IMG/VR virus record: IMGVR_UViG_3300049893_000899
Coordinates: 31,356-95,355 of that record
Source: a virus
DNA: 64,000 nucleotides
Direction: 5' to 3' (one strand)
The position numbers and the translations under genes were made by a program. This document shows positions 1 through 64,000 of the stretch, one piece after another. The notes beneath the pieces are model-generated. The model did no database searches. It saw only the letters and a program-made list of their open reading frames with translations, and was not told the origin of the DNA. Numbering within the stretch: the stretch's first letter is position 1; each line of letters begins with the position of its first letter.

Positions 1-1
1 A

Positions 2-301
2 GGAGATCTTAGAGTTGTTTTACAGCAATTATGCTTCTCTTGTGGTTTATCTCCAGAAGTTTTAAATATGATTGACCTTGAGGTTAGTAGATCTAATCAG
101 TCAAAGTTGTTTAAGGATTCAGATGAAGTTCTTGAAGGAAAATTAACTTACGAGAAAGAAGGGGTAGGTTGCTTTGTTGAACAGACTTCTGACAATTCTT
201 TTGTGTTAAAGAGAAATTCAGACAACAAAGTTTTAAAGAATAAAGCTAGTTTCTTTAAGCCTAGCTTTGATTTTTTAAGAACAATTATTAATTTTAAGTA
301 A
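2..301 (+). CDS. Hypothetical protein, 5'-truncated by window edge
   Basis: The frame of ORF 68..301 is open back to position 2 (GDLRVVLQQLCFSCGLSPEVLNM...). Confidence 0.6.
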   Translation, partial: GDLRVVLQQLCFSCGLSPEVLNMIDLEVSRSNQSKLFKDSDEVLEGKLTYEKEGVGCFVEQTSDNSFVLKRNSDNKVLKNKASFFKPSFDFLRTIINFK

Positions 302-320
302 TTATTTAAACAAGATAGAT

Positions 321-491
321 ATGACATCACAAGAATTATTTGCAGAAATCAATGTTCTTTTTGAACAGCTTCAAAATGAAACAACTAAAAAGAGTAAAGC
401 ATCAAAACTTAGAGCAAGAACTAAGTCAGTACAACTAAGCAAGATGCTTAAAGAATTTAGAGCTTTATCTCGCAAAGAAAGTAAACAATAA
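321..491 (+). CDS. Histone H1-like (Hc1-family) small basic DNA-binding protein, 56 aa; missed by the ORF track
   Basis: Translated by hand: MTSQELFAEINVLFEQLQNETTKKSKASKLRARTKSVQLSKMLKEFRALSRKESKQ. The KA..RAR..S..L.K.LKEFR..S pattern resembles Bacteroidota Hc1 proteins. A terminator follows. Confidence 0.75.
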   Translation: MTSQELFAEINVLFEQLQNETTKKSKASKLRARTKSVQLSKMLKEFRALSRKESKQ

Positions 492-497
492 AAAAAC

Positions 498-528
498 AAA
501 AAGGTTATCGAGAGGTAGCCTTTTTTTT
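498..528 (+). terminator. Rho-independent terminator
   Basis: AGGTTATC-GAGA-GGTAGCCT stem (two G-U pairs, GNRA loop) followed by a T run. Confidence 0.75.
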
Positions 529-539
529 ACTTATCAACT

Positions 540-1202
540 ATGAAACCAACAGAAAAATTATTAGGCTATTATTGGGCTGAAGAGCTCAACGATGTTTTAT
601 TGTCTGAAGAAATGAAGACAACATCAAGATATATCTCTGGAAGAAGAAACTTTGCAAGTGTACTTCCGGAACAACAAGAAGTATTCTCTTTATTCAAAAG
701 ACTTCAGCTAAAGAACATTAGAATTGTATTTATATCTGAAGCTCCAACAAGCACAAAGTCAGCAGCTTCAGGCATAGGATATGCTTCTTTAGATCCGTTT
801 GAAACATATCCTGAAAACAAAGCTTTAATCAATCATATTGAAAAGAACTTCAAAGATGGCATGTGGTTAACTCCAGATAGAGATTTAAAGGATTTAGTTG
901 CTAATGGAATATTCTTCTTAAACCAAGACTTAACTTGCGAAGAAGATAACAGAACGGCTCATAAAGGACTATGGGAATCCTTTACTTCATCTGTTTTGAA
1001 GCTTATTGCTAAAGAAGAAAGACCTATATGCTTTATCCTTTGGGGCCAATCAAATATAGAGTTCTTTGACAAAAATACTAAAGGGTTAGATTTGTCTATT
1101 CACAAAGTGTTTAAGAAAGAAGATATCAAAGAAGAGTCCACTTGCTTAAAAGAAGCTTGCGATTTTGTTGAGAGTTATTACAAACAAAAATTAATAGTAT
1201 AA
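540..1202 (+). CDS. Uracil-DNA glycosylase (family 1 UNG)-like protein with degenerate catalytic motifs
   Basis: IRIVFISEAP~VKVVILGQDP; GIFFLNQDLT~GVLLLNTVLT; AHKGLWESFT~SH..GWE.FT; FILWG~FLLWG. GQDPY and HPSP motifs are absent. Confidence 0.75.
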   Translation: MKPTEKLLGYYWAEELNDVLLSEEMKTTSRYISGRRNFASVLPEQQEVFSLFKRLQLKNIRIVFISEAPTSTKSAASGIGYASLDPFETYPENKALINHIEKNFKDGMWLTPDRDLKDLVANGIFFLNQDLTCEEDNRTAHKGLWESFTSSVLKLIAKEERPICFILWGQSNIEFFDKNTKGLDLSIHKVFKKEDIKEESTCLKEACDFVESYYKQKLIV

Positions 1203-1778
1203 ATGAGTAAGGAAAAGACTAAATTAGCAATGATACATCCATTTGATAGTAGTAAATCAATGACTGTACTTCATCTACTCCAATCTGAAATATGGTTGAA
1301 GCACATGATAGATCAGATTGAATATCAAACAAAAAAGTTTGGATGGAAGCAGAACAAAGAGTTCATGAACAAGACCAAGAACGCTTTGCAATCTATTAGG
1401 TTTTATAATCATTCAATCAGAGTTGACTACAATGATGATGAAATGTATGAGGTTACAGCAAAAGTGTCAGATCAAATCTGCAAAGTAGTAAACCTTTCAT
1501 CAGAAGACAGAGCTAAAGTTTATGAACTCATTGAAGAGCTTACAGGAACGCAAAGTAAGTTCACTACAGACCACACAGAACTAATCAAAGAGTATCTTGG
1601 AAAACTAGACGAAGCAAGAGTTAAGTATTCAAAGATAATAAAACAAGAATGCGTTGGAGCTGTTGTACTTGGAGGTGAGTTCCCTACTGTTGAAGATGCT
1701 ATCAATGCACATAACATATTAGCTAGGCTAAATGTTACATATCAGTATCCAGTTAATTTGATTAGTGAAATTAAATAA
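1203..1778 (+). CDS. Hypothetical protein
   Basis: 191-aa ORF abutting the upstream stop codon. Confidence 0.7.
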   Translation: MSKEKTKLAMIHPFDSSKSMTVLHLLQSEIWLKHMIDQIEYQTKKFGWKQNKEFMNKTKNALQSIRFYNHSIRVDYNDDEMYEVTAKVSDQICKVVNLSSEDRAKVYELIEELTGTQSKFTTDHTELIKEYLGKLDEARVKYSKIIKQECVGAVVLGGEFPTVEDAINAHNILARLNVTYQYPVNLISEIK

Positions 1779-1788
1779 GGCGGAAATT

Positions 1789-1995
1789 ATGAATTACCAA
1801 CAGCAATTAAATTCAATACACAGTTATCTTATGTATAAGAAATTCCCTTATCATAGTTTATCTGTGATACACAGACACCAAGATTTAGGTTTTCACGTTT
1901 TCTTTTCGGATGATGTAAAGGAAATGGTAACTGATGAAATTAAAGAGCATTTAGCTGCTTATGCGTTTCATTGGTCTTTCGTTAAAAGCAATTAA
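1789..1995 (+). CDS. Hypothetical protein
   Basis: ATG at 1789 preferred over the GTG at 1765, which overlaps the upstream gene. Confidence 0.6.
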   Translation: MNYQQQLNSIHSYLMYKKFPYHSLSVIHRHQDLGFHVFFSDDVKEMVTDEIKEHLAAYAFHWSFVKSN

Positions 1996-2013
1996 TATTT
2001 AAAACTATGGCAA

Positions 2014-2134
2014 GACTAACGGTTTGCAGATTGGCGTTGTTGCCACACAAATGTTTAATTGAAACACTAAATTTAATAATATGGAAAATGATAATTTGAA
2101 AACGGAAAGCAATAACGCCAATGTGCTGTTAGCT
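2014..2134. mobile_element. attC-like recombination site 1
   Basis: TAAC(2017)-GGTTT-GCAGATTGGCGTTGTTGC(2026-2043)...GCAATAACGCCAATGTGC(2109-2126)-T-GTTA(2128); arms 16/18 complementary. Confidence 0.7.
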
Positions 2135-2299
2135 GCTGTGCCTGATTGTAAAGATATGGATTACGATAAGGTAAGGGCTATCGGCAAGGAAAAGTATTGT
2201 ATAAAAGGAATAAGCTGTAATTTCTGCGACTTCATGGATAGAGATAGAGGTAAAATAAATAGTTGCGTTCAGGAGTATGTCAAAAGGCATTGCATCTAA
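2081..2299 (+). CDS. Cassette-borne hypothetical Cys-rich protein
   Basis: ATG lies in the loop of site 1; stop codon lies in the TAAC of site 2. Confidence 0.65.
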   Translation: MENDNLKTESNNANVLLAAVPDCKDMDYDKVRAIGKEKYCIKGISCNFCDFMDRDRGKINSCVQEYVKRHCI

Positions 2300-2424
2300 C
2301 GTTTTGCAGCTAACCGAAGTTGGCGATTACGAAGCACAAAAATTCAAATTAAATAAATGTTAAACCGAAGCACAACAGCTCATTTCAGCACTACACCGCC
2401 AATCTTGGTTAGGTGCTGTTATAT
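2294..2424. mobile_element. attC-like recombination site 2
   Basis: TAAC(2297)-GTTTT-GCAGCTAACCGAAGTTGGCG(2306-2325)...CGCCAATCTTGGTTAGGTGC(2397-2416)-T-GTTA(2418); arms 16/20 complementary. Confidence 0.7.
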
Positions 2425-2450
2425 GCTGTGCTTCTCAAATCTTAATTAAA

Positions 2451-2651
2451 ATGACAAAAGGAACTTTTCAAAAAACAGTAGAAAGTGCAGAATACGATTT
2501 TGTTCGTGATAAAGCACAAAGAGAAACGATTGAATTACTTGCTAAGACTTTGATTGAAGTTAGAAAGCACATGACCGCACACATTCCTGAAAAGGTATTT
2601 GATATGGTTGATGATGCACTTTCTAAGTCGGGTTTTCAGCATAGCATATAA
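2451..2651 (+). CDS. Cassette-borne hypothetical protein
   Basis: 66-aa ORF ending in TAAC; bounded by a 14/15-bp inverted repeat (2418-2432 / 2638-2652). Confidence 0.65.
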   Translation: MTKGTFQKTVESAEYDFVRDKAQRETIELLAKTLIEVRKHMTAHIPEKVFDMVDDALSKSGFQHSI

Positions 2652-2670
2652 CTACAATATATACGCAGTT
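2649..2670. repeat. Array-terminal (attI-like) module, copy 1
   Basis: TAACTACAATATATACGCAGTT; 21/22 identical to 5999-6020. Confidence 0.65.
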
Positions 2671-2692
2671 AAACAAATAAACAATTAAGAAA

Positions 2693-3139
2693 ATGAAAGA
2701 AAAAATAAAAGGCTTTTCCGACCCTAGGCTGGTCGGTAGAGAGGTGTATGTTAGGGATGTGAAGATGGTTATTAGTAAAATAAATGATAGCCACACAATG
2801 TGTATAAAAAAAGAGTACGGTATTAATCGTTCATTTCTTCATGATGGAAGGCATACTTCGATTGATTTACTACCTATTTTATCCTTCACACCATACACCG
2901 TAGAAATAAATGAAAACGGTCAAGTAACAATCAAAGGCTACTCGGATGAAATTGAATTAGAATCAGAGGACAAGCCGAAAGAGGGTGATTGTGGTTGGTT
3001 TTGGGATTCTGAATATTGTCGTTATTTTAGGTATGGTACGATTGCAAGAATAAGCTCTGCTTACTATATTGGTACTGCTCCTTACAAAAACTTCTCAAAA
3101 ACATGCCCTGAGTGGATTAAAGAAATTGTAAATAAGTAA
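2693..3139 (+). CDS. Hypothetical protein
   Basis: 148-aa ORF with A-rich leader. Confidence 0.7.
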   Translation: MKEKIKGFSDPRLVGREVYVRDVKMVISKINDSHTMCIKKEYGINRSFLHDGRHTSIDLLPILSFTPYTVEINENGQVTIKGYSDEIELESEDKPKEGDCGWFWDSEYCRYFRYGTIARISSAYYIGTAPYKNFSKTCPEWIKEIVNK

Positions 3140-3142
3140 AAT

Positions 3143-3415
3143 ATGGAAAAAATAAGCGTAAAAGATAATAAAGTTATTTTAACCGTAACGCCACAAGAAA
3201 CTAATAAGTTCTTAGAAAAGGGTACTATTATTTCATGGAATGAAAGTATTAATTTCCTCGAAAACTATAAATCTGATGAAATAGTAGATGTTGTTGATAG
3301 TAATAGTAAAATTGACTTAGAAGCATCTAAAATGCTAAAAAGAATATCTGAGCTAAATATAGAAAAAGAATTGTTAATTAATAAACTATTAGAAACATGC
3401 AAGGAAGAAAAATAA
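3143..3415 (+). CDS. Hypothetical protein
   Basis: 90-aa ORF in a tightly packed run. Confidence 0.6.
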   Translation: MEKISVKDNKVILTVTPQETNKFLEKGTIISWNESINFLENYKSDEIVDVVDSNSKIDLEASKMLKRISELNIEKELLINKLLETCKEEK

Positions 3416-3861
3416 AACACAAAGAAACTGGAGAGGTTTTTATATTCTTACAGTTTGAGGCTTCATCTAAGACTTTAGACGACAACAAACAAGTAGTATC
3501 ATTAGCTGTTATAGTAGAAGATAAAAACGGAAATATTTGTATTTTCTCAGCTAATGATGTGCAATTCGTAAAAGAAGAGCCTATCAAAACAGAAACAACA
3601 GGAATAGACATGATGAAGCATAAAGCGGAATCAATGCCGACCTTACAAAATAGCATTGAAGTGTGGGCGTGTATGGATAGAAGTGGATTTGTTAATATTG
3701 CAGCAAAAAAGAATTTCTATAAAAATAATGAAATTTGGAGCTCTCACGATGAGTTGTTTATGTCAACTAACATAGAAGACTTCATACAAGCATTCCAAGG
3801 CTTATCTTGGAACGATGAAGGACCTAAGAAGTTTAGAATTAGTGTAGAGCCTTTGGGGTAA
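3397..3861 (+). CDS. Hypothetical protein
   Basis: 154-aa ORF overlapping the upstream gene end. Confidence 0.65.
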   Translation: MQGRKIKHKETGEVFIFLQFEASSKTLDDNKQVVSLAVIVEDKNGNICIFSANDVQFVKEEPIKTETTGIDMMKHKAESMPTLQNSIEVWACMDRSGFVNIAAKKNFYKNNEIWSSHDELFMSTNIEDFIQAFQGLSWNDEGPKKFRISVEPLG

Positions 3862-3898
3862 CGAATAAAAGCCGTTTTATTATGGAAAAAACATCATT

Positions 3899-4093
3899 AT
3901 GTTGTTAAAATTATTAAAGAGATTATTCAAATCTAAAACAAAATCAAAAAAAGATTCTAAAACAAAATCAAAAGAAGATGTTTTTATTCTTAGAAAATAT
4001 TGTAGTGGTTGTGATTCTATTCAAGTGCATCACGATAGCCCTTTTGAAGAGCCATTTTGTTATAGATGTTATAATAGACAACATGGGTATTAA
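3899..4093 (+). CDS. Small basic protein with CxxC...CxxC (possible Zn ribbon)
   Basis: CSGC and CYRC motifs; internal 24-bp tandem duplication at 3932-3979. Confidence 0.55.
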   Translation: MLLKLLKRLFKSKTKSKKDSKTKSKEDVFILRKYCSGCDSIQVHHDSPFEEPFCYRCYNRQHGY

Positions 4094-4126
4094 AAAATAA
4101 AAGCCGTTTTACTTAGTAGGACGGTA

Positions 4127-4351
4127 ATGTTAAATTTAAAAGATAAGATTATGGACAACCTAAAATTGACGACACCATTTGTTCCACAGGAACAAAACAC
4201 TATCTTTATTATGCAAGATAATGGCACAAGAGAAATTCTAAAGCTTTGTGGAAACGGAGATATTTTCGTAAAAGGCAGATTAGCAGAAAATGACAAAGAA
4301 GTAGTTGATGCTTTAAGAGAGTTTCTCAAAGGGCAAGGCTTATTAAAATAG
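4127..4351 (+). CDS. Hypothetical protein
   Basis: 74-aa ORF between repeat copies. Confidence 0.65.
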   Translation: MLNLKDKIMDNLKLTTPFVPQEQNTIFIMQDNGTREILKLCGNGDIFVKGRLAENDKEVVDALREFLKGQGLLK

Positions 4352-4408
4352 CCGATAACAAATAAAAGCCGTTTTACTCGGTTTGTAGTAACTTTAAAAT
4401 GAAATAAA

Positions 4409-4684
4409 ATGAGCAACACAACATTAAATTTAAACAGCGTGGGTACAACTACAAGCGTCAGTCTTTGGTCAACACCTGAAAGAGTAGATGTAATTGAAAA
4501 CTCTGATAGTATCGAGTTCGTGTATAAAGAAACTTCAATGATTTCCTACACATCAATTCCAGCACCACCACCACAAGTAAGAGTTTTCAAAATCGTCTTT
4601 TCTTGTGTAGATGGCAAGTGGAATAAATCGGAAAGAATTTATGGTCAAATTGTTCCTGCTGAAAATGAACGATACGTTTTTTAG
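4409..4684 (+). CDS. Hypothetical protein
   Basis: 91-aa ORF between repeat copies, followed by a divergent attI-like module at 4694-4714. Confidence 0.7.
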   Translation: MSNTTLNLNSVGTTTSVSLWSTPERVDVIENSDSIEFVYKETSMISYTSIPAPPPQVRVFKIVFSCVDGKWNKSERIYGQIVPAENERYVF

Positions 4685-4751
4685 CATTGCCTATAACTAT
4701 CAGATATGTGCAACAAACAAATAAAAGCCGTCTTACTAAACGATTAAGAAA

Positions 4752-5243
4752 ATGGAAAAAGTATTAGAAAAATTCACTATTGATGATGTGGAGGTTGGTG
4801 ATGTTTTTCTTCATAAACACAATAAATCAAGATTTACTGTTTCAGAAAAACATAAAGATAAAGGTTATATTCTTTTAAAAAGTTATGGAGCACTTTGGGC
4901 TTTAAGTTTTTACTATTTCGATCTAATTAAAAAAAGTAATAAAACTGAAACACAAACAGAGGAACAATTAATAGAACAACAGCCAACCTCAATAAAATCC
5001 GTCTTATCAGGTATTGACAAGCTTCTAGAATACAAAGAAAGTAAGTATGGCAATGCACTAAACAACGATCGTTTAAAAGTGTTTTCTGGTAAATGCAAAT
5101 TTGGAGATATACTTGACGCAAAACTAAACAGAGTAGCCAACGGAGAAGAGCTACTAAAGAACGATGTTGTAGATATAGCAGGCTATCTAATCCTAACACT
5201 AAGAGAAAAAGGATGGGATGATTTTAGTGAGTTTATGGACTGA
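4752..5243 (+). CDS. Protein with C-terminal DUF1599/Nmad1-like (all-alpha nucleotide pyrophosphatase-like) domain
   Basis: LLEYKESKYGNA...DAKLNRV...DVVDIAGYLIL pattern. Confidence 0.6.
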   Translation: MEKVLEKFTIDDVEVGDVFLHKHNKSRFTVSEKHKDKGYILLKSYGALWALSFYYFDLIKKSNKTETQTEEQLIEQQPTSIKSVLSGIDKLLEYKESKYGNALNNDRLKVFSGKCKFGDILDAKLNRVANGEELLKNDVVDIAGYLILTLREKGWDDFSEFMD

Positions 5244-5639
5244 AAATAAGGCTTAAATTTATGAGATATGACTGAAAAAGAATTGTTAATTGAGTTGTGT
5301 AATAATCTTGAAAAAGAACTCAATCAAAGAGATGGAAAGAAAACGCATAAAGTACAATTACAAAGCGGATTAAAGCCTGAAAACTATTTCGTTCCAATGA
5401 TGAGCATAGGAATAACAAGAAAATCGTATAATGGTGTTAGTATGGCTTGGTTTGTTGAAGTGTGGGTTGATGGAAAATGTATATTCAGAGAATCACATGT
5501 GCCACACAAAACAGAAAAGCTTGAAATAGTTGAAGGATTTTTGATTAAAAGGGTTTTCAGACACATCTTCACATTTGGAGTTATGTCAAGTAAAAAAACC
5601 ATTGATGAACTTGTGTGAATTATGGACTGAAAATAAGGC
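5233..5639 (+). repeat. Perfect 20-bp direct repeat TTATGGACTGAAAATAAGGC flanking ORF 5268..5618
   Basis: Copies at 5233-5252 and 5620-5639. Confidence 0.9.
5268..5618 (+). CDS. Hypothetical protein (apparently inserted gene)
   Basis: 116-aa ORF between 20-bp direct repeats. Confidence 0.7.
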   Translation: MTEKELLIELCNNLEKELNQRDGKKTHKVQLQSGLKPENYFVPMMSIGITRKSYNGVSMAWFVEVWVDGKCIFRESHVPHKTEKLEIVEGFLIKRVFRHIFTFGVMSSKKTIDELV

Positions 5640-5641
5640 GG

Positions 5642-5774
5642 CAATAACGGTTTGAAGCTATGCTTAGTTGCGGACTTAAATAACAAAATTTTTAATTAAC
5701 AACAAAATATAATAAAATGGAAAAAGTATCAGATTACAACGGAACTCCGCAATTAGGCATAGCTGCAGTTAGCA
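5642..5774. mobile_element. attC-like recombination site 3
   Basis: TAAC(5645)-GGTTT-GAAGCTATGCTTAGTTGCGGA(5654-5674)...TCCGCAATTAGGCATAGCTGC(5746-5766)-A-GTTA(5768); arms 18/21 complementary. Confidence 0.7.
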
Positions 5775-6001
5775 GCCGTTTTAATTTCGGACAAGAGGTG
5801 TGGTTCTTAAATGGACGACACATTATGAATGGTAAGATAGAAGCTGTTAGAGGGCAGAAACATTGCCTATACGAACACACCGACATTGAATTGGAAGTTT
5901 ACCATACAAGCGGTGAAATAGGGTGTAAGTTTTGGGTAAAAGATGAAGATTGTTTTGAAAGCAGACAAGCGTTGATAGATGCGGTCTTAAATGGCTGCTA
6001 A
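5717..6001 (+). CDS. Cassette-borne hypothetical protein (possible SH3-like beta barrel)
   Basis: ATG in the loop of site 3; FNFGQEVWFL...GKIEAV; ends in GGCTGCTAAC, complementary to GTTAGCAGCC at 5768. Confidence 0.7.
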   Translation: MEKVSDYNGTPQLGIAAVSSRFNFGQEVWFLNGRHIMNGKIEAVRGQKHCLYEHTDIELEVYHTSGEIGCKFWVKDEDCFESRQALIDAVLNGC

Positions 6002-6020
6002 CTATAATATATACGCAGTT
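5999..6020. repeat. Array-terminal (attI-like) module, copy 2
   Basis: TAACTATAATATATACGCAGTT. Confidence 0.65.
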
Positions 6021-6070
6021 CAAACTAAATAAGGCGGCAATAACTGCCGTCTTACTAAAAATAAATTATC

Positions 6071-6457
6071 ATGAGCGAATTTAGAATAGATTACTTTGAA
6101 CTTATGTTCTTAGCAGAATCAGTATCACCAAAAGGACCTATTGCACGGTCAATGTGCTTTGATAGCTTCTCTGATAAGCACTACCACCACATGAATGAGG
6201 GACAACGATTGCAGTTCTTTAATTACGTGCAAAAGCAACCTTACTTTACACTAGAAGACGAGCAATGCAGGCACTTTTACGCAAGATTTAATCCACAGAA
6301 TCAATACAAAGTTTCTTGCTTCTACGATGGAAAGGCACAAACAGTAGATTGCTATAGATTTGAAGACGAGTATAGGGTATCTAGGAATAGATTTATAAAT
6401 AGTGACTACATTAAAAGTATCGTTAGGGTTTACGATGGAGTGGTTATCAAGCAATAA
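6071..6457 (+). CDS. Hypothetical protein
   Basis: 128-aa ORF between repeat copies; its stop codon lies inside the repeat. Confidence 0.7.
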   Translation: MSEFRIDYFELMFLAESVSPKGPIARSMCFDSFSDKHYHHMNEGQRLQFFNYVQKQPYFTLEDEQCRHFYARFNPQNQYKVSCFYDGKAQTVDCYRFEDEYRVSRNRFINSDYIKSIVRVYDGVVIKQ

Positions 6458-6497
6458 GGCGGCAATAATTGATGTCTTACTTAAATAATATTAATCT

Positions 6498-6986
6498 ATG
6501 GCAAATATTTGTGATGTATACGTTGAGTTCTACAACGTGAAAGATGAACAAAAACATCTTATTACTGAAGAAAACTTCAAGAATGAAGAAATCAAAACAA
6601 ACAACGACGGTTGGGTTGATATAGAGTTTGTTAATGAAGGACTAAACACGTTATCTATGTCCTCAGCGTGGTCAGCTCCTATTTCTTGGTTTGAAGGTTT
6701 TTGCGCTGAACATGGCTTAGATGGAAGAATGTATTTCTATGAGCCTGGATGTTGTTATCATGGATATGCTGACGTTACAGATGGCCACATTCAAACAACA
6801 TACTATGATAATAATTTTGAATATCTTTACCTACATAATAACGAAGGCTTCTGGGATGAAGTAAATTATTTCTTAGAAGAAGATATGCTAGAAGAAGAAG
6901 AATGGAATGAAAGAGTTCTTAAGTATATTTCTCTTGAAGATAAGAAAACATTAATTGAAATGATTGAAAAACAAAAAAAGGGATAA
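6498..6986 (+). CDS. YubB/DUF1281-like ferredoxin-fold protein
   Basis: SAWSAP..WF...YFYEPGC.Y.G motif. Confidence 0.55.
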   Translation: MANICDVYVEFYNVKDEQKHLITEENFKNEEIKTNNDGWVDIEFVNEGLNTLSMSSAWSAPISWFEGFCAEHGLDGRMYFYEPGCCYHGYADVTDGHIQTTYYDNNFEYLYLHNNEGFWDEVNYFLEEDMLEEEEWNERVLKYISLEDKKTLIEMIEKQKKG

Positions 6987-7008
6987 CTTCGGTTATCCCT
7001 TTTTTTTT
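6973..7008. terminator. Bidirectional Rho-independent terminator at the convergence of the accessory and virion modules
   Basis: A7-GGGATAAC-TTCG-GTTATCCC-T9. Confidence 0.9.
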
Positions 7009-7024
7009 ACAAGACCAACGCTTA

Positions 7025-8158
7025 TTATAAAGCTTTAATCCAAAGTGTAGCTGATAATGATTTAGGTGATATACCAACAGGTTGTTGAGTATAGTTCCCT
7101 TGAAATCCAGTTTCACCATTTATAGTATGGTCATGATTACCTGCATTCTTAGTCATTGTTGCTGAAGTAGCAGTTGAAGGACCCCCTAATGACCAAGATT
7201 CAATACTAGCACCTGTTTGATTGGTATCAGCATTTCCATATCGAAACCCTTGATGGTTATGATCCCCACTTATACCAATCTCTATATTAGCTCCATTTGC
7301 ATCAACAGAGTGTTTATGTAAAGGTAATTGATTACCAGCTAACATAACAGTATCAGACCCATCTAAAGTGCCTATTGATCCAGTATTGTATCTTAAGAAT
7401 CTATCTGAGGCATTTGGCAAGTTAAACGTAGTAGTTCCATCTCCAGCCCCATAAGTAGCTCCAATAACAGCAAACAAAGCTGAATAAGTGGTTCTTGAAA
7501 CAGCAGCACCATCAGCTTTAAGAAATTTACTATTTGGAGCAATTGAACCAGAGTAACTTAAATATGTTCCAACAGGAAGGAATTCAGTTATATCAATCGT
7601 TCCGCCAGACACAGTTCCTAAAGCCTCTTCAACAGCAGTAACTCTAGTGTTTAAATCTTGTATCTGATTTAATATGTCTACAATAATGTTTTGAATATTA
7701 TTCAAAGAGTTTCTTAACCAAGTTGTAAAGCTTGTAGTTAATTTAACATTAAATATGTTTCTTTTGTCGCTATTCTCAGAAACAGTATCTATTGAAACAT
7801 CAACATTAAACCCAGAATAGTCTACAACATAATCTTGAGAATCAAATACCAAGTCATCTCCCTCTACATTTGTTACTTGAGGTAATTGATGTGGCTGAAC
7901 GAAAATAATTCTTTCATATACTTTATCAAGATAACTCTTAGCATTAGTATTGGTTGCAGCAATGCCTAATCCAGATAGTTCTTCTAACTTCTTAGTAGAA
8001 TCATACTCTTTAGCTAAGTCGTTTACTTCTGTCTTGAAAGTAACAGAATCAACTAACTCTCTAAACGTTGTCTCGTCAGGTCTATCACCATTCAAGAATC
8101 TATTGCCTCTTTTTGTGGCCTTCTTTGTAACTTCAAAGAAATAACTTTTTAACTTCAT
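7025..8158 (-). CDS. Phage tail-collar domain fibre protein
   Basis: LPVGTYLSYSGSIAPNSKFLKADGAAVSRTTYSALFAVIGATYGAGDGTTTFNLP; downstream HxH motifs; coiled coil upstream. Confidence 0.9.
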   Translation of the reverse strand: MKLKSYFFEVTKKATKRGNRFLNGDRPDETTFRELVDSVTFKTEVNDLAKEYDSTKKLEELSGLGIAATNTNAKSYLDKVYERIIFVQPHQLPQVTNVEGDDLVFDSQDYVVDYSGFNVDVSIDTVSENSDKRNIFNVKLTTSFTTWLRNSLNNIQNIIVDILNQIQDLNTRVTAVEEALGTVSGGTIDITEFLPVGTYLSYSGSIAPNSKFLKADGAAVSRTTYSALFAVIGATYGAGDGTTTFNLPNASDRFLRYNTGSIGTLDGSDTVMLAGNQLPLHKHSVDANGANIEIGISGDHNHQGFRYGNADTNQTGASIESWSLGGPSTATSATMTKNAGNHDHTINGETGFQGNYTQQPVGISPKSLSATLWIKAL

Positions 8159-8159
8159 A

Positions 8160-8759
8160 TTAGTAATTAACTATTTTTTGTCTTATTGTACTATACTTAC
8201 CTTTTTCGTGTATTACAGGCTTCTCATAAACAACGAAACTTCTCTTTCTATGTTTATGGATATGCTTAGTTATTTCGTCAATCGGGACGTTATGCTTCAA
8301 CAAAAGATCAAGATATACTTGATACACATCTTTATTTATAACGTATGACTGGCAACACAATACACCGTCTAATGTCCTTCCAAATCCACAAACAGATTCA
8401 AGACTGAACCTGTTTCCGTTTGACCAATTAAGATGAATGAAATCCCAGCCTAATCCTTTGTTAATAAACTTGTTGAAGTTTGTTATGTACTTCAAGTAGT
8501 TCTTTTCATCAATAATACTATCATCTTCAAAGATATGAATGTAAGGATATCCTTTTTCCATAGCCTCTTCAATAATGCTTATTGTGGTTAATTTAAGGCT
8601 TAAAGCTTGTTTGTTCCATCCTTCTGATGGATTCTCAACTTCTTCTTCTACTTCAACAGGTCTAACTATTTTATAAGAGAATATATTCATCCCTCTTAAT
8701 TTTTCAATTAAAGGATTCAATCTATCTGTACTTTCTTCTAAACTGATAATGTATATCAT
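8160..8759 (-). CDS. Glycosyltransferase family 25-like protein
   Basis: IYIISLEESTDR, IFEDD, SYVIN and PID motifs. Confidence 0.75.
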   Translation of the reverse strand: MIYIISLEESTDRLNPLIEKLRGMNIFSYKIVRPVEVEEEVENPSEGWNKQALSLKLTTISIIEEAMEKGYPYIHIFEDDSIIDEKNYLKYITNFNKFINKGLGWDFIHLNWSNGNRFSLESVCGFGRTLDGVLCCQSYVINKDVYQVYLDLLLKHNVPIDEITKHIHKHRKRSFVVYEKPVIHEKGKYSTIRQKIVNY

Positions 8760-9433
8760 AATATGATTCCATTAATTAATATCACAATATCTCCAACACA
8801 ACCACCTCCAGTATAAGTCATTTCTAAATTAGAAGCAGAAATATTTTTCATTGTATAAGTTGTATTATACGCGGCAGTAGTTGACTTATCAAAAGGAACT
8901 CCAGATATATTGTCAATATCTACAGTGTCAGTGTCAGGTATTCCCGGACCATTTGTTCCGTCCGTATCATAAGAGCCTTCAACTAAGGCGTAAGATCCTG
9001 GTAAATTTAAAGATGGATTTAAAACTGTTTCAGTAGAACCATCATTTTCTCCAAGCAGATCATTAAAATTAAACACTCCTGTTGAAGCTAGGTTTGAATT
9101 GCTTTTTAATAAGAAAACAATCTTATCAGGCTTTATATATGTTTTACCATCAAAATTAATTGGCATAACTTCAAAAGCAGGCATAACAAAGTCTGTAAAA
9201 TTCTTTGTTGTCAACTCTATTTTAGTTGTAAATGAATTGCCATTAACAGATGTATTACAGCTTATCTTGCAGTTAATATCTTCATAATTATTAATAAAAC
9301 TTGTTCTCCAAAGACTGTCAGCTAAAGTTTCAATAGACTCTCTAACGTCAATAGCTTTAACTTGTTTTGTTGAGTTAGGAAATATTTTACCGTATAGGTA
9401 AGTTTTAAATTCTTCAAATGTATTTTTTTTCAT
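8756..9433 (-). CDS. Hypothetical (probable virion) protein
   Basis: 225-aa beta-rich ORF in the tail module. Confidence 0.6.
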   Translation of the reverse strand: MKKNTFEEFKTYLYGKIFPNSTKQVKAIDVRESIETLADSLWRTSFINNYEDINCKISCNTSVNGNSFTTKIELTTKNFTDFVMPAFEVMPINFDGKTYIKPDKIVFLLKSNSNLASTGVFNFNDLLGENDGSTETVLNPSLNLPGSYALVEGSYDTDGTNGPGIPDTDTVDIDNISGVPFDKSTTAAYNTTYTMKNISASNLEMTYTGGGCVGDIVILINGIIL

Positions 9434-9436
9434 ATC

Positions 9437-9976
9437 TTAATTATTAAATTCTTCACTAAAGTCGTCGTTGAAATCCCCAAGTATATTTATAGCAACATCT
9501 TCACAAGAACCAACTATGAAAGCTATTTCGTCATCATCTTCATTGATAGACATGTTGCCAATGCCTTGACATCCTTCAATACATAAATCAGTCGTAAGCT
9601 CTACTTGGTATATATCTAGTAACGCGTCAAATATGCGTTCATAAGGAACGCCATACTTTACAGATAAACAAACTATATTCTTTCTTACGCAAGCTATATC
9701 GAATCCATCTGTCAAAACTTCTGTATTACAGCCATAAAGGAAAGCAGATCTCTCAATCTTAAACTTAATCATTCTAACATAGTAATGAATGAGAGTAAGA
9801 TATCCTATAGCTTCGTATTTAACGACAGACTTGTTTATTTTCCCTAGCTTATCTAAACCGTAAGCTTCAGACAAGATTAAATCAGAATACTCTTGAAGCA
9901 ACGTTGTAGCTGCATCAAAGTATTCTTCATCACTTGTTACAGGAAGATACTTTTGGCTATGTACTTTTAAGCTCAT
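9437..9976 (-). CDS. Hypothetical Cys-containing virion protein
   Basis: ORF overlaps the upstream stop (ATGA); acidic C-terminus. Confidence 0.6.
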   Translation of the reverse strand: MSLKVHSQKYLPVTSDEEYFDAATTLLQEYSDLILSEAYGLDKLGKINKSVVKYEAIGYLTLIHYYVRMIKFKIERSAFLYGCNTEVLTDGFDIACVRKNIVCLSVKYGVPYERIFDALLDIYQVELTTDLCIEGCQGIGNMSINEDDDEIAFIVGSCEDVAINILGDFNDDFSEEFNN

Positions 9977-11517
9977 TTGCAACCACAGTTTTTAGTTTTA
10001 GACTTAGTGTTTACTGTATTCTTACCGTTGCAGTCCATTCTCTTACATACCTCAGACAATTTAGCCAAAATATCTTTAGCTTCAGTAATCTTACTAATTA
10101 AAGAGTCTTCAATAGCAGTATAGAAATTGTTCAAGTAATAAAATGAATGTATCTTTTCAAAGAACAAGTTACTCAATGTAATCAATCTCATTGAAGCTAA
10201 TTGTTTCTCTAAAGTAGAATTACATCCGCAATTAGTTCCACATATAGCTTCTTCTATTGAAGTTGTAATACAATCTTCAATAGCGCAGAAATTAGTAACT
10301 ATAAAGATCTGTACTGCATCTTGATTGTTTTCAGTATACTTACACTCAACTTTATAGATTCCTGTTGTTATAGAGAAGTTTATTTTTGTTTTTGAAGCTA
10401 AATCAAATTCACTAACAACAACACCTTCAAAATCACTTATAGAAACTTCAACAGATTTATTTGTAGAGTAGTTTATGATATTGAATGAATCACAGATAGT
10501 CGATTGTTCAATCTTCAAGAAGTTCAATCCTTCAATAAGATATTCAGAAGAATAACTACATCCACATTCTAAATCGTTTATTGTAGCCTTAATAGTGTAG
10601 TCCCCGATCTTCTTAATATCAAAGTAAAGACTTACATCTAATCCATCAACACCTAAAGGAAATTCATCCTGAAGCAAGTCTACATTGTTTCCGTTGTTCT
10701 TAACTTCCCAAGTTAAAGTATATCTATCTAAAGGAATAGCTTCAACAAAAGTAATTGTAGGAACAATATGAACTTCTTCTCCAAGTGCGAATCCACAAGA
10801 ATTAGAAGCGTTTAAAGGACAGTCAGAGGTTAAAACTATTGAAGGCCTGTATTCTTCTATTAATAAGTTTGAAGCTACATCTAATCCCAAATAAACAGAT
10901 TGTTCGTCTACTTCTCCAGAAACAGTATTACCTTCTATTGTTGTAGCAAAATACTGATCCCATAGTTTAGCGTAAGTAGTAACAACAGAATCCCCATTCT
11001 CTCCTTCGCATCCACAGCCAACACCAGCGTTTCCTGGTAATACTTCAGTAGTTAGATCGTAAGCAACAGCTTCAACCTTAATCTGTAATTCAGTAGGATT
11101 GCAAGGCTCTAAAGTGAAAGACTTTCCTTTAGCTTTGCTCTTGTTGTCTATAAACCAAAATACATCAGCATCAATGTTTGAATTGTAATAGAAGTCAACA
11201 TCAAAAGAACAAGGATTTTTAAACGAGAAAAACCCAGGATAAGGCTTCTTGTATTCAGGATCAGAAACAAGTAATTGAGGGGCAAAATCAATAACAATCT
11301 CATTATCTACATCATAAACATTTGCAACAGTAACATCGTAAGGTGTATATCCTGTTTTGTTTATGGATATTGTCAATGAAGAATTATCTTCTAAAGTAAA
11401 GCTCAAAGGGCCAACAAATGGTACAGCACCACCAACAACTATTCCGTTTATGGCTATGTCTTCAAGGTTTATTGAAGCAGGCAAGCCTAGTGTCGTTATA
11501 TTTAAACTTAAATTCAT
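9973..11517 (-). CDS. Cys-rich structural protein with Ig/PKD-like segments (possible tail hub)
   Basis: Four CGC motifs including C-terminal KNCGCK; beta-rich; GDYTIKATI PKD-like strand. Confidence 0.5.
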   Translation of the reverse strand: MNLSLNITTLGLPASINLEDIAINGIVVGGAVPFVGPLSFTLEDNSSLTISINKTGYTPYDVTVANVYDVDNEIVIDFAPQLLVSDPEYKKPYPGFFSFKNPCSFDVDFYYNSNIDADVFWFIDNKSKAKGKSFTLEPCNPTELQIKVEAVAYDLTTEVLPGNAGVGCGCEGENGDSVVTTYAKLWDQYFATTIEGNTVSGEVDEQSVYLGLDVASNLLIEEYRPSIVLTSDCPLNASNSCGFALGEEVHIVPTITFVEAIPLDRYTLTWEVKNNGNNVDLLQDEFPLGVDGLDVSLYFDIKKIGDYTIKATINDLECGCSYSSEYLIEGLNFLKIEQSTICDSFNIINYSTNKSVEVSISDFEGVVVSEFDLASKTKINFSITTGIYKVECKYTENNQDAVQIFIVTNFCAIEDCITTSIEEAICGTNCGCNSTLEKQLASMRLITLSNLFFEKIHSFYYLNNFYTAIEDSLISKITEAKDILAKLSEVCKRMDCNGKNTVNTKSKTKNCGCK

Positions 11518-11873
11518 ATATTCGTTAATATTAATAGTATCGCCAATAAAGAAGAAACTACAGTTAATTTAACCGTAGTTTTCTTTCTTTTAATTTCTTC
11601 GTTCTTAATCTGAACGTTTTTAATTTTGATTAAGTCAGAATAGTAACAGTTAACACTATCTGTTTTTCTGTTCAACAACTCATTGTTCATCTTAAGATAG
11701 ATCAAAGTGTCCCTTATTATAGATAAATTCTTCTCGCATTTATAATAATAAGTAAACTTATCAATGTCCATTGTAACCTTATCACACCCTACAGTATCAT
11801 ATTTAATGAAACTACATTGAGAATAAGAACTTATCGAAATAAGTAATGCTAATATTGTTGTTGTTTTAACCAT
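11514..11873 (-). CDS. Spanin-like envelope protein (signal peptide, coiled coil, C-terminal TM)
   Basis: Hydrophobic N- and C-termini; overlaps the upstream TM/coiled-coil gene. Confidence 0.45.
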   Translation of the reverse strand: MVKTTTILALLISISSYSQCSFIKYDTVGCDKVTMDIDKFTYYYKCEKNLSIIRDTLIYLKMNNELLNRKTDSVNCYYSDLIKIKNVQIKNEEIKRKKTTVKLTVVSSLLAILLILTNI

Positions 11874-12154
11874 TCTATCGCTTCTTTTTTGTCTTCTACT
11901 GTAATTTTAACTCTTGTAAGTTCAATTGCTTTATCTATTATTGAGTCGTTCTTTGAACTCAATTTAGATATATCAATCTTTAATCTGTCAATTTTAGCTT
12001 GTTGTTTAATAGTAATCATATACAAGCTGTCCGCCTGACTAGCATTATCATCTGATATTTCTTTAAGCTTCTTTGTTTCGTAAAAGAATAAGCTAGCAAA
12101 TACTAACATTAAAACGAAAAGAATCAGATCAATATATGAGAATTTAAACGTCAT
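11849..12154 (-). CDS. i-spanin-like membrane protein
   Basis: N-terminal TM followed by coiled coil, in the lysis cluster. Confidence 0.5.
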   Translation of the reverse strand: MTFKFSYIDLILFVLMLVFASLFFYETKKLKEISDDNASQADSLYMITIKQQAKIDRLKIDISKLSSKNDSIIDKAIELTRVKITVEDKKEAIEWLKQQQY

Positions 12155-12160
12155 AACAAG

Positions 12161-12379
12161 TTACTTTTCAGATCCACCAATAATTTTGTGTAGTATCTTA
12201 TTAACTATAGAATCTTTAGACACAACTAAAGATAGACCTATAAGGAATAATACTAACTGAACAGAAACAAGTTGCATGTCTTTTCTATCTGTCCAAATCA
12301 TAGCTCCAGAAAAACAAAGTAGAGATATTCCTACTATTGTTGTTATTGGGCCGTTTTTAATGTTTTCAATTAATTTCAT
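12161..12379 (-). CDS. Holin-like 2-TM protein
   Basis: 72 aa with two hydrophobic helices. Confidence 0.55.
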   Translation of the reverse strand: MKLIENIKNGPITTIVGISLLCFSGAMIWTDRKDMQLVSVQLVLFLIGLSLVVSKDSIVNKILHKIIGGSEK

Positions 12380-12390
12380 AGTTGTTTTTT

Positions 12391-13020
12391 TTAAAGACCT
12401 ATTGATTCTTTCATTATATATTCTATTGCCTGAACAGATCTGCTCATTAGCTGTAATTCTTTAACTGTAAATTTATGTTTATCATTATATGATACAATAC
12501 AAAATCCATTTATATTTCCATTAATATACAACGGAAGATAAACAATGCCTTTCTTTTTAACTTTATCTCCAACCCATCTCAATAAAGGATCTTCATCTTT
12601 AGATAAGTCCTCTCTAAAAAACCAACCGTATTCTTTCATTTCAAGAACATATTCAGCATAAGGCTCTAATTGTTCTCCTACAAATTCTTGATGCCCAACA
12701 AATGTTTTATCATCGTAAGTAACAAGAGTAAATCTTTTTAAATGGATGTTGTCACCAGTAACCAATCCGTTATGTATATGGAAAACAGAAACATTATCAG
12801 CCTTGAAGTCTTCTCTGATGTTTTTACAAACCTTCTTAATCTTAACTGAATTTTTAAGATAAGCATCTATATTGCTTTTCTTTTTCATTGAAGAAAGACC
12901 ATAATAAGAAAAGGCTCCAATAAAAAATATCAGAACCATTAATGCCCATCTTTTAATTTTACCTCCCTCTGGCTTGAGGGAGATAATAAAACTTATTAAT
13001 CCAGAAAACAAAGTTTCCAT
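12391..13020 (-). CDS. Single-TM protein with GAF-like soluble domain (T4 holin T-like architecture)
   Basis: TM WALMVLIFFIGAFSYYGL; ADNVSVFHIHNG and VYLPLYINGNINGFCIVSY...FTVKELQLM. Confidence 0.55.
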   Translation of the reverse strand: METLFSGLISFIISLKPEGGKIKRWALMVLIFFIGAFSYYGLSSMKKKSNIDAYLKNSVKIKKVCKNIREDFKADNVSVFHIHNGLVTGDNIHLKRFTLVTYDDKTFVGHQEFVGEQLEPYAEYVLEMKEYGWFFREDLSKDEDPLLRWVGDKVKKKGIVYLPLYINGNINGFCIVSYNDKHKFTVKELQLMSRSVQAIEYIMKESIGL

Positions 13021-13025
13021 TTTTA

Positions 13026-13610
13026 TTAGAACTCTTTTAATATAGTAATAGTAACAAACTTTTGTCCTTTCGTCAATCCTATTATTCTTTCATAGTCCCA
13101 TTCTACATTACAAACCATACATCCGTATGACCATGCTCCAATAAGTTTCTGAACTATAGATTTAACCTTATCGAATAATCCATTATACGAGTTATAATGA
13201 AAATTGGTGTTTCTAATTATTAATTCTGGAGTTCCTAACTCTTCTGCAATACTATTATTGTTGTTGTCAGAGTAAGTTAAGATAGGTTTAACCTGTCTTA
13301 ATGCTGGCATCTTTCCATTGTGTAAGCCATAAGAAAAAGCCTTATACATAATCTGATTAGACTTAATTACAGCAGCACCTTTCTTGTTAACCTTCTTCCA
13401 ACCGCCTAATAACGCTGGAGTCCCTGGTCTAGTAGTACATGTTGTAGCAAGAACAAATTCTTTATTTTTAAACAAATAACACTTATCTTCAAACACATTC
13501 GGAGTCTGTGTTTCTTTTCTAACAAGTATTAAATGGTAATCATCTGGAAACCCTACAAATTCAGGTAGGGATTCCATTTTACCAAGAAGTTCATTATCGT
13601 TGTATGTCAT
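13026..13610 (-). CDS. Putative endolysin with L,D-transpeptidase-like Cys catalytic motif
   Basis: NFH...WSYGCMV (H...SxGC); adjacent to holin- and spanin-like genes. Confidence 0.55.
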   Translation of the reverse strand: MTYNDNELLGKMESLPEFVGFPDDYHLILVRKETQTPNVFEDKCYLFKNKEFVLATTCTTRPGTPALLGGWKKVNKKGAAVIKSNQIMYKAFSYGLHNGKMPALRQVKPILTYSDNNNNSIAEELGTPELIIRNTNFHYNSYNGLFDKVKSIVQKLIGAWSYGCMVCNVEWDYERIIGLTKGQKFVTITILKEF

Positions 13611-13827
13611 CTTCTTTGTTAATTAACTTTTCTTCAATCTTTCCTGATAAATTCAACAAAGCCAACTTAGTTCCTTTGTTTTGCATTCCAATTGTAGATA
13701 CTTGTTTATCTGCAATATTTAAGCATTCTAAAATAATGCCTAATTCTTGTTTAGTAAAATCAAATGAAATGAAATCTTCTGGATTCATTTTTGACTCAAC
13801 AACTTGTTCTTTTACTTGATCTTCCAT
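13594..13827 (-). CDS. Hypothetical protein
   Basis: 77-aa ORF overlapping its neighbours. Confidence 0.55.
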   Translation of the reverse strand: MEDQVKEQVVESKMNPEDFISFDFTKQELGIILECLNIADKQVSTIGMQNKGTKLALLNLSGKIEEKLINKEDDIQR

Positions 13828-14764
13828 AATCGTATGTTTCTTTTAATGTTTTAGCGTACAATTTACCAATTTTATACAGATTTTCTGTCTTTTTAGGAGA
13901 AAAATTAAAGGCATTTGAATAATACTCTCTTTTCATCCAATATATATTGACTTTAACTCCTTTGATTTTAGCTAAAGAAAGCCCTAAAACTAAAGAGCTA
14001 ACATCTGAATCATCATATACTCCTCTTAACACATTTAGTATTTTAGAGAATATGTTTTTAGCCTTTGTATTGTATTTAGAATCTTCTGGAGCTATGTATT
14101 TAGCTTCATCTCCACTAAGCAACTCCATTCTCTTGATCATATCATATATCCTTTTTGACTTAGGAGAATGCATAAACACATCAATTTCAGTACATCCTTG
14201 TAATACAGCTTCAGCAATACCAACGCCTTCAGATATACCTCCATCAGAAGTGTCTCTACCATATAGAGTTGTAGCTGTCATTATTATCGGAACAGCAGTA
14301 GAAGAAAATACGGCTTGTTTATACTCTTCAAATCCAGAATTAATACCAATCCATTCTATTGAAGCAGAATCATCAAAATGAACACCAACATCTGCTTTGA
14401 TATTCTTGCTTATAGCTTCATTAAACAGGTCTTTAGTTATTTTGGCGTCTATTATATTTTTCAAGTTATTATGTTGACCAACACTGTTTCTGCCTTTAAT
14501 TATAGAGAATACAGAGTGAAACAATATCTTTTTGAAAGAGAACTTTCCTTTTTTATTCAATAGATTAATGTTGTATATCCCATTATTATCTACAAGATAA
14601 GACGAATATAGTTCATCAAACTTCTCCATTTGATACATTAACACTATCAACGCTCCAGTAGATACACCGTTTGCGTAATCGTACTTAGGTCTCCCGAGAG
14701 CATCTAATACCCCGAGAGTATGGGGGCCATCTGCCCCACCTCCTGAAATAACTAATCCTTTCAT
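13796..14764 (-). CDS. Patatin-like phospholipase
   Basis: SGGGADG, GVSTG (GxSxG) and DGG motifs; true start is likely ATG at 14764 (MKGLVISGGG). Confidence 0.9.
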   Translation of the reverse strand: MKGLVISGGGADGPHTLGVLDALGRPKYDYANGVSTGALIVLMYQMEKFDELYSSYLVDNNGIYNINLLNKKGKFSFKKILFHSVFSIIKGRNSVGQHNNLKNIIDAKITKDLFNEAISKNIKADVGVHFDDSASIEWIGINSGFEEYKQAVFSSTAVPIIMTATTLYGRDTSDGGISEGVGIAEAVLQGCTEIDVFMHSPKSKRIYDMIKRMELLSGDEAKYIAPEDSKYNTKAKNIFSKILNVLRGVYDDSDVSSLVLGLSLAKIKGVKVNIYWMKREYYSNAFNFSPKKTENLYKIGKLYAKTLKETYDYGRSSKRTSC

Positions 14765-14765
14765 A

Positions 14766-17312
14766 TTAAGACTTTGCTGCGCAATAAATATTATATGATG
14801 AACCTGTAAATCCCGATAAGTTAGCAGGCATCCCTGACGGTGATCCTGAAACGAATTTACTTTTTGATATAGCGGCATCACTTGCTGCTGTTGTTTGAGC
14901 AAAAGTACAAGCACCAACTCCTTCTAATACTGCAAACCAATAAGACACACCAGCGGTAAGAGTAACAGAGCTACATGCTCCTGATGCAAATCCAACAGCA
15001 TTTGTTGAAGCTGATGCAGATGCTAGTAATGTATTTCCGTCAGCACTATAAATACCTAAATAAACAGTTGAAGCTGACAAAGATTTTACAAATGTATTAA
15101 TAGATGTAATAGTTACCGTCTTATCTGCTACAACCAAAGAAGCATAACAAGTGCCACTAAGAGCAACCCCTGTGCTACTCATTGTAATAGGATAGTTAGA
15201 TATTGAACCAGCGGAAGAGCCTCCTGACACAGTCTTTAATCCTACTTTACCTGTTGTGTTGTCATAATAATAAACTTTACCATCATCACTCAATGTAGGA
15301 TTCAATGCAGTAGTATCAAGCTCTTTCTGACCAATACCGAAAGAATAGTGCCATGCAGTTCCGTTGTAGAATTGATGTTTGTTTGTGTTGTATCGTATTG
15401 CCCCTGCTGTTGTGGTTGTACTATCGCCCACAACCATAGCTTTATTAGTGTTTAATCCTATTTGACCAGTAGATGTTAATTGTAGTAAACCAGTTGTTGT
15501 GCTGAAATTTAAAACGTTACTACTTAGGTCGTCACTCCACACTCTAAAACCTTGTTGAGCTACTACTGTAACAGGCTGACCGTTAAATAAGGCTACTATG
15601 TTGCCATAAGTACCACCATGCCCCTGCCCCCATAAACGTAGAGTTCTAGTGCCTAACACATTAAGGTTGGTCTCTGTATTATTAGATGTTATATTAAATA
15701 ATTCGCTTGTACCTACTCCGTTCCAAAAACGCAATCTTGAATCGGCACCATTTGCGCCTATTGAAACCTCGGCATTTGAACCTAACAACTTAGACTCAAA
15801 CGCTACCCTCGCCCCTGTACCTGCTAAATCTTCGACGTATAAATGTCTGTTTGTAGTAACAGTTTGGGATTTAGATATTCTAACATCACCAGTAAACGGC
15901 ATATTTGAGCCGTCTAATTTCGCATAACCATTAAGCAAACTTTTAACTGATCTAAATGAAGGTATGTAATTATCATCTAGTGTTATAGTGTTTTCTTTAG
16001 CTATCGCATTAGTGTCGTACCTTAAAAGACCGCTTTTAGTGTAGATATAATCAGCATCAACAGAATCATCAAACTGAAAGCCGAATCCATTCGATACAAT
16101 ACCTAAATAAGACCTAACATAATTACCAGTATCACCACCATCTAGCTCTACGAAGCTTTGCATCTCGGTTGAATAAGTTGTGGCTAAAGCATCAACCTTC
16201 TGGGAAGCAAAACCAAACTCACCAAATTGAACATCAAGACCGTTTGACGAGTGAGTCCTAGTTACCTGAAATTCTGAATCATTAAATGAAAAAGTAGATG
16301 TATATCCATTTTTAAATAAAATTCCATTTATCCCATTTGTAGTATCTATTCCTAAATTTCCACTAACGCCAGTATCAGTAATAGAAAAAGAAGCGTTTGT
16401 TTTTGCTCTTGCTATAAAAGTGCCTAATCTAGTCCCAGTAGTATTTCCTCCTAAAGAAAGAGTAAACGTTCCGTTGCTATTTAGAGTGGTGTTTTTAGTT
16501 AATGCGTTTGTGCCTCCAAATTCAACAACTCCAGAAACATTTGTCAATCCATTTGTGAATGTAGGCATTGAAACACTTGCCAAGTCATACTTGCCAGCGG
16601 TGTTGTCCCATACTAAGAATTTGCCGTTTTCTGTTAAAGTAGGTGATAAGGCGGCATTTGTTAATTCCTTAGTCCCTAAGTATCCTTGTAACTGAATAAT
16701 CCCATCTGCGTCTTGAAACGTTTGTGTTCTTGCAGGGCCAGCAAGTGTCATGTCGAAAAACATTCTCTGTCCAACCCCTTTATTATAGAACATTAATCCG
16801 TTTCTTAATCCTATCTGTCCATTTCCAGAACCTCCTTGTAATTTCGTAACATTGTATGTTCCATCGTGTTGCTCAACATACAAACCGCCTCCATTATTAT
16901 ACGTAAATGCCCCACCTAACAAAGGCGTTGAATTATCTGGCAGTCGTAATTGACCATCGGTAAAATCTATAGTAAACCCAAAATTACCAGCAGATATGAT
17001 TGTATCCTTAGTTAATGGGCCTTCAAGTCTAACAATACCACCAGATTCGGTTAATGCATTTTCAAACGTGAAAGAAGTTCCTGCGCTAAATTCAACTAAA
17101 TTTCCATTAGCAACACCATCTTTATACCAATACTTCTTATCACCTGATCCATCGTTAATAACAACAGTAAGACCTCTATATCTAAATGACAAAGGTATTG
17201 TATTATTAGCTTCTGTTACTGAGGCGTATGGAGTATAATCAGAACGAAGCGACTTAGCTTCCGAAGGCTTCCCTGAATTTATATATATATTATCACTTAA
17301 TGCTATTGCCAT
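14766..17312 (-). CDS. Tail fibre / receptor-binding protein
   Basis: 848 aa, G/T/S/N-rich, with internal repeated modules. Confidence 0.75.
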   Translation of the reverse strand: MAIALSDNIYINSGKPSEAKSLRSDYTPYASVTEANNTIPLSFRYRGLTVVINDGSGDKKYWYKDGVANGNLVEFSAGTSFTFENALTESGGIVRLEGPLTKDTIISAGNFGFTIDFTDGQLRLPDNSTPLLGGAFTYNNGGGLYVEQHDGTYNVTKLQGGSGNGQIGLRNGLMFYNKGVGQRMFFDMTLAGPARTQTFQDADGIIQLQGYLGTKELTNAALSPTLTENGKFLVWDNTAGKYDLASVSMPTFTNGLTNVSGVVEFGGTNALTKNTTLNSNGTFTLSLGGNTTGTRLGTFIARAKTNASFSITDTGVSGNLGIDTTNGINGILFKNGYTSTFSFNDSEFQVTRTHSSNGLDVQFGEFGFASQKVDALATTYSTEMQSFVELDGGDTGNYVRSYLGIVSNGFGFQFDDSVDADYIYTKSGLLRYDTNAIAKENTITLDDNYIPSFRSVKSLLNGYAKLDGSNMPFTGDVRISKSQTVTTNRHLYVEDLAGTGARVAFESKLLGSNAEVSIGANGADSRLRFWNGVGTSELFNITSNNTETNLNVLGTRTLRLWGQGHGGTYGNIVALFNGQPVTVVAQQGFRVWSDDLSSNVLNFSTTTGLLQLTSTGQIGLNTNKAMVVGDSTTTTAGAIRYNTNKHQFYNGTAWHYSFGIGQKELDTTALNPTLSDDGKVYYYDNTTGKVGLKTVSGGSSAGSISNYPITMSSTGVALSGTCYASLVVADKTVTITSINTFVKSLSASTVYLGIYSADGNTLLASASASTNAVGFASGACSSVTLTAGVSYWFAVLEGVGACTFAQTTAASDAAISKSKFVSGSPSGMPANLSGFTGSSYNIYCAAKS

Positions 17313-17314
17313 GA

Positions 17315-18286
17315 TTAACTATTTTTTAATTGCATTGATAATGTTTGTTCTGACTGTAAATTACTGATATAAACTTTGTAACTTATTCCATTCCACATAG
17401 AGGTAGGGCTATCTATTGATAAGACTGTTGCAGACGGAAACAGAGTAGTTGCGTTAAGTATATCGCCTTTATCAAGCTCTGTAACATACCACTTAGTCTT
17501 GCTTGTTGAAGTAGAAGGTATTGCAAACCAAATGTAATCATCTGACGTACTATTGAAATCTATTGTTATTGTTCCAGTAGATGAAGCTACAACCTTAGTT
17601 CCTGAATTAATCAATGCTTGATTAGCAGAAGGCCTATTTACACTAGCAGCAGCCCCACCAGAAGATACTTTGCCATAGAAGTAAGGATAAATACTATTTA
17701 CAGTAAAAGTCCTTGTGAACTCAACAGATTGCGTGTTTGTTGCTCTAATTTCCCAATCCTGAGAAATAGGAGATGTATTTGTTATTGTTCCTATTCCAAG
17801 CGCCTCACTACCGTCATTATCAAGCCCAAAAATAAGGAATGTGTTTGAATCTAAGTCTTTAATACTTATAGATGCAGGAGCTATGTTTCCATTGTTTGTA
17901 GTTGTCCAAGTGAATGTTTTGCTTCCTGATAAAACAGTTCCAACTTCTATTGTTGTAGCTTGTCCAGTAATACTGAAAGCTGAAAACGTAGGGTTCTGAT
18001 AAACAACGAGCATCTTCTCGAAAATCTCATTTGCCGTCTTACCTGTAAGAACATATCCAGCAGGTACTCCACCAACAGCAATAGTAGAAGGAGAGGCAAG
18101 GTCATAAACGCTACCACTACCATATACGAATTTGTTTTGTGTTTTATCCCAAACAATTGTTTTACCATCCTCAGCGGCAGTAGGAGAGTCAATGTCCTTG
18201 CCTCTTAGCTGAGTTTCTAAAGCAAGGCGTATCCCTGAAATTAACTCAGGGATAACACCAAATTTCCATTTGCCAAATATTTTCAT
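17315..18286 (-). CDS. Tail fibre-associated structural protein
   Basis: T/S-rich, Ig-like; shares the SPT..EDGK..VWD motif with the 848-aa fibre. Confidence 0.6.
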   Translation of the reverse strand: MKIFGKWKFGVIPELISGIRLALETQLRGKDIDSPTAAEDGKTIVWDKTQNKFVYGSGSVYDLASPSTIAVGGVPAGYVLTGKTANEIFEKMLVVYQNPTFSAFSITGQATTIEVGTVLSGSKTFTWTTTNNGNIAPASISIKDLDSNTFLIFGLDNDGSEALGIGTITNTSPISQDWEIRATNTQSVEFTRTFTVNSIYPYFYGKVSSGGAAASVNRPSANQALINSGTKVVASSTGTITIDFNSTSDDYIWFAIPSTSTSKTKWYVTELDKGDILNATTLFPSATVLSIDSPTSMWNGISYKVYISNLQSEQTLSMQLKNS

Positions 18287-18287
18287 A

Positions 18288-18851
18288 TTATGATAATGTT
18301 ATTTCTTGTGTTCTAAAAATACTGAATTTAAACATATCCTTCAATGAAGGCATAACATTCAATGCGTAGAAGTCAACCTCGTTGATATAAAGAGGATTTC
18401 CTTGTTCATCAACTTTTACAGTTCCAACAAGTTCTTGATTAATAACTTCTGTGTTGTCTTCATTATATTCAGGCTGAACTAAAGCAATATTTGCTCCAAC
18501 AACAACAGGTACTCCAGTAGTAGCAAAAGCATCTAAATCAACATACTTTTCAGTTGTTGCAACTGCTGGTCTATAAGTACGAGGATCATCGTTTGAGTTT
18601 ACTTGTAGTTGCCAAACTCCACCACCCCATACGCCATCTGTTTTAACTCCTCCAACATAAAGCTCTGTCTTCTGAATGTTTTCAATTTTCTTAGTATCTG
18701 CGTTTGAACTAAATGCGGTCATGTGCGTTCTCATTAACACTATACCATTTAATTCATACTCTACAGTTACTATTTGAGTAGCATTTGATTTCTCTACAAA
18801 CTGACCATTAACGATTTCACTATAATAGTCTCTTACATAAATTTTAGCCAT
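18288..18851 (-). CDS. Hypothetical protein in the fibre cluster
   Basis: 187-aa ORF tightly coupled to its neighbours. Confidence 0.65.
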   Translation of the reverse strand: MAKIYVRDYYSEIVNGQFVEKSNATQIVTVEYELNGIVLMRTHMTAFSSNADTKKIENIQKTELYVGGVKTDGVWGGGVWQLQVNSNDDPRTYRPAVATTEKYVDLDAFATTGVPVVVGANIALVQPEYNEDNTEVINQELVGTVKVDEQGNPLYINEVDFYALNVMPSLKDMFKFSIFRTQEITLS

Positions 18852-18869
18852 ATATTTTTTAATTAATTT

Positions 18870-20567
18870 TTAAATGTAATAATTTCTATATTTTAAATAT
18901 TTAACACCTGTATTCCTTGCGGTTGTTCCTACTGTCTTGTCTATTTTGCATAAAATAGATGTGTTTCTACCTGTTGAAATAGGTATATTTGTAGTGTTGT
19001 TTTCAACGTTAACTCCATTTATGAAGTAATCAACCCTTGAAGCAATATTGTTTACCTCAATTCTCAATTTATACCAAGTGTTCGCCGCTACTGTTACGCT
19101 TGTTGGCTTTGTTGTTCGTGTGCTATTTGAAGCCGTTACAACGTTAAAAACAGTGTTAACCCTATCATCGTATTGGAAATATGCTCCATCTGTCGGGAAG
19201 TTACCTGTTACAACGTTATCCCCAAATCCATACACACTACTAAATCTTTGAGTAGCTGGATCTGATAAGATAGGTATGAATATTTCAGCTTCAAAAACAT
19301 GAACGCCTGAACCTGAATAAAACTGCAAAGATGAACTATTTTTAATTACGTTACCAGTTCCCGTTGCGGTTGTTGCAGTTGTTAAATTTAAATAACCTGT
19401 CGGAAACCCTACACCACCAGCCACTAAAGTTCCATTTGTTACCGATACTTGCGTTTGACCCACAGTACCAGTTCCTAAAAAGAATTCATCAAATCTTTTA
19501 ACAAAATCAGGATATTTGACTGTAAACATCCAAGTTCCATTTGCCGTACTTCTATCAATTAAAACCGCTTTTAATTCGCAGTAAGGCTCTAGTCTGTAAG
19601 CAGTAGTAAAGTCTGAATATGTTATTTCTACAACTTCATTTGCGTTGTTTATAAATATAAATTCTTTAGTACCAGCGTAAGAAGTAGCATCTCCTAAACT
19701 CGTTAATTTACCCCAAGTTGTACCTGTGTAAATTTGAGTTTTTGCGGAATTGTAATTTAATGTGTTTAATGCTGATAAAGTAGAAACAATATTATAAGTA
19801 TCTCCTATCTTTTGAAGAGAGACCTGTGAGCCATCGAAAACATACGCACTACCTGCGTCTAATATAGTTGGAGATTTTGCTCCAACACTTAAAGGAGTGT
19901 TACCGATAACGTCGGCACTAACCCAACCTAAAGATTTTCTATTGTATGCAACTCCATCGTTTGGAGCATCAGAAATGCCACCAGTTGCAATAGTGAAAGT
20001 TCTATCCGTACTTAAATCTTGCGTTACACCGTTTATTGTTAATGTTGTTGATTTTAATGCTTTTGTAGATAATTCGGCATTGATTGCCGTTATCTGTCCG
20101 TTAATATTTATTAAACTAGCTTCAATAGCAAGAATATCCTGTATATTCTCATTGAATTGCATAGCAATAGCTTCTTTGTCTGAAGTCCATGTAGTCCCTG
20201 TATAGTAATAAAATCCATAAGGATAGTATGTTCCTCCCATAGAGCCAGGTAGCCAAGCCGTTCCTTGACTATTATAAACATAAGCCAGATCTCCAGTAAC
20301 CATTCCTGTAACTAACAACAAATCATTATAGTTAGCAGCAGAGAACTTAAACAAGCTACTTGTATTTAAAACAAGGTCTCCAGAGCCTACAACAGATTGC
20401 CCATTTATAGTTTTAATATTAACTCCAGAAACAAGAATATCTTGCTTTCCAGAGTTAATAGCGTCAATAGAAGCCTCTAGTAAATCTACATCGGATTGTA
20501 AAGCTAAATCTCCAAGGCTATAAACAGAAGGCTTCTTCTCAAATATATATTTACCAAATACTCTCAT
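18870..20567 (-). CDS. Tail fibre protein with C-terminal lectin/ConA-like domain
   Basis: KQDILVSGVNIKTINGQSVVGSGDL, TINGVTQDLSTDRTF and DAPNDGVAYNRK fibre motifs; WYKLRIEV...YFING. Confidence 0.75.
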   Translation of the reverse strand: MRVFGKYIFEKKPSVYSLGDLALQSDVDLLEASIDAINSGKQDILVSGVNIKTINGQSVVGSGDLVLNTSSLFKFSAANYNDLLLVTGMVTGDLAYVYNSQGTAWLPGSMGGTYYPYGFYYYTGTTWTSDKEAIAMQFNENIQDILAIEASLININGQITAINAELSTKALKSTTLTINGVTQDLSTDRTFTIATGGISDAPNDGVAYNRKSLGWVSADVIGNTPLSVGAKSPTILDAGSAYVFDGSQVSLQKIGDTYNIVSTLSALNTLNYNSAKTQIYTGTTWGKLTSLGDATSYAGTKEFIFINNANEVVEITYSDFTTAYRLEPYCELKAVLIDRSTANGTWMFTVKYPDFVKRFDEFFLGTGTVGQTQVSVTNGTLVAGGVGFPTGYLNLTTATTATGTGNVIKNSSSLQFYSGSGVHVFEAEIFIPILSDPATQRFSSVYGFGDNVVTGNFPTDGAYFQYDDRVNTVFNVVTASNSTRTTKPTSVTVAANTWYKLRIEVNNIASRVDYFINGVNVENNTTNIPISTGRNTSILCKIDKTVGTTARNTGVKYLKYRNYYI

Positions 20568-20959
20568 TATAATATCGTTACAGTTATATCTTCTTCAGAA
20601 CTAATAACTACAAGACATGAGTTATCATTAAGCTCAATAAAATCTTGAACACCTATCAACTCTCTTGTTGCAGTTAATTTAAAAGAAACTACAATATCAT
20701 TAGAGTTTAAATTATGATTTATTGTTTTGGTAAAATATCCAGTATAGTCTCCAGAGCCTACATCCCAAGATGTAATGTCCTCAGAGTATTTGTTTACTGT
20801 TGGAGGTGGTGTTATTTGAACAATTAGTTCAGATAACAACTTTTCTAAATCACTCAACAATTTCTCTTTTGAGTGACCTTTGTTCTCCTTGTTAGATACG
20901 TTGTCACGTATTCTAACAAGGGTAACCATTAATTCTTGTATTGTTTTAGTAGTTTCCAT
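20567..20959 (-). CDS. Hypothetical virion protein with HNLN motif
   Basis: TINHNLNSNDIVV motif, commonly seen in phage fibre proteins. Confidence 0.55.
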   Translation of the reverse strand: METTKTIQELMVTLVRIRDNVSNKENKGHSKEKLLSDLEKLLSELIVQITPPPTVNKYSEDITSWDVGSGDYTGYFTKTINHNLNSNDIVVSFKLTATRELIGVQDFIELNDNSCLVVISSEEDITVTIL

Positions 20960-23900
20960 TTTCAAGTCCGTTTATTTTGTTCTTAAGGTGTCCATCCATA
21001 AATAAACGGACATAATTGTCATGACTAACAATTCTTCCTAGATCTTTCGGGAGCTTATCAATATCTCCAGTGAATAAATCACCTGCTAATTTAGCTAAAT
21101 CTGATATAAAACCAAAACTTTGAGATACATTATTAAAACTTCTAAGTAATTCTCCTGGGTTAGCGAAGTATGTTAACTCATTGAATACTCTAAGTGCTAT
21201 ATACGGACTAAGGAATCGTATGTTTTCAATAAAGCCTCCTTCTTCATCATCTCCACCTGGAGCAACCAATGAAGAAAGAAGATACAACCCATAGAATGAA
21301 CCAGCAAAAATACCTGTCCATCTTAGCCTACTTGCGTTATAAGCTATAATTTCAGATACTTTATCATCATTTTTTCCAACAGCGGCTTTAACTCCTCCCA
21401 ACACTTTCTCTGCGGTACTACCTTCAGTTTTTCTATATCCTTCCATTATCTGAATTATCTCAGCAGTAACCATCCCCATTATGGCTTCATCTCCAAAAGC
21501 GTTTCCATTAATAAGGTCTTCATCATATTCTCCTGTTTCCGGATTGTAGAGAGTATCAAAATCTTTAAGAGCATATTGCCATCCAGCAAAAGTCATCATC
21601 ATCTTTCTAGGTAAGAATTTTCTTAATGACATTAAAGCTGGACCAGCTACTTTCTTATCCATCTCAGACAAGCCTCTATTTCCATAATAACCCTGAGTGT
21701 TAGATATTAAGTCAGAAATATTAAGTCCTATTTCAGAAACCATGTTATTATAAGATCTTTCATCTATCTCTCCTTTATCGTTTCTCATTATTCTACTTGT
21801 AAAGTTAGAAGTTGTAGCAAACACCTTTGGGCTTATAGATATCCTTCTTGACTTTTCGTCAAATATAATAGAATCATAAAGACTAACAGCTTCAGAGATT
21901 TCAGGAGTAGTTGTTCCATCTGCTTTAAGATATTCTCCATTCTCAGCAATACATCTTATTCCTTTAAGTTTAGCAATCGTTAACACAGTAGAAATCATGT
22001 GTTCACCAACAGCAAAAGGCATATGGCCAGCAGCGCCAAAGAAAGCTCTAACAGTTTTGTCATTCATTATATCTTGAACAAAAGCCTCATTGAAGTTTAA
22101 TCTTGAATTAAAGAATACCGTTATTGCTGTAAGCTTATCTGTTCTCATAGCATCATCAGCAGAGTAATTCTTCATTGAATCAACTATGTTCTTAAAGTAT
22201 TCAGTAGAAGCTTCTCCTATAAGATTAGAATCTAAAAGGTTATTAGCCTTGAATGCAATCATTGAAGACACCGTTCCAGCAGTAGCATTCACTAAACCAC
22301 CTTCAATATTTCCATTAAGTTTTGCTTTTGCAGAAATAGAAGTAATTGTTCCAAGGATCTTACTTATTGAATATCCTTTGCCAAACTGCATATCTTCTCT
22401 TCTCTTACCAAGAACATATTCATCAAATACAGATTCAGCAGCTTTAAGTCTTTGGCTGTTTCCTTTAGTGTTAAAAGCCTTATTGAAGTATTTTGTAATA
22501 ACTTTCTTTCCTCCTTCTTTTATGTTTATGTTCTGTTCTCTTAATAAAGCTTTAAGAGTTTCTCCCATAAACGCAGCTTTACTCATTTCTTCAAAGTTAA
22601 TGGCGCTATGATAGTTCATCATTAATATTGATAATATATCTTTAGATCTATCTTCAATCTTAATTCCTTTGTCTCTAAACTTAACAGGAGGTCTTTGAAT
22701 AGGTTCTCCATTAAATGTAGATCTTCTAACAATAGCCTCTTCATTAGACGCTCTCTCTTCTGCATCATTAACATAATCTAAGTCTTTAGATTGTTGATTC
22801 TTGATGGACTCATTAATTCCTTCTTTGAAGCCTTCTTTTAGTTTCCCTTCAGCATATAATTCATGAGATGTCTTTCCAACAAAAGGAAGCTCGTTATTAA
22901 TAAGCATATCTCCTTTTTCAAGATAACCATTAGACTTGTGTAGTAATATTTCAAACCCATCAGCTATCTTTTTCTCTTCAGTAGTAAGAGCAGCCCATTT
23001 AGCGGACTTATATTTAGGTAAAGGAATAAGTCTCCCTTTTCCATCAGTCTTTTTGGCGTCTTTCTCATAGTTTTCTTTTTTAAATATATCTATTTGCTTA
23101 CCAACATAATAAGTGCTTTTAATAGTCTTCTTTTGTTGTTCATTCAAATCCATATATTCTCTATATTGAGCCTTATCATATTCCCCAGACTCAAATCTAT
23201 CGTTTATTTGTTTAGCTTTAAGGTCGTACTCTTCTAAAGCCTTTTTGTAGTTCTCCATACCGATAGCTATATATCGTTGTCTTTCAGCTTCAAGACGCAT
23301 CCAGTCATACTCAGATACTAAGCATAGTCTATCTTCATCATTAACTCTCTGAACATAGAAGAACTTCTCATTAACCTCTTCATAGTTAACCCCTAATGTT
23401 TTATTCCATCCATTCTTATTTACATAATCTCTATACATAGAAGCAAGGTTGTCTTTTCCCCTAAACTCTTCTTGGTATTTAATTCTAACGTTATCTTTAG
23501 CTTTCTCTAAGTACGCCACAAAAGGAGTAATTATAGAGTCGTTTATCATCTTCTTATCGCAAAATGCCAACACTAAAGAAGAAATATCTCTTTCGTCTTC
23601 AGATAATCTTTTATAGATCGTATTATATCTTTCGTATAACCATTTCTCTTTATTCTTCTGGAAAGCTTGAACACCAATGTTAATTAGATTATCTCTTACA
23701 GCCTTGTCTTTAAAAGAACCTATTCCTCCTTTTATCTTTCTGAACAAGTCTCTAGCCTGCATCATTCTAACATTGATATGACCTCTATCTTCAAAAGCCA
23801 AAGTAAAAGCAAGAACTTTCTTAGAACTCTTCTCTAAAGATGAATTAGCTTCAGATATCTTTCTTTCAATAGAACGAAGAGCCTCGCTTAAGTCATTAAG

Positions 23901-26900
23901 AGTCTGTTTATGATATCTTTTTGCAAGTAAACGGTTGATTATATTTTCAAGAGAAGTCATATTTTCTTCGCTTGTTTCAACGTTAGTTTTTGTTCCTTCA
24001 AAGTCAATAACACCAGCATCAAGACCTATAGTTTTATTTATTAAATCACTAAGCTCAGCATAGCTAGGATTATCTGGCAAGGTAAGAGTGTCTTCTATAT
24101 TTTTAGTTGTGCTATTGTCCCCTGAAAGTCTTTTTACAATACCAACAATCTTTCTGTACTCCTCTTTTATTGTAGCCAATTCAGAATCAATCTTAGACTG
24201 TAATGCTGTATCTGGAATTCCACCATCTAATGAAGCTTGGATGTTTTTAAATCTCTTCAAAGAAGCAAAAATATCCCCAACATGAACACTTAAGTTAGCT
24301 ATTTCAACATCCTCAGTACTGCCTTTCGAAGCAAACTCAAGCTTAGGAGATATTTGTTTAGATATCAAATTAAACACACCAAGAATACTTATAGCCTTCT
24401 TAATCTGAGTAAGCTCGTCCCATCTTTCTTGTTGGTTTGCATGTTGAGCATAAAACTGCTCTAATGTCATTTTCCCTGGATTTGTTCCATCAATATCAAC
24501 ATCGTCAAGTATTTGTCTTAATGGGTCTCTAGTGATACTTGATATTAAGTCTGTTATTACTATGCTGTCATTATAAACGTCCATAGCCATTTCAACAAGT
24601 TGTCTCAAAACATAGAAGTCAGAAGCTTTACCAATCTCTGATCTTATCTGATCAATTGTTTCAACCATCTTGTTGATGTTTTGACTTCCGGAACTTGTGT
24701 CTATTCCAGACTTACTGGCAGCACTAACAGCTTCAGAAAGCATCTTGTTCAATCCATCCATAAATCCTTCAAGATCAACGTTTTCATCGTCTCTTATTGA
24801 GGCTATTAATGTATTAGTTGCTATATCTAAAGCTTCTTTCTTGTAGTTGTATTCAAAGTTACCAGCGTTATCAGACCCTTCATATCTTTCTTTAGCCTCT
24901 CTCATTGGTCCATCAGACTTAAAGTTAAATCTGTTTTCCATCACTTCATCTATATTGATGGTAGGCATATTATTGTATATGCTGCTATTAAGAACCTCGT
25001 TAGCCATTAAAGCAATAGCGTCATAGTCTAAACCAAGTTTCTTCTTGATGATATTGTAAACCTTGTTAACCCAGTTTCTTATTTTGCCAAATATAGATTC
25101 TTCAGCATTTTCAAATATCTCGGTACCTTTAAGACCTAAAGCAACTGCAAGAACTTCTTTTCTATGTAACTCAGAACCTTCTTTTAATTCAGGGTATCTA
25201 TCTGAAACTCTATCAGCTATATCTGTCTGCATAGCTTGGTCATACGCAGCCATTGCCTCAGAAGTATAAGCTCCACCAGATATATCAATGAATACGTGTG
25301 ATAACTCGTGTATAACTGTGTCTCTACTTAAATATTCCCTAGATCTAAGTTTTACAACAGGAAGTCCATCAACATAAGTAACTGATCCCCATGCTTTCAT
25401 ATTAGGGTCTATAATCACTTGATTAGCTCCCAACTTAGCCTCAAGAAGACCTATCTTTCTTGCTGTTCTTTTCTCGTCGTCTATCTTATCAAACTCAGAC
25501 ATCTTATTGTAATAGTCTTGATATTCATCTTGAACACTACCTGATTGATTCTTAAGAATAATATTGTCAATAAATTGATCAGCAAAGAAAATAGGACTTT
25601 CTTCTATCATTTTACCGGCAAGATCTAAAGCTGTACTATAACCAATTCTATTTAGAAACTTAATTGTTACAGGAATTACATTTGAAGAACCAGAAACTGG
25701 AGTTCTTCCAGTCATGAAATAATTCAATAGAACACCAATCTTAATTGGCATTGGAGCATCGTCAAATGATTCTGATATTTCATTAGATAAATCACTATGA
25801 ATTTCTCCTCTATTAAACTTTAGAGCTAATTTAAACTTGTCAGCAGGAGTCAGGTCTTCTAAATTATTTGAAGCCAATATAGCCGCTCTAGCTTCTTTAG
25901 ACGCTTCTCCTCCAGTTTTTGATATAGCTATAAGCCTATAAACATTCTGAACTTGTCTTCTTGTTCTTTCTTTTTCTCTATTCTTTTCGTAGTTCTTTTT
26001 TATTACTTGAATAACCTTGTTATCAGTATTAACATTTCCTTCAATAACAGCAACAAAGTCCTCTATCATTCTGTTGTTCTTATTTGAATCAGAAAACACT
26101 TTAGAAGCAAAGAACTTATTGTAGACATAAGAAGCCATCTCCTTCTCTACGTTTATTAATCCTCCAATACTTTTTATTGCACTGTAAAACTTTTTACGAT
26201 TAGCTATATTTTCTTTAGATGTGTCGTTTAAAATTGTAGAGATATATGTAGTTACTGTTTCGTTTGATACAATAGAAATTGAATTAAGAAGTACTGAAAG
26301 TTTTGCAAAAGAGTTTCTTAATGAACCTAAGTAAGTGTTGTTACTTAAATAGTTTTTGCTCATGTTTGCATTATTCTTGTATAGTCTATTTCTCAATTCA
26401 AAAGAACTTCTTTGAGAAAGTTTGTCGAACTTTAATTCAGTAGCTTGAGTTGATAGTTCTGAAGATAGAGAATTTAACTCATGATACATTTTTAACATAC
26501 TTATAATATAAGACATATTAATAGTTGTCATTGAGCCGGAATTAAAATCTTTTATGTCTTTAGCTAAAGAGTCAGCAGAAACATCAACTTTAACATATTT
26601 AAATTTCTTCATTTTAAAGTTATATTCTGCTGCTTTACTAAAAGCAGCCAAATCATTACCAGAAAAATCAATACCTTTTGAAGTTAAATATTGAATCATT
26701 CCATTTTCTCCATACTTACTATAAGCAAATATTACAGGATGATTTAAGTATAACATTGCTCTCATTGGATGAACTCCTGCTCTTATCATCGCAAATAACA
26801 TTCCAGAAGTAGTCTTATTTATATTAACATAAGAAAGGAATGGATCCTTTGCCATATCAACGAATCCATTAAGGAAAGAAGAGATAGCGTCAACAATAGA

Positions 26901-29900
26901 AACAGCAGTATTTTTAACTCTTTCTCTAGCGTAAGAAAGAACTTCAGTTTTTGCGTTTCCTTGATCTTGGCTAACATTGAACTTTGAAGCTATCATTGAA
27001 AGTATTGGATTCTGATATCCATAACCAATCTCAACCGCAGCCATATTCTGCTGGTTAGCAGTTGCTCCAATACCATCTTGTCCACCCATATTGTCACTTT
27101 TACTTCTAAGCTGAGTGATTGGGTTCATTATATCCAAGAACGACTTATTATTAATAGCATCTAAATCTCTTCCTTGAAGTTCTAATATGTCTTTAGTGTA
27201 ATCATCTTTTAACTCTGAAGCATCAACAGGCGCCATCTTATCTAAGTAAGCTTCAGTATTAGAGGAGTTAAGCATATTATACCAATGATTGAAAAGTTCA
27301 TCGTGCATCTGAGATATAACTCCAGCAGAACTTCCATCAGATTGGTTTGAGTTTCTTATTACGAATTTACCTTGTTTGTTCTTATAAACCTTTATAGATT
27401 TAAATATTAAGAACATCTTATCAATATCATAGTCAGAACCAGTCTTACCCGTTATTGATGGATATAATATTATACTATCTCCAAGATGCGGAGGAAGTAT
27501 ACCTACAATATCAAGGCTATCTATTGAAGATAGTTTTTGTGTAGGAATACGGTAACCTATAGCCTTATTGAAAACATCTTTATTGTTCTTCATTAAATCA
27601 GTTATCTCTTCATAAGACATCTTCTCTAATCCAGGGATGTTCTTGAAGAAACTCAAAGGAACTAAACACTCTCCAGCTTTTCCAGGAAGAGGGTGCATTA
27701 GCTTCGCGGAAGTTCTTCCATCTAAGAACATAATAGAAGACTTTTCTTCTTCACTCATAGAGTTAAGTCCAACAGGAGAAACCTGAACAGCAGAACCTCC
27801 AGGCATAGAAGGGTTAACAACCCCTTTCTGGAAAGAAGATATTACAGATGAAATTATTTGATAACTAGAAGGCCCAACTTCATCTAAGTTGAAAGGAGTT
27901 ATTTCGCTACTAGTTTTTTCTTTAATAAAATCAACAAGCTCTTTGTTGTTCTTTATTGCGTCTACCTTTAATAGTTTTCTTTTAATCCCTTCATTGAACT
28001 TCTTAACGTCTTTTATATTCCCACTATCAAAGTCCAACCCTAAGTTGTTCATAAACTCATAAGTAAGTCTTTCTGTTATTGCAGCTTCAATAGCATCAGT
28101 CTCTTCAAGGTATTTCTCTCCAGTATATTCAACTCCATTCTTGGTGTAGTAAACAAGTCCAGACTTAACGTTCTTCATAAGCTTTTTGAACTGAATCCCA
28201 ATAGAACGTAAAGATTTCCCCTCAGTAATCTTGTTTGGAGTAACTTGTTGCATACCGTGGTATCTATTCTCAAGTTCAATAGCAAACAAATCTTTACCAT
28301 TAATAGCCTCACTAAAGTCAATAGCTCCTTGTGATCCCATCTTAACAGCAGAATCAAATAAAACTTCATCAATACCATTCTTTTCCATATTCTCCAATAA
28401 AGAAGCTAATTCAGTTCCTTTATGGATAGCTGGGATTATTGGAATCATTGAATACTTAAGCATTGTAGGAACGGCAAGTAAGTGATTTAAAGATGCTGTT
28501 CCATCTTCATTAATGTTTGTTGTTCTTGAAGATATAGAATAATGGAAAGGCTTTTGAGGCCCAAACAAGTTTAATGCTTGTTGTTTTTCGTAGAAAGTAG
28601 GGACATGATTCTTGTCTTTAAGTTTCTCAACTAAAGTATTGTTAGATTCATCCCAATCTCCTTGACTTCTTCTGAAGTCAACATATCTATCTAATGTAAC
28701 AAATCCTTGCGCATCTGCTTCATTGTTTTTTAAATAAGGATTATATAACGCCTTGGCTTCAGCTTCAGACATTAACTTAGACTCAACGGCTGTTTTAACC
28801 AAGAAGCTATACAGCCCACCAGAATCTCTTTCTATGTCATTCAACACTGCAATTTTAAATGTAGGCTTGTTGAATATATAAGATTCTTTTGAAGGAGAAA
28901 CTAAAGCTTTATATCTTTTAACAATCTCTACAGCAGACTTAAAGAATCCTGGATGTATAGCGTTAGCATTAAACTGTCTCATATTTAAAGCTGTGTCGAT
29001 AAGAGTTACAGCTTCAAAGGCCACCATCCCACTCATATTTCTACTAGCTAAAGATCCGAAGTCAAACATCTCTTCTCGCATCTCTTTAACAGCAGAATCA
29101 ATTATGTCATTCACAACCTTATCTAATATAGCAGAATTACTCTTGTTGAATACATGCTTACCGTCTTTTGAGTCAAAGATAGCATTAACCTCTTCTTGAG
29201 AACTAAAGTCTAAATCAAGTATTGAAGAATTTTTATATTTTTTGTCGTAATGTTTAATTCCAATAAACTTAGTAAAAGGCATGTTTTTAGCAGCCTCATA
29301 AGCTTTGTATGCCTCTATTTCTGCCTCAAGGAACTTAATGATCTCCGTCTTAATAAATTCAGAGGCAAAAGCTCTTATGTTGCTTCCTGGATTCTTTCTT
29401 CTATAATCAACATACTCTGTTAAAGACACAGAATAGAATCTTTCAATGCCAGCATCAGCAGGTTGTAACATCCTCAAAGGATATATAATACTTCCTGTTG
29501 GATTTCCATTAACGTCAAACTTACCGTTAAACACAGGGCTTCTTAAAGCATTAATTTGTTCTTTGTAGTAAATTGAAACATCTTCAGTTATCGTGTTTTC
29601 TGAAGTATGCTTATTTTTTTCTTCACCTCTAGTCTTGATTATCTGAGAAAAGGAAAGTACTTTTTGAAAGAAACTCATTCCTCCTTTATAAGCAGAAGAA
29701 AATGCGTCTTCACTTATTCTTCCATATAGATTCAATATGTTTCCACCAGGCTTTCTTTTGTTTGCCCCATTCTTAACATCAGAAATAAATCTGTTTGATG
29801 AAGCTTCTTTGTTTATTGAGTAAACATTTTTACCTTCAGCTCCAATAGTATTTTCTTCATGTAAGCTACCAGAGATAATATCTTGTATTTGAGATATCTT

Positions 29901-32132
29901 CAACATAGCATCAATAGGAGATATTACATAGAAAGTATTCTTTAATACAGTCTCAGTTCTTGTAGCTACAGCGTTATAAAGTAAATCTTTTCCGTGATGT
30001 TGTGAACCGGCTTTATTGTAACAATTGTTTACATAAGCTGTAATTAAAGTAAACAATCTAACTGTTTCATCTGGAGTTTTCCCATATTCTTCAAAGAAGA
30101 AAGCTATTGCCTCTTTAGATAAGGAATCTTTCTTTCCTTGAGACAATAATTCATATATAGTATTTACAAGAGAGTTTTGAGCAAGCTTTAACCCAGCTCC
30201 ATCAACAAGAGATCTAGCATACACACTGTTTAAATAAGCTAACTCAGAAGGAACTACAAACGTGTCCTTCTCTTCTATAGAGTCGGTATGAGTCCCTTCT
30301 CCGTATCTCAACAACCTCTCTAATATACCTTTAGCTTTAGGGTCAAGATTTATTGTCCTAATTAAACTCTGTCTAAACTTTTCCTTAGTAGCATCAGGTC
30401 TTGGATTCATTAATCCAGAATAAACTATATCTCTAAACAGCTTTTTTCTTAATCCAGTAAAAGCCATTGCAAGCTCATTGATTTTCTCTTCAATAGAAGA
30501 TAAAGACGTTTCAGAGAATATTCTACTTTGTACTATTGTTTGAGATTGACCACTTCCAACCTTAACATCTTCAGTAGAAGCATCATACATATTAGACTTC
30601 ACGTTAGCAAAAGCATTAAAGAAAGAAGCCTTAAACATTTCAAGATACTCTTTCTCAGCTTTAGTTGAACCTTCTTTTTCAAGAAGGCCAACTATCTGGT
30701 TTAGTTCCGGCTTGATCTTCGCGTATCTCTTCAATGTAGCAACCATATCAGCGTATCTAGTAACTATTGTATACTCGACCTCGCCATCAACCTCTCTTGA
30801 AGACACCTTATTAGATGTTGATTCAAGAATACTATTTAATGTCTTCCACATCACTTTAAATGAATGTGTTTTAGGAAGACCTGTTCTTTTATCTATAACT
30901 ATATTACCTTCAATGTCTCTTTCAAAGATACTTGATAAGAAAGACTTAACGCTTGCATCAACACTATTAATCTGGCTAACAGTATTTGAAGCTTCAAGGT
31001 TATGAACCTTATTATCATAGCTTTCTTCATCATCTCCCTCTTCTTCTGTGCTAACCTCGTCCTCTTTAGGGTCGTTGTTTTTGTCTTCAAATACTTCAAC
31101 CCCAACAGAAGAAGTGTTAGATGTGATATCTGGCTCTTTCTCCTCTTCTCTAAAGACAACACCTTTTTCTTTAAGGTTGGCTTTAAGTAATGTTTTAAAC
31201 TTATCTTCTTGCTGAAGTAGAGCTATTAAATTATCTTTATATTGGTCAGTATAGTTTTCTTTCACATAAGAAACCATCTTGTCAAAAAGAGAATTTCCTT
31301 CTTCATGCCCAGAGAATAAATCAAGGAAGTCTTCCTCTAATCCTTTCTTGTTACTTTTAGCTACTTCACTATTCAACCCAAATTCATCAATTAATATTGT
31401 TGAAGCAGAATCAACATAAGCACTCATTAAAGAGTCGGAAATAGGTCTTCTTATATAAGAAACGCCATTCTCGTTTGCTATTGTAAAGCTGTTTTTAATT
31501 GTTTCTTCAAACTTAATTAAATCCTTCTTATCCTTAAAGTTATCTTTAAACGATTTGAAAGCATTATAAAAAGTATCATTACCAAGTCCAGACTCTCCTG
31601 TCTTTGTCCACTGAATAAAGTCATTGTATATTCCTATTGCAGCATTTAACTCAGAATAGAATAGATTTCCTTTTGACAGCTTATCAAAGCTATCAATAAA
31701 ACCATTTCTATCGTAGCCTAAAAACACCTCAGCAAAGTATAAGATGTTGTTGTGATCAGAAACAATATCAAATTCAGTATTCTTTGATATAGCGTCAATT
31801 AGATTGTTGAAGTTTCCTTCATTAGTAATGTATAGATTTATTATCGGATCTACAACAGACAAATCTAAATTAGGAAACTCTTCTTTTATTTTTGAAGAAA
31901 CAATAGAGTTACCGCTTTTTTTAAGCTCTTCAATACTTTTGAATACGTTTACATCTTTCTCGTTTACTGTATTGAAAAAGAAATTGTTTACTATATCTTC
32001 AGCAAATGGAGCTAATGAATGTTTTTCTCCTTTAGCTTCAGCATCATGGAAAGATGTTGTAGCTATTGTTTCTCCTTTAGCTCTTGCTATAACGCTAAAA
32101 GTTCTCGACGTATTTATTGGGCAACTAGACAT
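20946..32132 (-). CDS. Giant virion-packaged RNA polymerase (crAss-like, double-psi beta-barrel type) fused to a zincin protease domain
   Basis: 3728 aa; GYRIPTQ..SS and GSDYDIDKMF (catalytic Asp motif, nt ~27420-27434), ADAQGF, FVDMAKDP; HELSH...E zincin at ~25296-25310. Confidence 0.9.
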   Translation of the reverse strand: MSSCPINTSRTFSVIARAKGETIATTSFHDAEAKGEKHSLAPFAEDIVNNFFFNTVNEKDVNVFKSIEELKKSGNSIVSSKIKEEFPNLDLSVVDPIINLYITNEGNFNNLIDAISKNTEFDIVSDHNNILYFAEVFLGYDRNGFIDSFDKLSKGNLFYSELNAAIGIYNDFIQWTKTGESGLGNDTFYNAFKSFKDNFKDKKDLIKFEETIKNSFTIANENGVSYIRRPISDSLMSAYVDSASTILIDEFGLNSEVAKSNKKGLEEDFLDLFSGHEEGNSLFDKMVSYVKENYTDQYKDNLIALLQQEDKFKTLLKANLKEKGVVFREEEKEPDITSNTSSVGVEVFEDKNNDPKEDEVSTEEEGDDEESYDNKVHNLEASNTVSQINSVDASVKSFLSSIFERDIEGNIVIDKRTGLPKTHSFKVMWKTLNSILESTSNKVSSREVDGEVEYTIVTRYADMVATLKRYAKIKPELNQIVGLLEKEGSTKAEKEYLEMFKASFFNAFANVKSNMYDASTEDVKVGSGQSQTIVQSRIFSETSLSSIEEKINELAMAFTGLRKKLFRDIVYSGLMNPRPDATKEKFRQSLIRTINLDPKAKGILERLLRYGEGTHTDSIEEKDTFVVPSELAYLNSVYARSLVDGAGLKLAQNSLVNTIYELLSQGKKDSLSKEAIAFFFEEYGKTPDETVRLFTLITAYVNNCYNKAGSQHHGKDLLYNAVATRTETVLKNTFYVISPIDAMLKISQIQDIISGSLHEENTIGAEGKNVYSINKEASSNRFISDVKNGANKRKPGGNILNLYGRISEDAFSSAYKGGMSFFQKVLSFSQIIKTRGEEKNKHTSENTITEDVSIYYKEQINALRSPVFNGKFDVNGNPTGSIIYPLRMLQPADAGIERFYSVSLTEYVDYRRKNPGSNIRAFASEFIKTEIIKFLEAEIEAYKAYEAAKNMPFTKFIGIKHYDKKYKNSSILDLDFSSQEEVNAIFDSKDGKHVFNKSNSAILDKVVNDIIDSAVKEMREEMFDFGSLASRNMSGMVAFEAVTLIDTALNMRQFNANAIHPGFFKSAVEIVKRYKALVSPSKESYIFNKPTFKIAVLNDIERDSGGLYSFLVKTAVESKLMSEAEAKALYNPYLKNNEADAQGFVTLDRYVDFRRSQGDWDESNNTLVEKLKDKNHVPTFYEKQQALNLFGPQKPFHYSISSRTTNINEDGTASLNHLLAVPTMLKYSMIPIIPAIHKGTELASLLENMEKNGIDEVLFDSAVKMGSQGAIDFSEAINGKDLFAIELENRYHGMQQVTPNKITEGKSLRSIGIQFKKLMKNVKSGLVYYTKNGVEYTGEKYLEETDAIEAAITERLTYEFMNNLGLDFDSGNIKDVKKFNEGIKRKLLKVDAIKNNKELVDFIKEKTSSEITPFNLDEVGPSSYQIISSVISSFQKGVVNPSMPGGSAVQVSPVGLNSMSEEEKSSIMFLDGRTSAKLMHPLPGKAGECLVPLSFFKNIPGLEKMSYEEITDLMKNNKDVFNKAIGYRIPTQKLSSIDSLDIVGILPPHLGDSIILYPSITGKTGSDYDIDKMFLIFKSIKVYKNKQGKFVIRNSNQSDGSSAGVISQMHDELFNHWYNMLNSSNTEAYLDKMAPVDASELKDDYTKDILELQGRDLDAINNKSFLDIMNPITQLRSKSDNMGGQDGIGATANQQNMAAVEIGYGYQNPILSMIASKFNVSQDQGNAKTEVLSYARERVKNTAVSIVDAISSFLNGFVDMAKDPFLSYVNINKTTSGMLFAMIRAGVHPMRAMLYLNHPVIFAYSKYGENGMIQYLTSKGIDFSGNDLAAFSKAAEYNFKMKKFKYVKVDVSADSLAKDIKDFNSGSMTTINMSYIISMLKMYHELNSLSSELSTQATELKFDKLSQRSSFELRNRLYKNNANMSKNYLSNNTYLGSLRNSFAKLSVLLNSISIVSNETVTTYISTILNDTSKENIANRKKFYSAIKSIGGLINVEKEMASYVYNKFFASKVFSDSNKNNRMIEDFVAVIEGNVNTDNKVIQVIKKNYEKNREKERTRRQVQNVYRLIAISKTGGEASKEARAAILASNNLEDLTPADKFKLALKFNRGEIHSDLSNEISESFDDAPMPIKIGVLLNYFMTGRTPVSGSSNVIPVTIKFLNRIGYSTALDLAGKMIEESPIFFADQFIDNIILKNQSGSVQDEYQDYYNKMSEFDKIDDEKRTARKIGLLEAKLGANQVIIDPNMKAWGSVTYVDGLPVVKLRSREYLSRDTVIHELSHVFIDISGGAYTSEAMAAYDQAMQTDIADRVSDRYPELKEGSELHRKEVLAVALGLKGTEIFENAEESIFGKIRNWVNKVYNIIKKKLGLDYDAIALMANEVLNSSIYNNMPTINIDEVMENRFNFKSDGPMREAKERYEGSDNAGNFEYNYKKEALDIATNTLIASIRDDENVDLEGFMDGLNKMLSEAVSAASKSGIDTSSGSQNINKMVETIDQIRSEIGKASDFYVLRQLVEMAMDVYNDSIVITDLISSITRDPLRQILDDVDIDGTNPGKMTLEQFYAQHANQQERWDELTQIKKAISILGVFNLISKQISPKLEFASKGSTEDVEIANLSVHVGDIFASLKRFKNIQASLDGGIPDTALQSKIDSELATIKEEYRKIVGIVKRLSGDNSTTKNIEDTLTLPDNPSYAELSDLINKTIGLDAGVIDFEGTKTNVETSEENMTSLENIINRLLAKRYHKQTLNDLSEALRSIERKISEANSSLEKSSKKVLAFTLAFEDRGHINVRMMQARDLFRKIKGGIGSFKDKAVRDNLINIGVQAFQKNKEKWLYERYNTIYKRLSEDERDISSLVLAFCDKKMINDSIITPFVAYLEKAKDNVRIKYQEEFRGKDNLASMYRDYVNKNGWNKTLGVNYEEVNEKFFYVQRVNDEDRLCLVSEYDWMRLEAERQRYIAIGMENYKKALEEYDLKAKQINDRFESGEYDKAQYREYMDLNEQQKKTIKSTYYVGKQIDIFKKENYEKDAKKTDGKGRLIPLPKYKSAKWAALTTEEKKIADGFEILLHKSNGYLEKGDMLINNELPFVGKTSHELYAEGKLKEGFKEGINESIKNQQSKDLDYVNDAEERASNEEAIVRRSTFNGEPIQRPPVKFRDKGIKIEDRSKDILSILMMNYHSAINFEEMSKAAFMGETLKALLREQNINIKEGGKKVITKYFNKAFNTKGNSQRLKAAESVFDEYVLGKRREDMQFGKGYSISKILGTITSISAKAKLNGNIEGGLVNATAGTVSSMIAFKANNLLDSNLIGEASTEYFKNIVDSMKNYSADDAMRTDKLTAITVFFNSRLNFNEAFVQDIMNDKTVRAFFGAAGHMPFAVGEHMISTVLTIAKLKGIRCIAENGEYLKADGTTTPEISEAVSLYDSIIFDEKSRRISISPKVFATTSNFTSRIMRNDKGEIDERSYNNMVSEIGLNISDLISNTQGYYGNRGLSEMDKKVAGPALMSLRKFLPRKMMMTFAGWQYALKDFDTLYNPETGEYDEDLINGNAFGDEAIMGMVTAEIIQIMEGYRKTEGSTAEKVLGGVKAAVGKNDDKVSEIIAYNASRLRWTGIFAGSFYGLYLLSSLVAPGGDDEEGGFIENIRFLSPYIALRVFNELTYFANPGELLRSFNNVSQSFGFISDLAKLAGDLFTGDIDKLPKDLGRIVSHDNYVRLFMDGHLKNKINGLENGNY

Positions 32133-32134
32133 TA

Positions 32135-35100
32135 TTAACAGTTCTTGTTTTTATGTTCATCTATTTTCTTTACAAATATATCAATATTTTCATTTGTAAA
32201 AACATCTACTTCATTATATTCTTCAATTAGTTTATTGTCGATATCGTCAACAGGCTTGATGTTATTAATATAATTGTTAATTTCATGAGCGTTCATAGCT
32301 AAATCTAAATCAACTCCATATATTTCAGAAACCTCCCCAGCAATGCTATAAATAGAGTTATTACTCTTTATGTTTTCAACTTTAACCAAGTTAGATCTAT
32401 TATAAGAAGAAGAAACAGAGAATACTGATTTATTGTTATCTCTTCTCTTGTGAGCTATCACGTGTGTAAATCCAGTTATATTTATAGGCTTAAAAGATTG
32501 ATTTCCAAGATTCAAAGTAAGAGCTTGTACCATTAATTGCTTTCTGTATTTATCAACCTCTCCAGCTATTTTTGTTGAAGTCTTGTAATCAACAATAGTT
32601 CCTTCTCCAGTATTCATGTCAATAGCAATTAAGTCTATTGTTCCTGCTGTCGTTTTTGAAGGATCGTTTGTAGCATTAAATGCGTAAGGAATCTCAGTTA
32701 AGAAATAATGGTTGCCAAATTCTCTTCTTAATATTTTTGCAAGCTTATACGCTTCATCTACAACTTGTCTCGATGAAACTTCCCACTTAACTTTAAGTAT
32801 AGAGTTATCGTTATTGTATTCAGAAGCTCTTTTTTGAAACTTCTTATCATCATATACTGAAACTTTTTTAGCTTCAAGAGATCCAGGGACATCTTCTTTC
32901 ATAAAGTATTCCATAGCATAGTGAAACAATGTACCGAAAGAACCATGTGCAGGATTAATGTTTTTCTCTTTATCATCCAATCTCTCTGTTATTGAAGCTT
33001 CAAACGTTCCAATTTCCTTCTTACTTACTTCATCTTCTAAGATACGATAGTATCTTTTAATTTCATCTGTTCCCTCAAATAGGTCTACAATAATCTTTTT
33101 GTTTTTAAGCTTGTTGAAAGTGTTTATAAACCCAGTAACAAAAACCTTATTTTTACTTTTATGTATATCAATCTTACTTGCGCTAGGAATATAAGTTTTC
33201 TTATTCTTCTTTAAAGAACCAATAAAATCAGTTATAAGCTTCTCAGATTTCTTTATTGATTCATCTGTTGAATCTATCTTCTTTAAGTCTTTATTGTAAT
33301 TAGAAAGCTCTGAATCGCTAAAAAACATTATCTTTTCTTTAATATCGTTAGGTTCAGTTACTCCTGACTTCTTTAACATTTGCAAAGTATCTGAATTCGA
33401 TCTCCCTGCATAGTAAACAGTATTAGGGATATTTCCAACGTCTTTACCTCTTATACCTATAACTATACCCTTGTCGTCTAACATACTTAAAAGATATTCG
33501 TTATCAAGCTCACTATATATGTTAGAGCTATTAAGGTTTGAAGGAGATACGTATTCACTTTTATTTCTTACAGGAAGTCTTTTAATGTCTGAACCTGGCT
33601 CTTGTGCTTTCTTACTATAAACAGAAACATTTCCATCAGCAAAAGGAGTTTCAATATATCCTTTACTTAAAACATAATTAACTACAGCCTGCTCAGAATA
33701 AGGGCCTTGAACGTAAGAACTTGAAGACTTGTTTACATACTGCGTACTATCTAATAGTATCGAAGCTCCAGCTTCAATAATCTTATCAATCTCACTTATT
33801 GTAGCGTCATACTTTTCTTTACTTTGACCTAAAGCATGATTGCCTCCTGAGTTAGAAACAAATACAACATCTTGTTTACTGTATGTTCCGGCATTGACAG
33901 GTATTCCTTGCTGAAGCGCTTTATGAGCATAGTAATAAGTAGATGATTTCCCTTTAGTGTTTCCATCTTCTTGGTAAAGCTCTCCGTATACTTCTTTGTT
34001 TTTTTCTTTTCCAAGATTACCAAAAGCAAACTTAGTAGCTCTTCCTGCTTTATAGTGGTCTTTACCACCTTTGTCCATTTTTATTGCAAATCCTACTTTA
34101 CCTTGAGGCGCATTCTGTTGTGGTTCCGCCCCAACGCCAGAGCCATCTTGTTTTTTGAACCTAGCTTTAAATGCTGCTTCATCACCCTTTATATCTCCAT
34201 CCTTACTATTAACTCTAAAGGTCCATTCTTTAGGAACATTAACCTCAGATTTAATTCCAAGTTTACTTGAAGCCTTAACCCCTGCTTCATCAAAACCAGT
34301 CTGACCTCCACTTACAACTTTCTCTATTTTGTTGTTTAATCTTGGAGATGTAAGTACGGCTTCAAGAAGATCGTAAGTAAACTTATCTATATCCTCTTGT
34401 TTATAATCAGTTAGGTCATATATACCATTCCCAGCTATATTCAGAGTCTTAGCATTAACTTCATTCAGTTTATCAACAATTTCATTAACAAGTTCTGGAG
34501 TTACATTCAAACCTTTTGTTGGTTTTATTCTTAAACTTCCTGTTTTACTATGAGAAACCTCTTGTTCTACATCTCCTATGTTTATAGGGATATATTGTTT
34601 ATCTTGACTAACAACTTCTTTGAATGTTAGTTTTTCTCCAGGAATAGAAAAATCTTTCCCTAAATGTATTGTAGCGTCATGCGATGCATTGTAAGCAGTC
34701 CTTTCAGGATAAGAATTGAAGTTGTTGTTAAATTGAATATCTCCATCAACGCTTCCTATTCCGCTTTGAGCGCCACTATTGATCCAATTATACTTATTAA
34801 TTAAATAGTCTAGCGCATTAGCGTGTGAAGCCTCTTTTAAGTTAGCATAATATTGAATCTTTCTACCTTTAAGCTCTCCTGATTTTAATTTACTTAAAAT
34901 CCATTCTCTTCTTTCTGGTTTAACATCTTTAAATTTGTCAGTAATCAACCAATCTATATAATTCCTTACAGATTCTTCTGTTGAATTTGTTTTAATCGTT
35001 CCAGATCTATCAAAAGAAGCCCAAGGATTTGAATAAGTTTCAACATCACTTCCATTTTCCATAGAATAAATTCTATCATTATCTACAGCTTCTTTAATGT

Positions 35101-35980
35101 TAGCCCCCCTATCATATTTTCCTTCTGAAGTCTTTATATTCGACAAAACAATATTGTTGGAATTAATATCTATTTCTTTATATACATCAACACTTACTGG
35201 AGCCGCTTGTGTTGTAGTTGTTTGTTGTTGACTTACAAACTCTTTAAAGCCTTGTAGATCTTGTTTAGTACCTAATATGTGTATTTGTTCTGGTTCAAAA
35301 ACTACAAATGTGGGAAATTCATAAGTTCCATATTCATCACCAATATCTTCTTTAGAAATAGCTCCATCATTATTTATATCATATTCTTTAATATCTCTAA
35401 TGTCTTCTGCTAATTCAGGATTTTTTGTATTTATTAAAGAAGGTATAACTGTTCTTGTTGCAAAACCCATTATAGAAATACCTTCTTTATTACTAAAGTA
35501 AAATCCTTCACGCTTTCTTGGTACAAAAGATTGTTCACCTAAATAATCTTTTATAAAAACTTCTCCTATAAACTTATTAGTCCCATGATAAACAATATCC
35601 TTTACTTTACTATCAGGAAATATAGTATCAAGGTATTGAGAGTATTGCTCAGGTGTACCTATAGTGGCTAATATAGGGTACATTTCAAACAAATCTAAAA
35701 CATCTTGTCTTACTTCAGGTTGTTGTTGTTCTTCTACTTTCTCACTATATTCTTCAACAATAGAATCAATAACATTTTGAACCTCTCCAACAAACACATC
35801 TCCGTATTCATCTTTAAGATAGTTTATGTATAGATTAGTAACATCAATTAAAGGCGTTCCCTCAGGAATGCCTCCAGTTCTATCTGAGAACTCTTTAAAT
35901 ATAGACCAAAGTACAATGTCTTTCTCTTCTAGCTTTGCATCGAAAGCTTTCTCTGTGTTATTATATAAAGGACAGTTCAT
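32135..35980 (-). CDS. Polyvalent cargo protein: ART-PolyVal-like, DUF4326-like, SLOG (YpsA/MoCo carrier-like), unknown domain, PD-(D/E)XK nuclease
   Basis: IVYHGT/GFYFS/VVFEPEQI; NPW...Y..W...LKG...HA; ERT..N/LNIAGNG/VVSGGQTGFD; GTLFH...E...GTIDL...VDYKT...QL. Confidence 0.75.
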   Translation of the reverse strand: MNCPLYNNTEKAFDAKLEEKDIVLWSIFKEFSDRTGGIPEGTPLIDVTNLYINYLKDEYGDVFVGEVQNVIDSIVEEYSEKVEEQQQPEVRQDVLDLFEMYPILATIGTPEQYSQYLDTIFPDSKVKDIVYHGTNKFIGEVFIKDYLGEQSFVPRKREGFYFSNKEGISIMGFATRTVIPSLINTKNPELAEDIRDIKEYDINNDGAISKEDIGDEYGTYEFPTFVVFEPEQIHILGTKQDLQGFKEFVSQQQTTTTQAAPVSVDVYKEIDINSNNIVLSNIKTSEGKYDRGANIKEAVDNDRIYSMENGSDVETYSNPWASFDRSGTIKTNSTEESVRNYIDWLITDKFKDVKPERREWILSKLKSGELKGRKIQYYANLKEASHANALDYLINKYNWINSGAQSGIGSVDGDIQFNNNFNSYPERTAYNASHDATIHLGKDFSIPGEKLTFKEVVSQDKQYIPINIGDVEQEVSHSKTGSLRIKPTKGLNVTPELVNEIVDKLNEVNAKTLNIAGNGIYDLTDYKQEDIDKFTYDLLEAVLTSPRLNNKIEKVVSGGQTGFDEAGVKASSKLGIKSEVNVPKEWTFRVNSKDGDIKGDEAAFKARFKKQDGSGVGAEPQQNAPQGKVGFAIKMDKGGKDHYKAGRATKFAFGNLGKEKNKEVYGELYQEDGNTKGKSSTYYYAHKALQQGIPVNAGTYSKQDVVFVSNSGGNHALGQSKEKYDATISEIDKIIEAGASILLDSTQYVNKSSSSYVQGPYSEQAVVNYVLSKGYIETPFADGNVSVYSKKAQEPGSDIKRLPVRNKSEYVSPSNLNSSNIYSELDNEYLLSMLDDKGIVIGIRGKDVGNIPNTVYYAGRSNSDTLQMLKKSGVTEPNDIKEKIMFFSDSELSNYNKDLKKIDSTDESIKKSEKLITDFIGSLKKNKKTYIPSASKIDIHKSKNKVFVTGFINTFNKLKNKKIIVDLFEGTDEIKRYYRILEDEVSKKEIGTFEASITERLDDKEKNINPAHGSFGTLFHYAMEYFMKEDVPGSLEAKKVSVYDDKKFQKRASEYNNDNSILKVKWEVSSRQVVDEAYKLAKILRREFGNHYFLTEIPYAFNATNDPSKTTAGTIDLIAIDMNTGEGTIVDYKTSTKIAGEVDKYRKQLMVQALTLNLGNQSFKPINITGFTHVIAHKRRDNNKSVFSVSSSYNRSNLVKVENIKSNNSIYSIAGEVSEIYGVDLDLAMNAHEINNYINNIKPVDDIDNKLIEEYNEVDVFTNENIDIFVKKIDEHKNKNC

Positions 35981-35996
35981 TTTTACACTATAATTA

Positions 35997-38900
35997 TTAT
36001 ATGCAATTTAATCTTTCTAAAATGTTTTCAAGCGTTCTTTCTTTTATTTCTTTTGAAAGATTACCATTATTCTTGATTTTACTTGATTGATCAACAAACT
36101 CTGGTCTATTTTTATCTATTGCCATTGCTTCTATTTTATTAAACAAATCAATAACTTTATCAACTTTATTAGTTACAGTATCTCCTTCTTGAGAGAATGT
36201 TTCTGAACTCACATTGTTGTCTAACTTACCTTCCTTTCTAGCTTTAAAACTGTTTAACTTTTGACTAAGAATAATATTAGTCAACGTTCCAACACCTTTA
36301 AGAATTAGATTAGCAGCCTCATTAGTTAATGTTTCATCGTTCTGTGCCTTTATCTCTTTAAAGATAGCGGCTGTAGTACCATTGCTACTTAGTATCTCTT
36401 TAAGTTTATCTTCGTCAAAAGGTTTAGCGCCTTCTTGTTTCTTAGCTTCGTTTTGTTTATTGACTTGTTTCTCGTATTCTTCATTCAATCTCTTCTCGTA
36501 AGCCTCTTTGGATTGATCTATCAATGATACAGTTTTATACTCATTTGTTAAAGGATCATATTGATAATAAATATCATCGTTTAATAGTTTGGCTGTGAAC
36601 TTAGTTCCACTTTCATTACTAGTGAATAAAGTATTGTCTCCTTTGTTCACTAAAGCTATATTATAAGTTGTTACTTTATTTGTCAACACAGGAACACCTT
36701 CCTTCCCAGAATCTTTACCTAAGTCAACAGCGGGATATCCTTCGTTATGTTCAAGTTTTTGAACTACAAGAGTAACCTCGTTCTCAGTCAATTTATCCAT
36801 TTGGTCCTTTATTTTTTCTGACAACACGCTTCCTTCACCTTCCTTTCCAAGTAATTTAATGTTCATAGAGCTACCGAAATAATCAACCCCATTAACAGTA
36901 ACAACGAACTGAAATACTTTATTGCCTTTAGCAGACTCTCTTATGCCAAATATCTTAGCTACTCCATAAACAGGCCCCTCTCCTCTAGCCTCAGCTCTAT
37001 AAATGTAGTTAGCTAAATCTTGGTAAGGTTGTCTTACTTTTTCTTTATCTTGATATGGATTAAGTAAGTCATATTCTTCTTTTACTTTAAAATACTTAGC
37101 TTCGTTTTCTGCTATAAGTCTTTGAGTTTCTTCAATCTCATATTCTATTGCAGACAATTGAGAGTCATCAAAAGATTCGTCTTCAGACTGTTGAGCATTA
37201 TACTCTTCCTTTTCCTTCAACTCTTGAAGTCTTTTAAGTCTATCATGCAAACCTTCTCTTTCTGATTCTAGCTCATTAAATATGGCAGTTACCTTTTCAT
37301 TATTCTCTTCACTATAATCTACTTCTTTCTTTTTAGATAAGTTTGACTCATCTCCATCAACAGGGGCGCTAACTTTACTTCCTTTCTTCTTTCTAACTCT
37401 CGCAACTTTAACTCTGTTAATAGATATAGAATTAACATTGCCATCAACATCAGCTATAAGAGTAGCTGTTATATTGTTTCCGTAAGATTTAAGTAAAGCA
37501 TCAACATCAGATTCAGATAATCCATTAGCATCAAGAGGGATATCTACTGTTATAGATTTATCTCCTTGGTATATAAGCATCTCATATCCACCATCATCAT
37601 TCTTATAGATATCTACTTTTACGTCAGCCTTTCTTAAACTTGAGTTCTTTTGTTTTCTGCTTTTAATCTTACTGAAGAACTCGTTAATAACATTGTCTAA
37701 CTTAATCTTAAGCTTGAAACTATTAACTCCAATAAGAACAGAACCTTCCATTGTTTCAACAGAAGCAACATTCTCCGGTTGCTGTGGTTCAACAATAGTA
37801 AACCCAAGAGGGTCTTCATCTATTGTGTCTTCATACTCCTCGTCTGTTGTGGTGGATGGTTCTTCAGAAACAGGGACGTCATTTGAAACTTCAGAAGGAG
37901 TAGACGTTCCTTCATTATTTCTTAATTCATTTTGTATTCTTGTTTTATCTTTATCTTCTTGAGTCTGAAGAGATTCAAGGTTTTTATAAACCTCACTTAT
38001 CTTCTTCAAATCATCTTCAAGTAGTTTTTTCTTTTTTAATAATTTATTCTTTTCTTTTTCAGATTCAGCTTTATCAATCTCGCTTTCAATATCAGCAAGA
38101 AGTGTTAATATTTTAAATGTATCATTACGTAAAAGCTCCATATATTCTCCTCTATATCTAGCTTCTAGTTCACTGTTTTTCTTTAAGAACTTTCTTCTTT
38201 TATCAATTAAATTCTCAGTGTCTAATATTGAATCTATAAGATCCCCAAGAGCTTTTTGTTGACTATTGCTTAACTTAGATTTTATTATTGATCCATTAAA
38301 AGCGCTTATTCTTTCATGAAGAGTCTCAATGTCTTGTGGATCATAACTAGCGTCCTTACTTTTCTTTCCTTTAGAATCTTTTGTTCCTAATATAAAAGCG
38401 GCATCATCAAGTAGTTTGTTGAAAGAACCAGATACAGTTTTTAAATCTGTCATTAAAGCCTTTACAGAAGCAGATCTAAACTTTGAAGTTTGATGTCTTG
38501 ATTTTAACTTAGAAATATCTTCGTAATGTTCTTTTAATTGCTCTTTTAATTTCTTGAAGTTATCTCCATTGTATATATCATCTAACATTGGAGTGTACTT
38601 TGAATCCCCATCATGATTTATTTCAGCTATAAGTTCAGCTTTTAGTAAATCAGATTGAACAGGATCAAGTCCCATTGCGTCAACAACAGCGTCAACAGCA
38701 TTCGTTGTCTCTGCTTTTTTCTTGTTTAAAGTTTCAAAATCTTTATTAGCAAGCCACTCGCGAAGATGATCTTCAGCAATAGCCGCGTTCATTGAAACTT
38801 GATCTATATGAGAGTTTTCAGGTTTTGAGTTTTCTTTCTTACTCTCTTCTATCTTCTTCTGAATCTCAACAGCTTCTTCTTTCATCTGTTTAACGCTATC

Positions 38901-40418
38901 ATATTGACCAGTCAAAGAACTATAATCATTCTTCTTACTAATCTTTGTAGCATCGTCTCTAAGTTTTTGTCCAGCTTCAGAATCTTCAGCCATTGAAAGA
39001 TATGCGTCCAACTCTTTATTAAACCCATCAAAATTACCATCTCTTTCGTATCTATCAATCATAGATTGAAACAGCCTTGCTCTTGATATTGCTTCTTGTT
39101 TATTTTGATGATCAATATCACTTCCGGCTTGAGCTTCATTTCTTTTTTTATCGTTAGCTAATACATTTTTTAAATAGTTAACTGTAGCTATTTTTTCTCT
39201 AGCATCTTTAACTTGGTCCATGGTCATTCCTGTTGACTTTGCTTTATAAAAGTCAGAAACATTCCTAACCAAAGGAGAAGAAGACTCCATCATAATACCG
39301 CCTACAGCCCCTTGTAAAGCAGCAGTAAGAGTTCTGTCGTCAGACATTGCATCTTTGGTCTTGTCCCAAAAACCTCTAATATCTAATCCATCAAAACTAC
39401 CTTGTATAGTTTGATCTCCAATATAAACACCAGTCGCTTCTTGCCACCCTTCTTCAATGGCCTCTCCAACAGCATTATCTAAATACCCACCAACTTTTGT
39501 ATTTCTTAATTTGCCAACTGCTTTTGGAACATAGGATATACCTTTCATCAAAGAACTCTTAGTAGCTTGTTCAGCAGCCTCTTTACCGGCTCCAGCCAAA
39601 GCTTTTGCGCCAGTTTTCCCTGCAACATTAAACGCTTTAGAGAACTGAAAGAAGTCTATAGCTATTAATGGAGCTGTTGCTATGAAATGATTCTGAGCAG
39701 CCTTTAATGCCTCTTGTTTAGCAACACTTTCGTCTGCTCCAAGAGCAATCATTCTATCATAAGTTTCTTTCTTTGTTTGTGCTGAATTACCTAAACCTTC
39801 AGACATTCTACTTGCCATAGCAGCGGTAACACCACCAACGAAACCAGCAGCAGCTTCTCCAGCTCCAAGAAGACCTGCGGTAGCAAAACCAAGCCCACCA
39901 GTAAGATATCCTAATCCCATTAAAGCAACGGTATCAGACATACTCCTAGTTCCTTCCATCCACCAGCCAAAGTCAGAAGGATTAAAGCTACCTGGTTTTT
40001 CTGTATATATCTTTCCTGCCAAATCATCAGCACCCTCAACCATTGCGTCGCCAAGTTCTGTAGCCCAGTTTCCAATAGACTTTATATCATCATCATATAG
40101 CGCATCAAGTTCAAACAAGCTACCAACGCTTCTTATTGCTGAACCGGGAAGTCTCAACAATAAACCGCCAACGCCTTTTGTAAATTGTTCAACAGCGCCC
40201 TGACTGTCTGATAGACGTTGATTAAAGTCCATTCCAGACATAGGATTATAACCTGTCTCTTCTCTAAACTCGTCAAACGTTATTCCTTCTGGCATATAAA
40301 AAACTCCAGAAGTAGACGTATTCACAAAATGATCATACATCATTTTAGTTTCATCGCTTATGTTCTTGTTTTCAGCAAATTGCTTGTCGTACTTATTGTT
40401 ATATTGAGGATCTGGCAT
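35997..40418 (-). CDS. Large ejected cargo protein with N-terminal glycine-rich membrane-inserting segment
   Basis: 1473 aa; GLGYLTGGLGFATAGLLGAG; EAIEEGWQ motif; long coiled coils. Confidence 0.7.
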   Translation of the reverse strand: MPDPQYNNKYDKQFAENKNISDETKMMYDHFVNTSTSGVFYMPEGITFDEFREETGYNPMSGMDFNQRLSDSQGAVEQFTKGVGGLLLRLPGSAIRSVGSLFELDALYDDDIKSIGNWATELGDAMVEGADDLAGKIYTEKPGSFNPSDFGWWMEGTRSMSDTVALMGLGYLTGGLGFATAGLLGAGEAAAGFVGGVTAAMASRMSEGLGNSAQTKKETYDRMIALGADESVAKQEALKAAQNHFIATAPLIAIDFFQFSKAFNVAGKTGAKALAGAGKEAAEQATKSSLMKGISYVPKAVGKLRNTKVGGYLDNAVGEAIEEGWQEATGVYIGDQTIQGSFDGLDIRGFWDKTKDAMSDDRTLTAALQGAVGGIMMESSSPLVRNVSDFYKAKSTGMTMDQVKDAREKIATVNYLKNVLANDKKRNEAQAGSDIDHQNKQEAISRARLFQSMIDRYERDGNFDGFNKELDAYLSMAEDSEAGQKLRDDATKISKKNDYSSLTGQYDSVKQMKEEAVEIQKKIEESKKENSKPENSHIDQVSMNAAIAEDHLREWLANKDFETLNKKKAETTNAVDAVVDAMGLDPVQSDLLKAELIAEINHDGDSKYTPMLDDIYNGDNFKKLKEQLKEHYEDISKLKSRHQTSKFRSASVKALMTDLKTVSGSFNKLLDDAAFILGTKDSKGKKSKDASYDPQDIETLHERISAFNGSIIKSKLSNSQQKALGDLIDSILDTENLIDKRRKFLKKNSELEARYRGEYMELLRNDTFKILTLLADIESEIDKAESEKEKNKLLKKKKLLEDDLKKISEVYKNLESLQTQEDKDKTRIQNELRNNEGTSTPSEVSNDVPVSEEPSTTTDEEYEDTIDEDPLGFTIVEPQQPENVASVETMEGSVLIGVNSFKLKIKLDNVINEFFSKIKSRKQKNSSLRKADVKVDIYKNDDGGYEMLIYQGDKSITVDIPLDANGLSESDVDALLKSYGNNITATLIADVDGNVNSISINRVKVARVRKKKGSKVSAPVDGDESNLSKKKEVDYSEENNEKVTAIFNELESEREGLHDRLKRLQELKEKEEYNAQQSEDESFDDSQLSAIEYEIEETQRLIAENEAKYFKVKEEYDLLNPYQDKEKVRQPYQDLANYIYRAEARGEGPVYGVAKIFGIRESAKGNKVFQFVVTVNGVDYFGSSMNIKLLGKEGEGSVLSEKIKDQMDKLTENEVTLVVQKLEHNEGYPAVDLGKDSGKEGVPVLTNKVTTYNIALVNKGDNTLFTSNESGTKFTAKLLNDDIYYQYDPLTNEYKTVSLIDQSKEAYEKRLNEEYEKQVNKQNEAKKQEGAKPFDEDKLKEILSSNGTTAAIFKEIKAQNDETLTNEAANLILKGVGTLTNIILSQKLNSFKARKEGKLDNNVSSETFSQEGDTVTNKVDKVIDLFNKIEAMAIDKNRPEFVDQSSKIKNNGNLSKEIKERTLENILERLNCI

Positions 40419-40423
40419 GGCTA

Positions 40424-43063
40424 TTAAAATGTTTTATTTAAACTATAACTCTTACTTGCGTTTACATATTGATTAATAAAGTGAATAGCCTTATCACTCT
40501 CTCCTTTATTAGTTAAAGCTTTAAATACATTCATAACTTCATCTGGAACATCGTTGTTATCAATTAAATCTTTCGCGTCTTCAATTGTTTTTGCTGCAAC
40601 AGAAAAACCATTAGCTTTTTTGTATGCTGAAAACCCAACACTACTATCTGCGTGTGAAATAGAATTAAATATAAATGGATCGTATGTCTTATTAATTAAA
40701 GTACCATATCCATTAAACAGAGTATTCTCCGCATCTCTCATAAACTCTTGAGATATTTTACCTCCAGAATGAGCTTTCATTAAATTGAACTTAGTATAAG
40801 ATTGGAAAGCTTCATTCATTGTATGCAAAGTTCCATCTATATTAACAAAGTTATAATCATCAGGTTTATATAAAGATATATTCTTTTCTGCTTCAAACTG
40901 AGCTGAAGACATGTTTGATATTTGACTATCAGCTTTAGCTAGTTTTCCATAGAAAGTAATCTTATCAGAAGGAACTTTTACTACAATAGAAGTTTCCTCC
41001 TTTCCAAATTTAACTTTGTATTTTTGAAAGTAATTATTATTGTTAGTGCCTCTGAACGCATCGCCATCAATCTCATAAGTTCCGCCTTTTTGAGCTATAA
41101 AATCTAAAGGCTTTCCAGCCCATTCGCCTTCTAATCCAGGAGCATCTCCTTCTCCACTTATGATAGTTCCACTTTTAACAGCGGCAGAAGCAACAAGTTG
41201 ATTCATGTCGTTTTGAAGTTCTTTCTTTTGACCAGTAGTTAGTTTTAAACCAGCATTTGCAGCATAGTAATTAGCGGCAGGAGAAGCTTTCAATGTCACG
41301 GCTCCAGCGGTTGCTTTCTCAAATTCTTTACTGTTGCCAAAAACACTTGAAGCATTGTTTTTTAATATTGACATAGGAGAAATCCCTTCGTTATTTAAAA
41401 GATATGGCTTCTTGTTTGTGCCTCTTTTATAATAAGCAAAATTACCGTTTTCATCTTTTTTAACATAAAGGCCATTGTTTAAAGTAACCAATCCTCCTTC
41501 TGTTATTTTCTTAAATTGATCTTTTGTTATTTCAACTTCAGTTCTTTCATTTGTATTTCCATCTATAATTGGATTAAGTTCAATTTTATTGCCAATATTA
41601 TTGAGTATTTTATCAATTATATGATCTCTTCCAGCAATATAACTCATATACCCTTCTAGCTTCTCAATCATTTGTCTTTTAGTTTCAGGAGTATGTTTAG
41701 ATTTCTCTATCCTAGATTTTGCGTCTTCAAATGTTGATTGGTTAAGTTTATCATAAGGTATATGAACTCCTGCCGCAGCAAAAAGAGTAGCGTCATTATT
41801 GTATGCTGCTCTATTTTGTTCGTTTTTATCTGCAAAATCCCCAAGATTTTTTCCGTATGTTTCAGTAGTAACGCTTTGAGAATCGAATTCCGTTATACCT
41901 CCACCAGTAGTTAAAGAAGAAAGCCCTCCTCCTTCTCCACCACCTTCTCCATAAGACCATTTAATATATTGAGTATTGGGATCTATATTGTGTTTAATCT
42001 CAGAATAAGAACCACCAAGTGCTGATTTATACATGAATGAATTTATAGCGTTGTTAACCTGACCACTTGAAATCTTATCCATCATTTCAGGTGTAATCTC
42101 TTCTCCTTTTCGTATAACAACAGTAGCGCCTTCATCTTCTTTAAGAGTTATCTGACCATTTGAATTGCTTGGATCGTCTTTGTCAACTAACGGAACGATT
42201 TTGGTTCCAATAACTTTCATGTCTCTGTCGGCAATAAGCTTGCCATCAGGAGAATTCAATATACCTGCATAGAATCCGTTTTGGATTTTAGGTTTAGTTT
42301 CAAATTCAAATTGCTCTCTTGCTTTTGGGTTAGCTTGAAAAAATCCCTCCATTAACATTAGCAATTTATCTTGGCGCAAAACTTTCTTAGAATCAGTTAC
42401 CGTTCCTGCATCATAAACCTCCAACATTCCAAGTTCATTATTCATCCTTGCCATAGGGGTTCCAATGTTTCCATATTGTTTTTCGAACTCAACAGAATCA
42501 GCTTGTTTGAGCTTGTTTACATAATCTGTCATTAAATCAGCTACATCAATCCATTCTGGAACTTGCGCTCCATTATATGAGTGCCAAGACCCATCTTCTC
42601 CCTTTCTTGTGCCACCGTTTAATTTATGCGCTAAATATTGGTTTTGAAGATAAGCGTCTTGAGAAGACTTACTATGCTTAGATGCAGCTAAATCAGTTCT
42701 AAGTTTCTTGAATTGATCGTACGTTCCTTGGTAAGCAGCAAGTTCCCCTATTGTTCTCGACTTGTAAGCTTCTTTTAATAAATGCTCTATATCTCCTCCA
42801 ATAACAGAATAATCACCTCCAGCTCCATATATCATCATTGATGATTGATCTATGAAGTTGTTTGCAGCTTTATCTCTAGCTGCCTTATCATCATCAATAG
42901 CATCAGCACTAACAAGTGTTGACAACTGATTAACCATTGCTTTGCCAGCATCGTGCTTCTTTTGTTTAGCGTCTAGCGCTCTATACATAAGATCCCAAGG
43001 CTTGTCAACGTGTAGTGACATGCTTTGGGCTATCTTTGGAGTTTCGTATTTATTTACAGGCAT
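40424..43063 (-). CDS. Putative cargo/ejection protein
   Basis: 879 aa, no Cys seen; lies between cargo 1 and the RNAP cluster. Confidence 0.6.
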   Translation of the reverse strand: MPVNKYETPKIAQSMSLHVDKPWDLMYRALDAKQKKHDAGKAMVNQLSTLVSADAIDDDKAARDKAANNFIDQSSMMIYGAGGDYSVIGGDIEHLLKEAYKSRTIGELAAYQGTYDQFKKLRTDLAASKHSKSSQDAYLQNQYLAHKLNGGTRKGEDGSWHSYNGAQVPEWIDVADLMTDYVNKLKQADSVEFEKQYGNIGTPMARMNNELGMLEVYDAGTVTDSKKVLRQDKLLMLMEGFFQANPKAREQFEFETKPKIQNGFYAGILNSPDGKLIADRDMKVIGTKIVPLVDKDDPSNSNGQITLKEDEGATVVIRKGEEITPEMMDKISSGQVNNAINSFMYKSALGGSYSEIKHNIDPNTQYIKWSYGEGGGEGGGLSSLTTGGGITEFDSQSVTTETYGKNLGDFADKNEQNRAAYNNDATLFAAAGVHIPYDKLNQSTFEDAKSRIEKSKHTPETKRQMIEKLEGYMSYIAGRDHIIDKILNNIGNKIELNPIIDGNTNERTEVEITKDQFKKITEGGLVTLNNGLYVKKDENGNFAYYKRGTNKKPYLLNNEGISPMSILKNNASSVFGNSKEFEKATAGAVTLKASPAANYYAANAGLKLTTGQKKELQNDMNQLVASAAVKSGTIISGEGDAPGLEGEWAGKPLDFIAQKGGTYEIDGDAFRGTNNNNYFQKYKVKFGKEETSIVVKVPSDKITFYGKLAKADSQISNMSSAQFEAEKNISLYKPDDYNFVNIDGTLHTMNEAFQSYTKFNLMKAHSGGKISQEFMRDAENTLFNGYGTLINKTYDPFIFNSISHADSSVGFSAYKKANGFSVAAKTIEDAKDLIDNNDVPDEVMNVFKALTNKGESDKAIHFINQYVNASKSYSLNKTF

Positions 43064-43091
43064 ATAAAATATCTTTTAGATTTCAATATTA

Positions 43092-44987
43092 TTAATGGAT
43101 GAACAACTGAAGAGCTTCATAGTCTTCTGTTCTCCCTTTTTCTTTTAGATACTCCGCAAAAGCTTGTCTTCCATTAACTTCTTTTAAGTTGAATTTAAGA
43201 TCGCCAGCTTCTTTAGTCATGTTTTTAACTCTTATAGCGACATTTGGATCCACTGTTTTACCATCGTATTCAACTTTTCCTGTTTTTTCATTAACCTTAA
43301 AGTCAAATATATCATTCATCAATCCCATGCCCAATCTATCATTAGCATCTTTTTTATAGTCAACTATTGCTTGTTGTTTCTGTTGAGTTAATTCTTGGCT
43401 AGCAGCTCCAGTAAACTCTCTTTGAGCTTTCTGCGCCATTTGATTACCTTCATTAACCCTGACTGTATCTTGAACATTATACTGAGCTTCAGTATTAGCT
43501 AAATCAGTATTAGCTTTCTGTATTGCAGCACTTCTCTCGTACTTAGATCTATTAAGTTCAGCAAGGCTTCTAGTTGTTTGAGCAGAAACCATAGCTTTTG
43601 AAGAACCAGATTCGCCTTTTGAAGTATAGGCTGTGTCTGCATTTCTATTCATTATCTTTTGCTGCATCAATATATCTTGTCGTTGTTGTTCAACGTCAGT
43701 CTTATCTTTATATCTATCAAGTCTAAGAGGAACAGCAGCAGTCTTATCTGGCCCAGACAATCCTCTTAATGTATTGTATAAAGCATTAGTATATCTATAA
43801 GGACTATCAGAAGAACTAAATAATCCTTTGTCTTCTTTTTTATTTTCTTCTTCTTTATCTTCTTTTTTGAATTTAGAAGCGAATGTATTAAGTCTATCTT
43901 TTAAAGATCTTTTAGGATCTTCAGGTTCTTGCGGAACTATTTCTGTTAAATCAGGATTAAGTCCTTTGTCTTGAAAACTAGCAGCAACATTCTCTCTTGA
44001 CATAGGCTTTGCAAATGGCGTATTATCTATTACAGGCGCCTCAGTTGGTGCATTGCCTATTGTTGACGGAGTTGTCTCTGATTTATTAACATAATGTTCT
44101 TTCCACTTAGCTGCGGTTTGTGGGCCAACGGCTTTGTATCTTAAATCTCTTTTAACAGGAACTCCACCAATTATACCGCCTTGCGCAACCCAATCGTCAT
44201 AATTCTGCCCTTGATTAATTGCTTCTTGTCTAAAGGCTTTTTTATATTCATCATTCTTTCCAAGTTCATCAAGATACGTATTAGCATCAACATTAAGTCT
44301 TTTAGCTTCAGCGTCAATAACATTAAACCAAGCTCCATCAGTATATTTACCATTAGGCTTAACTTCTCCTTGAGGAAGTTTTTTAGCTTCTTCTTGGAGC
44401 ATTGCTTTAGCAGCCAACGATCCACTTTTAGCAGCGCTAGCCAATGCAATTATCTTATGTCTTTTTTGTGGATCGTTTTGCGAGTTAACAATGAAGTCAC
44501 CAGGCTTAACGTCAATATCATCACCACCTTCTTCATGTGGTCTAGTTCCTATTTCTACATCAAAGTTATCTCCATCTACATGCACCTCTCCTTTTTCCAT
44601 CTCAACAGTTTCGTATCTATTAGACTTCAAACCTTTTCTAGCTTGTAGAGGTTGGTCTTTGTCGTCAAGAGCTTTATCTCCATACATCTCGTAAGCCTTT
44701 CTCTGTTGGTCTAAAGTTCTATTAGAACTAATAGTCTTCTGTCTTTTAACAAGTTCAGATCCTAAAGAGTAAACACCCATAGCAGCACCACCAACAGCAG
44801 CACCAACAGGGCCACCGATAGCACCACCAATGCTAGCTCCAGTAGCAGCAGAGTTAGCAACAGTAGCTCCAATATCTAAAGCATTAGCAGGAGGTGTGTT
44901 TGATTCAAACATTACCCCAGTTGGAAACTTTCTTGTTCTGTCTACTGCCTTACTATATCTATCTCTTTGTATGTTATACTTACCCAT
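43092..44987 (-). CDS. Cargo protein 1-like (crAss ejection protein)
   Basis: Glycine-zipper TM GASIGGAIGGPVGAAVGG; EMEKGE...HEEGG motif; directly follows the muzzle gene. Confidence 0.65.
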   Translation of the reverse strand: MGKYNIQRDRYSKAVDRTRKFPTGVMFESNTPPANALDIGATVANSAATGASIGGAIGGPVGAAVGGAAMGVYSLGSELVKRQKTISSNRTLDQQRKAYEMYGDKALDDKDQPLQARKGLKSNRYETVEMEKGEVHVDGDNFDVEIGTRPHEEGGDDIDVKPGDFIVNSQNDPQKRHKIIALASAAKSGSLAAKAMLQEEAKKLPQGEVKPNGKYTDGAWFNVIDAEAKRLNVDANTYLDELGKNDEYKKAFRQEAINQGQNYDDWVAQGGIIGGVPVKRDLRYKAVGPQTAAKWKEHYVNKSETTPSTIGNAPTEAPVIDNTPFAKPMSRENVAASFQDKGLNPDLTEIVPQEPEDPKRSLKDRLNTFASKFKKEDKEEENKKEDKGLFSSSDSPYRYTNALYNTLRGLSGPDKTAAVPLRLDRYKDKTDVEQQRQDILMQQKIMNRNADTAYTSKGESGSSKAMVSAQTTRSLAELNRSKYERSAAIQKANTDLANTEAQYNVQDTVRVNEGNQMAQKAQREFTGAASQELTQQKQQAIVDYKKDANDRLGMGLMNDIFDFKVNEKTGKVEYDGKTVDPNVAIRVKNMTKEAGDLKFNLKEVNGRQAFAEYLKEKGRTEDYEALQLFIH

Positions 44988-44988
44988 G

Positions 44989-47900
44989 TTAACCGTGGTT
45001 TATTCTATATGAAATACCTATTAAATCCAAAACAAATTTATAGTTATCATTATTGTCATACGTAAAGGTAGTAAATAATGATGAACCTTTCAACCTTGTT
45101 TTGAACATCTTGTTGAAATCTATGTTTGAGTTATTAAATATGTCGTTACCGTAATCCATTACAGCATCCAAAGGTATTGACATGTGATATTTATCTTTTG
45201 TAAATGTAATCTTTCTTTGGTCGTTAGGAAGCGTCATAGGGAACTTATTTCCAACAACCAATCCAATCTCTCCAGATCTTCTGTTCTTCGTGTAGAAGTC
45301 ACAAGAATTGAAAGTATCAAGCTCAATCCTTTTGTCGTTGTTAAAGCTTTTAGACTTAACTACAACATTATCGAACACCTTCTCATAGAAAGGCTCTTCA
45401 ACAAATTCAACTGTTATTGAAGAAGGATATAGATTGCCATAGAAACTTCCGTAATCTCCTTTATTGTGGTGCCACATTGAAGTGTTATCAGGAATGAAAG
45501 AGTACATATTTAAGTCCCTATTGATATAGCAACTTCCAATGTAATCGTGTTCTGATATGAATTTACCTGAATAGAATGAATAAGAGTAAGTAAAGCTACT
45601 TTCCCCAGATACTTTAGAGATTATCACTCTGTTCAACAAAGGATCGTAGCCAGCAGAATATCCAATTCCAGAGAAAGGATTATCGTTAACTACAGAGCCA
45701 GTAAACATATCTATATTCATATTCTTCTCAAAGAATGAACTCATTGTAGAAACGCCTATATCTTCTAGTTTCTCTCCAAGAAGAATAAACATCTTATTCT
45801 GAAGTAAGTCAGGGAAGAAGAATCCAAATGGAGTTTCTATACATCCGTACTTATTTACACATCCACCATATCCTCCAGTAGAATCGACAACCATCTTAGA
45901 TGGATTCGTGAACATACCGCCAGGCCCCATTACAATATCTCCAATAGAAGTAGCTTCTCTAACAACATCTCCAACGTAATGTCTCCATAAAGCCTTTGGA
46001 GTATGTGAGAACAATGTATTCGCATGAACGAATGTGTTTGTTATTGGACCGGTATGTTTAGGCAAGTCATGGAAGTTGTTTACAGGAAACACTTTGAACG
46101 AATCTCTACGTTCTGTTTCAAAGGCTTTATCGCTATATATTATCCTTGTTTCATAATTTCCAGCAGAAGACTCAGTATTTCCTCTAGTGAAATTTGTTAT
46201 TATATTGTCTTCATAAGAATACAAAGTATTATAACCACGAGAATCCCCTTCCTGAACCTGAACACTTAATACGTCGATAGCTGAATCTAATGGGAAATAA
46301 GTAGGTTCAGCAATAGGATTGTCTTCATCAGTCCTATCAATATATTTATGTCTATACTCAGTATTTACATTTGACTCTACAATAAAGTAAGAAAAACTTC
46401 TAAAGTCTGCTCCTTTTTGGTAGGCTCCAACCTGAGAAGTTGTATTATCATAATACCCTTTTTCAACAGTAACTCCAAGTAAACCTTGAGCAGATCTACT
46501 TAAACCTCTATGATAATATATGTCACAGTTTCTTACAGAATAAGCTCCAATAAAAGTATCTCCACCAAATACATCTACAATTTCATCTCCTGAGTTAATA
46601 GGGAGTGTTCTTGATGTAATACAGTGAACATATTCTGAATTACCAATATCTCCATATTGAGCAGTGTTGTTTAGCTCTATATTATACAGGTAATTCTCAT
46701 TATATGAACTATAATTCATTTGGTCTGGATTATTATTTAATCCGCCTGTCCCAATAGATAAATCTCCTCCAAACACGATTTCAACATTAGAAGAAACCCC
46801 AGATCCACTCGGCAACGCTACAGAAGTCTTTAAGAATAAATGCCTAGAAGTATCTTGATTGTCCAACTTGAAATCAAGGCCATCAGGTTGGCTTATCGAG
46901 TTTTGTTGTATGAAGTTTGACTTTATAATATCCTCTCCATCTAAACTAACAATATCAATATCATTGTAAATACAATACATCCAAAATGCCATGTATTTAT
47001 GATAATTAGCCTCTCCCCAAGCAACAAAAAATTCAGCTAAAGTCTTAGAGTATTCTTTCTTTACATACTCTTTGTTTCCAAATATCTTAGCCACAGGTTT
47101 AATCTTGGCCCCATTAGCTTCATTAGGATTAAACTCTATTAAGTCTGTATCAGGAGAATGGAATGCCATCTTATCATTTACGCCTGTTTCATATTTAAAT
47201 GCAACAGAAGGATCTCCAGTAACACTTTCATTAGCAATTGTTATTGAAGTGTTATTAAAGAATGGCATCTTCTTATATATCGTATTAAGATGATTTCCAT
47301 CAGCATTAATATCACTACTTGTCTTAACGTATTGATGAACTATACCTTGAGCCAATATAGACTTATTCTCTATAACATTTCTTCTTTCTCTTCTAATTGT
47401 AATAGACTGTATCTCTTTAGCAATATGTTCAGGAATTTCTTCATTGAACTTAAACTTCAACTTAATCAATCTAATCAACACACCACTACCATCATTTCTA
47501 TAATGTGGTTCTTGCTCCAATGTAGGCATCTTATGATGTCTAACAAAGCTAGTTATTAATCCAAATGATTCGTCATACTCAGGACCAACGCCAGGATAAT
47601 TCTGGTTTGGCGGATATTCCTTTGTAGAAACATAAGTCCCTAACTTACCCGTTATAGTATCTGCATCAGTAGTTAAGTTTGTTGACTTATCATTGCCTGG
47701 TATATGGAAGCATAAAGTCTTATTACCATTATTGAAGTTCACATCAAAAGAGAAACTATAAACCTCTCCTCTTCTATAAGTCTTTTTATAATGAGTCATC
47801 TGTTCATTCTTGTAGTCTAAGAATGAATCTTCTGTTAATATGTTACTTTCAGTAGTTATTATAGAACCATATACAGAGATATAACCACCACTATCATAAG

Positions 47901-49323
47901 TTTCGTTATTTGAAGTGTCTTCTATGTTTATTATTTCAATCTTACTTACACTTGTTGGTGTTGAAGCAAAAAGAAGCTCAACAGAATCAAGACCAACCAA
48001 GGTAGCTGAAGTAGGGTTTTCAAACACTACATTAGTGCCCAATACATCTAAACTATAATTAGTTAATACAGTAAGGGTAGATTGGTCAACGGACTTATTG
48101 AACTTCAATACAATAGTCTTTTCATCCCCATTTGTTTCTGAAGCATTCTTTATGTAAGGCTCAGAATATAATCCAAAAGGAATTGATGTCAATCCAAATC
48201 TAGCGTCTCCATAAGGAACTTCTTCTATCTCATAATATACTTCAATATTGTTAGCTATAAGCTGAAGCTCTTGGTCAAACTTCCTTCCGCCATCAACAAG
48301 ATTACTATAAAATAGTACACCATCTTTTTGAGCAACATTCTTTGCCGACTCATAAGTAATACCTTCAGCTCTAAGCTCCTCTAAAGAAACAGGAGTTCTA
48401 TCTGTCTCTGTCCCATTATAAGTAAAAGTTATCTCGCTTGTAGTAATATTTATTAAAGGTAATGCTTCAGCGACAAAAGTATTCAACGATCCTGTTCTTC
48501 TTATTACAACAATTTCAAGGTAAGGAAATGATGTATCTATATTTTCTATATTTAGTCTTATAGACTTATTTACATTACCAAAATCATAATACTCTCCATC
48601 ATATTTATCTCTACCCTCAGAAACTCTATTGTCAACAATAGGAATTATATTTGATGGTATTCCATATGAAGTTGCATTTAATGATTCAGTTTTATACCTA
48701 GCTATAAACTGATATATACCTACATTTAAAGATCCACTGTCTTCTCTTATAACATCAAGCCTAACTGAAGGAATTGATATATTTGGAACAGCTTTAATGT
48801 TATCCGATATATCTCCAGTAACAGGAGGACTATCTAAAGATACTGAACCAAAATTCTTTGGATAGTCAGTAAAATATACAACACGTTCTCCAGTGAAAAG
48901 TTTTCTAGCCTCAATATCAATAGGTCTGGATTTGCTGAAGCCAAGTTCAGCGTTGACATCCGTATCTGTAGGGACTTTTCTTGTATAAAAGTTGTCAGCA
49001 TCAATAATCCCAATCTGACTGTTTCCAGAATCATCCGCAAGAGCCACGATAATATCGGAACCAAGAACAAAGTAACCGATAACACTAAATCCAGTTGGTA
49101 ATACTGCATCAATCTCAAGTGTTCCTTTTTCATTAACCATTGAAAATAGGTCTCTTCCATCTCCTTTATTTACAAAATTTTTAGCATGTCTATATTCAGT
49201 TCCTTGCAAATACAACTCAGAACCATTCTTATTCATTCCTCCAGTGAAAGTCTTTATCTCTACTTTGTTTGAAGAAGAGTTACGTCCACTAAGTAATTCT
49301 TTTAAATCATTAATATCTGCCAT
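44989..49323 (-). CDS. Tail muzzle / stabilisation protein
   Basis: 1444 aa; TFTGGMNK N-terminus; KTYRRGEVYSF, FGGDTFI, EKVFDN; crAssvirus synteny. Confidence 0.8.
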   Translation of the reverse strand: MADINDLKELLSGRNSSSNKVEIKTFTGGMNKNGSELYLQGTEYRHAKNFVNKGDGRDLFSMVNEKGTLEIDAVLPTGFSVIGYFVLGSDIIVALADDSGNSQIGIIDADNFYTRKVPTDTDVNAELGFSKSRPIDIEARKLFTGERVVYFTDYPKNFGSVSLDSPPVTGDISDNIKAVPNISIPSVRLDVIREDSGSLNVGIYQFIARYKTESLNATSYGIPSNIIPIVDNRVSEGRDKYDGEYYDFGNVNKSIRLNIENIDTSFPYLEIVVIRRTGSLNTFVAEALPLINITTSEITFTYNGTETDRTPVSLEELRAEGITYESAKNVAQKDGVLFYSNLVDGGRKFDQELQLIANNIEVYYEIEEVPYGDARFGLTSIPFGLYSEPYIKNASETNGDEKTIVLKFNKSVDQSTLTVLTNYSLDVLGTNVVFENPTSATLVGLDSVELLFASTPTSVSKIEIINIEDTSNNETYDSGGYISVYGSIITTESNILTEDSFLDYKNEQMTHYKKTYRRGEVYSFSFDVNFNNGNKTLCFHIPGNDKSTNLTTDADTITGKLGTYVSTKEYPPNQNYPGVGPEYDESFGLITSFVRHHKMPTLEQEPHYRNDGSGVLIRLIKLKFKFNEEIPEHIAKEIQSITIRRERRNVIENKSILAQGIVHQYVKTSSDINADGNHLNTIYKKMPFFNNTSITIANESVTGDPSVAFKYETGVNDKMAFHSPDTDLIEFNPNEANGAKIKPVAKIFGNKEYVKKEYSKTLAEFFVAWGEANYHKYMAFWMYCIYNDIDIVSLDGEDIIKSNFIQQNSISQPDGLDFKLDNQDTSRHLFLKTSVALPSGSGVSSNVEIVFGGDLSIGTGGLNNNPDQMNYSSYNENYLYNIELNNTAQYGDIGNSEYVHCITSRTLPINSGDEIVDVFGGDTFIGAYSVRNCDIYYHRGLSRSAQGLLGVTVEKGYYDNTTSQVGAYQKGADFRSFSYFIVESNVNTEYRHKYIDRTDEDNPIAEPTYFPLDSAIDVLSVQVQEGDSRGYNTLYSYEDNIITNFTRGNTESSAGNYETRIIYSDKAFETERRDSFKVFPVNNFHDLPKHTGPITNTFVHANTLFSHTPKALWRHYVGDVVREATSIGDIVMGPGGMFTNPSKMVVDSTGGYGGCVNKYGCIETPFGFFFPDLLQNKMFILLGEKLEDIGVSTMSSFFEKNMNIDMFTGSVVNDNPFSGIGYSAGYDPLLNRVIISKVSGESSFTYSYSFYSGKFISEHDYIGSCYINRDLNMYSFIPDNTSMWHHNKGDYGSFYGNLYPSSITVEFVEEPFYEKVFDNVVVKSKSFNNDKRIELDTFNSCDFYTKNRRSGEIGLVVGNKFPMTLPNDQRKITFTKDKYHMSIPLDAVMDYGNDIFNNSNIDFNKMFKTRLKGSSLFTTFTYDNNDNYKFVLDLIGISYRINHG

Positions 49324-49325
49324 AA

Positions 49326-50171
49326 TTAAATTCTTTTACCAAAGTCAAAGTTCTCAGGTCTGCCCACCTCGTTGAAGTCACTATAAAAAGAATAATTATC
49401 AATCTTTAATGTTAACCATATATTCTTAAGCTGCTCTAACATCTCTAGGTCTGGAGCATTTGCTTCAGCTCTAGCTTGTAAACAATACTTGTTCCACATA
49501 CTTCTAACAAGCATAAAATCATTCAAAGCTCTGCTTTTAAATTCAAATCCCCTTATATTTAATTGGTAAACCGTTCTCCAGAATAAGGCATCAAAAAACG
49601 ATACATGATCAGGAACCATTGGGAATCCATCACAGTCAACAGGAAAAGATAAATACTCTATTGTAACGAATCCAGTTTGAAACATAGTTCTTATTGTTCC
49701 ATTATGAATCTTGTAATCGTTATTATAGCCTATCGTGTCGTTTGTAGCTCCGTTAAGGATTCTTTCGTTTCCGTGCATATATTTCCCAGTATGGTCATAT
49801 CTATCAATCTTATCGTATTCTACATACATAAGATCGCGAATAACATCCATTGGAATATTTGTTTCAATATCTCCATTTGTAACACCGGCTTCAAATAGAA
49901 GTTTGTCAATGTTTACACTGTTTTTTGGAGATGCTTTAATTGTTCTAGTAACCCTAATAAGATTAAAGAAGTCACAAGGAAGCTTAGCCATGTAGTTATC
50001 AACCACAAGGTTTACTTTCTTTGGTTCCATTTGGTAGTAAGTACCAATATGCTTTAACGCTTCAGCAGACCATTCTACAATGTCATGCCAAGGTAATTCT
50101 CTTTCGCCAATTCCAAGATCCCTTCCAATCTTACTTATGACTTCTTTAATGCTTGTTAGTTTATAAATCAT
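49326..50171 (-). CDS. Tail ring (tubular) protein
   Basis: W..EAL..IG, KLPCDF, EY.SFPVD.DGFPMVPD; located upstream of the muzzle gene. Confidence 0.75.
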   Translation of the reverse strand: MIYKLTSIKEVISKIGRDLGIGERELPWHDIVEWSAEALKHIGTYYQMEPKKVNLVVDNYMAKLPCDFFNLIRVTRTIKASPKNSVNIDKLLFEAGVTNGDIETNIPMDVIRDLMYVEYDKIDRYDHTGKYMHGNERILNGATNDTIGYNNDYKIHNGTIRTMFQTGFVTIEYLSFPVDCDGFPMVPDHVSFFDALFWRTVYQLNIRGFEFKSRALNDFMLVRSMWNKYCLQARAEANAPDLEMLEQLKNIWLTLKIDNYSFYSDFNEVGRPENFDFGKRI

Positions 50172-50710
50172 GGCCTATATACGGTAACGTCTCTATATCT
50201 TTTATAGAAGTTTTTTATTTTAAGTTTCTCTTTCAACTTCTCTCTACTAAATTTATTTAACTTGAAAGTAAAGAAGAACATTGAATTGTGATCTTTCCTC
50301 TTCTTGAACCACTTGCTCTTAAAAGAAAACCCATCGAACTCAGTGTTATCTATGTAAACCTTTCTTCCAAACTCTTTAGTTTTATTGAAGTCTAAAGGAG
50401 CAATCATATCTCCAGTAGCAGACATCTTAAATCCTTTTGTCTTCAATATGTATAACCAACCAAGTTTGTAAGGCAGGTTTATAACAGCACCATTTAACAT
50501 TTCTTCAAGGATCTCTTCATTCAATATCCTTCTAACGTTAGCTAGTTCTGTTTTAGTAAACCTGAACTTCTTTTGACCTTCTTTGTACTTCTTGTAGTAA
50601 ACACATCCATTTGCTGAAGTTACTCTTGTTCTTGTAGACCTACTCTTCATGTAGTGATCAGCAAACTTTGTGTGTGTTGTTTTCCTTGTTTTTTTCTCTT
50701 TCTGTTCCAT
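50168..50710 (-). CDS. IHF/HU-like DNA-binding protein
   Basis: Basic protein; INLPYKLGWLYI.K; conserved position in crAss-like tail modules. Confidence 0.65.
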   Translation of the reverse strand: MEQKEKKTRKTTHTKFADHYMKSRSTRTRVTSANGCVYYKKYKEGQKKFRFTKTELANVRRILNEEILEEMLNGAVINLPYKLGWLYILKTKGFKMSATGDMIAPLDFNKTKEFGRKVYIDNTEFDGFSFKSKWFKKRKDHNSMFFFTFKLNKFSREKLKEKLKIKNFYKRYRDVTVYRP

Positions 50711-50717
50711 CTATAAA

Positions 50718-51404
50718 TTAATTAGTGTCTATACCATCGTTAACAGTATCTGGTGGCACTGTCAACTGCATTCTCATTTCCACGTTAGCAACCATAGACA
50801 TAAGCCTATCCATATTACTAGCTTCAAAAGGATATTCATAATTAAATCCTACATTACAAGGCTCATTGTTGTCTGGACAATCACAAGTTCTAAACTTATT
50901 AGCCTTTGTAGGATCCTCAAATATTCCTTGAATATTAATGTAAGATAATAAGCCTCTAGGATTAACTATGTAAATATAACCATCAGCATAAAACCATCTA
51001 GGCTCTTTGTTGGTATACTTTCTGAAGCTATCCCAGTATATGTTAGAATATGTTGTTTCTTGATATCTTGGAGCATCTAAACCAAGCTCTCCAACATACA
51101 TAAATCCTGTACTCTTTTCTTTTGGAGCTATTGTAGCCGGGAGTTCAAACTTAGTTCTAAGAACACATCCATATCCATCGCAACCACACCCTGAAGGATC
51201 AACTTCAATAAGCTCAACCTTCCCTAAGTTCTGTATTACATCAGTAGATATTTGGCTACTCTTAGAAGCGTCTTGTTTTAGTATTACAGCTCTGTAATAG
51301 TTAACTATAAAGGCCCATTGTCTGTCTGATATCTTTTCATCATCAGAAGTATGTCCGCCTGCCTTTAAGTTTTTTATGTTATATATTATCTCGCTAAGAA
51401 GCAT
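50718..51404 (-). CDS. Tail ring/adaptor protein
   Basis: Start is likely ATG at 51404 (MLLSEIIY); YYRA..LKQ, DGYIY, I.GIFEDP, EYP. Confidence 0.7.
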   Translation of the reverse strand: MLLSEIIYNIKNLKAGGHTSDDEKISDRQWAFIVNYYRAVILKQDASKSSQISTDVIQNLGKVELIEVDPSGCGCDGYGCVLRTKFELPATIAPKEKSTGFMYVGELGLDAPRYQETTYSNIYWDSFRKYTNKEPRWFYADGYIYIVNPRGLLSYINIQGIFEDPTKANKFRTCDCPDNNEPCNVGFNYEYPFEASNMDRLMSMVANVEMRMQLTVPPDTVNDGIDTN

Positions 51405-51553
51405 ATCTTTAATGTTCAATAATTTAATTACGAAATTTAATGAAAAAAAACTAAAAATCTTAATGTTAATATTTTTAATTAAAATCAAAAGTAATGTTTT
51501 GTTTTTTTTAATAAACGCTTTTTATTATTCGGTAAATTTACCATATTTACTTC

Positions 51554-52240
51554 ATGAAAAATTCAGTTATACTAAATAGTTCTGATCGCGAGTTATTCGG
51601 AACAATAATAAGACAAGATACGAAAACACAAATGTTAAGTGTTTCAGATTTACAAAAAGCTTATGAAAAAGGAAGATGGCAATATGGTTGGACTGGGCAA
51701 ACAATAAGTCAACTAATGCTTACTGATGAATTGGCTAAAAAGTGCTACGGAGTGCTTCTTGAGTGCGATCTGGTAAAATGCGACATGTCGAATTTTATGG
51801 AAATGGTAAAAAATAGCAGCCTTATAGTTGTTTTAAAAAAACTAGAAGCATATAAAGTAACAGGAAGAGGAGACAATAAACAAATATTTGCTCACCCATA
51901 TATTTTTGTTACAATAGCAATAGAGTTGAATTATATTTTATATGGAAAGGTTATAAAATGGATTTCAGACAGCCTTATTTTCAACAGAATAGAAGCAGGC
52001 GTACTATATCAACCAATGAATTCAGCTATAAAGTCAATCATAAATAATCCTGACTATTCAAAATATGCAATATTAATAAACAAAAAAATATTCGGGCAAC
52101 ATATAACAGGAATGAGAAATATGGCTTCAGCTAAAGAATTAAAGTCGATAGCTAAATTAGAAGAAACCGTAACGAAAGCTATTGAGATGGGATGGGTTAA
52201 AAATGAAGAAGATTTAATTAATGCAATAAACAACTTGTAA
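51554..52240 (+). CDS. KilA-N domain protein
   Basis: IIRQDTKTQMLSVSDL...GRG...FAHPYIFVTIA.EL...VIKW; counter-oriented within the virion module. Confidence 0.8.
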   Translation: MKNSVILNSSDRELFGTIIRQDTKTQMLSVSDLQKAYEKGRWQYGWTGQTISQLMLTDELAKKCYGVLLECDLVKCDMSNFMEMVKNSSLIVVLKKLEAYKVTGRGDNKQIFAHPYIFVTIAIELNYILYGKVIKWISDSLIFNRIEAGVLYQPMNSAIKSIINNPDYSKYAILINKKIFGQHITGMRNMASAKELKSIAKLEETVTKAIEMGWVKNEEDLINAINNL

Positions 52241-52244
52241 TATT

Positions 52245-52388
52245 ATGACAGATAAACAGAAAAGAGATAAAATAATCCTAGAGATCAGCACGATAAGAAA
52301 AAATCTAAGGATTGCTATAGACAAAAAGATGTGGAGTTACGTAGATTCACAGATACAAAGATTAGTTGCTCTTGAGAGTAAGATATAA
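52245..52388 (+). CDS. Small hypothetical protein (47 aa), missed by the ORF track
   Basis: MTDKQKRDKIILEISTIRKNLRIAIDKKMWSYVDSQIQRLVALESKI; fills the gap between KilA-N and the terminator. Confidence 0.5.
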   Translation: MTDKQKRDKIILEISTIRKNLRIAIDKKMWSYVDSQIQRLVALESKI

Positions 52389-52416
52389 AAAAAGCCTATC
52401 AAATGATAGGCTTTTT
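52387..52416. terminator. Bidirectional terminator
   Basis: AAAAAAGCCTATCA-AA-TGATAGGCTTTTT inverted repeat between convergent genes. Confidence 0.85.
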
Positions 52417-52436
52417 ATTTTTAGTAAACCAAATGA

Positions 52437-53702
52437 TTACAAAGAAGCAATCTCAGTAAACCCTAAAACACCATTGAAATATCCATTTAAGATATCCAAG
52501 AAGTTGTCTCCTGAGTTAGTAAATTGAGCTGTTCCTGTAGGAGCAAACAAATGAATTGCAATTGGATTTTGCTTCAAGTGCATGAAGTCACCTCTATTGA
52601 TTGTGTCTGCCTCAATGTTAATTACAGAGTAAGTTGCATTGAAGTCAACAGCAGACTGAGGGTTGATTTTTGAATCATACCATTCAGTTCTTGAAGTAAC
52701 ACCACTATAACCTTGAGCAAAGAACTCATAGTCATAAACCTGTCTTGGAGTACCAACACCACCAAATGCAGGAGTAGCAACAGTTTTGATAACTGGAGTT
52801 TGAGTGTCTAATGGATTAGATTCAACAAACACTGCATCGAAATCAGTATACTCAAAAGTATCAATTCCGTTCCATTTAACAGTTTGAGAAACTAATTTGA
52901 AACCAAACTTAGTTGAACCAGTAACAGTTACTTTTCCAGTAGAACCAGATGATAAAGTAGTAGACGTTCCGTTGTAAGGAGAATCTAACTTAACAACAGT
53001 TGAACTGATAACGCTAGATACTAAATAAGTAGCATCAGTAGTAGCCGTACCAAAACGAACAACATCACCAACAGCTAAACCATGAGCGCCACCGTAAGTA
53101 ACATATTTACTTCCTTTAACTACAGTTGCAGTTTGAGCGATATCAACATCAGCACTGTCAGCAACAACACATAAGTCAACGAATCTTCCGTCATTTAAAG
53201 ACTTGTTAGTTCCGTTTTGAACTCTTGTGTAGAATAACTTTAAGATGTCGTAAGCTAATTCTGATCTTGTAGCAGAAACACCAGTTACAACATTGAATAA
53301 TTCACGAGTCTGTTTTTGATCGTAAATTCTCTTGTCGTCTAACATTAATACATTTAATGTGTACTCAGTTTCATCAGCAATGTTGATGTTACCAGTAGTA
53401 CCATTATATCCTAAGTAAACTGTCTTTAAAGTAGGAGCAGCATAAGCAGCAGACTCATATTTAGTAACAGCAGAACCTTGGATTGGAGCAGATAAACGGA
53501 AAGTACCGTCACCAGTTCCTTGTGCAACGAAAACTTTACCAGCAGCCGGAATTGAAGCAGCAGCAGAAGCAGTCGTAACAATAGACATATCCTCTTTTAA
53601 CAAGAATAAGTCACCCTTTTTGATTCCAGGTAGAGTGGTAACACCGTTAGTGTTTGCGCCATCTCCAATACCTACGAAATTAACTCTCGAGAAATTTGAC
53701 AT
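52437..53702 (-). CDS. Auxiliary capsid (decoration) protein
   Basis: 421 aa; codon bias resembling the MCP; G.G...QV...E...GY.G motif; crAssvirus synteny. Confidence 0.65.
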   Translation of the reverse strand: MSNFSRVNFVGIGDGANTNGVTTLPGIKKGDLFLLKEDMSIVTTASAAASIPAAGKVFVAQGTGDGTFRLSAPIQGSAVTKYESAAYAAPTLKTVYLGYNGTTGNINIADETEYTLNVLMLDDKRIYDQKQTRELFNVVTGVSATRSELAYDILKLFYTRVQNGTNKSLNDGRFVDLCVVADSADVDIAQTATVVKGSKYVTYGGAHGLAVGDVVRFGTATTDATYLVSSVISSTVVKLDSPYNGTSTTLSSGSTGKVTVTGSTKFGFKLVSQTVKWNGIDTFEYTDFDAVFVESNPLDTQTPVIKTVATPAFGGVGTPRQVYDYEFFAQGYSGVTSRTEWYDSKINPQSAVDFNATYSVINIEADTINRGDFMHLKQNPIAIHLFAPTGTAQFTNSGDNFLDILNGYFNGVLGFTEIASL

Positions 53703-53721
53703 ATATTTAAATTTAGATTAC

Positions 53722-54402
53722 TTATTCAACCAATCCACCTTGGACTGATATTGTCTTTACTCTGTCCGACTGTATTATTTCTATTGCCATAGCAATAGCG
53801 GTCTGTATAATTTCTCTGTGTGTATGCTGAGCTAACGAAAACTCAACAACATCTCCACCATAAGTTCCTACATTTACATTTTGAGGATACTTGAAATAAG
53901 TTAATTTAACCTTAGGAATTTCAAACGTTCCATCAGATTCTAAAATAATATTATCCCCCTCAAAATACAATATAGGCTCCAAGTCATAAGGCTTATTAAA
54001 AGGATCATTTACAATTTCTGTATAATCATCCTGTTGTATTAAGTTTACCTTTGACAAATAAGGCAGGCAGTTTGCCTTTTTAACAACTGCCATAGCCTTA
54101 TCGTAGATCATATAATTATCTGGCAAGACAACAATATATGAGTGAGTGCCGTAATCATCCACAACTTTAGTAGAGGCAATTTCAGAAGTAACGATAATCT
54201 TTCTAAGGTCTTCAGTTCTCTTCTGGCCATATTCGTTACCCGTCTTATAGATGTTATTACCTCCATATCTAGTCTTAATAAAAGACTCTTGAGCATTGCT
54301 TAGATGTAGGTCAATAACCTCAGCAGGAAGCTCTGTTATCTGTCCAGAACTCTGCTTATCTATTCCAACAAGGAACTCTATATGTGCTTCTCCTATATTC
54401 AT
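53722..54402 (-). CDS. Head-tail ring protein
   Basis: IDL.L..AQ..FIK, E..QKRTEDLR.I, LTY.KYP, H.EII..A. Confidence 0.7.
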   Translation of the reverse strand: MNIGEAHIEFLVGIDKQSSGQITELPAEVIDLHLSNAQESFIKTRYGGNNIYKTGNEYGQKRTEDLRKIIVTSEIASTKVVDDYGTHSYIVVLPDNYMIYDKAMAVVKKANCLPYLSKVNLIQQDDYTEIVNDPFNKPYDLEPILYFEGDNIILESDGTFEIPKVKLTYFKYPQNVNVGTYGGDVVEFSLAQHTHREIIQTAIAMAIEIIQSDRVKTISVQGGLVE

Positions 54403-55355
54403 TATGGCATAAATTCTTGTGGCTCAACATCAGCAGGGCTACTATCATCAGTAGCTACTTCCTTTTTAAGAGAAGGCTTCTTGTTTGCCGTTCTTGATTT
54501 TAATACTTCATTCATTGTTGCTACCGTTTCTTTTGAAGCTTCAATGATTTCATCAGTAACAATCTTAGTTGCTTTCGTTGAAGCTTGCTCTAAGGCAGCT
54601 TTAATATACTGTAATGTTCCAGAGTTCTCAGGCTTCATTAAACTAGTAACAGTGTTCTCTAATCCAAACCCTAAAGCCTCTCCATTGAAGTATATTGTGC
54701 TATTATCAATATGTGCCTTATCTTTTCTAAGTACACCAAACTGAATAGCTTTAACAACTACAATTTTATATTTCAAAGTCTTATCTGACGCGATAGAGAT
54801 AAACTTCTTAGTATCTGAATCTATTAGTTTACCTATCATGCCGTCGATAGTATCTATTGCATCCTCTCTTAGGTTTTTAACATTATGTCCAGCTACAGCT
54901 AAGATATCAATCATATCATTTACAGATAATGAATTGTAGATCTCTACAGCTTTATTTCTATCTCTGAACGATAACGCTTCATTCTTATGAACTTCTTTCT
55001 CTTGATAGATTACAAACAATTTGTTAGGAGATGTGTTTGACTTGTCAATACCATCAGCAACAAGTTTGTGTGCCTTCAAGAATTTAATTGCTAATTCATC
55101 ATCAGGAATACTCTCGTCAAACTCTCTAGTTTCTCCAGCAAGTAAAACATAGAAATCATCCCAATAAACTGAATTAGGTGCTAAATGTAATTTAGGTAGA
55201 TTCATCTTCTCCTCTAATACCCTAGCGTCTTCTTCTGTTAACCCGGTAACAGGGTGTCCGTACTTTCCTAGAACTGGCCCGATCTTGTCTGATGCTAAAT
55301 CAAACTTCTCTTTACCTGCCCAAGTCTTTCTTGTAACTCTTTTTAATTTATACAT
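54402..55355 (-). CDS. Conserved crAss-like protein downstream of the MCP
   Basis: Start is likely ATG at 55355 (MYKLKR); TGL.EE...LE, YW..F. Confidence 0.65.
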   Translation of the reverse strand: MYKLKRVTRKTWAGKEKFDLASDKIGPVLGKYGHPVTGLTEEDARVLEEKMNLPKLHLAPNSVYWDDFYVLLAGETREFDESIPDDELAIKFLKAHKLVADGIDKSNTSPNKLFVIYQEKEVHKNEALSFRDRNKAVEIYNSLSVNDMIDILAVAGHNVKNLREDAIDTIDGMIGKLIDSDTKKFISIASDKTLKYKIVVVKAIQFGVLRKDKAHIDNSTIYFNGEALGFGLENTVTSLMKPENSGTLQYIKAALEQASTKATKIVTDEIIEASKETVATMNEVLKSRTANKKPSLKKEVATDDSSPADVEPQEFMP

Positions 55356-55387
55356 ATTCTTTCTTCTAACTTTTTTCAAATATAAAA

Positions 55388-55415
55388 CAAAGAAAGGACT
55401 TTCGCCCTTTCTTTG
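55388..55415 (-). terminator. Terminator after the major capsid gene
   Basis: Minus strand CAAAGAAAGGGC-GAAA-GTCCTTTCTTTG followed by TTTT. Confidence 0.75.
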
Positions 55416-55427
55416 AGTATTTTTTTA

Positions 55428-56894
55428 TTATTCAGCCATCATGATCAACTCACCACAAGAAGTAGGGTCTTGAACTTGAACACCAAATTCCGCAAGGAAG
55501 TGAACATCGTAACCATCTTTACCTGTAGCTCTTGATTGATTAAGAGACTTAGCAACACCTGAATATGGATCAGTAGAACCTGCAACATGCCAGTAAGCCA
55601 TTTCAGAATCTTTAGAAACAATCTTACGAATGTTAGAAACACCGTCTTTTCTACCGAAGTTTAAGATGGTGAATCTGTAAGACTCTAAAGGTTTCTTAGT
55701 AACTGGATGTAATTGTCTGTTACGAATAACATCATCGTAAGGAGCGAATTCTTTAACAGTTAACTTGATACCATTCATGAACTCTACAGTTTTGAAATAA
55801 CCAGTTAAAACTAACTCAGAACCAGAACCATTGATGAAAGTACCAGAGTTAGTAACAGTAATGTTATTCCCTTTAGCGTATTCACGAATAGCTCTATCAA
55901 ACTCACGCATACCCATTTTACCAGTTAAGGCAACAAAGTGAGTATCACCACCCCATTGAGTAGCATTGTAAGATAAATCCAATAAGAAATCATCTAACAA
56001 GTTGTAAGTCATCTTAGTGTAGAAACGAATGTTAGAAGCTGCAATTTGTTGACGAATACCAGCACCGTGGAAAATTGGTCTTGCATTTTGTCCTTTTAAA
56101 GAAACTTCACCTTGAGCGTTTTTATTGTAAACAGAGTAGATCATAGATCTGTCTTGCTCACGATACCACTCACCCATTGCTGTCCACTCAGTTAACTTAG
56201 ACCACATTTTAGTCTTGTTACCTTGAGCATCTTGCAATTCGATAACCATAACTGCATTATGCGCGTTACGAGTTACGTTGTAAGTCTTACGTAAAGTAGA
56301 AATTTGGTTCTTTAATTTGAACGGTGTAGAGAACGCTACGCCTCCTCCTTTGTCAGAATACTCTTCAACAGTAGTGTAGTCTTTAGAGAATCTAGCACCT
56401 TTGCTAATCATAGCGATATCAACAAAGTAAGTAGGATCTGGATTATTGTGAACACAAGTATAAACCCATCCTAAACCATCTTGATATGGCTCTTCAACGA
56501 TATGGTATTGAACTTGGTCGTCAGCAACGATGTTATCGTTAATGTCAAACCATTTCTCTTCCATTACAATTCTGAAACGAGTATTACCGTAACCAGGAGT
56601 TCCACTAACAGCGTCAGGAGAATCTTCTAATACATTGATTACTCTCTCAGTTTGAGAATGTAAATCCCAAGTGTACTCACGACCATTGATAGTCTGAGTG
56701 TTTTTTAAACCACCAGTTAATAACGAAAGAACGTTATCACCAGCCTTGTAACCATGAGCATAAGATAAGATTGAACCAACCTTATCTGGAGCTGTTAAGT
56801 AAGCGTTCGCTAAATGATTAGACTCAACAAGACCTGTAAAATCTCTTGAAGAGTAAATCTGTAGCGGACTAATTTGCTGTTTACCTAAAGACAT
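55428..56894 (-). CDS. Major capsid protein (crAss-like)
   Basis: 488 aa; strong codon bias; NHL, GAGIRQQI, LTGKMGM..F, P..K.P.ESYR, D.TSCGEL; follows portal and scaffold. Confidence 0.9.
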   Translation of the reverse strand: MSLGKQQISPLQIYSSRDFTGLVESNHLANAYLTAPDKVGSILSYAHGYKAGDNVLSLLTGGLKNTQTINGREYTWDLHSQTERVINVLEDSPDAVSGTPGYGNTRFRIVMEEKWFDINDNIVADDQVQYHIVEEPYQDGLGWVYTCVHNNPDPTYFVDIAMISKGARFSKDYTTVEEYSDKGGGVAFSTPFKLKNQISTLRKTYNVTRNAHNAVMVIELQDAQGNKTKMWSKLTEWTAMGEWYREQDRSMIYSVYNKNAQGEVSLKGQNARPIFHGAGIRQQIAASNIRFYTKMTYNLLDDFLLDLSYNATQWGGDTHFVALTGKMGMREFDRAIREYAKGNNITVTNSGTFINGSGSELVLTGYFKTVEFMNGIKLTVKEFAPYDDVIRNRQLHPVTKKPLESYRFTILNFGRKDGVSNIRKIVSKDSEMAYWHVAGSTDPYSGVAKSLNQSRATGKDGYDVHFLAEFGVQVQDPTSCGELIMMAE

Positions 56895-56915
56895 ATATTT
56901 AACTTAATTTAATTA

Positions 56916-57989
56916 CTATGACATCCAAGAATCTAGTGCTGACAAACTTCCTTCTGTATCATCTACTCTTGGAGACCTTGAAGAAGGTTTTCTTGAGTTA
57001 GAGTCAGTATAGTTGTCAACTTTCTTCTTAAACTTTACTACTTCTTTTGTTTGTGCAACTTTAACCAATTTATCTAAAGTTATCTTATTCTTCTTGATGT
57101 AAGCGTATAGAAGATCTGAATCTCCATCTTCATCAATCATTACTTGAGTCTTACCGTCCTTAACAGGCTTCAAGATATAATCTGCTAATGATTCTCTCTC
57201 TTCTTTAGAAAGCTCCATTCCAGCAATCTTGTTCTTTGTTAAGATTCTATTTCTATACTCAAGGTTTTCTTTCTCAAACTGTTCTCTTCTAGCTCTCTCT
57301 TGATTCTCTAAGTTAGATCTTCTCTCAGCTTCTTTTCTTTCTTGAAGTGAAATCATATTCTTTTGAGAAATCTCTGCTTGTATCTTCTTAATGCCAGCAG
57401 CTTCGTAAGCTTTAACAGTTTCAGCTATCTTTTCAGAAGATAAACCCTTAGACTTCAAGTCGTCTTCAATAACATAAGACTGATGCGCATCGTTATCAAT
57501 ATCAATAGTATTATAGTCTACTGTATTGAACACGTCAATCAATCCATCTATTGTAGCGTTATCTTTGTTAGATAGGATATATTTAAATGCTTTAACAATA
57601 TCTTGGTCAACATTATCATTGCCTTCAAATAGAGAATTAATTCTCTGATTAACTGTATCGTTAATCATTTCATTGAAGCCTTCTTCAGAGTCTTCATACT
57701 CTTTAGATTCATCATAATGTAAAACACCTTTCTCAACTAACGCAGACATTGTCTGTCCGAATGTAGATACCGATTCAGGCTCTTCCTCTTTCGGTGTTTC
57801 TTGTCCTTCTTCTGGAGTTTCATCCTCTTTAGGCTGAACTTCCTCTTCAGGCTCTTCTTGTTCTTCTTCTGCTATAACAGTATCTCCAGCGAAATCTCCA
57901 CTAAGATCTGTTACTCCAGAGTTATCTTCAGCTAGTTCCTCTCCCGAAACTAAATCAGATAAGAAATTAAAATCGTCTCCTCCTGTCAT
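56916..57989 (-). CDS. Putative scaffolding protein
   Basis: Very acidic N-terminus and coiled coil, immediately upstream of the MCP. Confidence 0.65.
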   Translation of the reverse strand: MTGGDDFNFLSDLVSGEELAEDNSGVTDLSGDFAGDTVIAEEEQEEPEEEVQPKEDETPEEGQETPKEEEPESVSTFGQTMSALVEKGVLHYDESKEYEDSEEGFNEMINDTVNQRINSLFEGNDNVDQDIVKAFKYILSNKDNATIDGLIDVFNTVDYNTIDIDNDAHQSYVIEDDLKSKGLSSEKIAETVKAYEAAGIKKIQAEISQKNMISLQERKEAERRSNLENQERARREQFEKENLEYRNRILTKNKIAGMELSKEERESLADYILKPVKDGKTQVMIDEDGDSDLLYAYIKKNKITLDKLVKVAQTKEVVKFKKKVDNYTDSNSRKPSSRSPRVDDTEGSLSALDSWMS

Positions 57990-58025
57990 ATCAATTGTAA
58001 ATTACGTTTTAATGTTAATTCAATA

Positions 58026-58065
58026 CAAAAGTTGCTGTCATTTTTTTCATGACGGTCAACTTTTG
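58026..58065. promoter_or_regulatory. Intergenic hairpin upstream of the scaffold/MCP genes
   Basis: CAAAAGTTG-CTGTCAT-N7-ATGACGG-T-CAACTTTTG. Confidence 0.5.
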
Positions 58066-58078
58066 ATGCTGTTTTGGG

Positions 58079-59020
58079 TTATCTTCTTTTTGTGCTATAA
58101 TTCAATTTTTTATAAAACCCACCGTCTCCAGGTTTAAGTTTTTTTCTTTCAGCAAACATCCCTGTTTCTTTAGTAACGTTATTTTCCATATCATTAGAGT
58201 CTGTTGCTTTTTTTTGATTATGATCTATTAATCCATTTTCAGAATACAACCTTGCCATTCTTTTGCTTTTAAATGGAATAAATTCTTTGTTGTCTATTGC
58301 ATATTTAACTGGATCTTGCCCTGATTCTGGTAGATTAGTTAATTTATCTTCCCCTGGTTTTTGAACTACAGTAGGAAAGGCTAAAGTACTTTTATTAACC
58401 CCAGCAGTACCCATTAAATGAGTTTGTTTCTGTCCTGGATTATTTGGATCTTCTATATATGGAGTTTCATTTCCTTTATTGTAATCATCTACTCTTTGAA
58501 TAAAGTTCATGTTTTTGTTCTCTTCATTTATCCTTTTAAAAAATTTACTATTAGGATTGTCGTTTCTTGAAAACATTTCATTAAACTTCCTCTGATAATT
58601 CCCATATTTATCTTTACCATCTCCATCAGTAAACTCATTAAAAGACTCTTTTGCTTTAGTTAGAAATCCTTTCTTCAATTCAGATCCAGGCTCTACAGTT
58701 GTATTATCAACTTCAGGTTTAGCTTCAACAGCATTAGGGTCAACGATAGGAGTTGGAGGCCCGGCTGTCTTCTTGCTCTCTGGAGTAGCTGTTTCAACTT
58801 CTTTCTTTGCTGTTGTTTTATCAGTCTTTGGAGCTTTAGCAATAGAATCATATATAGCAGCAGCACTAGAAGCTACTTGTGATACCTTAGCCAAATTATG
58901 AGCAACCTTGTCCTCAATTTTTGGACCCTGAACAATGGTAGCAGTTGAGCCTTGATGCCAATCAGGCTCAAAGCTCATACCGTACTCCATCTTTCTTTTA
59001 TTCTTATTAAACTTTATCAT
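58079..59020 (-). CDS. Hypothetical protein
   Basis: 313-aa ORF between portal and scaffold. Confidence 0.65.
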   Translation of the reverse strand: MIKFNKNKRKMEYGMSFEPDWHQGSTATIVQGPKIEDKVAHNLAKVSQVASSAAAIYDSIAKAPKTDKTTAKKEVETATPESKKTAGPPTPIVDPNAVEAKPEVDNTTVEPGSELKKGFLTKAKESFNEFTDGDGKDKYGNYQRKFNEMFSRNDNPNSKFFKRINEENKNMNFIQRVDDYNKGNETPYIEDPNNPGQKQTHLMGTAGVNKSTLAFPTVVQKPGEDKLTNLPESGQDPVKYAIDNKEFIPFKSKRMARLYSENGLIDHNQKKATDSNDMENNVTKETGMFAERKKLKPGDGGFYKKLNYSTKRR

Positions 59021-59023
59021 AGT

Positions 59024-61474
59024 TTATTTTTTTCTAGCAGCTTCAGCATTAGTCTTGTTCTTAAGAGCAGTCTTAGCTTTAAGCTTCTCTATCTCCATCT
59101 TATTCTCCATCTCCTCTCGCTTAAGCTCTCTATCCTTCTCTTTCTCCTTCTCATTAGAAGTTCTATCCTTCTCTCTCTGTTGAGCTTCACTCGTCTGTCT
59201 TGACTTCTCGATAGCTTTATTACCCCATTCAATAACATCAGGGATATTATTCATATTTCTATCTTTCTCTTCATCAAAACCAGAAGCAACAATAGTAGCT
59301 TTAAGAATATCATTCTCTCTATCAAGTTGATTCTCCATAGCCTCAAACTCTCTAGCCTCTCTCTTATCTTGTAATTGAGCCTGAACAGCTTGATCTCTTG
59401 ATTCTCTTTCAGCTTGAGCTTGTTGAGCTTGACTCTGTTCAAGTCTAACCTCTCCATTCTCAATATATTCAATACCTTCAATAAGAGAAGCAGATCTGTA
59501 TAATTTAGCCAAGTCAGAAAGATTAACCTTACCCTGTTGTAAAGCAGCTTCTGCCAATGCTTCAATGCGCATTTTATTTCTCTTATCTTTAGAGTAGTTA
59601 GAGATAAACACTCCAATATCAGAATCCATTAACATCTCTCCGTCAACAAGTAAAGATTGTACTGTATTGTCTTTCGACATATAAGTGAATCTTTTCCCTC
59701 CAGCAGTAGTAAACTTAGACATCTCAATATAAGCTGTTAATACAGCTTGTTTAATCTCGTCATGTCTAAAGAAGTAATGCTCAGTAATATAGCCTGAATT
59801 AATTAAAGCTGTATTAAGACCAGTAGTAGTTTCATATTGAGAAGTGGAGCCAAGTTGTTGTGGGTTCATTCCGCACACTTGGTCCATCAGGAACTCAATC
59901 TTAGCCATAATACCAATATACTGTTGTACTACGTTAGCTAAAGACAAGTCTATACTCTGGAACTGATTAAACCTAGAAACAGAGTTAGGATCTCCATCTC
60001 TACCTTCTTCCATTGAGTTAATCCAAGCAATACCAAGGTTATCAAAGTAGTACATCCATTGCTTCATGTCTATACCGTTTGATTTAGGTATCTGAGCCAA
60101 GTCAAACACCATCTTCTTACCTTTTGCTTTAGCTATCTCATTTTCAAGTCTTAACCAGATAGTATTATACAACATCTGATACGGAGCAAGTAAATCAACT
60201 ATACTTGTCGCTTCAGAGTTTAAGTTATTATACAATCCACCAATATAAGGAGACCACACCTCTGTAGGGCTGTCAATCTTTCTCATTTGGTTTCTACAAG
60301 GATTAATGTCAACATAGATGTCAGCGCCAATCTTATGTCCCATCCAATATTCTGGCAACCATTGCCACTCTAAAGTAGCCCCAATAGCTTTAAGCTCTTC
60401 TGTTAGCTTGAATGAATCATCTACGTCTTCCGTCATTGGCATCCCAGATTCAGGATCAACATACGAAAGATATCCAATCTTCTTCATTGACTTCCACACA
60501 CAAGTAACAACTCTAATGTTTCCATTGTATCGTTGATTTACATTGTATGTATCTAAATCCTTCATTGTAGCCGCATCATACGCGAATCCAGGGTACATGA
60601 TATTGTTACTCATTGAGTTAACAATCTCCCCATCATCAAGCATCTTCAGTTGAGCTTCAGTAAGGTATAATCCAAATTCATCTATAACTTCCCCTCTTGA
60701 CATGAAGCGTTCCTCTCTCTGCCAATCAGATAAGTGAACCCATTCAGTCTCAGGCCCTTTTTCAAACTCAAAGTTTAATGGGTTTACAACCCTTAAAGAC
60801 GTCCTTCCATTTACCGCCCCAACATAATAAACCTCTTCTGAAGCTATTGCGGCATGGCTGAATCCTTTGTTAAACTTAGCCGGCAATCTATCTGAGTGCA
60901 TTGCATCTTCAACTATCACTGAAGCGTAATGTTCTCTGATGTCTCTAATTGTTCTGCCGGTGTTCATTTGTTTCTTAAGCTCCTTGAAAGAAAGGATTGA
61001 ATCCATCTTTTGCTCAATCTCTGGATCATTTGGATCAAGCTGAAAAATAGCCATTAACTTCTGCTGTGTAGTCATTAACAACTCTTGTGTCTGTTGTTCT
61101 ACCTTAGAGTTAACAACGTGGCCACCAACTCCAACAACATGGTAATCAAACGGTCGCTCTAACTCTTCCCCAACCAATCTATCAACCCTAATCCTTACTA
61201 AGTTATAGTCTCTAAGCTTAGAAGGAGAACCTCCAAACTGTCCGCCAAACTTAAAAGGGTCTGTCACATACTTATAATTCTCCTCATTTATTCTGGAGTT
61301 CATTAAGTCATAGTTAGCCTGTTTGCTTTGCTTAGATGAACGACCATTCCTCTTCAAAGAGAAAGCCATACCATCAACAGCATCAACACATTGCTCTCTC
61401 CATTTGTCAGTCTTCTTTGACAAAGGAAGCATCTGTTGAGGTAAATACCTCTGGATATTAATGTCTGTACTCAT
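59024..61474 (-). CDS. Portal protein
   Basis: 816 aa; LP.Q.LP..KK..KW, L.GEE..RPF, VVNP, S.VD.L.PYQ..YN; follows the terminase. Confidence 0.9.
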   Translation of the reverse strand: MSTDINIQRYLPQQMLPLSKKTDKWREQCVDAVDGMAFSLKRNGRSSKQSKQANYDLMNSRINEENYKYVTDPFKFGGQFGGSPSKLRDYNLVRIRVDRLVGEELERPFDYHVVGVGGHVVNSKVEQQTQELLMTTQQKLMAIFQLDPNDPEIEQKMDSILSFKELKKQMNTGRTIRDIREHYASVIVEDAMHSDRLPAKFNKGFSHAAIASEEVYYVGAVNGRTSLRVVNPLNFEFEKGPETEWVHLSDWQREERFMSRGEVIDEFGLYLTEAQLKMLDDGEIVNSMSNNIMYPGFAYDAATMKDLDTYNVNQRYNGNIRVVTCVWKSMKKIGYLSYVDPESGMPMTEDVDDSFKLTEELKAIGATLEWQWLPEYWMGHKIGADIYVDINPCRNQMRKIDSPTEVWSPYIGGLYNNLNSEATSIVDLLAPYQMLYNTIWLRLENEIAKAKGKKMVFDLAQIPKSNGIDMKQWMYYFDNLGIAWINSMEEGRDGDPNSVSRFNQFQSIDLSLANVVQQYIGIMAKIEFLMDQVCGMNPQQLGSTSQYETTTGLNTALINSGYITEHYFFRHDEIKQAVLTAYIEMSKFTTAGGKRFTYMSKDNTVQSLLVDGEMLMDSDIGVFISNYSKDKRNKMRIEALAEAALQQGKVNLSDLAKLYRSASLIEGIEYIENGEVRLEQSQAQQAQAERESRDQAVQAQLQDKREAREFEAMENQLDRENDILKATIVASGFDEEKDRNMNNIPDVIEWGNKAIEKSRQTSEAQQREKDRTSNEKEKEKDRELKREEMENKMEIEKLKAKTALKNKTNAEAARKK

Positions 61475-63676
61475 TTATTCAAATAGTTTTTCTTCAAGAA
61501 AGAAATCCTTTCTAATCTTTTTACCCGAACCTTCCTCTATCTTTATGTAATGATGTTGGAGTCTATTGCATATAAGTAATAAGAACGCTATTACACGGTC
61601 AAAGTTACCTGTCTTATTATACGATATCAACTCCTTCAACAAACCAGCAGAGAATATCTTGTTTACTCCAAGAACACCAGCTTCATCTTCTTCATTAAGC
61701 CAGTCCCTCGCGTAAATCTCAAGCTCCTCCTTAATCTTGTTTGTCATATGTATGCCGTAATCCCTATCTACATTACTCTTTTCTGTAGCCTTAAGAAATG
61801 TAGGCATTTTTGCTAACAAATGTAACGATTTTTTTTGCTTAAAGTGAAACTTCATTGAATTTTTCTCATTCTCGTACAGATTGGTAGCGTTATAATAAGC
61901 ACACAATCTCCTAACATTCTCATGGTGTTCTTCTGCCCTATCAGGTCTTGCAGTGTATTCAGCAACAATAAACTCCCTCGCGCTGCCGTGTCTAAAGTCG
62001 CCAATCTTATAGATAAAAGTAGATCCTAACGAAACTGAGTTAGGAGCCTTGTCTTGGTCATAGGGGTCTGTCGCTGCAATATACATACCATAAGGAATCT
62101 CTCCAGGTGCCGGGTGTTCCCATATCTGTACTGAACCAGTGGTATCATCTGTAGATTTCATTGGAAACCCACAAGCTCTTTTCTTGTTATGTAAATCCGG
62201 AGACCACTTAACGCCATACGTAGCATTAGGATCCGAAACTAAATCACCTAGTTGTCCATTTACTTGAGGAATATCGCAGTTTTCTACAAACTTCAACTGA
62301 TCAATTAAGTCTGCAATAGGGAATATGTTACCTCCGGATATTAAGAAAGCTTCAGAAGGCACAATAGGGTTGTTTTGTAGTTCATTATTCAACGGTTCTT
62401 TACTTGAACCTGAAGCCAACTTGTCCCTCTTGCTGTCAATATATTTCATTGCCTGTTCCTTCTTAGTGAACAGGTTATTGTCTTTGAAGTCATTCAAGCC
62501 TTTATAGTAAGGCAAGAAGTAACCTATCTTCTTTGCTGAGCCTTCAAAAGCATCAGAAAATCCTAAACAGTCAAACTGCTCAGGGTTATAGAATATCTCT
62601 TTAAGCTGTTCTGTAGCTCCAGAGATCATTTCACCACCGGTACCAAAAACCCATATAACTCCAAATTTAGAAGAGGAGTTCATGGTATTCTCTTTCAAGG
62701 CACCCATGGCATCAATAAGGTTAGACATAAAACCTGCCTCTTCAATAAAGACTAAGTTGTTACGCAAACCGTTACCTGCTGTAGCCTTCTCTTGGAATGT
62801 TCTATGTGATATCATAGAACCACTACCCTTCACCTTACCAGTCTTCAAGTCTTTAACACTTGCCAACATATCCTTACCAGGCATCAATGACCCTGAAGTT
62901 TCATGCTGGAAAGGAGCCATATAGTACATATCCCCCTCTTCAAAAGAACCATATAGGTTATTATACCCATCAAGGAACTTATCAAGCAAACCCTTGCTAT
63001 ACTTAGCATCAAACGCTCCAACAAGAGAAGAACTTCGTAAAGGCTCCCCTGCTTTTTTAGCATCTACATACTGTTCATATCCTTCAGCTCCATCTGTAAT
63101 AAAGTTATGACATAACAAAGCCGCAGCAAAGAAAGACTTACCAGTACCCCTGGCCTCAAGGTCAACAACATTCTTAGCTTCGTTCTTATATAAAGGAATA
63201 CCACTTAGATTGTGGCTATCCCAAAGATAACTCAACGCGTCTACATACTCCTTAAAAGAACCATCTTCTTTAAACACTGTAACATCAAGGAAGTGAAACC
63301 TATAGTCTTCTTTTATAGCTTCAAAGTCTCCATTATACTCTTCGTTAAGTTCTTTTACAAGCCTAACACAGGTCTTTTCTTTATCATCACTGAAGCCAGA
63401 AAAGCCTTTAGCTACAAGATAGATATAGGCTTTCTCCCATTCATTATCTCGTAGCCAAGGCCTTCCTAATATCTCCTGTTTAGAAAACCTATCTTTCTTA
63501 ACCTTAATCTTGAAGTGGTTAACATAGAAGTAAAGAACCCCAGGGCAATAATACCCTCCAGCCCACATACCATCAAAGACTCTTCTCTTCTCGTCCTTCC
63601 AGTATATCTTGTACTCCATACTTTTAGGATGAAAGATTGGAGCCTCGTTGAAAGTATATAAACTAGGATTTCTCAT
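61475..63676 (-). CDS. terL: Terminase large subunit
   Basis: Walker A ARGTGKS, Walker B VFIEEAG, FGTGG, nuclease DPYD and NFDRV. Confidence 0.92.
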   Translation of the reverse strand: MRNPSLYTFNEAPIFHPKSMEYKIYWKDEKRRVFDGMWAGGYYCPGVLYFYVNHFKIKVKKDRFSKQEILGRPWLRDNEWEKAYIYLVAKGFSGFSDDKEKTCVRLVKELNEEYNGDFEAIKEDYRFHFLDVTVFKEDGSFKEYVDALSYLWDSHNLSGIPLYKNEAKNVVDLEARGTGKSFFAAALLCHNFITDGAEGYEQYVDAKKAGEPLRSSSLVGAFDAKYSKGLLDKFLDGYNNLYGSFEEGDMYYMAPFQHETSGSLMPGKDMLASVKDLKTGKVKGSGSMISHRTFQEKATAGNGLRNNLVFIEEAGFMSNLIDAMGALKENTMNSSSKFGVIWVFGTGGEMISGATEQLKEIFYNPEQFDCLGFSDAFEGSAKKIGYFLPYYKGLNDFKDNNLFTKKEQAMKYIDSKRDKLASGSSKEPLNNELQNNPIVPSEAFLISGGNIFPIADLIDQLKFVENCDIPQVNGQLGDLVSDPNATYGVKWSPDLHNKKRACGFPMKSTDDTTGSVQIWEHPAPGEIPYGMYIAATDPYDQDKAPNSVSLGSTFIYKIGDFRHGSAREFIVAEYTARPDRAEEHHENVRRLCAYYNATNLYENEKNSMKFHFKQKKSLHLLAKMPTFLKATEKSNVDRDYGIHMTNKIKEELEIYARDWLNEEDEAGVLGVNKIFSAGLLKELISYNKTGNFDRVIAFLLLICNRLQHHYIKIEEGSGKKIRKDFFLEEKLFE

Positions 63677-64000
63677 TCGCTTCTCTCTCTCTTCTTTCTT
63701 CTAAACTACCATAACTAAGTCTACATAAAGCAGTGAAGTCCATTTTGTCCCTCTCTTCTTCTGATAACTTATAAAACTCAGGTCTAGCGTGCTTAACACG
63801 CCTTCTTAATGTCCACACTCCAAGGCCAGGTAATATTATACTCTTAACCTCTGGATCGTCCATCATCTTAGTTATCAAGTCAAACTGAGCCATAAACACT
63901 AAGTCTATATCCTCCGGCTTTAACTTAGTACCATCAGCACTAACTCCACCAAGTCTCTCAATAACTCTCTTATAAATTTTTAATCTTTGCTGTGTTAACA
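63663..64000 (-). CDS. HU/IHF-like small protein, 5'-truncated by window edge
   Basis: Frame is open from 63899 to the edge (LTQQRLKIYKRVIERLGG...); ILPGLGVWT resembles the HU I.LPGFG.F motif. Confidence 0.5.
   Translation of the reverse strand, partial: LTQQRLKIYKRVIERLGGVSADGTKLKPEDIDLVFMAQFDLITKMMDDPEVKSIILPGLGVWTLRRRVKHARPEFYKLSEEERDKMDFTALCRLSYGSLEERREREANEKS

What the first reader, a model, noticed from the sequence alone, without database searches (positions are those of the whole stretch)
2014..6020. Integron-like gene-cassette system in a crAss-like phage (attC-like sites, no integrase in window)
Seen: three sites of 121, 131 and 133 bp share one architecture, TAAC-N5-[18-21 bp arm]-AT-rich loop-[complementary arm]-N1-GTTA (2014-2134, 2294-2424, 5642-5774). 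The arms differ in sequence but keep their pairing, so structure rather than sequence is conserved. Each downstream gene ends with its stop codon in a TAAC whose flank is complementary to the GTTA flank at that gene's own start: 13/16 (2128-2143 vs 2285-2300), 14/15 (2418-2432 vs 2638-2652) and 14/16 (5768-5783 vs 5987-6002). The leftmost TAACs (2017, 5645) do not match beyond the core. Known: integron attC sites are folded ssDNA substrates bounded by AAC/GTT cores, and a cassette's two ends are complementary because they are joined in the excised circle. Inference: these are mobile site+gene cassettes, with genes oriented opposite to the classical attC polarity, captured by a phage. The tyrosine recombinase must be supplied in trans, by the host or from elsewhere in the phage genome.
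Basis: partly seen in the sequence, partly recalled or inferred. Interest (0 to 1): 0.92.

Follow-up and report, generated by a model that had tools for sequence, protein, structure and literature searches.

The report
Integron-like gene cassettes in a phage
This crAss-like phage carries three small genes packaged as swappable cassettes. Each is bounded by a folded-DNA recombination site of a family that fills Bacteroidota chromosomes next to a Xer-like recombinase, so the phage takes part in an integron-like gene-exchange system that is barely described.

Summary
**Observation:** confirmed.

**Family:** the sites belong to a family of ~126-nt elements.
About 90 of the viral matches fold as real elements.
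- 64 of 151 sampled Bacteroidota genomes carry the element.
- Covariation is massive: 17 compensatory pairs and 91% of cells paired.
- Two G.T wobbles are conserved (one invariant, one in 80 of 85), and they mark which strand folds.

**Bacterial context:** the sites form arrays directly downstream of a Xer/IntI-related tyrosine recombinase and an attI-like site. The 22-nt modules that close both phage mini-arrays resemble that attI-like site.

**Mobility:** homology between loci breaks exactly at the 5' TAAC. The gene-3 cassette sits in three different contexts in three phages. One 469-nt unit is present or absent between contigs that are 99.8-100% identical.

**Phage-specific features:** phage cassette genes run opposite to bacterial ones. 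They start in the hairpin loop and stop inside the TAAC core. This phage has no recombinase.

**Verdict:** This is an integron-like, Xer-type system (closest published: rAID-1), not a classical IntI integron. Recombination itself is inferred.

**Earlier notes:** earlier notes of this scan report the same kind of array in at least 66 other genomes.

The parts
2017..2131 (+). attC-like site 1 (115 nt): TAAC core, 5/1 bulge, 18-bp arms, loop holding the start codon of gene 1
   Evidence: Model R1 scores 94 bits on + against 25.6 on -. 97% identical to a site in L024.
2021..2300 (+). Cassette 1: hairpin, 12-nt flank (2132-2143), gene 1, complementary flank (2285-2296) and terminal TAAC (2297-2300)
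   Evidence: 13/16 end complementarity. The predicted circle junction folds 7 kcal/mol better than the integrated hybrid site.
2081..2299 (+). Gene 1 (72 aa, Cys-rich, no family). It starts in the loop, reads through the right arm and GTTA, and its stop TAA lies inside the TAAC core
   Evidence: Only the first residues, encoded by the hairpin, are shared with the L024 ORF.
2297..2421 (+). attC-like site 2 (125 nt). Its TAAC is also the end of cassette 1
   Evidence: R1 scores 100.4 bits. 87% identical to L036.
2301..2652 (+). Cassette 2: hairpin (with a 30-codon ORF 2357-2449 in another frame), flank 2422-2433, gene 2, flank 2637-2648 and TAAC 2649-2652
   Evidence: 14/15 end complementarity. 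Fold of the predicted circle junction.
2451..2651 (+). Gene 2 (66 aa, no family). It has its own start after the hairpin, and its stop lies inside the TAAC core
2649..2674 (+). attI-like docking module 1, which closes the two-cassette mini-array
   Evidence: Only two copies in the genome. It resembles the recombinase-proximal sites of bacterial arrays. The exact 22-mer occurs unoccupied in other viral contigs.
5645..5771 (+). attC-like site 3 (127 nt), 21-bp arms, loop holding the start codon of gene 3
   Evidence: R1 scores 100 bits on + against 22.5 on -.
5649..6002 (+). Cassette 3: hairpin, flank 5772-5783, gene 3, flank 5987-5998 and TAAC 5999-6002
   Evidence: 14/16 complementarity. The same cassette lies in L246 and L247 in different contexts, with homology bounded by the two cores and compensatory arm changes in L247.
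5717..6001 (+). Gene 3 (94 aa). The leader is encoded by the loop and right arm. The conserved body starts just after GTTA. The predicted fold is a small beta-barrel plus a helix
   Evidence: Homologues and alignment A2. AF2 pLDDT 82 with a disordered leader. Only weak fold matches.
5999..6024 (+). attI-like docking module 2, which closes the one-cassette mini-array
4694..4719 (+). Diverged third copy of the terminal module after gene 4409-4684. A relic of the hairpin's 5' part lies at 4378-4392. It may be a decayed cassette
   Evidence: Repeat family D4 and reading of the sequence. R1 does not score it.

Best explanation
**What the sites are.** The three sites are folded-DNA recombination sites (attC-like) of an integron-like system that is widespread in Bacteroidota and their phages.

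**Bacterial layout.** In bacterial chromosomes the layout is a Xer/IntI-related tyrosine recombinase gene, then an attI-like site, then a co-directional array of genes. Each gene is followed by one ~126-nt site.

**Phage layout.** The phage has two attI-like docking modules (2649-2674 and 5999-6024). They have received two cassettes and one cassette. A phage cassette runs from the base after a TAAC to the next TAAC. It holds, in order:
1. the hairpin;
2. GTTA;
3. an 11-12 nt cassette-specific flank;
4. the gene body;
5. the complementary flank;
6. TAAC.

**Proposed mechanism.** Strand exchange would take place at the 5' TAAC on the strand that folds. That strand is the phage sense strand, which is the bottom strand relative to bacterial cassette genes. 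An excised circle would restore a ~150-nt hairpin whose outer stem has 15-16 bp.

**Polarity.** Phage cassettes have reversed gene polarity. The AT-rich loop supplies the start codon and a short disordered leader, and the stop codon is often the TAA of the core. The genes are therefore read in the phage's direction of transcription.

**Source of the enzyme.** This phage has no recombinase, so a host enzyme would have to act in trans. A few related phages encode their own.

**Shown:**
- the structure and its covariation;
- which strand folds;
- linkage of arrays to the recombinase in bacteria;
- similarity of the docking sites;
- exact cassette boundaries between relatives;
- absence of a recombinase in this genome.

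**Inferred:**
- folding as ssDNA in vivo;
- the cleavage position within the core;
- which enzyme acts;
- whether the cassettes are still mobile in this phage.
For: **Family and structure**
- A pattern scan gave at least 120 viral loci, with match lengths peaking at 125-127 nt.
- In alignment A1 of 85 distinct elements, 91% of cells are paired and 17 pairs have two-sided changes. The covariation score is 0.551, against 0.125 when shuffled and at most 0.13 when slid.

**Which strand folds**
- G.T outnumbers A.C 184 to 48 in the arms.
- A G.T sits at arm position 14 in 80 of 85 elements, and at flank position 7 in 54 of 54 cassettes.
- The + strand is the more stable with DNA parameters at all three window sites.

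**Nucleotide-level, not protein-level, conservation**
- ORFs cross GTTA in all three frames.

**Bacterial arrays**
- At least 120 genome loci were found, almost all Bacteroidota.
- 64 of 151 sampled genomes carry the element. Arrays hold 5-10 or more sites.

**Recombinase linkage**
- In 17 of 18 bacterial loci that hold a homologue, the arrangement is the same.
- All 16 genomes whose homologue is at least 57% identical carry the element.

**Docking site**
- The recombinase-proximal sites resemble the phage modules.
- The exact 22-mer occurs unoccupied in other viral contigs, where 0.02 matches are expected by chance.

**Mobility**
- A 469-nt unit is present or absent between L112 and L093 at a TAAC.
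- 20 of 46 nearby homology breakpoints fall in a 25-nt window at the 5' core, against 2 at the 3' core.
- Where one partner is an attI-like site, only the 4-nt core is shared at the junction.
- Homology that extends more than 100 nt beyond a hairpin always runs downstream from the 5' core.
- The gene-3 cassette lies in three different contexts.

**No recombinase in this phage**
- Searches found none.
Against: - No recombination event, circle or enzyme activity has been observed. All evidence is comparative.
- The phage has no recombinase and its host is unknown.
- The site differs from canonical attC: a 5/1 asymmetric bulge and a 15-16 bp outer stem instead of 7 bp.
- The linked recombinase lacks the IntI insertion.
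- Near-identical hairpins are joined to unrelated gene bodies, with the break at GTTA. A single crossover at the 5' core does not by itself explain this.
- In phages the folded strand is also the mRNA strand, so an RNA-level role cannot be excluded there.
- Five named crAss-like phages have no such site.
Confidence: 0.75

Rival explanations
1. The sites are true members of the family, but in this phage they are inactive relics. A stretch of array was acquired once, and the hairpins now serve only as gene starts.
For: No recombinase in the genome. A decayed third module lies at 4694-4719. Only three sites are present. No close relative of this phage was available to show recent turnover.
Against: All three sites score as well as the family's best (94-100 bits). 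All invariant features and end complementarities are intact. The gene-3 cassette has moved between phage contexts. About 42% of sampled Bacteroidota carry the element, so a host enzyme is plausible.
Confidence: 0.25
2. The hairpins are primarily mRNA structures that present the start codon or guide RNA processing. The cassette-like pattern is a by-product.
For: G.U wobbles favour the sense strand, and RNA folds are stable. Start codons lie in the open loop in most viral elements.
Against: In bacterial arrays the same folded strand is antisense to the genes, so the conserved function cannot be in the mRNA. Boundaries of presence or absence fall exactly at the core. The arrays are linked to a recombinase.
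Confidence: 0.07
3. Shuffling happens by ordinary homologous recombination between conserved intergenic motifs, as with the PeSL cassettes of T4-type phages. No site-specific enzyme is involved.
For: The 13-nt 5' block and the 9-nt 3' block are conserved and could act as microhomologies. Other direct repeats in this gene block flank single genes. PeSLs are documented in PMC2839356.
Against: At junctions with attI-like sites only 4 nt are shared. Breakpoints favour the 5' core ten to one over the equally conserved 3' core. Cassette-specific complementary ends with an invariant G.T are not expected from homologous recombination. The arrays are linked to a recombinase.
Confidence: 0.06
4. The units are non-autonomous ssDNA transposons of the IS200/IS605 kind, or MITEs, moved by an HUH transposase that cuts next to hairpins at a tetranucleotide.
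For: Hairpin ends, a 4-nt target (TAAC) and a strand bias resemble 'peel and paste' elements (own knowledge of IS608).
Against: No Y1 transposase in the genome. The arrays are tandem, sit at a fixed docking site and lie next to a tyrosine recombinase. They are not dispersed.
Confidence: 0.03

Closest known systems
Classical integrons, especially sedentary chromosomal integrons with ~123-126-nt VCR-type attC sites, and CALINs (attC clusters without integrase)
   Same: - Imperfect palindromic sites with AAC/GTT cores.
- Structure is conserved more than sequence.
- One strand is favoured for folding, and in bacteria it is the strand opposite the cassette genes.
- The two ends of a cassette are complementary.
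- A docking site lies next to a tyrosine recombinase gene.
- Sites are homogeneous across unrelated genes.
- This phage's arrangement, sites without an integrase, corresponds to a CALIN.
   Different: - The recombinase lacks the IntI-specific insertion and is co-directional with the array.
- The outer stem has 15-16 bp and an invariant G.T.
- The spacer is an asymmetric 5/1 bulge.
- A genome can hold several arrays.
- IntegronFinder reports almost no integrons in Bacteroidetes (PMC9024848).
- The phage cassettes have reversed gene polarity.
rAID-1 gene clusters of gut Bacteroidales (Ross et al. 2019, bioRxiv 10.1101/471110)
   Same: A XerD-like tyrosine recombinase sits at the 5' end, followed by co-directional short genes of low G+C. 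The authors describe the repetitive intergenic sequences as reminiscent of integrons. This matches the bacterial arrays seen here.
   Different: Identity of the recombinases and of the intergenic motif could not be tested here. The text read describes no hairpin structure, no phage-borne arrays and no distribution beyond Bacteroidales.
PeSL mobile regulatory cassettes of T4-type phages (PMC2839356, PMC4122927)
   Same: Small accessory phage genes are flanked by conserved motifs containing a stem-loop, which mediate modular shuffling.
   Different: PeSLs are direct repeats of promoter and terminator used by homologous recombination. Here the boundaries are a 4-nt core, the ends are cassette-specific inverted repeats, and a dedicated recombinase is linked in bacteria.
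Xer-dependent integration of CTX phage as a folded ssDNA hairpin (own knowledge)
   Same: A Xer-type tyrosine recombinase of the host acts on a long folded single-stranded hairpin carried by a phage.
   Different: CTX integrates a whole ssDNA phage genome at dif. Here single-gene cassettes sit in a dsDNA phage, and no dif-like site has been shown.

Membership tests
Classical integron (IntI, attI, attC) | attC: imperfect palindrome bounded by inverse core sites ending in AAC and beginning with GTT | tested here: met
   TAAC and GTTA are invariant in 85 of 85 elements.
Classical integron (IntI, attI, attC) | Inner L boxes, an unpaired central spacer and extrahelical bases that set strand choice | tested here: inconclusive
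   There is an inner helix with a conserved non-pair at position 4 and a 5/1 bulge. The geometry differs from the canonical roughly 5/5 spacer and the two or three extrahelical bases (own knowledge).
Classical integron (IntI, attI, attC) | Recognition by the attC covariance models of IntegronFinder or HattCI | not testable with these tools
   These models are not available here. Rfam 15 has no matching family.
Classical integron (IntI, attI, attC) | The two ends of a cassette are complementary, and each site in an array is a hybrid of two cassettes | tested here: met
   77% of elements against 2.8% of controls. The window values are 13/16, 14/15 and 14/16.
Classical integron (IntI, attI, attC) | Integrase with the IntI-specific additional domain | tested here: not met
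   The array-linked recombinase has 22 residues where VchIntIA (2a3v) has 64. TIGR02249 scores below its cut-off in two stretches. The best solved relatives are XerA/XerC-like.
Classical integron (IntI, attI, attC) | Integrase gene next to the array in the same replicon | tested here: not met
   No PF00589 match and no tblastn match in the 95-kb phage genome. The feature is met in the bacterial arrays.
rAID-1 (Ross et al. 2019) | 5' XerD-like recombinase at least 44% identical to BF9343_RS08045 | not testable with these tools
   The reference sequence could not be fetched. The recombinases here are Xer-like by NCBIfam and PDB.
rAID-1 (Ross et al. 2019) | Two or more co-directional downstream genes with G+C of 41% or less, and repetitive intergenic sequences | tested here: met
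   Met by the bacterial arrays L241-L243. The phage has no recombinase, so the phage locus itself does not qualify.
PeSL cassettes of T4-type phages | Direct repeats of promoter plus stem-loop, with exchange by homologous recombination | tested here: not met
   Only 4 nt are shared at junctions with attI-like sites, and the ends are inverted and cassette-specific.
IS200/IS605-type ssDNA elements | Y1 HUH transposase, or dependence on one | tested here: not met
   No PF01797 match in the genome. The arrays are linked to a tyrosine recombinase.

The most novel reading that the evidence does not exclude
Bacteroidota and their phages share a Xer-type integron-like recombination system that standard integron finders miss. 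Phages keep their own pool of reverse-polarity cassettes, with the start codon in the site's loop and the stop codon in its core. These cassettes dock at phage-borne attI-like modules and are moved by the host's recombinase, or in some phages by their own. The result would be a site-specific gene-exchange network among phages, and possibly between phage and host.
Probability: 0.5. Interest if true: 0.85.

Novelty: new variant of a known kind. Interest (0 to 1): 0.8.

Why it matters
Integrons are the textbook system for capturing genes one at a time. In the text I could search, they are described as bacterial (and recently archaeal), as depending on IntI, and as nearly absent from Bacteroidota.

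- **A parallel system.** The same logic appears here with a different branch of tyrosine recombinase. It was found in about four in ten sampled Bacteroidota genomes and in many of their phages, including a crAss-like phage.
- **Accessory gene turnover in phages.** If the cassettes are active, phage accessory genes, which are the usual home of counter-defence functions, can be exchanged by a precise enzyme-driven route rather than by chance recombination.
- **A two-strand cassette economy.** Bacterial and phage cassettes use opposite strands, which suggests two cassette pools sharing one machinery.
- **Open integron questions.** The system offers a new setting for how cassettes are made and why sites stay uniform across unrelated genes.
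- **Practical use.** The covariance model built here finds the sites with high specificity, so surveys and bench tests in tractable Flavobacterium or Pedobacter strains are feasible.

Tried and rejected
- **Phage record search:** blastn of the whole region against 50,697 phage records gave no match.
- **Rfam:** nothing at gathering thresholds. At permissive thresholds there were only sub-threshold generic hairpin (miRNA precursor) hits.
- **Relatives of this phage:** a search through the neighbouring 191-aa protein found none.
- **Named crAss-like phages:** cr109_1, cr6_1, crAss001, phi14:2 and FpV4 were scanned with R1 and have no element. The system is therefore not a general crAss feature.
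- **Cassette proteins:** no Pfam, PHROG or Atlas assignment. The one Pfam hit, EBA-175_VI, is below its cut-off. Fold search for gene 3 gave only weak SH3/Tudor-like rows with E of 0.06 or more.
- **Homologues of the window's small proteins in the fetched loci:** none by tblastn.
- **Phage-to-bacterium DNA matches beyond the hairpin:** none in this sample.
- **The look-up of encoding contigs:** Contexts of gene-3 homologues were obtained through the search for related loci instead.
- **Promoter reading of the 5' block:** it does not fit the Bacteroides -7 motif spacing, so I rejected it. This rests on my own knowledge and was not tested further.
- **Protein-level explanation of the conserved 3' block:** rejected, because ORFs cross it in all three frames.

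Full report
**1.

The block 300-7000 of the window is a run of small + strand genes.
- Three sites, at 2017-2131, 2297-2421 and 5645-5771, share one plan: TAAC, five bases, an 18-21 bp arm, an AT-rich loop of about 65 nt, the complementary arm, one base, GTTA.
The leftmost flanks match at 5/16 and 7/16 in register.
- A scan of the whole 95,355-bp genome finds only these three sites. Shuffled genomes give only much weaker arms. There are no short-loop variants.
- The phage is a member of Crassvirales. Its major head protein is 42-43% identical to those of cr109_1, cr6_1 and related phages.

**2. The sites belong to a large, strongly structured family**

Match lengths pile up at 125-127 nt, although any length from 103 to 133 nt was allowed.
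- 85 distinct elements align over 134 columns.
- On the stated structure, 91% of cells form standard pairs and 17 of 25 pairs show changes on both sides. The covariation score is 0.551, against 0.125 in column shuffles and at most 0.13 when partners are slid.
- The four core pairs never vary.
- There is a conserved non-pair at arm position 4 and a G.T at arm position 14 in 80 of 85 elements.
- In the arms, G.T outnumbers A.C by 184 to 48. The strand that folds is therefore the + strand of the window.
- With DNA parameters the + strand is more stable at all three window sites.
- ORFs cross the conserved 3' block in all three frames, so its conservation is not due to coding.
- No Rfam family matches.

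**3. The cassette signature is general**

- In 77% of 75 elements, the 12 nt after GTTA are complementary (at least 9/12) to the 12 nt before a TAAC lying 150-1000 nt downstream. With mismatched pairs the figure is 2.8%.
- Among 54 distinct cassettes, flank positions 1-11 pair with varied Watson-Crick types, and position 7 is G.T in all 54.
- About 27 of 60 ORFs stop with the TAA of the terminal core.
- Viral cassettes are 278-1140 nt long, with a median of 360 nt.
- When the two ends of each window cassette are joined as in a circle, the site folds 7-8.5 kcal/mol better than the hybrid site seen in the integrated state.

**4. In bacteria the same sites form arrays beside a recombinase**

- The pattern found at least 120 loci in species-representative genomes, nearly all Bacteroidota. 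They include Pedobacter, Flavobacterium, Chitinophaga, Hymenobacter, Kaistella and Bacteroidales MAGs.
- With covariance model R1, 64 of 151 evenly sampled Bacteroidota genomes have at least one hit at E of 1e-5 or better.
- A single genome holds several arrays of 5-10 or more sites.
- Arrays lie directly downstream of a tyrosine recombinase of about 350 aa. In 17 of 18 bacterial loci with a homologue, the arrangement is the same.
- All 16 sampled genomes with a homologue at least 57% identical also carry the element, against 42% overall.
- The enzyme scores at the cut-off of the NCBIfam 'tyrosine recombinase/integron integrase' model. It falls below the cut-off of the integron-integrase model, which it matches in two pieces.
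- Its best solved relatives are XerA/XerC-like. Against VchIntIA it has 22 residues where IntI has 64, so the IntI-specific insertion is missing.
- Bacterial cassette genes lie on the strand opposite to the folding strand and are co-directional with the recombinase gene. This is the classical rule that the bottom strand folds.

**5. The phage's terminal modules are docking sites**

- Both mini-arrays end in a 22-nt module (2649-2670 and 5999-6020) that occurs nowhere else in the genome.
- In bacteria, the stretch between the recombinase stop codon and the first cassette has the same plan: TAAC, then T, an AT-rich stretch containing TATA, then CGC.
- The exact phage 22-mer occurs in three other viral records, two of which share the same sequence around the module. 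About 0.02 matches are expected by chance. It follows an ordinary gene with no hairpin nearby, so these are unoccupied sites.

**6. The units move, and their boundaries are exact**

- L093 and L112 are 99.8-100% identical on both sides of a 469-nt unit (hairpin plus gene). The unit is present only in L112 and is inserted at a TAAC.
- Of the 46 internal homology breakpoints within 400 nt of an element, 20 fall in a 25-nt window at the 5' core, 2 at the 3' core and 4 inside the hairpin.
- Examples include L046/L062 and L205/L221 (both ends of a cassette), plus L244/L242, L061/L098 and L177/L210. Where one partner is an attI-like site, only the 4-nt core is shared at the junction.
- Homology that runs more than 100 nt beyond a hairpin always starts at the 5' core and goes downstream in element sense: six cases against none upstream.
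- The gene-3 cassette of the window recurs in L246 (87% aa identity) and L247 (73%) in three different contexts. Homology is bounded by the two cores, and the arms in L247 carry compensatory changes.

**7. What is special in phages**

- In viral contigs the region after GTTA is open only in the sense frames in 67 elements and only in the antisense frames in 5. In bacterial contigs the counts are 27 sense and 46 antisense.
- Start codons sit at offsets 57-72 in the loop.
- Homologues of gene 3 keep the protein body from just after GTTA but carry different leaders. The AF2 model shows the leader as disordered.
- This phage has no tyrosine recombinase, no Y1 transposase and no relative of the array enzyme.
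- Four other viral loci do encode a homologue (40-50% identical). It lies on the attI side of the array but is turned to run with the phage genes.

**8. Interpretation**

The data fit an integron-like system in which a Xer-type recombinase exchanges one strand at the 5' TAAC of a folded site. The phage holds two small arrays without an integrase, docked at its own attI-like modules. Steps not shown are folding in vivo, the cleavage point, the enzyme, and present-day activity in this phage.

The main open point is how hairpins stay alike across unrelated cassettes.
- Hairpins at least 88% identical are shared by loci whose flanking genes are unrelated: 522 matches were hairpin-only.
- Window site 1 is 97% identical to one in L024, while the gene bodies are unrelated.
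- The same puzzle exists for VCR-type attC sites (own knowledge).

**9. What is known**

- The closest published bacterial counterpart is rAID-1 of gut Bacteroidales. [quoted passage not shown]
- The text I could read does not describe the hairpin structure, the docking site or any phage-borne arrays.
- IntegronFinder 2.0 reports almost no integrons in Bacteroidetes (PMC9024848).
- I found no paper linking crAss-like phages to attC-type sites. The library holds open-access text only.
- PeSL cassettes of T4-type phages are a looser analogue.
- Earlier AI notes of this scan report the same kind of array in at least 66 other genomes, with similar readings. I reached the reading above before seeing them. 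They are not independent evidence.

Noticed in passing
window 3864-4737 (copies at 3864, 4096, 4361, 4720; a weaker one at 4991): An 18-nt direct repeat precedes each of several unrelated small genes. A similar motif follows the attI-like module in the window (6045-6058, 4725-4737) and in L253 and L254. It may be part of the docking region or a phage regulatory signal.
   Followed up: partly
window 5633-5648, 6029-6058, 6454-6482: A second repeat family. At 6030-6054 it forms a small 9-bp hairpin with a loop ending in TAAC. At 5633-5648 the same left half ends at the TAAC where cassette 3 begins, as if cassette 3 had entered such a site.
   Followed up: partly
window 5233-5252 and 5620-5639: A perfect 20-bp direct repeat flanks the single gene 5268-5618. 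This looks like gene gain by a route other than the hairpin cassettes (verified).
   Followed up: yes
window 4378-4392 and 4694-4719: A relic of the hairpin's 5' block and a diverged terminal module bracket gene 4409-4684. This may be a decayed cassette.
   Followed up: partly
L103 2100-2148; L087 (partner of L105 961): Short-loop versions of the site, about 50 nt long, keep the same cores and bulge but lack the translation-start loop. They are followed by genes with their own start.
   Followed up: no
L065, L094, L103, L114: Four viral loci encode a homologue of the array recombinase (40-50% identical). It lies downstream of sense-oriented cassettes and is co-directional with them. In L103 it is a shorter 277-aa form without the N-terminal extension.
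   Followed up: partly
L241 2992-3082, L242 2500-2604, L243, L172 (recombinase-proximal regions): Between the recombinase stop codon and the docking TAAC, bacterial loci carry two copies of a short inverted repeat. These may be binding sites for the enzyme or a terminator.
   Followed up: no
L024 (reverse strand) 862-975: One element has TAAT instead of TAAC at its 5' core, a natural core variant.
   Followed up: no
L241 7259-8944; L242 5467-6228: Bacterial cassettes include a PLD-like plus helicase-associated-domain protein and a MORN-repeat protein. This is consistent with defence or immunity cargo, as in rAID-1.
   Followed up: no
L253 (contig named GVMAG) and L255: The exact docking 22-mer sits unoccupied in a 60-kb record labelled as a giant-virus MAG and in a 133-kb viral contig. 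The two share the same sequence around the module.
   Followed up: no

Follow-up and report, generated by a model that had tools for sequence, protein, structure and literature searches.

Hairpins of a probable integron-like cassette system in Bacteroidota and their phages, likely recombination sites, appear to supply the starts of phage cassette genes

The viral DNA analysed here, a stretch of 64,000 nucleotides from a 95-kb record (hereafter the window), contains three hairpins of about 140 nt, each at the position assigned to it in a preliminary description of the sequence. They are accompanied by short genes and by a second type of motif, as follows:

2003-2143, + strand: site 1, attC-like hairpin; left core TAACGGTTTGCAG at 2017-2029, arms at 2026-2043 and 2109-2126, 65-nt loop at 2044-2108, right core GTGCTGTTA at 2123-2131 with GTTA at 2128-2131
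2081-2299, + strand: cassette gene 1, 72 aa, Cys-rich; ATG 2081 in the site-1 loop
2285-2433, + strand: site 2, attC-like hairpin; left core TAACGTTTTGCAG at 2297-2309, right core GTGCTGTTA at 2413-2421 with GTTA at 2418-2421
2357-2449, + strand: site-2 loop ORF, 30 codons; ATG 2357 in the loop, right arm read in the frame TGC TGT TAT
2451-2651, + strand: cassette gene 2, 66 aa; stop TAA at 2649-2651 is the TAA of an attI-like TAAC
2649-2672, + strand: attI-like motif TAAC-TACAATATATACGCAGTT, direct repeat family D3, putative close of a two-cassette mini-array
4694-4715, + strand: weaker attI-like motif TAAC-TATCAGATATGTGCAAC, compared by eye, repeat families D3 and D8
5633-5783, + strand: site 3, attC-like hairpin; left core TAACGGTTTGAAG at 5645-5657, arms at 5653-5677 and 5743-5767, 65-nt loop, right core CTGCAGTTA at 5763-5771 with GTTA at 5768-5771
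5717-6001, + strand: cassette gene 3, 94 aa, no known family; ATG 5717 in the site-3 loop
5999-6023, + strand: attI-like motif TAAC-TATAATATATACGCAGTT, repeat family D3, putative close of a one-cassette mini-array

The three hairpins exceed chance. Under a covariance model sites 1, 2 and 3 score 87.7 bits (E = 4e-18), 125.4 bits (E = 5e-27) and 103.5 bits (E = 8e-22), and as RNA they fold at -38.2 (z = -3.35), -42.4 (z = -3.39) and -43.4 kcal/mol (z = -5.56), respectively; sites 1 and 3 also correspond to inverted repeats I9 and I1. The same model finds no fourth copy in the 95-kb record. Copies of site 1 with 97-98% identity occur in L019, L075 and L097 with unrelated flanks, and the arm differences between site 2 and its copy in L019 are compensatory changes.

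These sites belong to a large family. The pattern TAACGKTTTGMAG-N85-115-TGCWGTTA, run on viral contigs and Bacteroidota genome contigs, matched at least 120 of each and yielded at least 240 exact-core copies, in which TAAC and GTTA are invariant because the pattern demanded both; element length among the matches listed peaks at 125-127 nt. Of the 24 pairs in the consensus fold (RNAalifold), 15 show compensatory changes. Taken over 90 family members, pairing holds in 96% of cells and covariation scores 0.544; shuffles score 0.125 (0/500 reach the observed value) and slid controls 0.06-0.10. Only the cores, of 13 and 9 nt, are conserved; the stems vary and covary, and since the arms covary instead of remaining conserved, selection appears to act on structure rather than homology. 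In the stem a 4-nt bulge (GKTT), on one side only, follows TAAC, and a G.G mismatch, an A.C mismatch and two G.T wobbles occupy fixed positions; the positions flanking the cores (K, S and N after GTTA; M before TAAC) depart from RRRY/RYYY. On the sense strand, G.U wobbles exceed A.C mismatches by 9:1, a ratio that marks one folding strand and is identical in bacterial copies.

Bacterial copies of the site stand in arrays. Among sampled genomes of Sphingobacteriales, 26/61 carry it, in arrays that hold at least 11 copies per 23 kb. At least 19 copies are present in Pedobacter glucosidilyticus, where one array proceeds from Maf to a tyrosine recombinase and then to six or seven units of an ORF plus a site, each site lying 7-10 nt 3' of the ORF stop. 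An orthologous recombinase (40-51% identity) is found at the predicted array end in four of five further genomes, and phage contigs such as L097 combine the site, a cassette, an attI-like motif and a 275-aa recombinase orthologue with 39% identity. The nearest solved structure to the array recombinase is archaeal XerA. The array recombinase aligns with VchIntIA at residues 18-188 and 247-319, with just 14 residues between in place of the 58-residue IntI-specific insert of VchIntIA, and it scores 191 bits against TIGR02249 (cut-off 265), that is, under the NCBIfam integron integrase cut-offs. Identity with classical IntI is rejected on both of these grounds. We infer that the system is served by this compact Xer-like tyrosine recombinase, rather than a classical IntI, and that the enzyme acts on these sites.

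The orientation of the site differs between hosts and phages. Among the matches listed, bacterial copies are antisense to their genes (77 vs 2) and viral copies are co-oriented with theirs. With the bacterial cassette gene on the other strand, the site comes after the stop codon, as in integrons. This bears on the proposal in the preliminary description that the sites are unlike classical attC sites, which lie downstream of the gene; the site in fact occupies the same end of the cassette as in bacterial arrays, and what differs is that the phage gene is inverted.

What moves with the site can be read from pairs of copies that are at least 90% identical. Although the pair counts defining the cassette unit are small, seven pairs have only the downstream flank in common and none only the upstream flank, and in the six of these seven pairs that were aligned the similarity starts exactly at TAAC. 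Because common cassettes start at TAAC, the site travels with its downstream gene, and the crossover would probably lie within TAAC itself. The majority of highly similar pairs (368) have both flanks unrelated, which is consistent with the shared attC types of chromosomal integrons and would also suit a site that moves by itself. The left core also meets the gene before it, the upstream ORF ending in its TAA in 36/96 viral copies among the matches listed.

A candidate counterpart of attI is the motif TAAC-TAYWATATAT. It adjoins the recombinase gene in five or six phage contigs, in L043, L064, L070, L097 and L110 at a distance of 40-60 nt upstream of a gene for an Xer-like recombinase, and it also adjoins the Pedobacter recombinase. 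The motif copies at 2649, 4694 and 5999 may close the mini-arrays of the window; the weaker one, at 4694, follows the stop of an ORF at 4409-4684 by 12 nt. A search for a tyrosine recombinase gave no PF00589 match anywhere in the 95-kb record of this phage, so that exchange would need an enzyme supplied in trans, from the host or a co-infecting phage. Clusters of attC sites without an integrase (CALINs) have been reported in phage genomes by Qi et al. 2023 (PMC9892861). With 280 nt between sites 1 and 2, another 3.3 kb to site 3 and no PF00589 match in the whole record, the three sites come under the CALIN definition only if accepted as attC-type.

The central proposal of the preliminary description was that the loops double as translation-start modules and that the right arm is protein-coding, and the sequence supports it. 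ATG 2081 and ATG 5717 lie in the hairpin loops, and their ORFs cross the right arm and GTTA to give the N-termini ...NNANVLLAAV and ...PQLGIAAVSSRF. Codons 1-17 of cassette gene 1 and about 19 codons of cassette gene 3 are encoded by sites 1 and 3, respectively, and the stops of these genes are likewise part of other elements: TAA 2297-2299 is that of the site-2 left core and TAA 5999-6001 that of an attI-like TAAC. Searches of Pfam and PHROG placed neither cassette gene 1 nor cassette gene 2 in a family. Across the loop and arm there is typically one open frame. Among the matches listed, a loop ATG has a frame open to the end of the element in 93/107 viral and 49/118 bacterial copies, and it opens an ORF of at least 50 codons in 82/111 phage copies (74%) vs 10/118 bacterial copies (8%); in that 74% of viral copies the frame, with its ATG, is that of the downstream gene. 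Where the frame is GTG CTG TTA, as used by site 1, the GTG of the core is an in-frame alternative start that still lies within the site.

It had also been suggested that cargo homologues be compared for N-termini that track with the site. They do so: leaders follow the site and not the protein family. The site-1 leader is joined to at least nine unrelated proteins, and the family of the site-1 cargo has eight different leaders, its body being retained from AAVPDxKD. One stretch of loop, arm and core encodes a complete lipoprotein signal peptide (MKTKT..FAFAYVLLVAVIFCGC), which precedes at least three unrelated mature parts. For both window genes (genes 1 and 3), homologues rule out a start downstream of GTTA. 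In those of gene 1, M26 is replaced by Ile in 2/11, whereas P21 and K24, upstream of it, never vary; in those of gene 3, a leader of about 20 aa is present in 8/8, with S20, F22 and Q26 invariant upstream of GTG-28, the sole other candidate start. The hairpin precedes the gene 3 homologues in L248 and L249, and in L250 it has been lost (the left arm is gone) with leader and ATG kept. Elsewhere in the family, the C5-methylase motif I and the Lar CPFCG motifs start 3-6 residues past the core with no intervening start codon, the interval from core to conserved motif in L108 and L011 being of this kind.

Site 2 is arranged differently. As described previously, its loop ATG 2357 opens a 30-aa ORF whose stop (2447-2449) is separated by 1 nt from ATG 2451. 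ORFs of this type (M.NRS....T.PPLL..CCY...) end -1 to +5 nt from the next ATG in about nine other copies of the subfamily. The 40 nt following the core are conserved up to the cargo ATG. With this juxtaposition of stop and start recurring in about ten relatives, translational coupling from the site-2 ORF to ATG 2451 is plausible.

In our judgement these hairpins are probably attC-like sites of an integron-like cassette system shared by Bacteroidota and their phages, in which the phage loops supply the starts of genes. The family would belong to a widespread, scarcely described, integron-like gene-swapping system of these bacteria and their phages. The IntI insertion is missing and the RYYYAAC/GTTRRRY consensus is unmatched beyond AAC/GTT, so that 'integron-like' rests on analogy and context and not on membership. 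A cassette would open at the TAAC of a left core, take in the hairpin and the following gene and end at the next TAAC, whether of another site or of an attI-like motif. In phages the cassette gene is inverted, by which the site becomes the 5' end of the gene, and the phage copies appear adapted to this position, with an A-rich 65-nt loop containing an ATG and a frame open through the right arm and GTTA core. A loop ATG with a frame open through arm and core means that the site can supply a translation start and a leader, predicted to be about 17-22 residues long and largely unconstrained in sequence, and the loop ATG would be the codon actually used. The TAA of the next site frequently donates the stop, and at site 2, where the loop ATG opens a short ORF ending at the cargo ATG, ribosomes may be handed on by coupling.

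The reading that competes most directly with this one treats the loop ORFs as hitch-hiking extensions, with true initiation at or after the right core (the GTG in GTGCTGTTA, ATG 2156, GTG 5798) and the loop ATGs being used little or never. In-frame alternatives do exist (the core GTG where the site-1 frame is used, ATG codon 26 in gene 1 and GTG codon 28 in gene 3), there is hardly any constraint on the leaders as peptides, since third codon positions show just a slight rise in entropy, and known domains start directly past the leader, which would make it dispensable for the fold. We nevertheless regard this as improbable, given that Ile replaces M26 in homologues that retain the upstream P21 and K24, that S20, F22 and Q26 are invariant before GTG-28, that L108 and L011 offer no start codon between core and conserved motif, that the open loop and arm frame is so much more often the gene's own in viral than in bacterial copies, and that lipoprotein signal peptides require the charged n-region encoded by the loop.

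A little less probable again is that the hairpin is chiefly an element of phage mRNA, gating or enhancing translation through an ATG in a closed loop or directing RNase III processing, with its spread secondary. The sites fold well as RNA (-38 to -43 kcal/mol), the ATG lies in an open loop whose 65 nt would accommodate a 30S footprint between the arms, and the sense-strand excess of G.U over A.C would suit such a role; but the same G.G, G.T and A.C positions, 4-nt bulge and 9:1 bias occur in bacterial copies, which are antisense to genes and where this strand is not mRNA, and the L250 homologue keeps leader and ATG after losing the left arm. The suggestion in the preliminary description that folding of the mRNA gates translation consequently finds no support. 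Rfam has no family matching the hairpin, and array context beside a recombinase accounts for the structure without an RNA role. Least likely of all, and by our estimate very unlikely, is that the elements are MITE-like repeats or mobile regulatory cassettes resembling the promoter-early stem-loops (PeSLs) of T4-like phages, with genes shuffled by homologous or illegitimate recombination at the cores and no dedicated recombinase. The missing recombinase of this phage, the 368 near-identical pairs with unrelated flanks and the PeSLs themselves, which are intergenic stem-loops with expression signals bordering variable genes (PMC2839356, PMC4122927), could be cited in its favour. Covarying arms, however, point to structural selection, sequence conservation is limited to cores of 13 and 9 nt, long single-gene arrays lie beside orthologous tyrosine recombinases in several bacterial genomes and phage contigs, the boundaries at TAAC are sharp, and no target-site duplication was seen.

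Under the attC-like, integron-like reading, near counterparts are the attC sites and cassette arrays of integrons, above all of those sedentary chromosomal integrons whose attC sites are long and uniform (PMC8618304, PMC8876359). Both have an imperfect hairpin of conserved structure and variable arms, invariant AAC...GTT ends and one longer arm; in both, single-gene cassettes form co-oriented arrays beside a tyrosine recombinase, with attI or, here, a candidate attI-like motif at the array end, the better-folding strand (in bacteria) is the bottom strand of the cassette genes, and the site moves with one cassette whose boundary falls within the AAC core. They differ in that the recombinase here is Xer/XerA-like and lacks the IntI-specific insert, and in that classical attC has two single extrahelical bases and an unpaired central spacer between R and L boxes, in place of which we find the one-sided 4-nt bulge with fixed G.G, G.T and A.C; the present cores also fail RYYYAAC/GTTRRRY beyond AAC/GTT. 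The location of attC 3' of the ORF is retained in the bacterial arrays (7-10 nt past the stop) and absent in this phage, and phage cassette genes are, unlike those of integrons, inverted and begin inside the site (74% of viral copies listed). Our literature search found no paper on genes starting inside such recombination hairpins.

The phage CALINs (PMC9892861) are similar in being phage-borne, cassette-like arrays in genomes without an integrase, with DNA methyltransferases as frequent cargo, although their sites were called with classical attC models, and our covariance model finds no copy in Polaribacter phage P12002L, an example from that study. The term 'start codon' appears nowhere in PMC9892861, and starts inside the site are thus not discussed there. 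PeSLs (PMC2839356, PMC4122927) are likewise repeated, carry expression signals and border shuffled accessory genes, but they are non-coding, have a conserved stem around an early promoter that is itself conserved, act by homologous recombination with no associated recombinase and are not known from host chromosomes; membership in that class is rejected, since the stems here vary and covary around 13- and 9-nt conserved cores and the bacterial arrays lie beside a recombinase. The closest analogue of the site-2 ORF (2357-2449) ending at ATG 2451 is found in ORF-11 and ORF-18 of attI1 in class 1 integrons, short ORFs inside a recombination site that have their own initiation region, span the crossover point (Hanau-Bercot et al., reviewed in PMC8876359) and, through translational coupling, supply ribosomes to the cassette gene next to them (PMC8876359). 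These reside in attI rather than attC, occur once per integron and are not fused to the cassette protein, whereas most of the phage sites described here would provide the cargo itself with an in-frame leader and its start codon.

Three attC-like hairpins occupy window positions 2003-2143 (site 1), 2285-2433 (site 2) and 5633-5783 (site 3). They share a left core carrying TAAC and a right core carrying GTTA, between which the sequence of the arms varies from site to site and their pairing is kept. The preliminary description had located start codons within their loops, and direct reading of the window, together with a listing of its open reading frames (ORFs), bears out every coordinate that it gave.

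Features of the three hairpin sites (window positions)
2017, 2297, 5645: left core TAACGKTTTGMAG, common to the three inverted repeats
2131, 2421, 5771 (ends): right core TGCWGTTA, common to the three inverted repeats
2081: ATG in the ~65-nt A-rich loop of site 1, opening a 72-aa ORF through the right arm and GTTA
2357: ATG of site 2, opening a 30-codon ORF with its stop at 2447-2449, 1 nt before the ATG at 2451
5717: ATG in the ~65-nt A-rich loop of site 3, opening a 94-aa ORF through the right arm and GTTA

Folded as RNA, the three sites reach -38 to -43 kcal/mol (z = -3.4 to -5.6) and leave the ATG unpaired in the loop; a covariance model made from the family alignment detects these three copies and no others anywhere in the 95-kb virus record. 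When positions 1-7200 were compared by BLAST with all fetched loci, similarity was confined to the elements, matches beginning at about 2016, 2290 and 5644 and ending just past the right core. Rfam holds no family for the sites, returning sub-threshold plant miRNA-precursor models alone, which suit any long hairpin; megablast and blastn searches of GenBank phages with the region gave no match.

The record itself represents a tailed phage, encoding a major head protein, portal, large terminase and an ORF of 3,728 aa, with its genes in two opposed blocks. Window positions 59238-64000 (genome 90593-95355) repeat genome positions 73-4835 exactly, a 4,763-bp end duplication that includes the whole large-terminase gene and reduces the unique genome to ~90.5 kb; 'linear' is probably the wrong label for what would be a circular or circularly permuted assembly.

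A scan for the exact cores placed the element in more than 120 contigs each from viruses and from Bacteroidota genomes, both counts being lower bounds, and its length is sharply peaked at 125-127 nt (259 hits among the matches listed). RNAalifold recovered 24 pairs from a 90-member alignment, 15 of them with compensatory changes and 96% of cells paired; the covariation score of 0.544 compares with 0.125 for shuffles, none of 500 reaching it, and 0.06-0.10 for slid controls. Several irregularities are fixed: TAAC is followed by a 4-nt bulge on one side only, and the stem keeps one G.G mismatch, one A.C mismatch and two G.T wobbles. Viral and bacterial copies agree in these mismatches and in their preference for G.T over A.C (9:1), so one DNA strand appears to be the folding strand. 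The predicted attC sites of Polaribacter phage P12002L have been recombined by IntI1 (PMC9892861); the covariance model finds zero copies of the present family in that phage, and so the experiment is not transferable to these sites.

A cassette protein whose ORF opens in a loop and reads through the core can be divided into a leader, encoded by the loop, right arm and core of the site, and a body. Judged by their homologues, genes 1 and 3 both start before GTTA, and none of the homologues moves the true start downstream of it. In gene 3 (5717-6001), a leader of ~20 aa ending ..AAVSSRF is present in all eight homologues, and residues S20, F22 and Q26 are invariant; these lie upstream of the sole alternative start, GTG-28, and the only in-frame start upstream of them is the ATG at 5717. 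A hairpin stands in front of the gene 3 homologue in two related loci, L248 and L249, while in a third, L250, the left arm is gone (no model hit, no significant fold) and the leader and ATG are kept. In gene 1 (2081-2299), the body from AAVPDxKD onwards is common to eleven homologues, with P21 and K24 invariant and the internal M26 replaced by Ile in two. Whether leaders track with the site or with the protein family had been put forward as a check in the preliminary description, and the outcome favours the site from both sides: the eleven gene 1 homologues carry eight different leaders of 8-21 residues, and no fewer than nine unrelated bodies follow the site-1 leader, M(ENDNLKT/TKVSNEE).SNNANVLL. 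Pfam and PHROGs searches with ten neighbouring proteins, including the three cargos, returned nothing significant for the cargos.

The copies in bacteria provide a natural control for loop starts. Of 111 viral copies, 82 have a loop ATG whose ORF crosses the right arm and reaches 50 codons or more, against 10 of 118 bacterial ones; a loop ATG with its frame open to the end of the element is present in 93 of 107 against 49 of 118, and the loops contain 49% and 36% A, respectively. Usually only a single frame of the three stays open across loop and arm. The core is translated as GAV(S) (78 copies), NVLL (41) or CCY (9); use of all three frames argues for conservation at the level of nucleic acid, not peptide. 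Protein-level constraint on leaders was considered and set aside, codon-position entropy giving a weak third-position excess only. Known cargo domains start directly after the leader, with C5-methylase motif I running from residue 24 in viral locus L108 and the CPFCG of Lar proteins from residues 24-27, and no ATG, GTG or TTG falls between the core and either motif. One site type specifies an entire lipoprotein signal peptide (MKTKT..FAFAYVLLVAVIFCGC), from the loop through the arm into the core, and it precedes three or more mature parts that are unrelated to one another. Sites of this lipoprotein type occur in viral contigs L017, L021, L043, L067 and L101, where the loop encodes the charged n-region, the right arm and GTTA core encode the hydrophobic core of the signal, and the Cys comes just after. 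At the other end, the stop of the upstream ORF is the TAA of the left core in 36 of the 96 viral copies with such an ORF, and ~30 more of the 96 stop 10-13 nt before it; each of the window's stops at 2297-2299, 2649-2651 and 5999-6001 is the TAA of a TAAC.

Site 2 belongs to a subfamily in which the loop ATG reads the core in the TGC TGT TAT frame, where GTTAT in place of GTTAG avoids a TAG stop. The resulting upstream ORF, of the form M.NRS....T.PPLL..CCY.., ends between -1 and +5 nt from the next ATG in the window and in ~9 other copies, and the 40 nt downstream of the core are conserved up to that ATG. It is reasonable to infer from this arrangement that translation of gene 2 (2451-2651) would be coupled to that of the upstream ORF, which resembles ORF-11 and ORF-18 of attI1, where coupling boosts cassette translation (PMC8876359).

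The preliminary description further suggested that folding of the hairpin in mRNA could gate translation. We found nothing in favour of this: the structural oddities are the same in bacterial copies, where the strand is not sense-transcribed, and the start in L250 survives loss of the hairpin. Three other explanations for the repeats were rejected. An invertible promoter would sit poorly with the conserved asymmetry of the arms and with an orientation to genes that is fixed within phages and within bacteria; hairpins of the IS200/IS605 or REP type have a different architecture, and no HUH transposase lies nearby; and T4 gene-60-style bypass, or an intron, is contradicted by upstream ORFs that stop before or at TAAC.

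The sites are probably recombination sites at the borders of cassettes. Pairs at least 90% identical from different loci have both flanks unrelated in 368 cases and both shared in 12; the downstream flank alone is shared in seven and the upstream flank alone in none. In the six downstream-only pairs that were aligned, similarity starts exactly at TAAC, so that the mobile unit, in phage orientation, would be TAAC, hairpin and downstream gene, up to the next TAAC. Another type of junction is seen between the window and locus L019: a 98%-identical site 1 is followed by a different gene, the change coming right after GTTAGCnGCTG, and site 2 comes next with compensatory changes in its arms. Relatives of the window region at L248:2574-3795 and L249:400-3686 carry denser arrays of 4 and 7 sites, 300-450 nt apart and all sense, where a gene per cassette would have ~60-100 codons.

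Smaller repeats also surround the sites. AAATAAGGCGGCAATAAC occurs at 5631-5648, 6027-6054 and 6453-6470; within the second of these, positions 6032-6050 make up a small hairpin, GGCGGCA-ATAAC-TGCCGTC, and at 5631 its left half continues directly into site 3, the outer stem of which ends GCAGCCGT, so the small hairpin looks like site 3 minus its interior, or vice versa. A perfect 20-nt duplication, TTATGGACTGAAAATAAGGC, lies at 5233-5252 and 5620-5639 on either side of the gene at 5268-5618, its first copy containing the stop codon of the upstream gene. The 18-21 nt repeat AATAAAAGCCGTYTTACT (3864, 4096, 4361, 4720, 4991 and 6039) stands 15-35 nt 5' of the ATGs of six consecutive small genes, and GCCGTTTT is the commonest sequence directly after the right core (GTTA-nnA-GCCGTTTT); these repeats may be remnants of hairpin sites or their targets.

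Viral sites are co-oriented with flanking genes, whereas bacterial sites are antisense to them (77 versus 2). The site is present in 26 of 61 sampled Sphingobacteriales genomes, the densest clusters in that sample holding at least 11 copies per 23 kb. Pedobacter glucosidilyticus has at least 19 copies. One of its arrays follows housekeeping genes (HAD hydrolase, Maf) and comprises a tyrosine recombinase and then six or seven ORF-plus-site units, each site 7-10 nt past the stop of its ORF. A recombinase orthologue (40-51% identity) lies at the predicted array end in four of five further genomes, and some phage contigs encode a 275-aa orthologue (39% identity). By its sequence, the array-associated enzyme is a Xer/XerA-like tyrosine recombinase: its nearest solved relative is archaeal XerA, it falls below the NCBIfam integron-integrase cut-offs, and its alignment to VchIntIA covers residues 18-188 and 247-319, with only 14 residues in place of the 58-residue IntI-specific insert. 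One Sphingobacteriales copy (G057:C2:2198509-2199303), next to an array of at least nine sites, is interrupted by a TAA stop and could be a pseudogene. The window phage has no tyrosine recombinase, and any exchange there would require the enzyme in trans. A candidate attI equivalent is the following motif, which in several phage contigs precedes the gene of the Xer-like recombinase by 40-60 nt and also adjoins the Pedobacter recombinase; the order in viral locus L097 is site, Lar-like cassette, TAAC-TATWATATAT motif, recombinase.

Occurrences of the TAAC-TAYWATATAT(ACGCAGTT) motif
Window 2649-2672, 4694-4715, 5999-6023: closing each mini-array
L097:735-760 and L247:8540-8560: further occurrences

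Our tentative proposal, which as a whole we regard as possible rather than probable, is that the site both moves genes and builds proteins: along with the start codon it would bring an open leader, in some cases a lipoprotein signal peptide, and the next site would provide the stop. The phage site would then have three roles, as crossover site, translation start and coding segment. In a single recombinase reaction a gene would change place and also acquire another N-terminus or cellular address, and one pool of cassettes would serve both phages and Bacteroidota hosts, with the genes oriented in opposite ways in the two. Most cargo across the family is without known family, and the identifiable part consists mostly of anti-restriction functions (DNA methylases and Lar restriction-alleviation proteins), so the system probably bears on the phage-host arms race. 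It also bears on cassette expression in Bacteroidota, where a Shine-Dalgarno sequence is lacking, on how new N-termini, signal peptides included, become attached to unrelated proteins, and on the annotation of such genes, the starts of which lie inside 'repeats'.

Integrons are the textbook gene-capture device. With sites in 26 of 61 Sphingobacteriales genomes and more than 120 viral contigs, the present elements point to a large cassette system that is largely unrecognised; a full-text literature search found no description of it, and integrons are almost absent from Bacteroidetes in IntegronFinder surveys (PMC9024848). If our proposal is true, the phage sites would amount to a prokaryotic, recombinase-driven counterpart of exon shuffling. 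In integrons and in the bacterial arrays alike, the folding strand is the bottom strand of the cassette genes; the array design, combined with a recombinase lacking the IntI insert, indicates a system that is integron-like in design and not a classical integron.

Follow-up and report, generated by a model that had tools for sequence, protein, structure and literature searches.

Why do short runs of mini-genes in a crAss-like phage end in the same 22-nt sequence, and is this sequence a place where new gene cassettes enter? A sequence-only reading had proposed that the last cassette of every mini-array is followed by the same non-hairpin module, that this module is an attI-like primary integration site, and that the phage thus has multiple small landing pads rather than one integron. 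We have examined this in a stretch of 64,000 nucleotides ("the window", positions 31,356 to 95,355 of the 95-kb IMG/VR record IMGVR_UViG_3300049893_000899). The repeated module was found as had been observed, whereas the interpretation was supported only in part: the attI-like reading is supported for the class of sites to which the module belongs, and activity in this phage and the existence of several landing pads remain inferences.

The module copies in the phage genome

Copies 1 and 2 of the module (21/22 bases identical; Table 1) were the only two matches with up to three mismatches in the window and in the whole record, whereas 100 shuffles gave 0. The diverged copy 3 matched 15 of the first 19 bases, as had been claimed, and all three copies were followed by AAAC(A/T)AAATAA (2671-2680, 4715-4724, and 6022-6032). 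Three details should be added. The TAA of TAAC is the stop codon of the preceding ORF in copies 1 and 2, whereas in copy 3 the ORF stops at a TAG 12 nt earlier, in frame with that TAA. Each copy is preceded by the flank that also precedes the hairpins (consensus ATTGCnnM before TAAC, obtained from 128 hairpins), and the copies follow cassette ends at 2652, 4697 and 6002. Finally, the claim that the module closes every mini-array holds for the runs 2017-2670 (two hairpin cassettes) and 5645-6020 (one), whereas the middle copy follows an ORF with a cassette-type end but no long hairpin.

Table 1. Features of the three module-bearing regions (positions in the 64,000-nt window; scores from a matrix built on 15 foreign modules, ranks among 1,028 TAAC sites of the phage genome).
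Position	Strand	Feature	Observations
2017-2131	+	Hairpin 1 (115 nt, TAACGG...GTTA)	Start codon of ORF 2081-2299 in its loop; pattern match and family membership; same 114-115-nt class in other phage contigs
2297-2421	+	Hairpin 2 (125 nt)	Opens cassette 2, which runs to the TAA at 2649-2651; covarying stem
2451-2651	+	ORF of 66 aa, last gene of run 1	Stop codon is the TAA of the module's TAAC; no Pfam or PHROG family
2641-2652	+	Cassette-end flank plus TAAC (ATAGCATA TAAC)	Left arm of the inferred simple site; inferred crossover at TAA|C, from the flank consensus and alignment with foreign sites
2649-2670	+	Module copy 1, TAACTACAATATATACGCAGTT	TAAC, six variable bases, ATA, TAC, GCAGTT; 9.5 bits, rank 2
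2671-2680	+	Tail AAACAAATAA	Shared by the three copies
4409-4684	+	ORF of 91 aa preceding copy 3	Cassette-type 3' end (TAG CATTGCCTA TAAC)
4694-4714	+	Module copy 3 (diverged), TAACTATCAGATATGTGCAAC	Right arm TATGTGCAA mirrors left flank TTGCCTATA (7 pairs and 1 G-T of 9); 7.9 bits, rank 3
5645-5771	+	Hairpin 3 (127 nt)	Start codon of ORF 5717-6001 in its loop; covarying stem
5717-6001	+	ORF of 94 aa, only gene of run 3	Stop codon is the TAA of the module's TAAC; no family found
5999-6020	+	Module copy 2, TAACTATAATATATACGCAGTT	10.7 bits, rank 1
6021-6032	+	Tail CAAACTAAATAA	Followed by a small GC hairpin at 6030-6054

The module is not a hairpin arm. The hairpins continue after TAAC with GKTTTGCAG in 128 of 128 copies, whereas the modules continue with TAYAAT ATA, which ruled out the truncated attC arm that had been named beforehand as a refuting case. 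No stable fold was found at the module, and the symmetry between inverted arms ranged from 5 to 9 of 10 across sites, being good in copy 3 and weak in copies 1 and 2 (5-7 of 10). A scar, in which the inner part of a hairpin site was deleted so that the TAAC flank became joined to the right flank, is very unlikely. The last 11 bases of the module (TATACGCAGTT) do equal the right flank of some hairpins in loci L124 and L134, and whole-hairpin loss occurs (locus L183 against L192, 140 nt). However, the modules share their own signature at fixed spacing across bacteria and phages and have a fixed place beside a recombinase gene (see below), which random deletions would not give, and none carries the GKTTTGCAG arm.

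The exact 21-mer also stands in two unrelated phage contigs without long hairpins, with no homology to this phage beyond 23 nt, and it is therefore not strictly tied to a preceding hairpin cassette. It was absent from species-representative bacterial genomes, so that no host was identified. A search of IMG/VR with the 15-mer core gave 77 loci, nearly all coding or chance; only the contexts of loci L003/L005 and L004 extended to the full module, and L030 (one mismatch) was judged compatible with chance. A search through the 220-aa neighbour protein gave no close relatives, positions 1-8000 matched only tail-fibre fragments among cultured phages, and Rfam on 1800-7100 gave only sub-threshold chance hits, such as miRNA precursors on hairpin 3. 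The type A and type B repeats after the modules could not be fitted into the site model.

The hairpin family and an array-linked recombinase in other genomes

The three long hairpins of the window belong to a covarying TAAC...GTTA family of about 126 nt, present in more than 120 IMG/VR contigs and more than 120 Bacteroidota genomes (both lower bounds). TAAC/GTTA and GCAG/CTGC are invariant, and 14 of 24 stem pairs show compensatory changes, as is proper to attC sites, which are imperfect hairpins with conserved R boxes, variable sequence and conserved structure. The same G-T pairs occur in phage and bacterial copies despite opposite gene strands, which points to DNA rather than RNA folding.

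A PF00589 recombinase lies next to the array in Pedobacter, and homologues occurred in 15 bacterial and 7 phage loci, always on the same side of the array. In 14 of 17 recombinase-bearing loci, a non-hairpin module of the form TAAC-N6-ATA-N3-GC lies between the array end and the recombinase gene. A first, crude profile of all non-hairpin continuations after the flank mixed hairpin variants with modules and was uninformative, and it was replaced by this recombinase-anchored set. A matrix trained only on 15 such foreign modules ranked the three copies of the window 1st to 3rd of 1,028 TAAC sites in the phage genome. In 102 untrained phage loci, matrix hits lay within 2.5 kb downstream of a hairpin on its strand 22 times, in contrast with 2 upstream and 2 and 1 on the other strand. 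The recombinases lack the marks of an IntI-type integrase with its specific extra domain: they scored 153-207 bits with the integron-integrase model TIGR02249, below its curated cut-off of 265 and matched in two stretches; the best model was XerA/integron-integrase NF040815, at about its cut-off, and the nearest solved structures were XerA, then IntI4 in two stretches.

Orientation differs between bacteria and phages. In the bacterial loci the recombinase gene is co-directional with the cassette genes and the module lies after its 3' end, on the strand opposite to the genes, whereas in phage contigs the cassette genes and the recombinase gene lie on the other strand relative to the hairpins, with start codons inside the hairpin loops. 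This bears on the possibility that the module is a promoter or other expression signal of the downstream gene, conserved because a host or phage factor reads it, its place at cassette ends being secondary. In favor of this, the module is always intergenic and on the gene strand, 5 to 51 nt before the next ATG, it lies upstream of the recombinase gene in phage-type loci, and copy 2 contains TATAAT. However, no sigma-70-like site was called at any of the three copies, the region had fewer hits than shuffles, and TAnnTTTG, the Bacteroidota -7 box, was absent from the three spacers. The position in bacterial loci, the variable distance to the ATG, and the junctions described below, which fall exactly at the edge of the module, also speak against it. 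We consider this reading improbable, although dual use, as in attI1, is not excluded.

Two junctions were informative. The phage contigs L203 and L157 are 99.9-100% identical around the site, and L157 has a 783-nt cassette (hairpin plus N6_N4 methylase) inserted exactly between the TAA of the old cassette and the module. Contigs from another metagenome (X3) matched 2296-2416 and 2412-2585 of the window with 0 mismatches but carried unlike DNA before 2296 and after 2652, where cassette 2 goes on, after the C of TAAC, into the arm of a different hairpin and not into the 22-mer. Both junctions thus fall within TAAC, which is invariant in modules and hairpins. Small-share SRA runs (X2 and X4) gave only short, partly diverged pieces, from which no habitat claim is made.

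What the module most likely is

We consider it most likely, although far from certain, that the 22-mer is the non-hairpin, attI-like partner site of an integron-like cassette system shared by Bacteroidota and their phages, in which the hairpins of about 126 nt would act like attC. In this view, a phage cassette starts with the hairpin, has its start codon in the loop, and ends with ATTGCnnM-TAA, and the module forms a simple site with a left arm (the end of the last cassette), a central region of about 9 bp beginning at TAA|C, and a right arm of the form ATA-N3-GC. A Xer/XerA-like tyrosine recombinase would exchange strands at TAA|C, so that a new cassette would land between the last cassette and the module. 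The analysis showed the module class with its fixed place and polarity, its place beside the recombinase gene in other loci, one natural insertion at such a site, and the junction at base 2652 in the window's own cassette. In contrast, binding, cleavage and recombination of the module by the recombinase are inferred, as is the use of the three copies in this phage, with the enzyme supplied by the host or a co-resident element.

Some results weigh against this. The phage is complete by CheckV and has no tyrosine recombinase, so that here, unlike in the other loci, the module is not adjacent to such a gene; records of other module-bearing contigs had none either, though most are fragments. No allele of this phage with or without a cassette at a module was found, and its nearest relatives lack both hairpins and module. 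The recombinases of the other loci score below the integron-integrase cut-off and are nearer to XerA than to IntI4, the inverted-arm symmetry is weak in copies 1 and 2, and the exact 21-mer stands alone, without long hairpins, in two unrelated phage contigs. The copies might therefore be inactive relics, once attI-type sites, that came in with array fragments by ordinary recombination between phages, with no cassette traffic in this phage. All repeat types are confined to one 4.5-kb accessory region, direct repeats of 18-20 nt flank neighboring genes, which suggests homologous exchange, and copy 3 is diverged. On the other hand, two copies are 21/22 identical and the 21-mer is letter-for-letter the same in two unrelated phage contigs, which is not expected for drifting relics, and an orphan module in recombinase-less contigs (L157) did receive a cassette recently. 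We regard this reading as possible but unlikely.

Integrons are held to be rare in Bacteroidota, where IntegronFinder 2.0 reports only In0 elements and one complete integron, in Salinibacter, and phage examples are few. Here a hairpin-and-simple-site system with its own recombinase family appears in hundreds of Bacteroidota and phage sequences, and the 22-mer would be the piece that says where new genes enter. If active, it gives lytic phages a site-specific way to swap small accessory genes, including anti-restriction methylases; the exact module sequence could serve as an address linking a phage to the host whose recombinase reads it, and it offers a short, testable substrate for a new recombinase-site pair. 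A more far-reaching possibility, which remains doubtful, is that Bacteroidota and their phages share a large, so far unrecognized integron-like system run by Xer/XerA-like recombinases. Bacteria would keep cassettes (possibly defence genes) in one orientation and phages a separate pool on the other strand, with start codons inside the hairpin loops and often DNA methylases as cargo, whereas virulent phages such as this one would carry only the landing sites and borrow the host's recombinase to pick up counter-defence genes during infection.

Comparison with related systems

Like the attI sites of integrons (such as attI1 of class 1), the module class is a non-hairpin, putative simple site at one fixed end of a cassette array, next to the recombinase gene, which shares the AAC/GTT core with the hairpin sites and beside which a new cassette was seen to have entered in one case (L157). 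It differs in that the presumed partner enzyme is Xer/XerA-like, in that this genome has three copies and no recombinase, and in that no DR1/DR2-type accessory repeats were shown. Chromosomal integrons of the "inverted integrase" group, whose integrase gene points into the array, resemble the bacterial loci in gene orientation but not the phage contigs. attC clusters without integrase (CALIN) have been described in virulent phages (Qi et al. 2023, PMC9892861), likewise with hairpin recombination sites and methylase cassettes in lytic phages lacking an integrase, including a Polaribacter (Bacteroidota) phage. That work tested attC sites with IntI1 and does not describe this hairpin family, its Xer-like enzyme, the inverted gene orientation or orphan attI-like modules, and hairpin 2 found no match in the cultured-phage collection.

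Xer/dif sites and dif-flanked modules share with this system a Xer-type recombinase and a site with two short inverted arms (here inferred) around a central region of several bp, whereas here one partner site is a long folded hairpin, arrays are polar, and the enzyme is array-linked rather than the housekeeping Xer. The promoter-stem-loop repeats between small genes of T4-type phages are also repeated intergenic sequences flanking small accessory genes in a plastic phage region, but they act through homologous recombination and carry promoters, whereas a dedicated recombinase family, exact TAA|C junctions and structure covariation were found here.

The three copies of the module and their genomic setting

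The sequence-only reading had placed three copies of a non-hairpin sequence, one of them diverged, at the ends of short cassette runs, and this observation was confirmed, the two exact copies and the diverged third copy lying where they had been located. No other copy with up to 3 mismatches was found in the 95,355-base record, and shuffled sequences gave none. The TAA of TAAC was the stop codon of the ORFs preceding the copies at 2649 and 5999, whereas in the third copy a TAG twelve bases earlier, in the same frame, ended the preceding ORF. Homology between copies 1 and 3 extended from about 2633 to the next ATG, so the repeated unit is a whole intergenic module.

The record corresponds to a crAss-like phage, whose terminase, portal, and major head proteins matched PHROG families, the head protein being 43% identical to human-gut crAss-like phages. 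The first 4,835 bases of the record recurred at its end, so the unit genome is 90,520 bases, whereas IMG/VR lists the record as linear without end repeats. It has no tyrosine recombinase. All repeat types seen near the module were confined to the tail of the rightward operon of small genes.

Coordinates of the features considered (window positions unless another sequence is named)
Feature	Position	Remarks
Terminal repeat of the record (G000:C1)	1-4835 and 90521-95355	second copy at window 59166-64000
Region holding all repeat types near the module	1995-6500	tail of the rightward operon
Long inverted repeat (hairpin 1)	2017-2131	
Long inverted repeat (hairpin 2)	2297-2421	
Mini-ORF starting in the loop of hairpin 2	2357-2449	30 codons
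ORF before module copy 1	2451-2651	
Module copy 1	from 2649	matrix rank 2, 9.5 bits
Further repeat types AATAAAAGCCGTYTTAC and AAGGCGGCAATAACTGCCGTCTTAC	3859-4737 and 5631-6481	
ORF before module copy 3	4409-4684	
Module copy 3, diverged	from 4694	matrix rank 3, 7.9 bits
Region of the ORF flanked by direct repeats	5232-5639	ORF 5268-5618
Long inverted repeat (hairpin 3)	5645-5771	
ORF before module copy 2	5717-6001	
Module copy 2	from 5999	matrix rank 1, 10.7 bits
Very large ORF	20946-32132	3,728 codons
Adjacent methylase cassettes, phage contig L157	8888-9601 and 9667-10665	
140-nt difference between phage contigs L183 and L192	L183:10398 and L192:5615-5755	

A hairpin family and its associated recombinase

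The three long inverted repeats of the window share the ends TAACGKTTTGMAG and TGCWGTTA. This pattern was found in at least 120 loci of IMG/VR and in at least 120 loci of species-representative genomes, where nearly all titles corresponded to Bacteroidota. Copies were mostly 124-128 nt long. In 38 aligned copies, 14 of 24 stem pairs displayed compensatory changes, in up to 24 of 38 sequences per pair, whereas TAAC/GTTA and GCAG/CTGC never varied. An outer stem continued into the flanks, with ATTGCnnM before TAAC and KnnGYnGT after GTTA. With the hairpin written TAACG...GTTA, gene orientation was opposite in phage contigs and in bacterial genomes among the IMG/VR and GTDB loci examined (L116-L355): the neighboring genes lay on the same strand in phage contigs (107 of 124 upstream and 104 of 122 downstream) and on the opposite strand in bacterial genomes (71 against 17 upstream and 105 against 4 downstream). 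The same G-T pairs were kept in both sets, which fits folding of one DNA strand better than an RNA structure. In phages the start codon of the next gene usually lay in the loop. In the window, the mini-ORF that starts in the loop of hairpin 2 reads through its right arm, and the same mini-ORF and the following ...AAGCCGTTTTTCTTCAC... were kept in a subfamily of hairpins in many contigs.

In Pedobacter glucosidilyticus, a 481-aa protein with PF00589 (2.8e-42) was found directly beside a three-hairpin array. Homologues at 38-62% identity occurred in 15 of about 120 bacterial loci and in 7 of 120 phage loci. In hairpin orientation the gene was always to the right of the array, and its strand was flipped in accordance with the orientation of the neighboring genes (minus strand in 9 of 10 bacterial loci and plus strand in 7 of 7 phage loci). 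The best NCBIfam model was XerA/integron-integrase, at about its cut-off, whereas the integron-integrase model stayed below its cut-off and matched in two stretches; the nearest solved structures were XerA, followed by IntI4. Thus, the system seems to work like an integron, but the enzyme does not fulfill the criteria for IntI.

Phage-borne attC clusters and integrons have been reported previously, with methylase cassettes and a Polaribacter phage among them (PMC9892861), whereas IntegronFinder 2.0 found almost no integrons in Bacteroidetes (PMC9024848). Literature searches for crAss-like phages with attC, and for a Xer-type integron-like system in Bacteroidetes, found nothing on this family, although absence from the literature searched is not proof of novelty.

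A module class between array end and recombinase gene

Between the last cassette end and the recombinase gene, 14 of 17 loci presented TAAC followed not by a hairpin arm but by six variable bases, ATA, three bases, and GC; one example, in the locus L220, reads TAAC ATACAATATATACAGCAACC. A position matrix was built from these 14 sites plus one more (from the phage contig L203), without any window sequence, and was run over all 1,028 TAAC sites of the phage genome. The three window copies obtained the three highest ranks, against a background mean of -9.4 bits and sd of 5.8. In 102 non-redundant phage loci not used for training, hits of 6 bits or more were located within 2.5 kb downstream of a hairpin on its strand 22 times, in contrast with two upstream, and two and one on the other strand. 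Many of these hits were close to the form found in the window, such as TAAC TCGTTTATATACGCAATT in the phage locus L116. The right part of the module mirrors the cassette-end flank (5-9 of 10 bases), giving a putative simple site of two arms around a central stretch that starts at TAA|C, with a symmetry that was clear in copy 3 and weak in copies 1 and 2.

A deletion scar would explain the 11 bases shared with some hairpin flanks, but it does not explain the fixed signature, spacing, and place of the module. The possibility that the module is a promoter is weak, since no sigma-70-like hits were obtained at the modules, TAnnTTTG was absent from the spacers, the distance to the ATG was variable, and in bacteria the module lies on the strand opposite to the genes; dual use is still possible.

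Cassette junctions at the module and neighboring repeats

The phage contigs L203 and L157 were 99.9-100% identical on both sides of such a site. L203 reads cassette end, TAAC, and module, whereas L157 has 783 extra bases exactly there, comprising a hairpin, an ORF, and a new cassette end. The ORF is an N6_N4 DNA methylase (2e-16), and so is the older neighbor, so that two adjacent cassettes of L157 both encode this type of enzyme; the bacterial array in the locus L356 holds a PLD-like protein with a helicase-associated domain. Neither of the two records, nor three other records searched with them (two of which carry such a module), holds the recombinase, though most are fragments. As regards the window itself, contigs of a wastewater sequencing run (X3) matched 2296-2416 and 2412-2585 without a mismatch but presented unlike DNA before 2296, and after 2652, the C of TAAC, they continued with GGTTTGGCGG..., another hairpin arm. 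Cassette 2 is thus a unit that occurs in another context, and the 22-mer begins at its recombination junction.

No allele of this phage with a cassette gained or lost at a module was found, and five large relatives (head protein 59-68% identical) had neither hairpins nor module. The exact 21-mer also occurred in two unrelated phage contexts (the contigs L003/L005 and L004, with their metagenome twins), where it was intergenic and on the gene strand, without long hairpins and with no other homology to this phage. These may be empty sites, and the letter-for-letter identity might suggest a shared reader, both points being conjecture on present evidence. None of the bacterial representative genomes searched carried the 21-mer. 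Relic status of the modules is the main alternative, because the phage lacks the enzyme.

The sequence-only reading had interpreted the module as an attI-like primary integration site providing several small landing pads, and this was supported only in part. All these factors taken together (position, polarity, an independent matrix test, one natural insertion, and the junction of the window's own cassette) support an attI-like site at the level of the module class, whereas present activity in this phage and the existence of several landing pads remain inferences.

Other variation was found around the modules and hairpins. Two phage contigs that were 98-99.7% identical (L183 and L192) differed by 140 nt corresponding to a whole hairpin with its flanks and no gene, and this difference was not bounded at TAA|C. 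In the window, ORF 5268-5618 was flanked by an 18-20-nt direct repeat (ATGGACTGAAAATAAGGC), and in run X3 the upstream gene continued after 5252 straight into the GC hairpin repeat, so this gene is absent there. Two further repeat types were present, one (AATAAAAGCCGTYTTAC) after four small genes and the other a GC hairpin (AAGGCGGCAATAACTGCCGTCTTAC); both follow modules 3 and 2, and an X3 contig of a diverged relative joined 3863 to 4715. Finally, the single 3,728-codon ORF lay among other very large minus-strand ORFs (1281, 1473, and 1444 aa), as in crAss-like phages.

Follow-up and report, generated by a model that had tools for sequence, protein, structure and literature searches.

A conserved intergenic motif between interchangeable small genes of a crAss-like phage, a probable expression leader and candidate joint for short-homology recombination

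An array in which one short direct repeat alternates with single small genes raises the question of whether the repeat is the trace of gene insertion, a joint at which genes are shuffled, or a signal that serves the expression of the genes beside it. We analysed such an array in a window of 64,000 nucleotides, bases 31,356-95,355 of the 95,355-base IMG/VR virus record IMGVR_UViG_3300049893_000899; positions without a prefix refer to this window. The first and last 4,835 bases of the record are identical (window 59166-64000 corresponds to record bases 1-4835), and the genome therefore measures about 90.5 kb. The record is classed as 'linear', yet its identical ends indicate a circular or terminally redundant molecule. 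With a G+C content of about 33%, the genome encodes giant proteins of 3,728, 1,281, 1,473 and 1,444 aa, and its terminase, portal and major head protein each match the PHROG family for that function. The major head protein is 41-43% identical to those of uncultured gut crAss-like phages, with further matches that include Bacteroides, Flavobacterium and Cellulophaga crAss-like phages. Judged from these PHROG matches, the head-protein identity and the giant proteins, the source is a crAss-like phage (Crassvirales), and its host presumably belongs to the Bacteroidota.

The plus-strand genes of this phage run from a genome position of about 7.7 kb to window 6986 and specify helicases, a DnaB-like helicase, a primase, a Sak4-like single-strand annealing protein, an exonuclease and a pyrophosphohydrolase, while the structural genes occupy the minus strand from 7025 onward; the array thus lies in the last 3 kb of the replication arm (Table 1). 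In phi14:2, one crAss-like phage that has been studied, the virion RNA polymerase transcribes the replication arm, which constitutes the early class, and no common upstream motif was detected for the early transcripts (10.1101/2020.03.07.982082). Elsewhere on the plus arm of the present genome, outside the window, two ORFs carry long in-frame 12-nt tandem repeats of one family (TCAAGTARGGRNTC...; L056:9033-9210 and L056:11616-11850, equal to record 16033-16210 and 18616-18850), which could be repetitive proteins or iteron-like DNA.

The repeat AATAAAAGCCGTYTTAYT occurs exactly, always on the plus strand, at 3864-3881, 4096-4113, 4361-4378 and 4720-4737, and copies with two mismatches on the same strand lie at 4991-5008, inside a gene, and at 6039-6056. 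Allowing up to three mismatches gives seven matches, whereas 100 dinucleotide shuffles give 0.61 on average and 3 at most. At up to two mismatches the whole 95,355-base record holds six copies, all within 2.2 kb, so that a genome-wide scan adds none beyond the region 3864-6056, and the reversed pattern used as a control finds no matches in the same record. In-frame 12-nt coding repeats aside, no 14-mer but this motif and the related AATAAGGCGGCAATAA reaches three copies in the genome. A genome-wide promoter family was ruled out, as a 9-mer count over 39 intergenic regions returned no other high-copy motif; Rfam contains no family matching these elements.

Much of what the initial annotation had described at this locus holds. 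The four exact copies are where it placed them; one ORF (64, 74 and 91 aa) separates each copy from the next; the three encoded proteins, which it had called unrelated, have no mutual similarity; and the copies, said to follow a stop codon by a few to about 35 nt, do so at gaps of 2, 2, 9 and 35 nt. A TAAC does stand ahead of the 3864 and 4361 copies, and the 4720 copy does follow a repeat family, at 4678-4712. Two points call for revision. The 74-aa ORF is probably a 66-aa gene starting at ATG 4151, since all of its homologues begin there and in the relative L054 a stop codon directly follows the upstream ATG. The 18-bp unit is genuine as a repeat, but it is not the conserved unit: the consensus of twelve distinct intergenic copies, drawn from this genome and from its relatives, is AAC(a)AATAAAAGCCGTYTTA, and what is conserved is a unit of about 21 nt in which AAC and an A-tract precede the left arm of a GC-rich stem-loop, that is, half of a hairpin.

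Table 1. Coordinates of the array and of the features that adjoin it (window positions).
Feature	Position	Strand	Remarks
Anchor gene (154 aa)	3397-3861	+	Upstream of the array in all relatives; 46-77% aa identity
Motif copy R1 (AATAAAAGCCGTTTTATT)	3864-3881	+	2 nt after the anchor stop codon; no strong hairpin
orf64 (64 aa; CxxC...CxxC small protein)	3899-4093	+	Absent from L054 and L050
Motif copy R2, full stem-loop (GCCGTTTTAC / GTAGGACGG)	4096-4124	+	dG -11.4 kcal/mol, z -3.1
orf74 (74 aa from 4127; probably 66 aa from ATG 4151; phrog_16927)	4127/4151-4351	+	3' tail TAGCCGATAAC
Motif copy R3	4361-4378	+	Weak alternative hairpin
orf91 (91 aa)	4409-4684	+	100% identical in L054 and L050
Second leader module (..TATAAC N6 ATATGTGCA)	4678-4712	+	Repeat family D4; also 2633-2667 and 5983-6017
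Motif copy R4	4720-4737	+	14 nt before ATG 4752; 3' arm reduced to TAAGA
orf163 (C-terminal part phrog_1485-like)	4752-5243	+	Motif-like copy 4991-5008 inside
20-bp direct repeat TTATGGACTGAAAATAAGGC, copy a	5233-5252	+	End of orf163 plus AAAATAAGGC
orf116 (116 aa)	5268-5618	+	Between the 20-bp repeats; absent from L050
20-bp direct repeat, copy b	5620-5639	+	Non-coding
Composite motif copy R6	6028-6056	+	Hairpin GGCGGCA-ATAAC-TGCCGTC; dG -14.4 kcal/mol, z -5.6
Two-way terminator-like hairpin	6973-7006		Junction of the plus arm with the minus (structural) arm

Five of the six copies in this genome are intergenic and stand 14-37 nt ahead of the start codons of small genes without named function, in the stretch 3864-6056 at the end of the plus arm. 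When the relatives are included (12 copies), the distance from motif to ATG is 30-39 nt for the hairpin-bearing copies and copy 4361 (30 nt), 14-17 nt in another class, and 0 to -2 nt in a third, in which the motif touches the ATG or runs into it. The ATG directly after R1 (3882) opens only 8 codons; one added A in the run at 3886-3891 would fuse it in frame with the ORF at 3899-4093, and the start of orf64 may be 3882 in some variants.

Comparison with relatives answers the central question, that of the gene content between the copies. A single metagenome scan with a 22-nt version of the motif retrieved seven related contigs, which are short. Two of them, L054 and L050, come from two different assemblies and match the window at 88-100% identity wherever they share sequence with it. 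After the anchor gene this window reads motif, orf64, motif, orf74, motif, orf91, motif, orf163, and both close relatives read motif, orf74, motif, orf91, motif, orf163: they lack exactly 232 bp, comprising orf64 and one motif copy, with the junction inside the motif. L050 also lacks 387 bp between the 20-bp direct repeats, namely orf116 and one copy of that repeat, which is partly coding and is not a regulatory signal. Just one of the indels has the 18-bp motif at its boundaries. In the more distant relatives the anchor protein is 46-61% identical and the motif matches at 16-18 of its 18 positions, with the order motif, orf85, motif, orf75, motif after the anchor in L047 and orf69, motif, orf83, motif, orf125 and onward in L052, L053, L055 and L046. 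Save for one 53-aa ORF, the genes of L047 and the L052 group (orf85 and orf75; orf83 and orf125) have no homologue in this genome. The signal is thus better conserved than any neighbouring protein, for the motif persists while the proteins diverge or differ. The exception, the 53-aa ORF of the L052, L053 and L055 array, has a counterpart of 64% protein identity at 52239-52379, on the plus strand within the minus arm; related phages thus keep the same small gene in different parts of their genomes.

As far as these sequences go, the copies are non-random, confined to one region and near-identical in relatives that carry unrelated genes between them; the junctions of whole-gene gains or losses between close relatives fall inside direct repeats; and the genes that the motif separates are interchangeable. 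The gene content between repeats, which the initial annotation had proposed to compare among relatives, is not invariant, as L054 and L050 lack one repeat period and L047, L052, L053, L055 and L046 carry unrelated genes, and this variation supports the repeat-mediated gene shuffling that the annotation had offered as one interpretation. Exchange reaches into the genes as well. The window and the pair L054 and L050 form a mosaic, with 100% identity across 4250-4790 and strong divergence across 3640-3860 and 4790-4960, and the switches between identity levels lie inside genes, near 3640, 4250 and 4790; these levels point to allele exchange inside genes too. Among the three close relatives the N-terminal 60 or so residues of orf163 (the 4790-5008 region) are hypervariable, and its conserved C-terminal part starts about 16 nt before the in-gene motif copy at 4991, which is kept in L050 through a synonymous change.

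The upstream neighbour of the array is its constant element. Homologues of the anchor gene are present in L054, L050, L047, L052, L053, L055 and L046, and the family numbers 8 proteins in 5.8 billion searched; the anchor gene always adjoins the motif. The predicted structure (pLDDT 75) consists of two small, conserved beta-barrels, N- and C-terminal, with a variable insert between them. Against the PDB this model has no significant fold match, and the leads it gives are weak ones, Tudor-, KOW- and ProQ-C-like, from which nucleic-acid binding would be a possible but unsupported property. Individual array genes range more widely. Homologues of orf74 with 80-83% identity occur in seven other viral contigs of 11-48 kb (among L058-L065), with five weaker ones besides, and modules like the second leader also flank orf74 homologues in other phages; homologues of orf91 (44-84% identity) occupy 12 loci, spread over 11 viral contigs, and at none of these is the motif present. 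The motif is absent from five near-complete, distant crAss-like genomes whose major capsid proteins are 59-65% identical. An 18-mer scan of IMG/VR produced eight single matches, which we take as chance, the one examined (L014) being unrelated. A scan of species genomes produced nine single matches and no multi-copy host element; several of these, e.g., L070 and L073, fall in apparent protein-coding sequence. The 514-aa neighbour, orf64, orf163 and the anchor alignment each retrieved no match from IMG/VR.

The best explanation of these observations, with a probability of roughly 0.6, is that a conserved expression leader doubles as a short-homology recombination joint, in the manner of the PeSL (promoter-early stem-loop) cassettes of T4-type phages. 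The 18-bp repeat would be the conserved 5' part of a short leader cassette that precedes small accessory ORFan genes and is kept by selection as a functional element in a hyperplastic region where the replication (early-type) arm ends. Transcribed with its genes, the cassette would act at the RNA level through a sense-strand hairpin that follows an A-rich tract, with processing, stability and translation insulation as candidate roles; some copies could also form part of a promoter. Because the same 20 or so nucleotides recur every 230-360 bp and in co-infecting relatives, the copies could serve as homology patches: annealing of neighbouring copies would delete a gene, and crossovers in two copies with a co-infecting relative would add or replace one. 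Such recombination would probably run through the phage's own Sak4-like annealing protein (phrog_2872, E 9e-39, L056:15451-16179) and exonuclease (phrog_107, E 3e-45, L057:5201-5992), both encoded outside the window, which plausibly make up a short-homology recombination system. What we infer in this account is which enzymes act, in which direction each event went and how the motif serves expression.

Not every junction in the region fits an exchange by short homology. In five independent cases homology between genomes stops exactly after a TAAC, a tetranucleotide found only 28 times in 7 kb. These are the orf74 3' tail TAGCC(T/G)ATAAC, with at least four different continuations; the orf91 3' tail; the orf91 head; the loop of the GGCGGCAATAAC hairpin, with three continuations; and an alignment of L046 with L052 in which identity falls from 100% to about 75% directly after GCTAAC (window 4349-4359, 4682-4697, 4388-4391, 5640-5648 and 6036-6044; L058-L065, L079 and L046/L052). 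The orf74 homologues of L058-L065, for instance, share the 3' tail up to the TAAC and then diverge. Four nucleotides are too short for homologous recombination, and these endpoints suggest a preferred, perhaps enzymatic, junction at the ends of gene units. Long imperfect inverted repeats, with TAAC as their first and GTTA as their last letters, lie at 5645-5771 and in L058 and L065. The one in the window, about 127 nt long and attC-like in look, encloses the start codon of the ORF at 5717-6001 and has a paralogous leader at 2002-2090; those in L058 and L065 come after the orf74 homologues.

These junctions are the strength of a site-specific cassette system, in which TAAC-bounded units would be moved by an unrecognised, possibly host-encoded integron-type recombinase and the recipient (attI-like) or leader side of the site would include the 18-bp motif. 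The recurrence of so rare an endpoint, the TAAC-to-GTTA inverted repeats adjoining some units and the anchor-proximal position of the gene that is extra in this genome, orf64, all agree with it. We nevertheless regard such a system as unlikely. The phage genome is complete and encodes neither a tyrosine nor a serine recombinase. Searched in six frames with PF00589 (Phage_integrase), the complete record had no match, with positive controls, and searches of the phage genome for Resolvase (serine recombinase) and Cas1 found none, with positive controls in each; a host-encoded recombinase may act in trans. The motif, with a 9-bp stem, is far shorter than an attC site, the flanking TAACs are direct and not inverted, and the right end of the orf64 unit is without a TAAC. 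Moreover, the TAAC often includes or follows the stop codon and belongs to a repeated leader module, and since it is tied to both, function could fix it in place. The link that the initial annotation drew between the array and a cassette system rests on a TAAC junction that is real and recurrent, but the 18-bp motif as such does not resemble attC.

Repeated insertion with duplication of a fixed target, the other mechanism proposed in that annotation, finds some agreement in the sequence. Three different sequences flank single-gene units as duplications of similar lengths (16-18, 20 and 18 bp), one of them partly coding, and the orf64 unit that only this genome carries adjoins the anchor. Cuts 17-20 bp apart in a fixed target, repaired into duplications as in CRISPR-spacer or casposon insertion, would produce such lengths, and the duplication at 5233/5620 copies the coding end of the upstream gene, where it has no obvious function. 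However, the genome encodes no detected Cas1 or other integrase or resolvase, the inserts share no common terminal features, the motif in relatives also occurs singly and in variant forms beside unrelated genes, and one illegitimate joint could equally give a 20-bp duplication. Staggered-cut insertion is accordingly very improbable, and it and the site-specific system, even when taken jointly, account for only a small share of our expectation. A further reading, about as unlikely as the site-specific system, makes the locus a true cassette-exchange platform, on which TAAC-bounded single-gene units would be inserted beside the anchor by an unrecognised sequence-specific enzyme, supplied by the host or being the two-barrel anchor protein itself, and the 18-bp motif would be a recipient-side signal duplicated with each insertion.

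In some copies the motif has the hairpin of the leader that our preferred reading, the expression leader doubling as a joint, assumes. The left arm of the stem-loop is GCCGTYTTA and the right arm is TAAGACGG(C), which is present at the 4096 copy, L054, L047-363 and L052-1740 (dG -7.8 to -15.1 kcal/mol, z -1.7 to -5.6). A hairpin forms in 5 of the 12 distinct copies, with dG in the same range; the remaining copies (3864, 4361, 4720, L047-699, L047-939, L052-2085 and L046-821) fold no better than shuffles. In the four hairpins with a downstream arm, pairing holds for 97% of cells. Three of the changes affect one side only and leave G.U pairs; compensatory double changes are absent among these hairpins. 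Owing to these G.U pairs the sense strand folds better than the antisense strand (-11.4 vs -4.9, -7.8 vs -3.2 and -14.4 vs -11.8 kcal/mol). In the composite copy R6 the right arm of the hairpin is the motif's own GCCGTC, and related copies occur at 5632-5648 and 6453-6481.

Termination does not explain the hairpin. There is no U-tract 3' of it on the plus strand, and a GC-rich hairpin followed by a U-tract on the transcribed strand, as in an intrinsic terminator, is found on neither strand. Minus-strand terminators (a hairpin plus T-tract on the reverse complement) were considered, and a T-tract does follow on that strand, but they were rejected, as the G.U pairs become C.A mismatches on the antisense strand and most copies have no second arm. 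A scan for sigma-70-type consensus sites returned 15, against 30 in shuffles, i.e., below expectation, and Bacteroidota -33/-7 promoters (TTG N17-23 TAnnTTTG) were rejected, since all 13 matches lie in coding DNA and none is intergenic. A -35/-10 reading as TTTACW N15-17 TAAAAT-like fits 5 of the 12 copies, four hairpin-bearing ones and R3, where the pair is also listed by the sigma-70-type scan, and fails in the other seven, three of which abut or overlap the ATG. No promoter consistent across the motif copies was therefore found with either the sigma-70 or the Bacteroidota consensus. Our guess, from the sequence, is that the expression role is that of a sense-strand RNA element, an A-rich tract and then a hairpin, within a polycistronic early transcript; a purely structural RNA role would be insufficient because the seven hairpin-less copies are equally well conserved.

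It may be asked whether expression alone would suffice, the motif being a purely regulatory signal (promoter, processing site or operator) whose repeat indels reflect incidental slippage, with no role in gene exchange. A degree of conservation that exceeds that of the neighbouring proteins, a hairpin that favours the sense strand, and a TTTACW/TAAAAT-like pair that can be read in four hairpin-bearing copies and in R3 would all be at home under this explanation. We consider it improbable, given that both whole-gene indels between close relatives are bounded by direct repeats, that beyond the anchor the distant relatives match this genome only in the motif and the 53-aa ORF, and that the promoter reading does not extend to 7 of the 12 copies. 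The reiterated expression signal that the initial annotation had set against gene shuffling is, from the conservation and the sense-strand hairpin, probably also true, but it is not an exclusive alternative to shuffling.

Among known systems the nearest is that of the PeSL cassettes, at whose repeated units T4-type phages exchange genes (Arbiol et al. 2010, PMC2839356; Comeau et al. 2014, PMC4122927). Both are short repeated intergenic units with an AT-rich part, which includes the stop codon upstream, a stem-loop (strong in 5 of the 12 copies here) and a downstream start; both are concentrated upstream of ORFan genes in a hyperplastic region of small ORFans; and in both the breakpoints of insertions, deletions and replacements between relatives lie at the units. 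Here the 232-bp indel has its junction in the motif, the 387-bp indel lies at the 20-bp repeat, and L047, L052 and L046 have unrelated genes between conserved copies. PeSL cassettes are in addition characterised by a strong sigma-70-like early promoter (-35/-10) and by mini-circles that recombination between neighbouring cassettes forms. The present motif differs in that it has no sequence relation to PeSL and no demonstrable sigma-70-type promoter, in that its hairpin is without a U-tract and missing from most copies, in that about six copies lie in one 2.2-kb stretch as against about 50 across a PeSL genome, and in that it belongs to a Crassvirales phage of a presumably Bacteroidota host.

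Integron arrays (attC, e.g., Vibrio VCRs, and CALINs, which have no integrase) share with this locus the alternation of a repeat with one small promoterless gene, gene content that varies between relatives, junctions that recur at ..AAC and, nearby, long imperfect TAAC-to-GTTA inverted repeats such as that at 5645-5771. They differ in that this genome has no IntI and its repeat is nearly invariant and lies 5' of the genes, and in that an attC site is an imperfect palindrome of 57-141 bp with RYYYAAC/GTTRRRY ends, whereas here the unit has 18-21 nt and a stem of at most 9-10 bp. The likeness to CRISPR that had been remarked upon exists in the layout and goes no further: CRISPR repeats of 23-50 bp alternate with short non-coding spacers beside cas genes, whereas the spacers here measure 214-341 bp and each carries an ORF, and no Cas1 is present. 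In lambdoid phages short conserved boundary sequences between modules are proposed crossover points for mosaicism. As here, these are short conserved sequences at gene boundaries, but they are single sequences common to genomes and are not arrayed in tandem inside any one of them.

CrAss-like phages are among the most abundant phages known, and their small accessory genes likely have host-takeover and counter-defence functions. To our knowledge, the uptake and exchange of many small accessory genes by crAss-like phages has not been described, and our literature search on repeated intergenic cassettes in Crassvirales found no paper. Three points are particular here: the setting in a crAss-like genome, the TAAC junction, and a leader in which no promoter can be recognised. 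With its defined signal of about 20 nt and its natural single-gene variants, the locus offers a concrete place in which the punctuation of early crAss-like transcripts and gene turnover driven by short repeats can be tested. Should the TAAC junction prove enzymatic, it would represent a new mechanism of gene capture, and a cassette-exchange platform, if true, would mean integron-like gene capture in a lytic phage without a known integrase.
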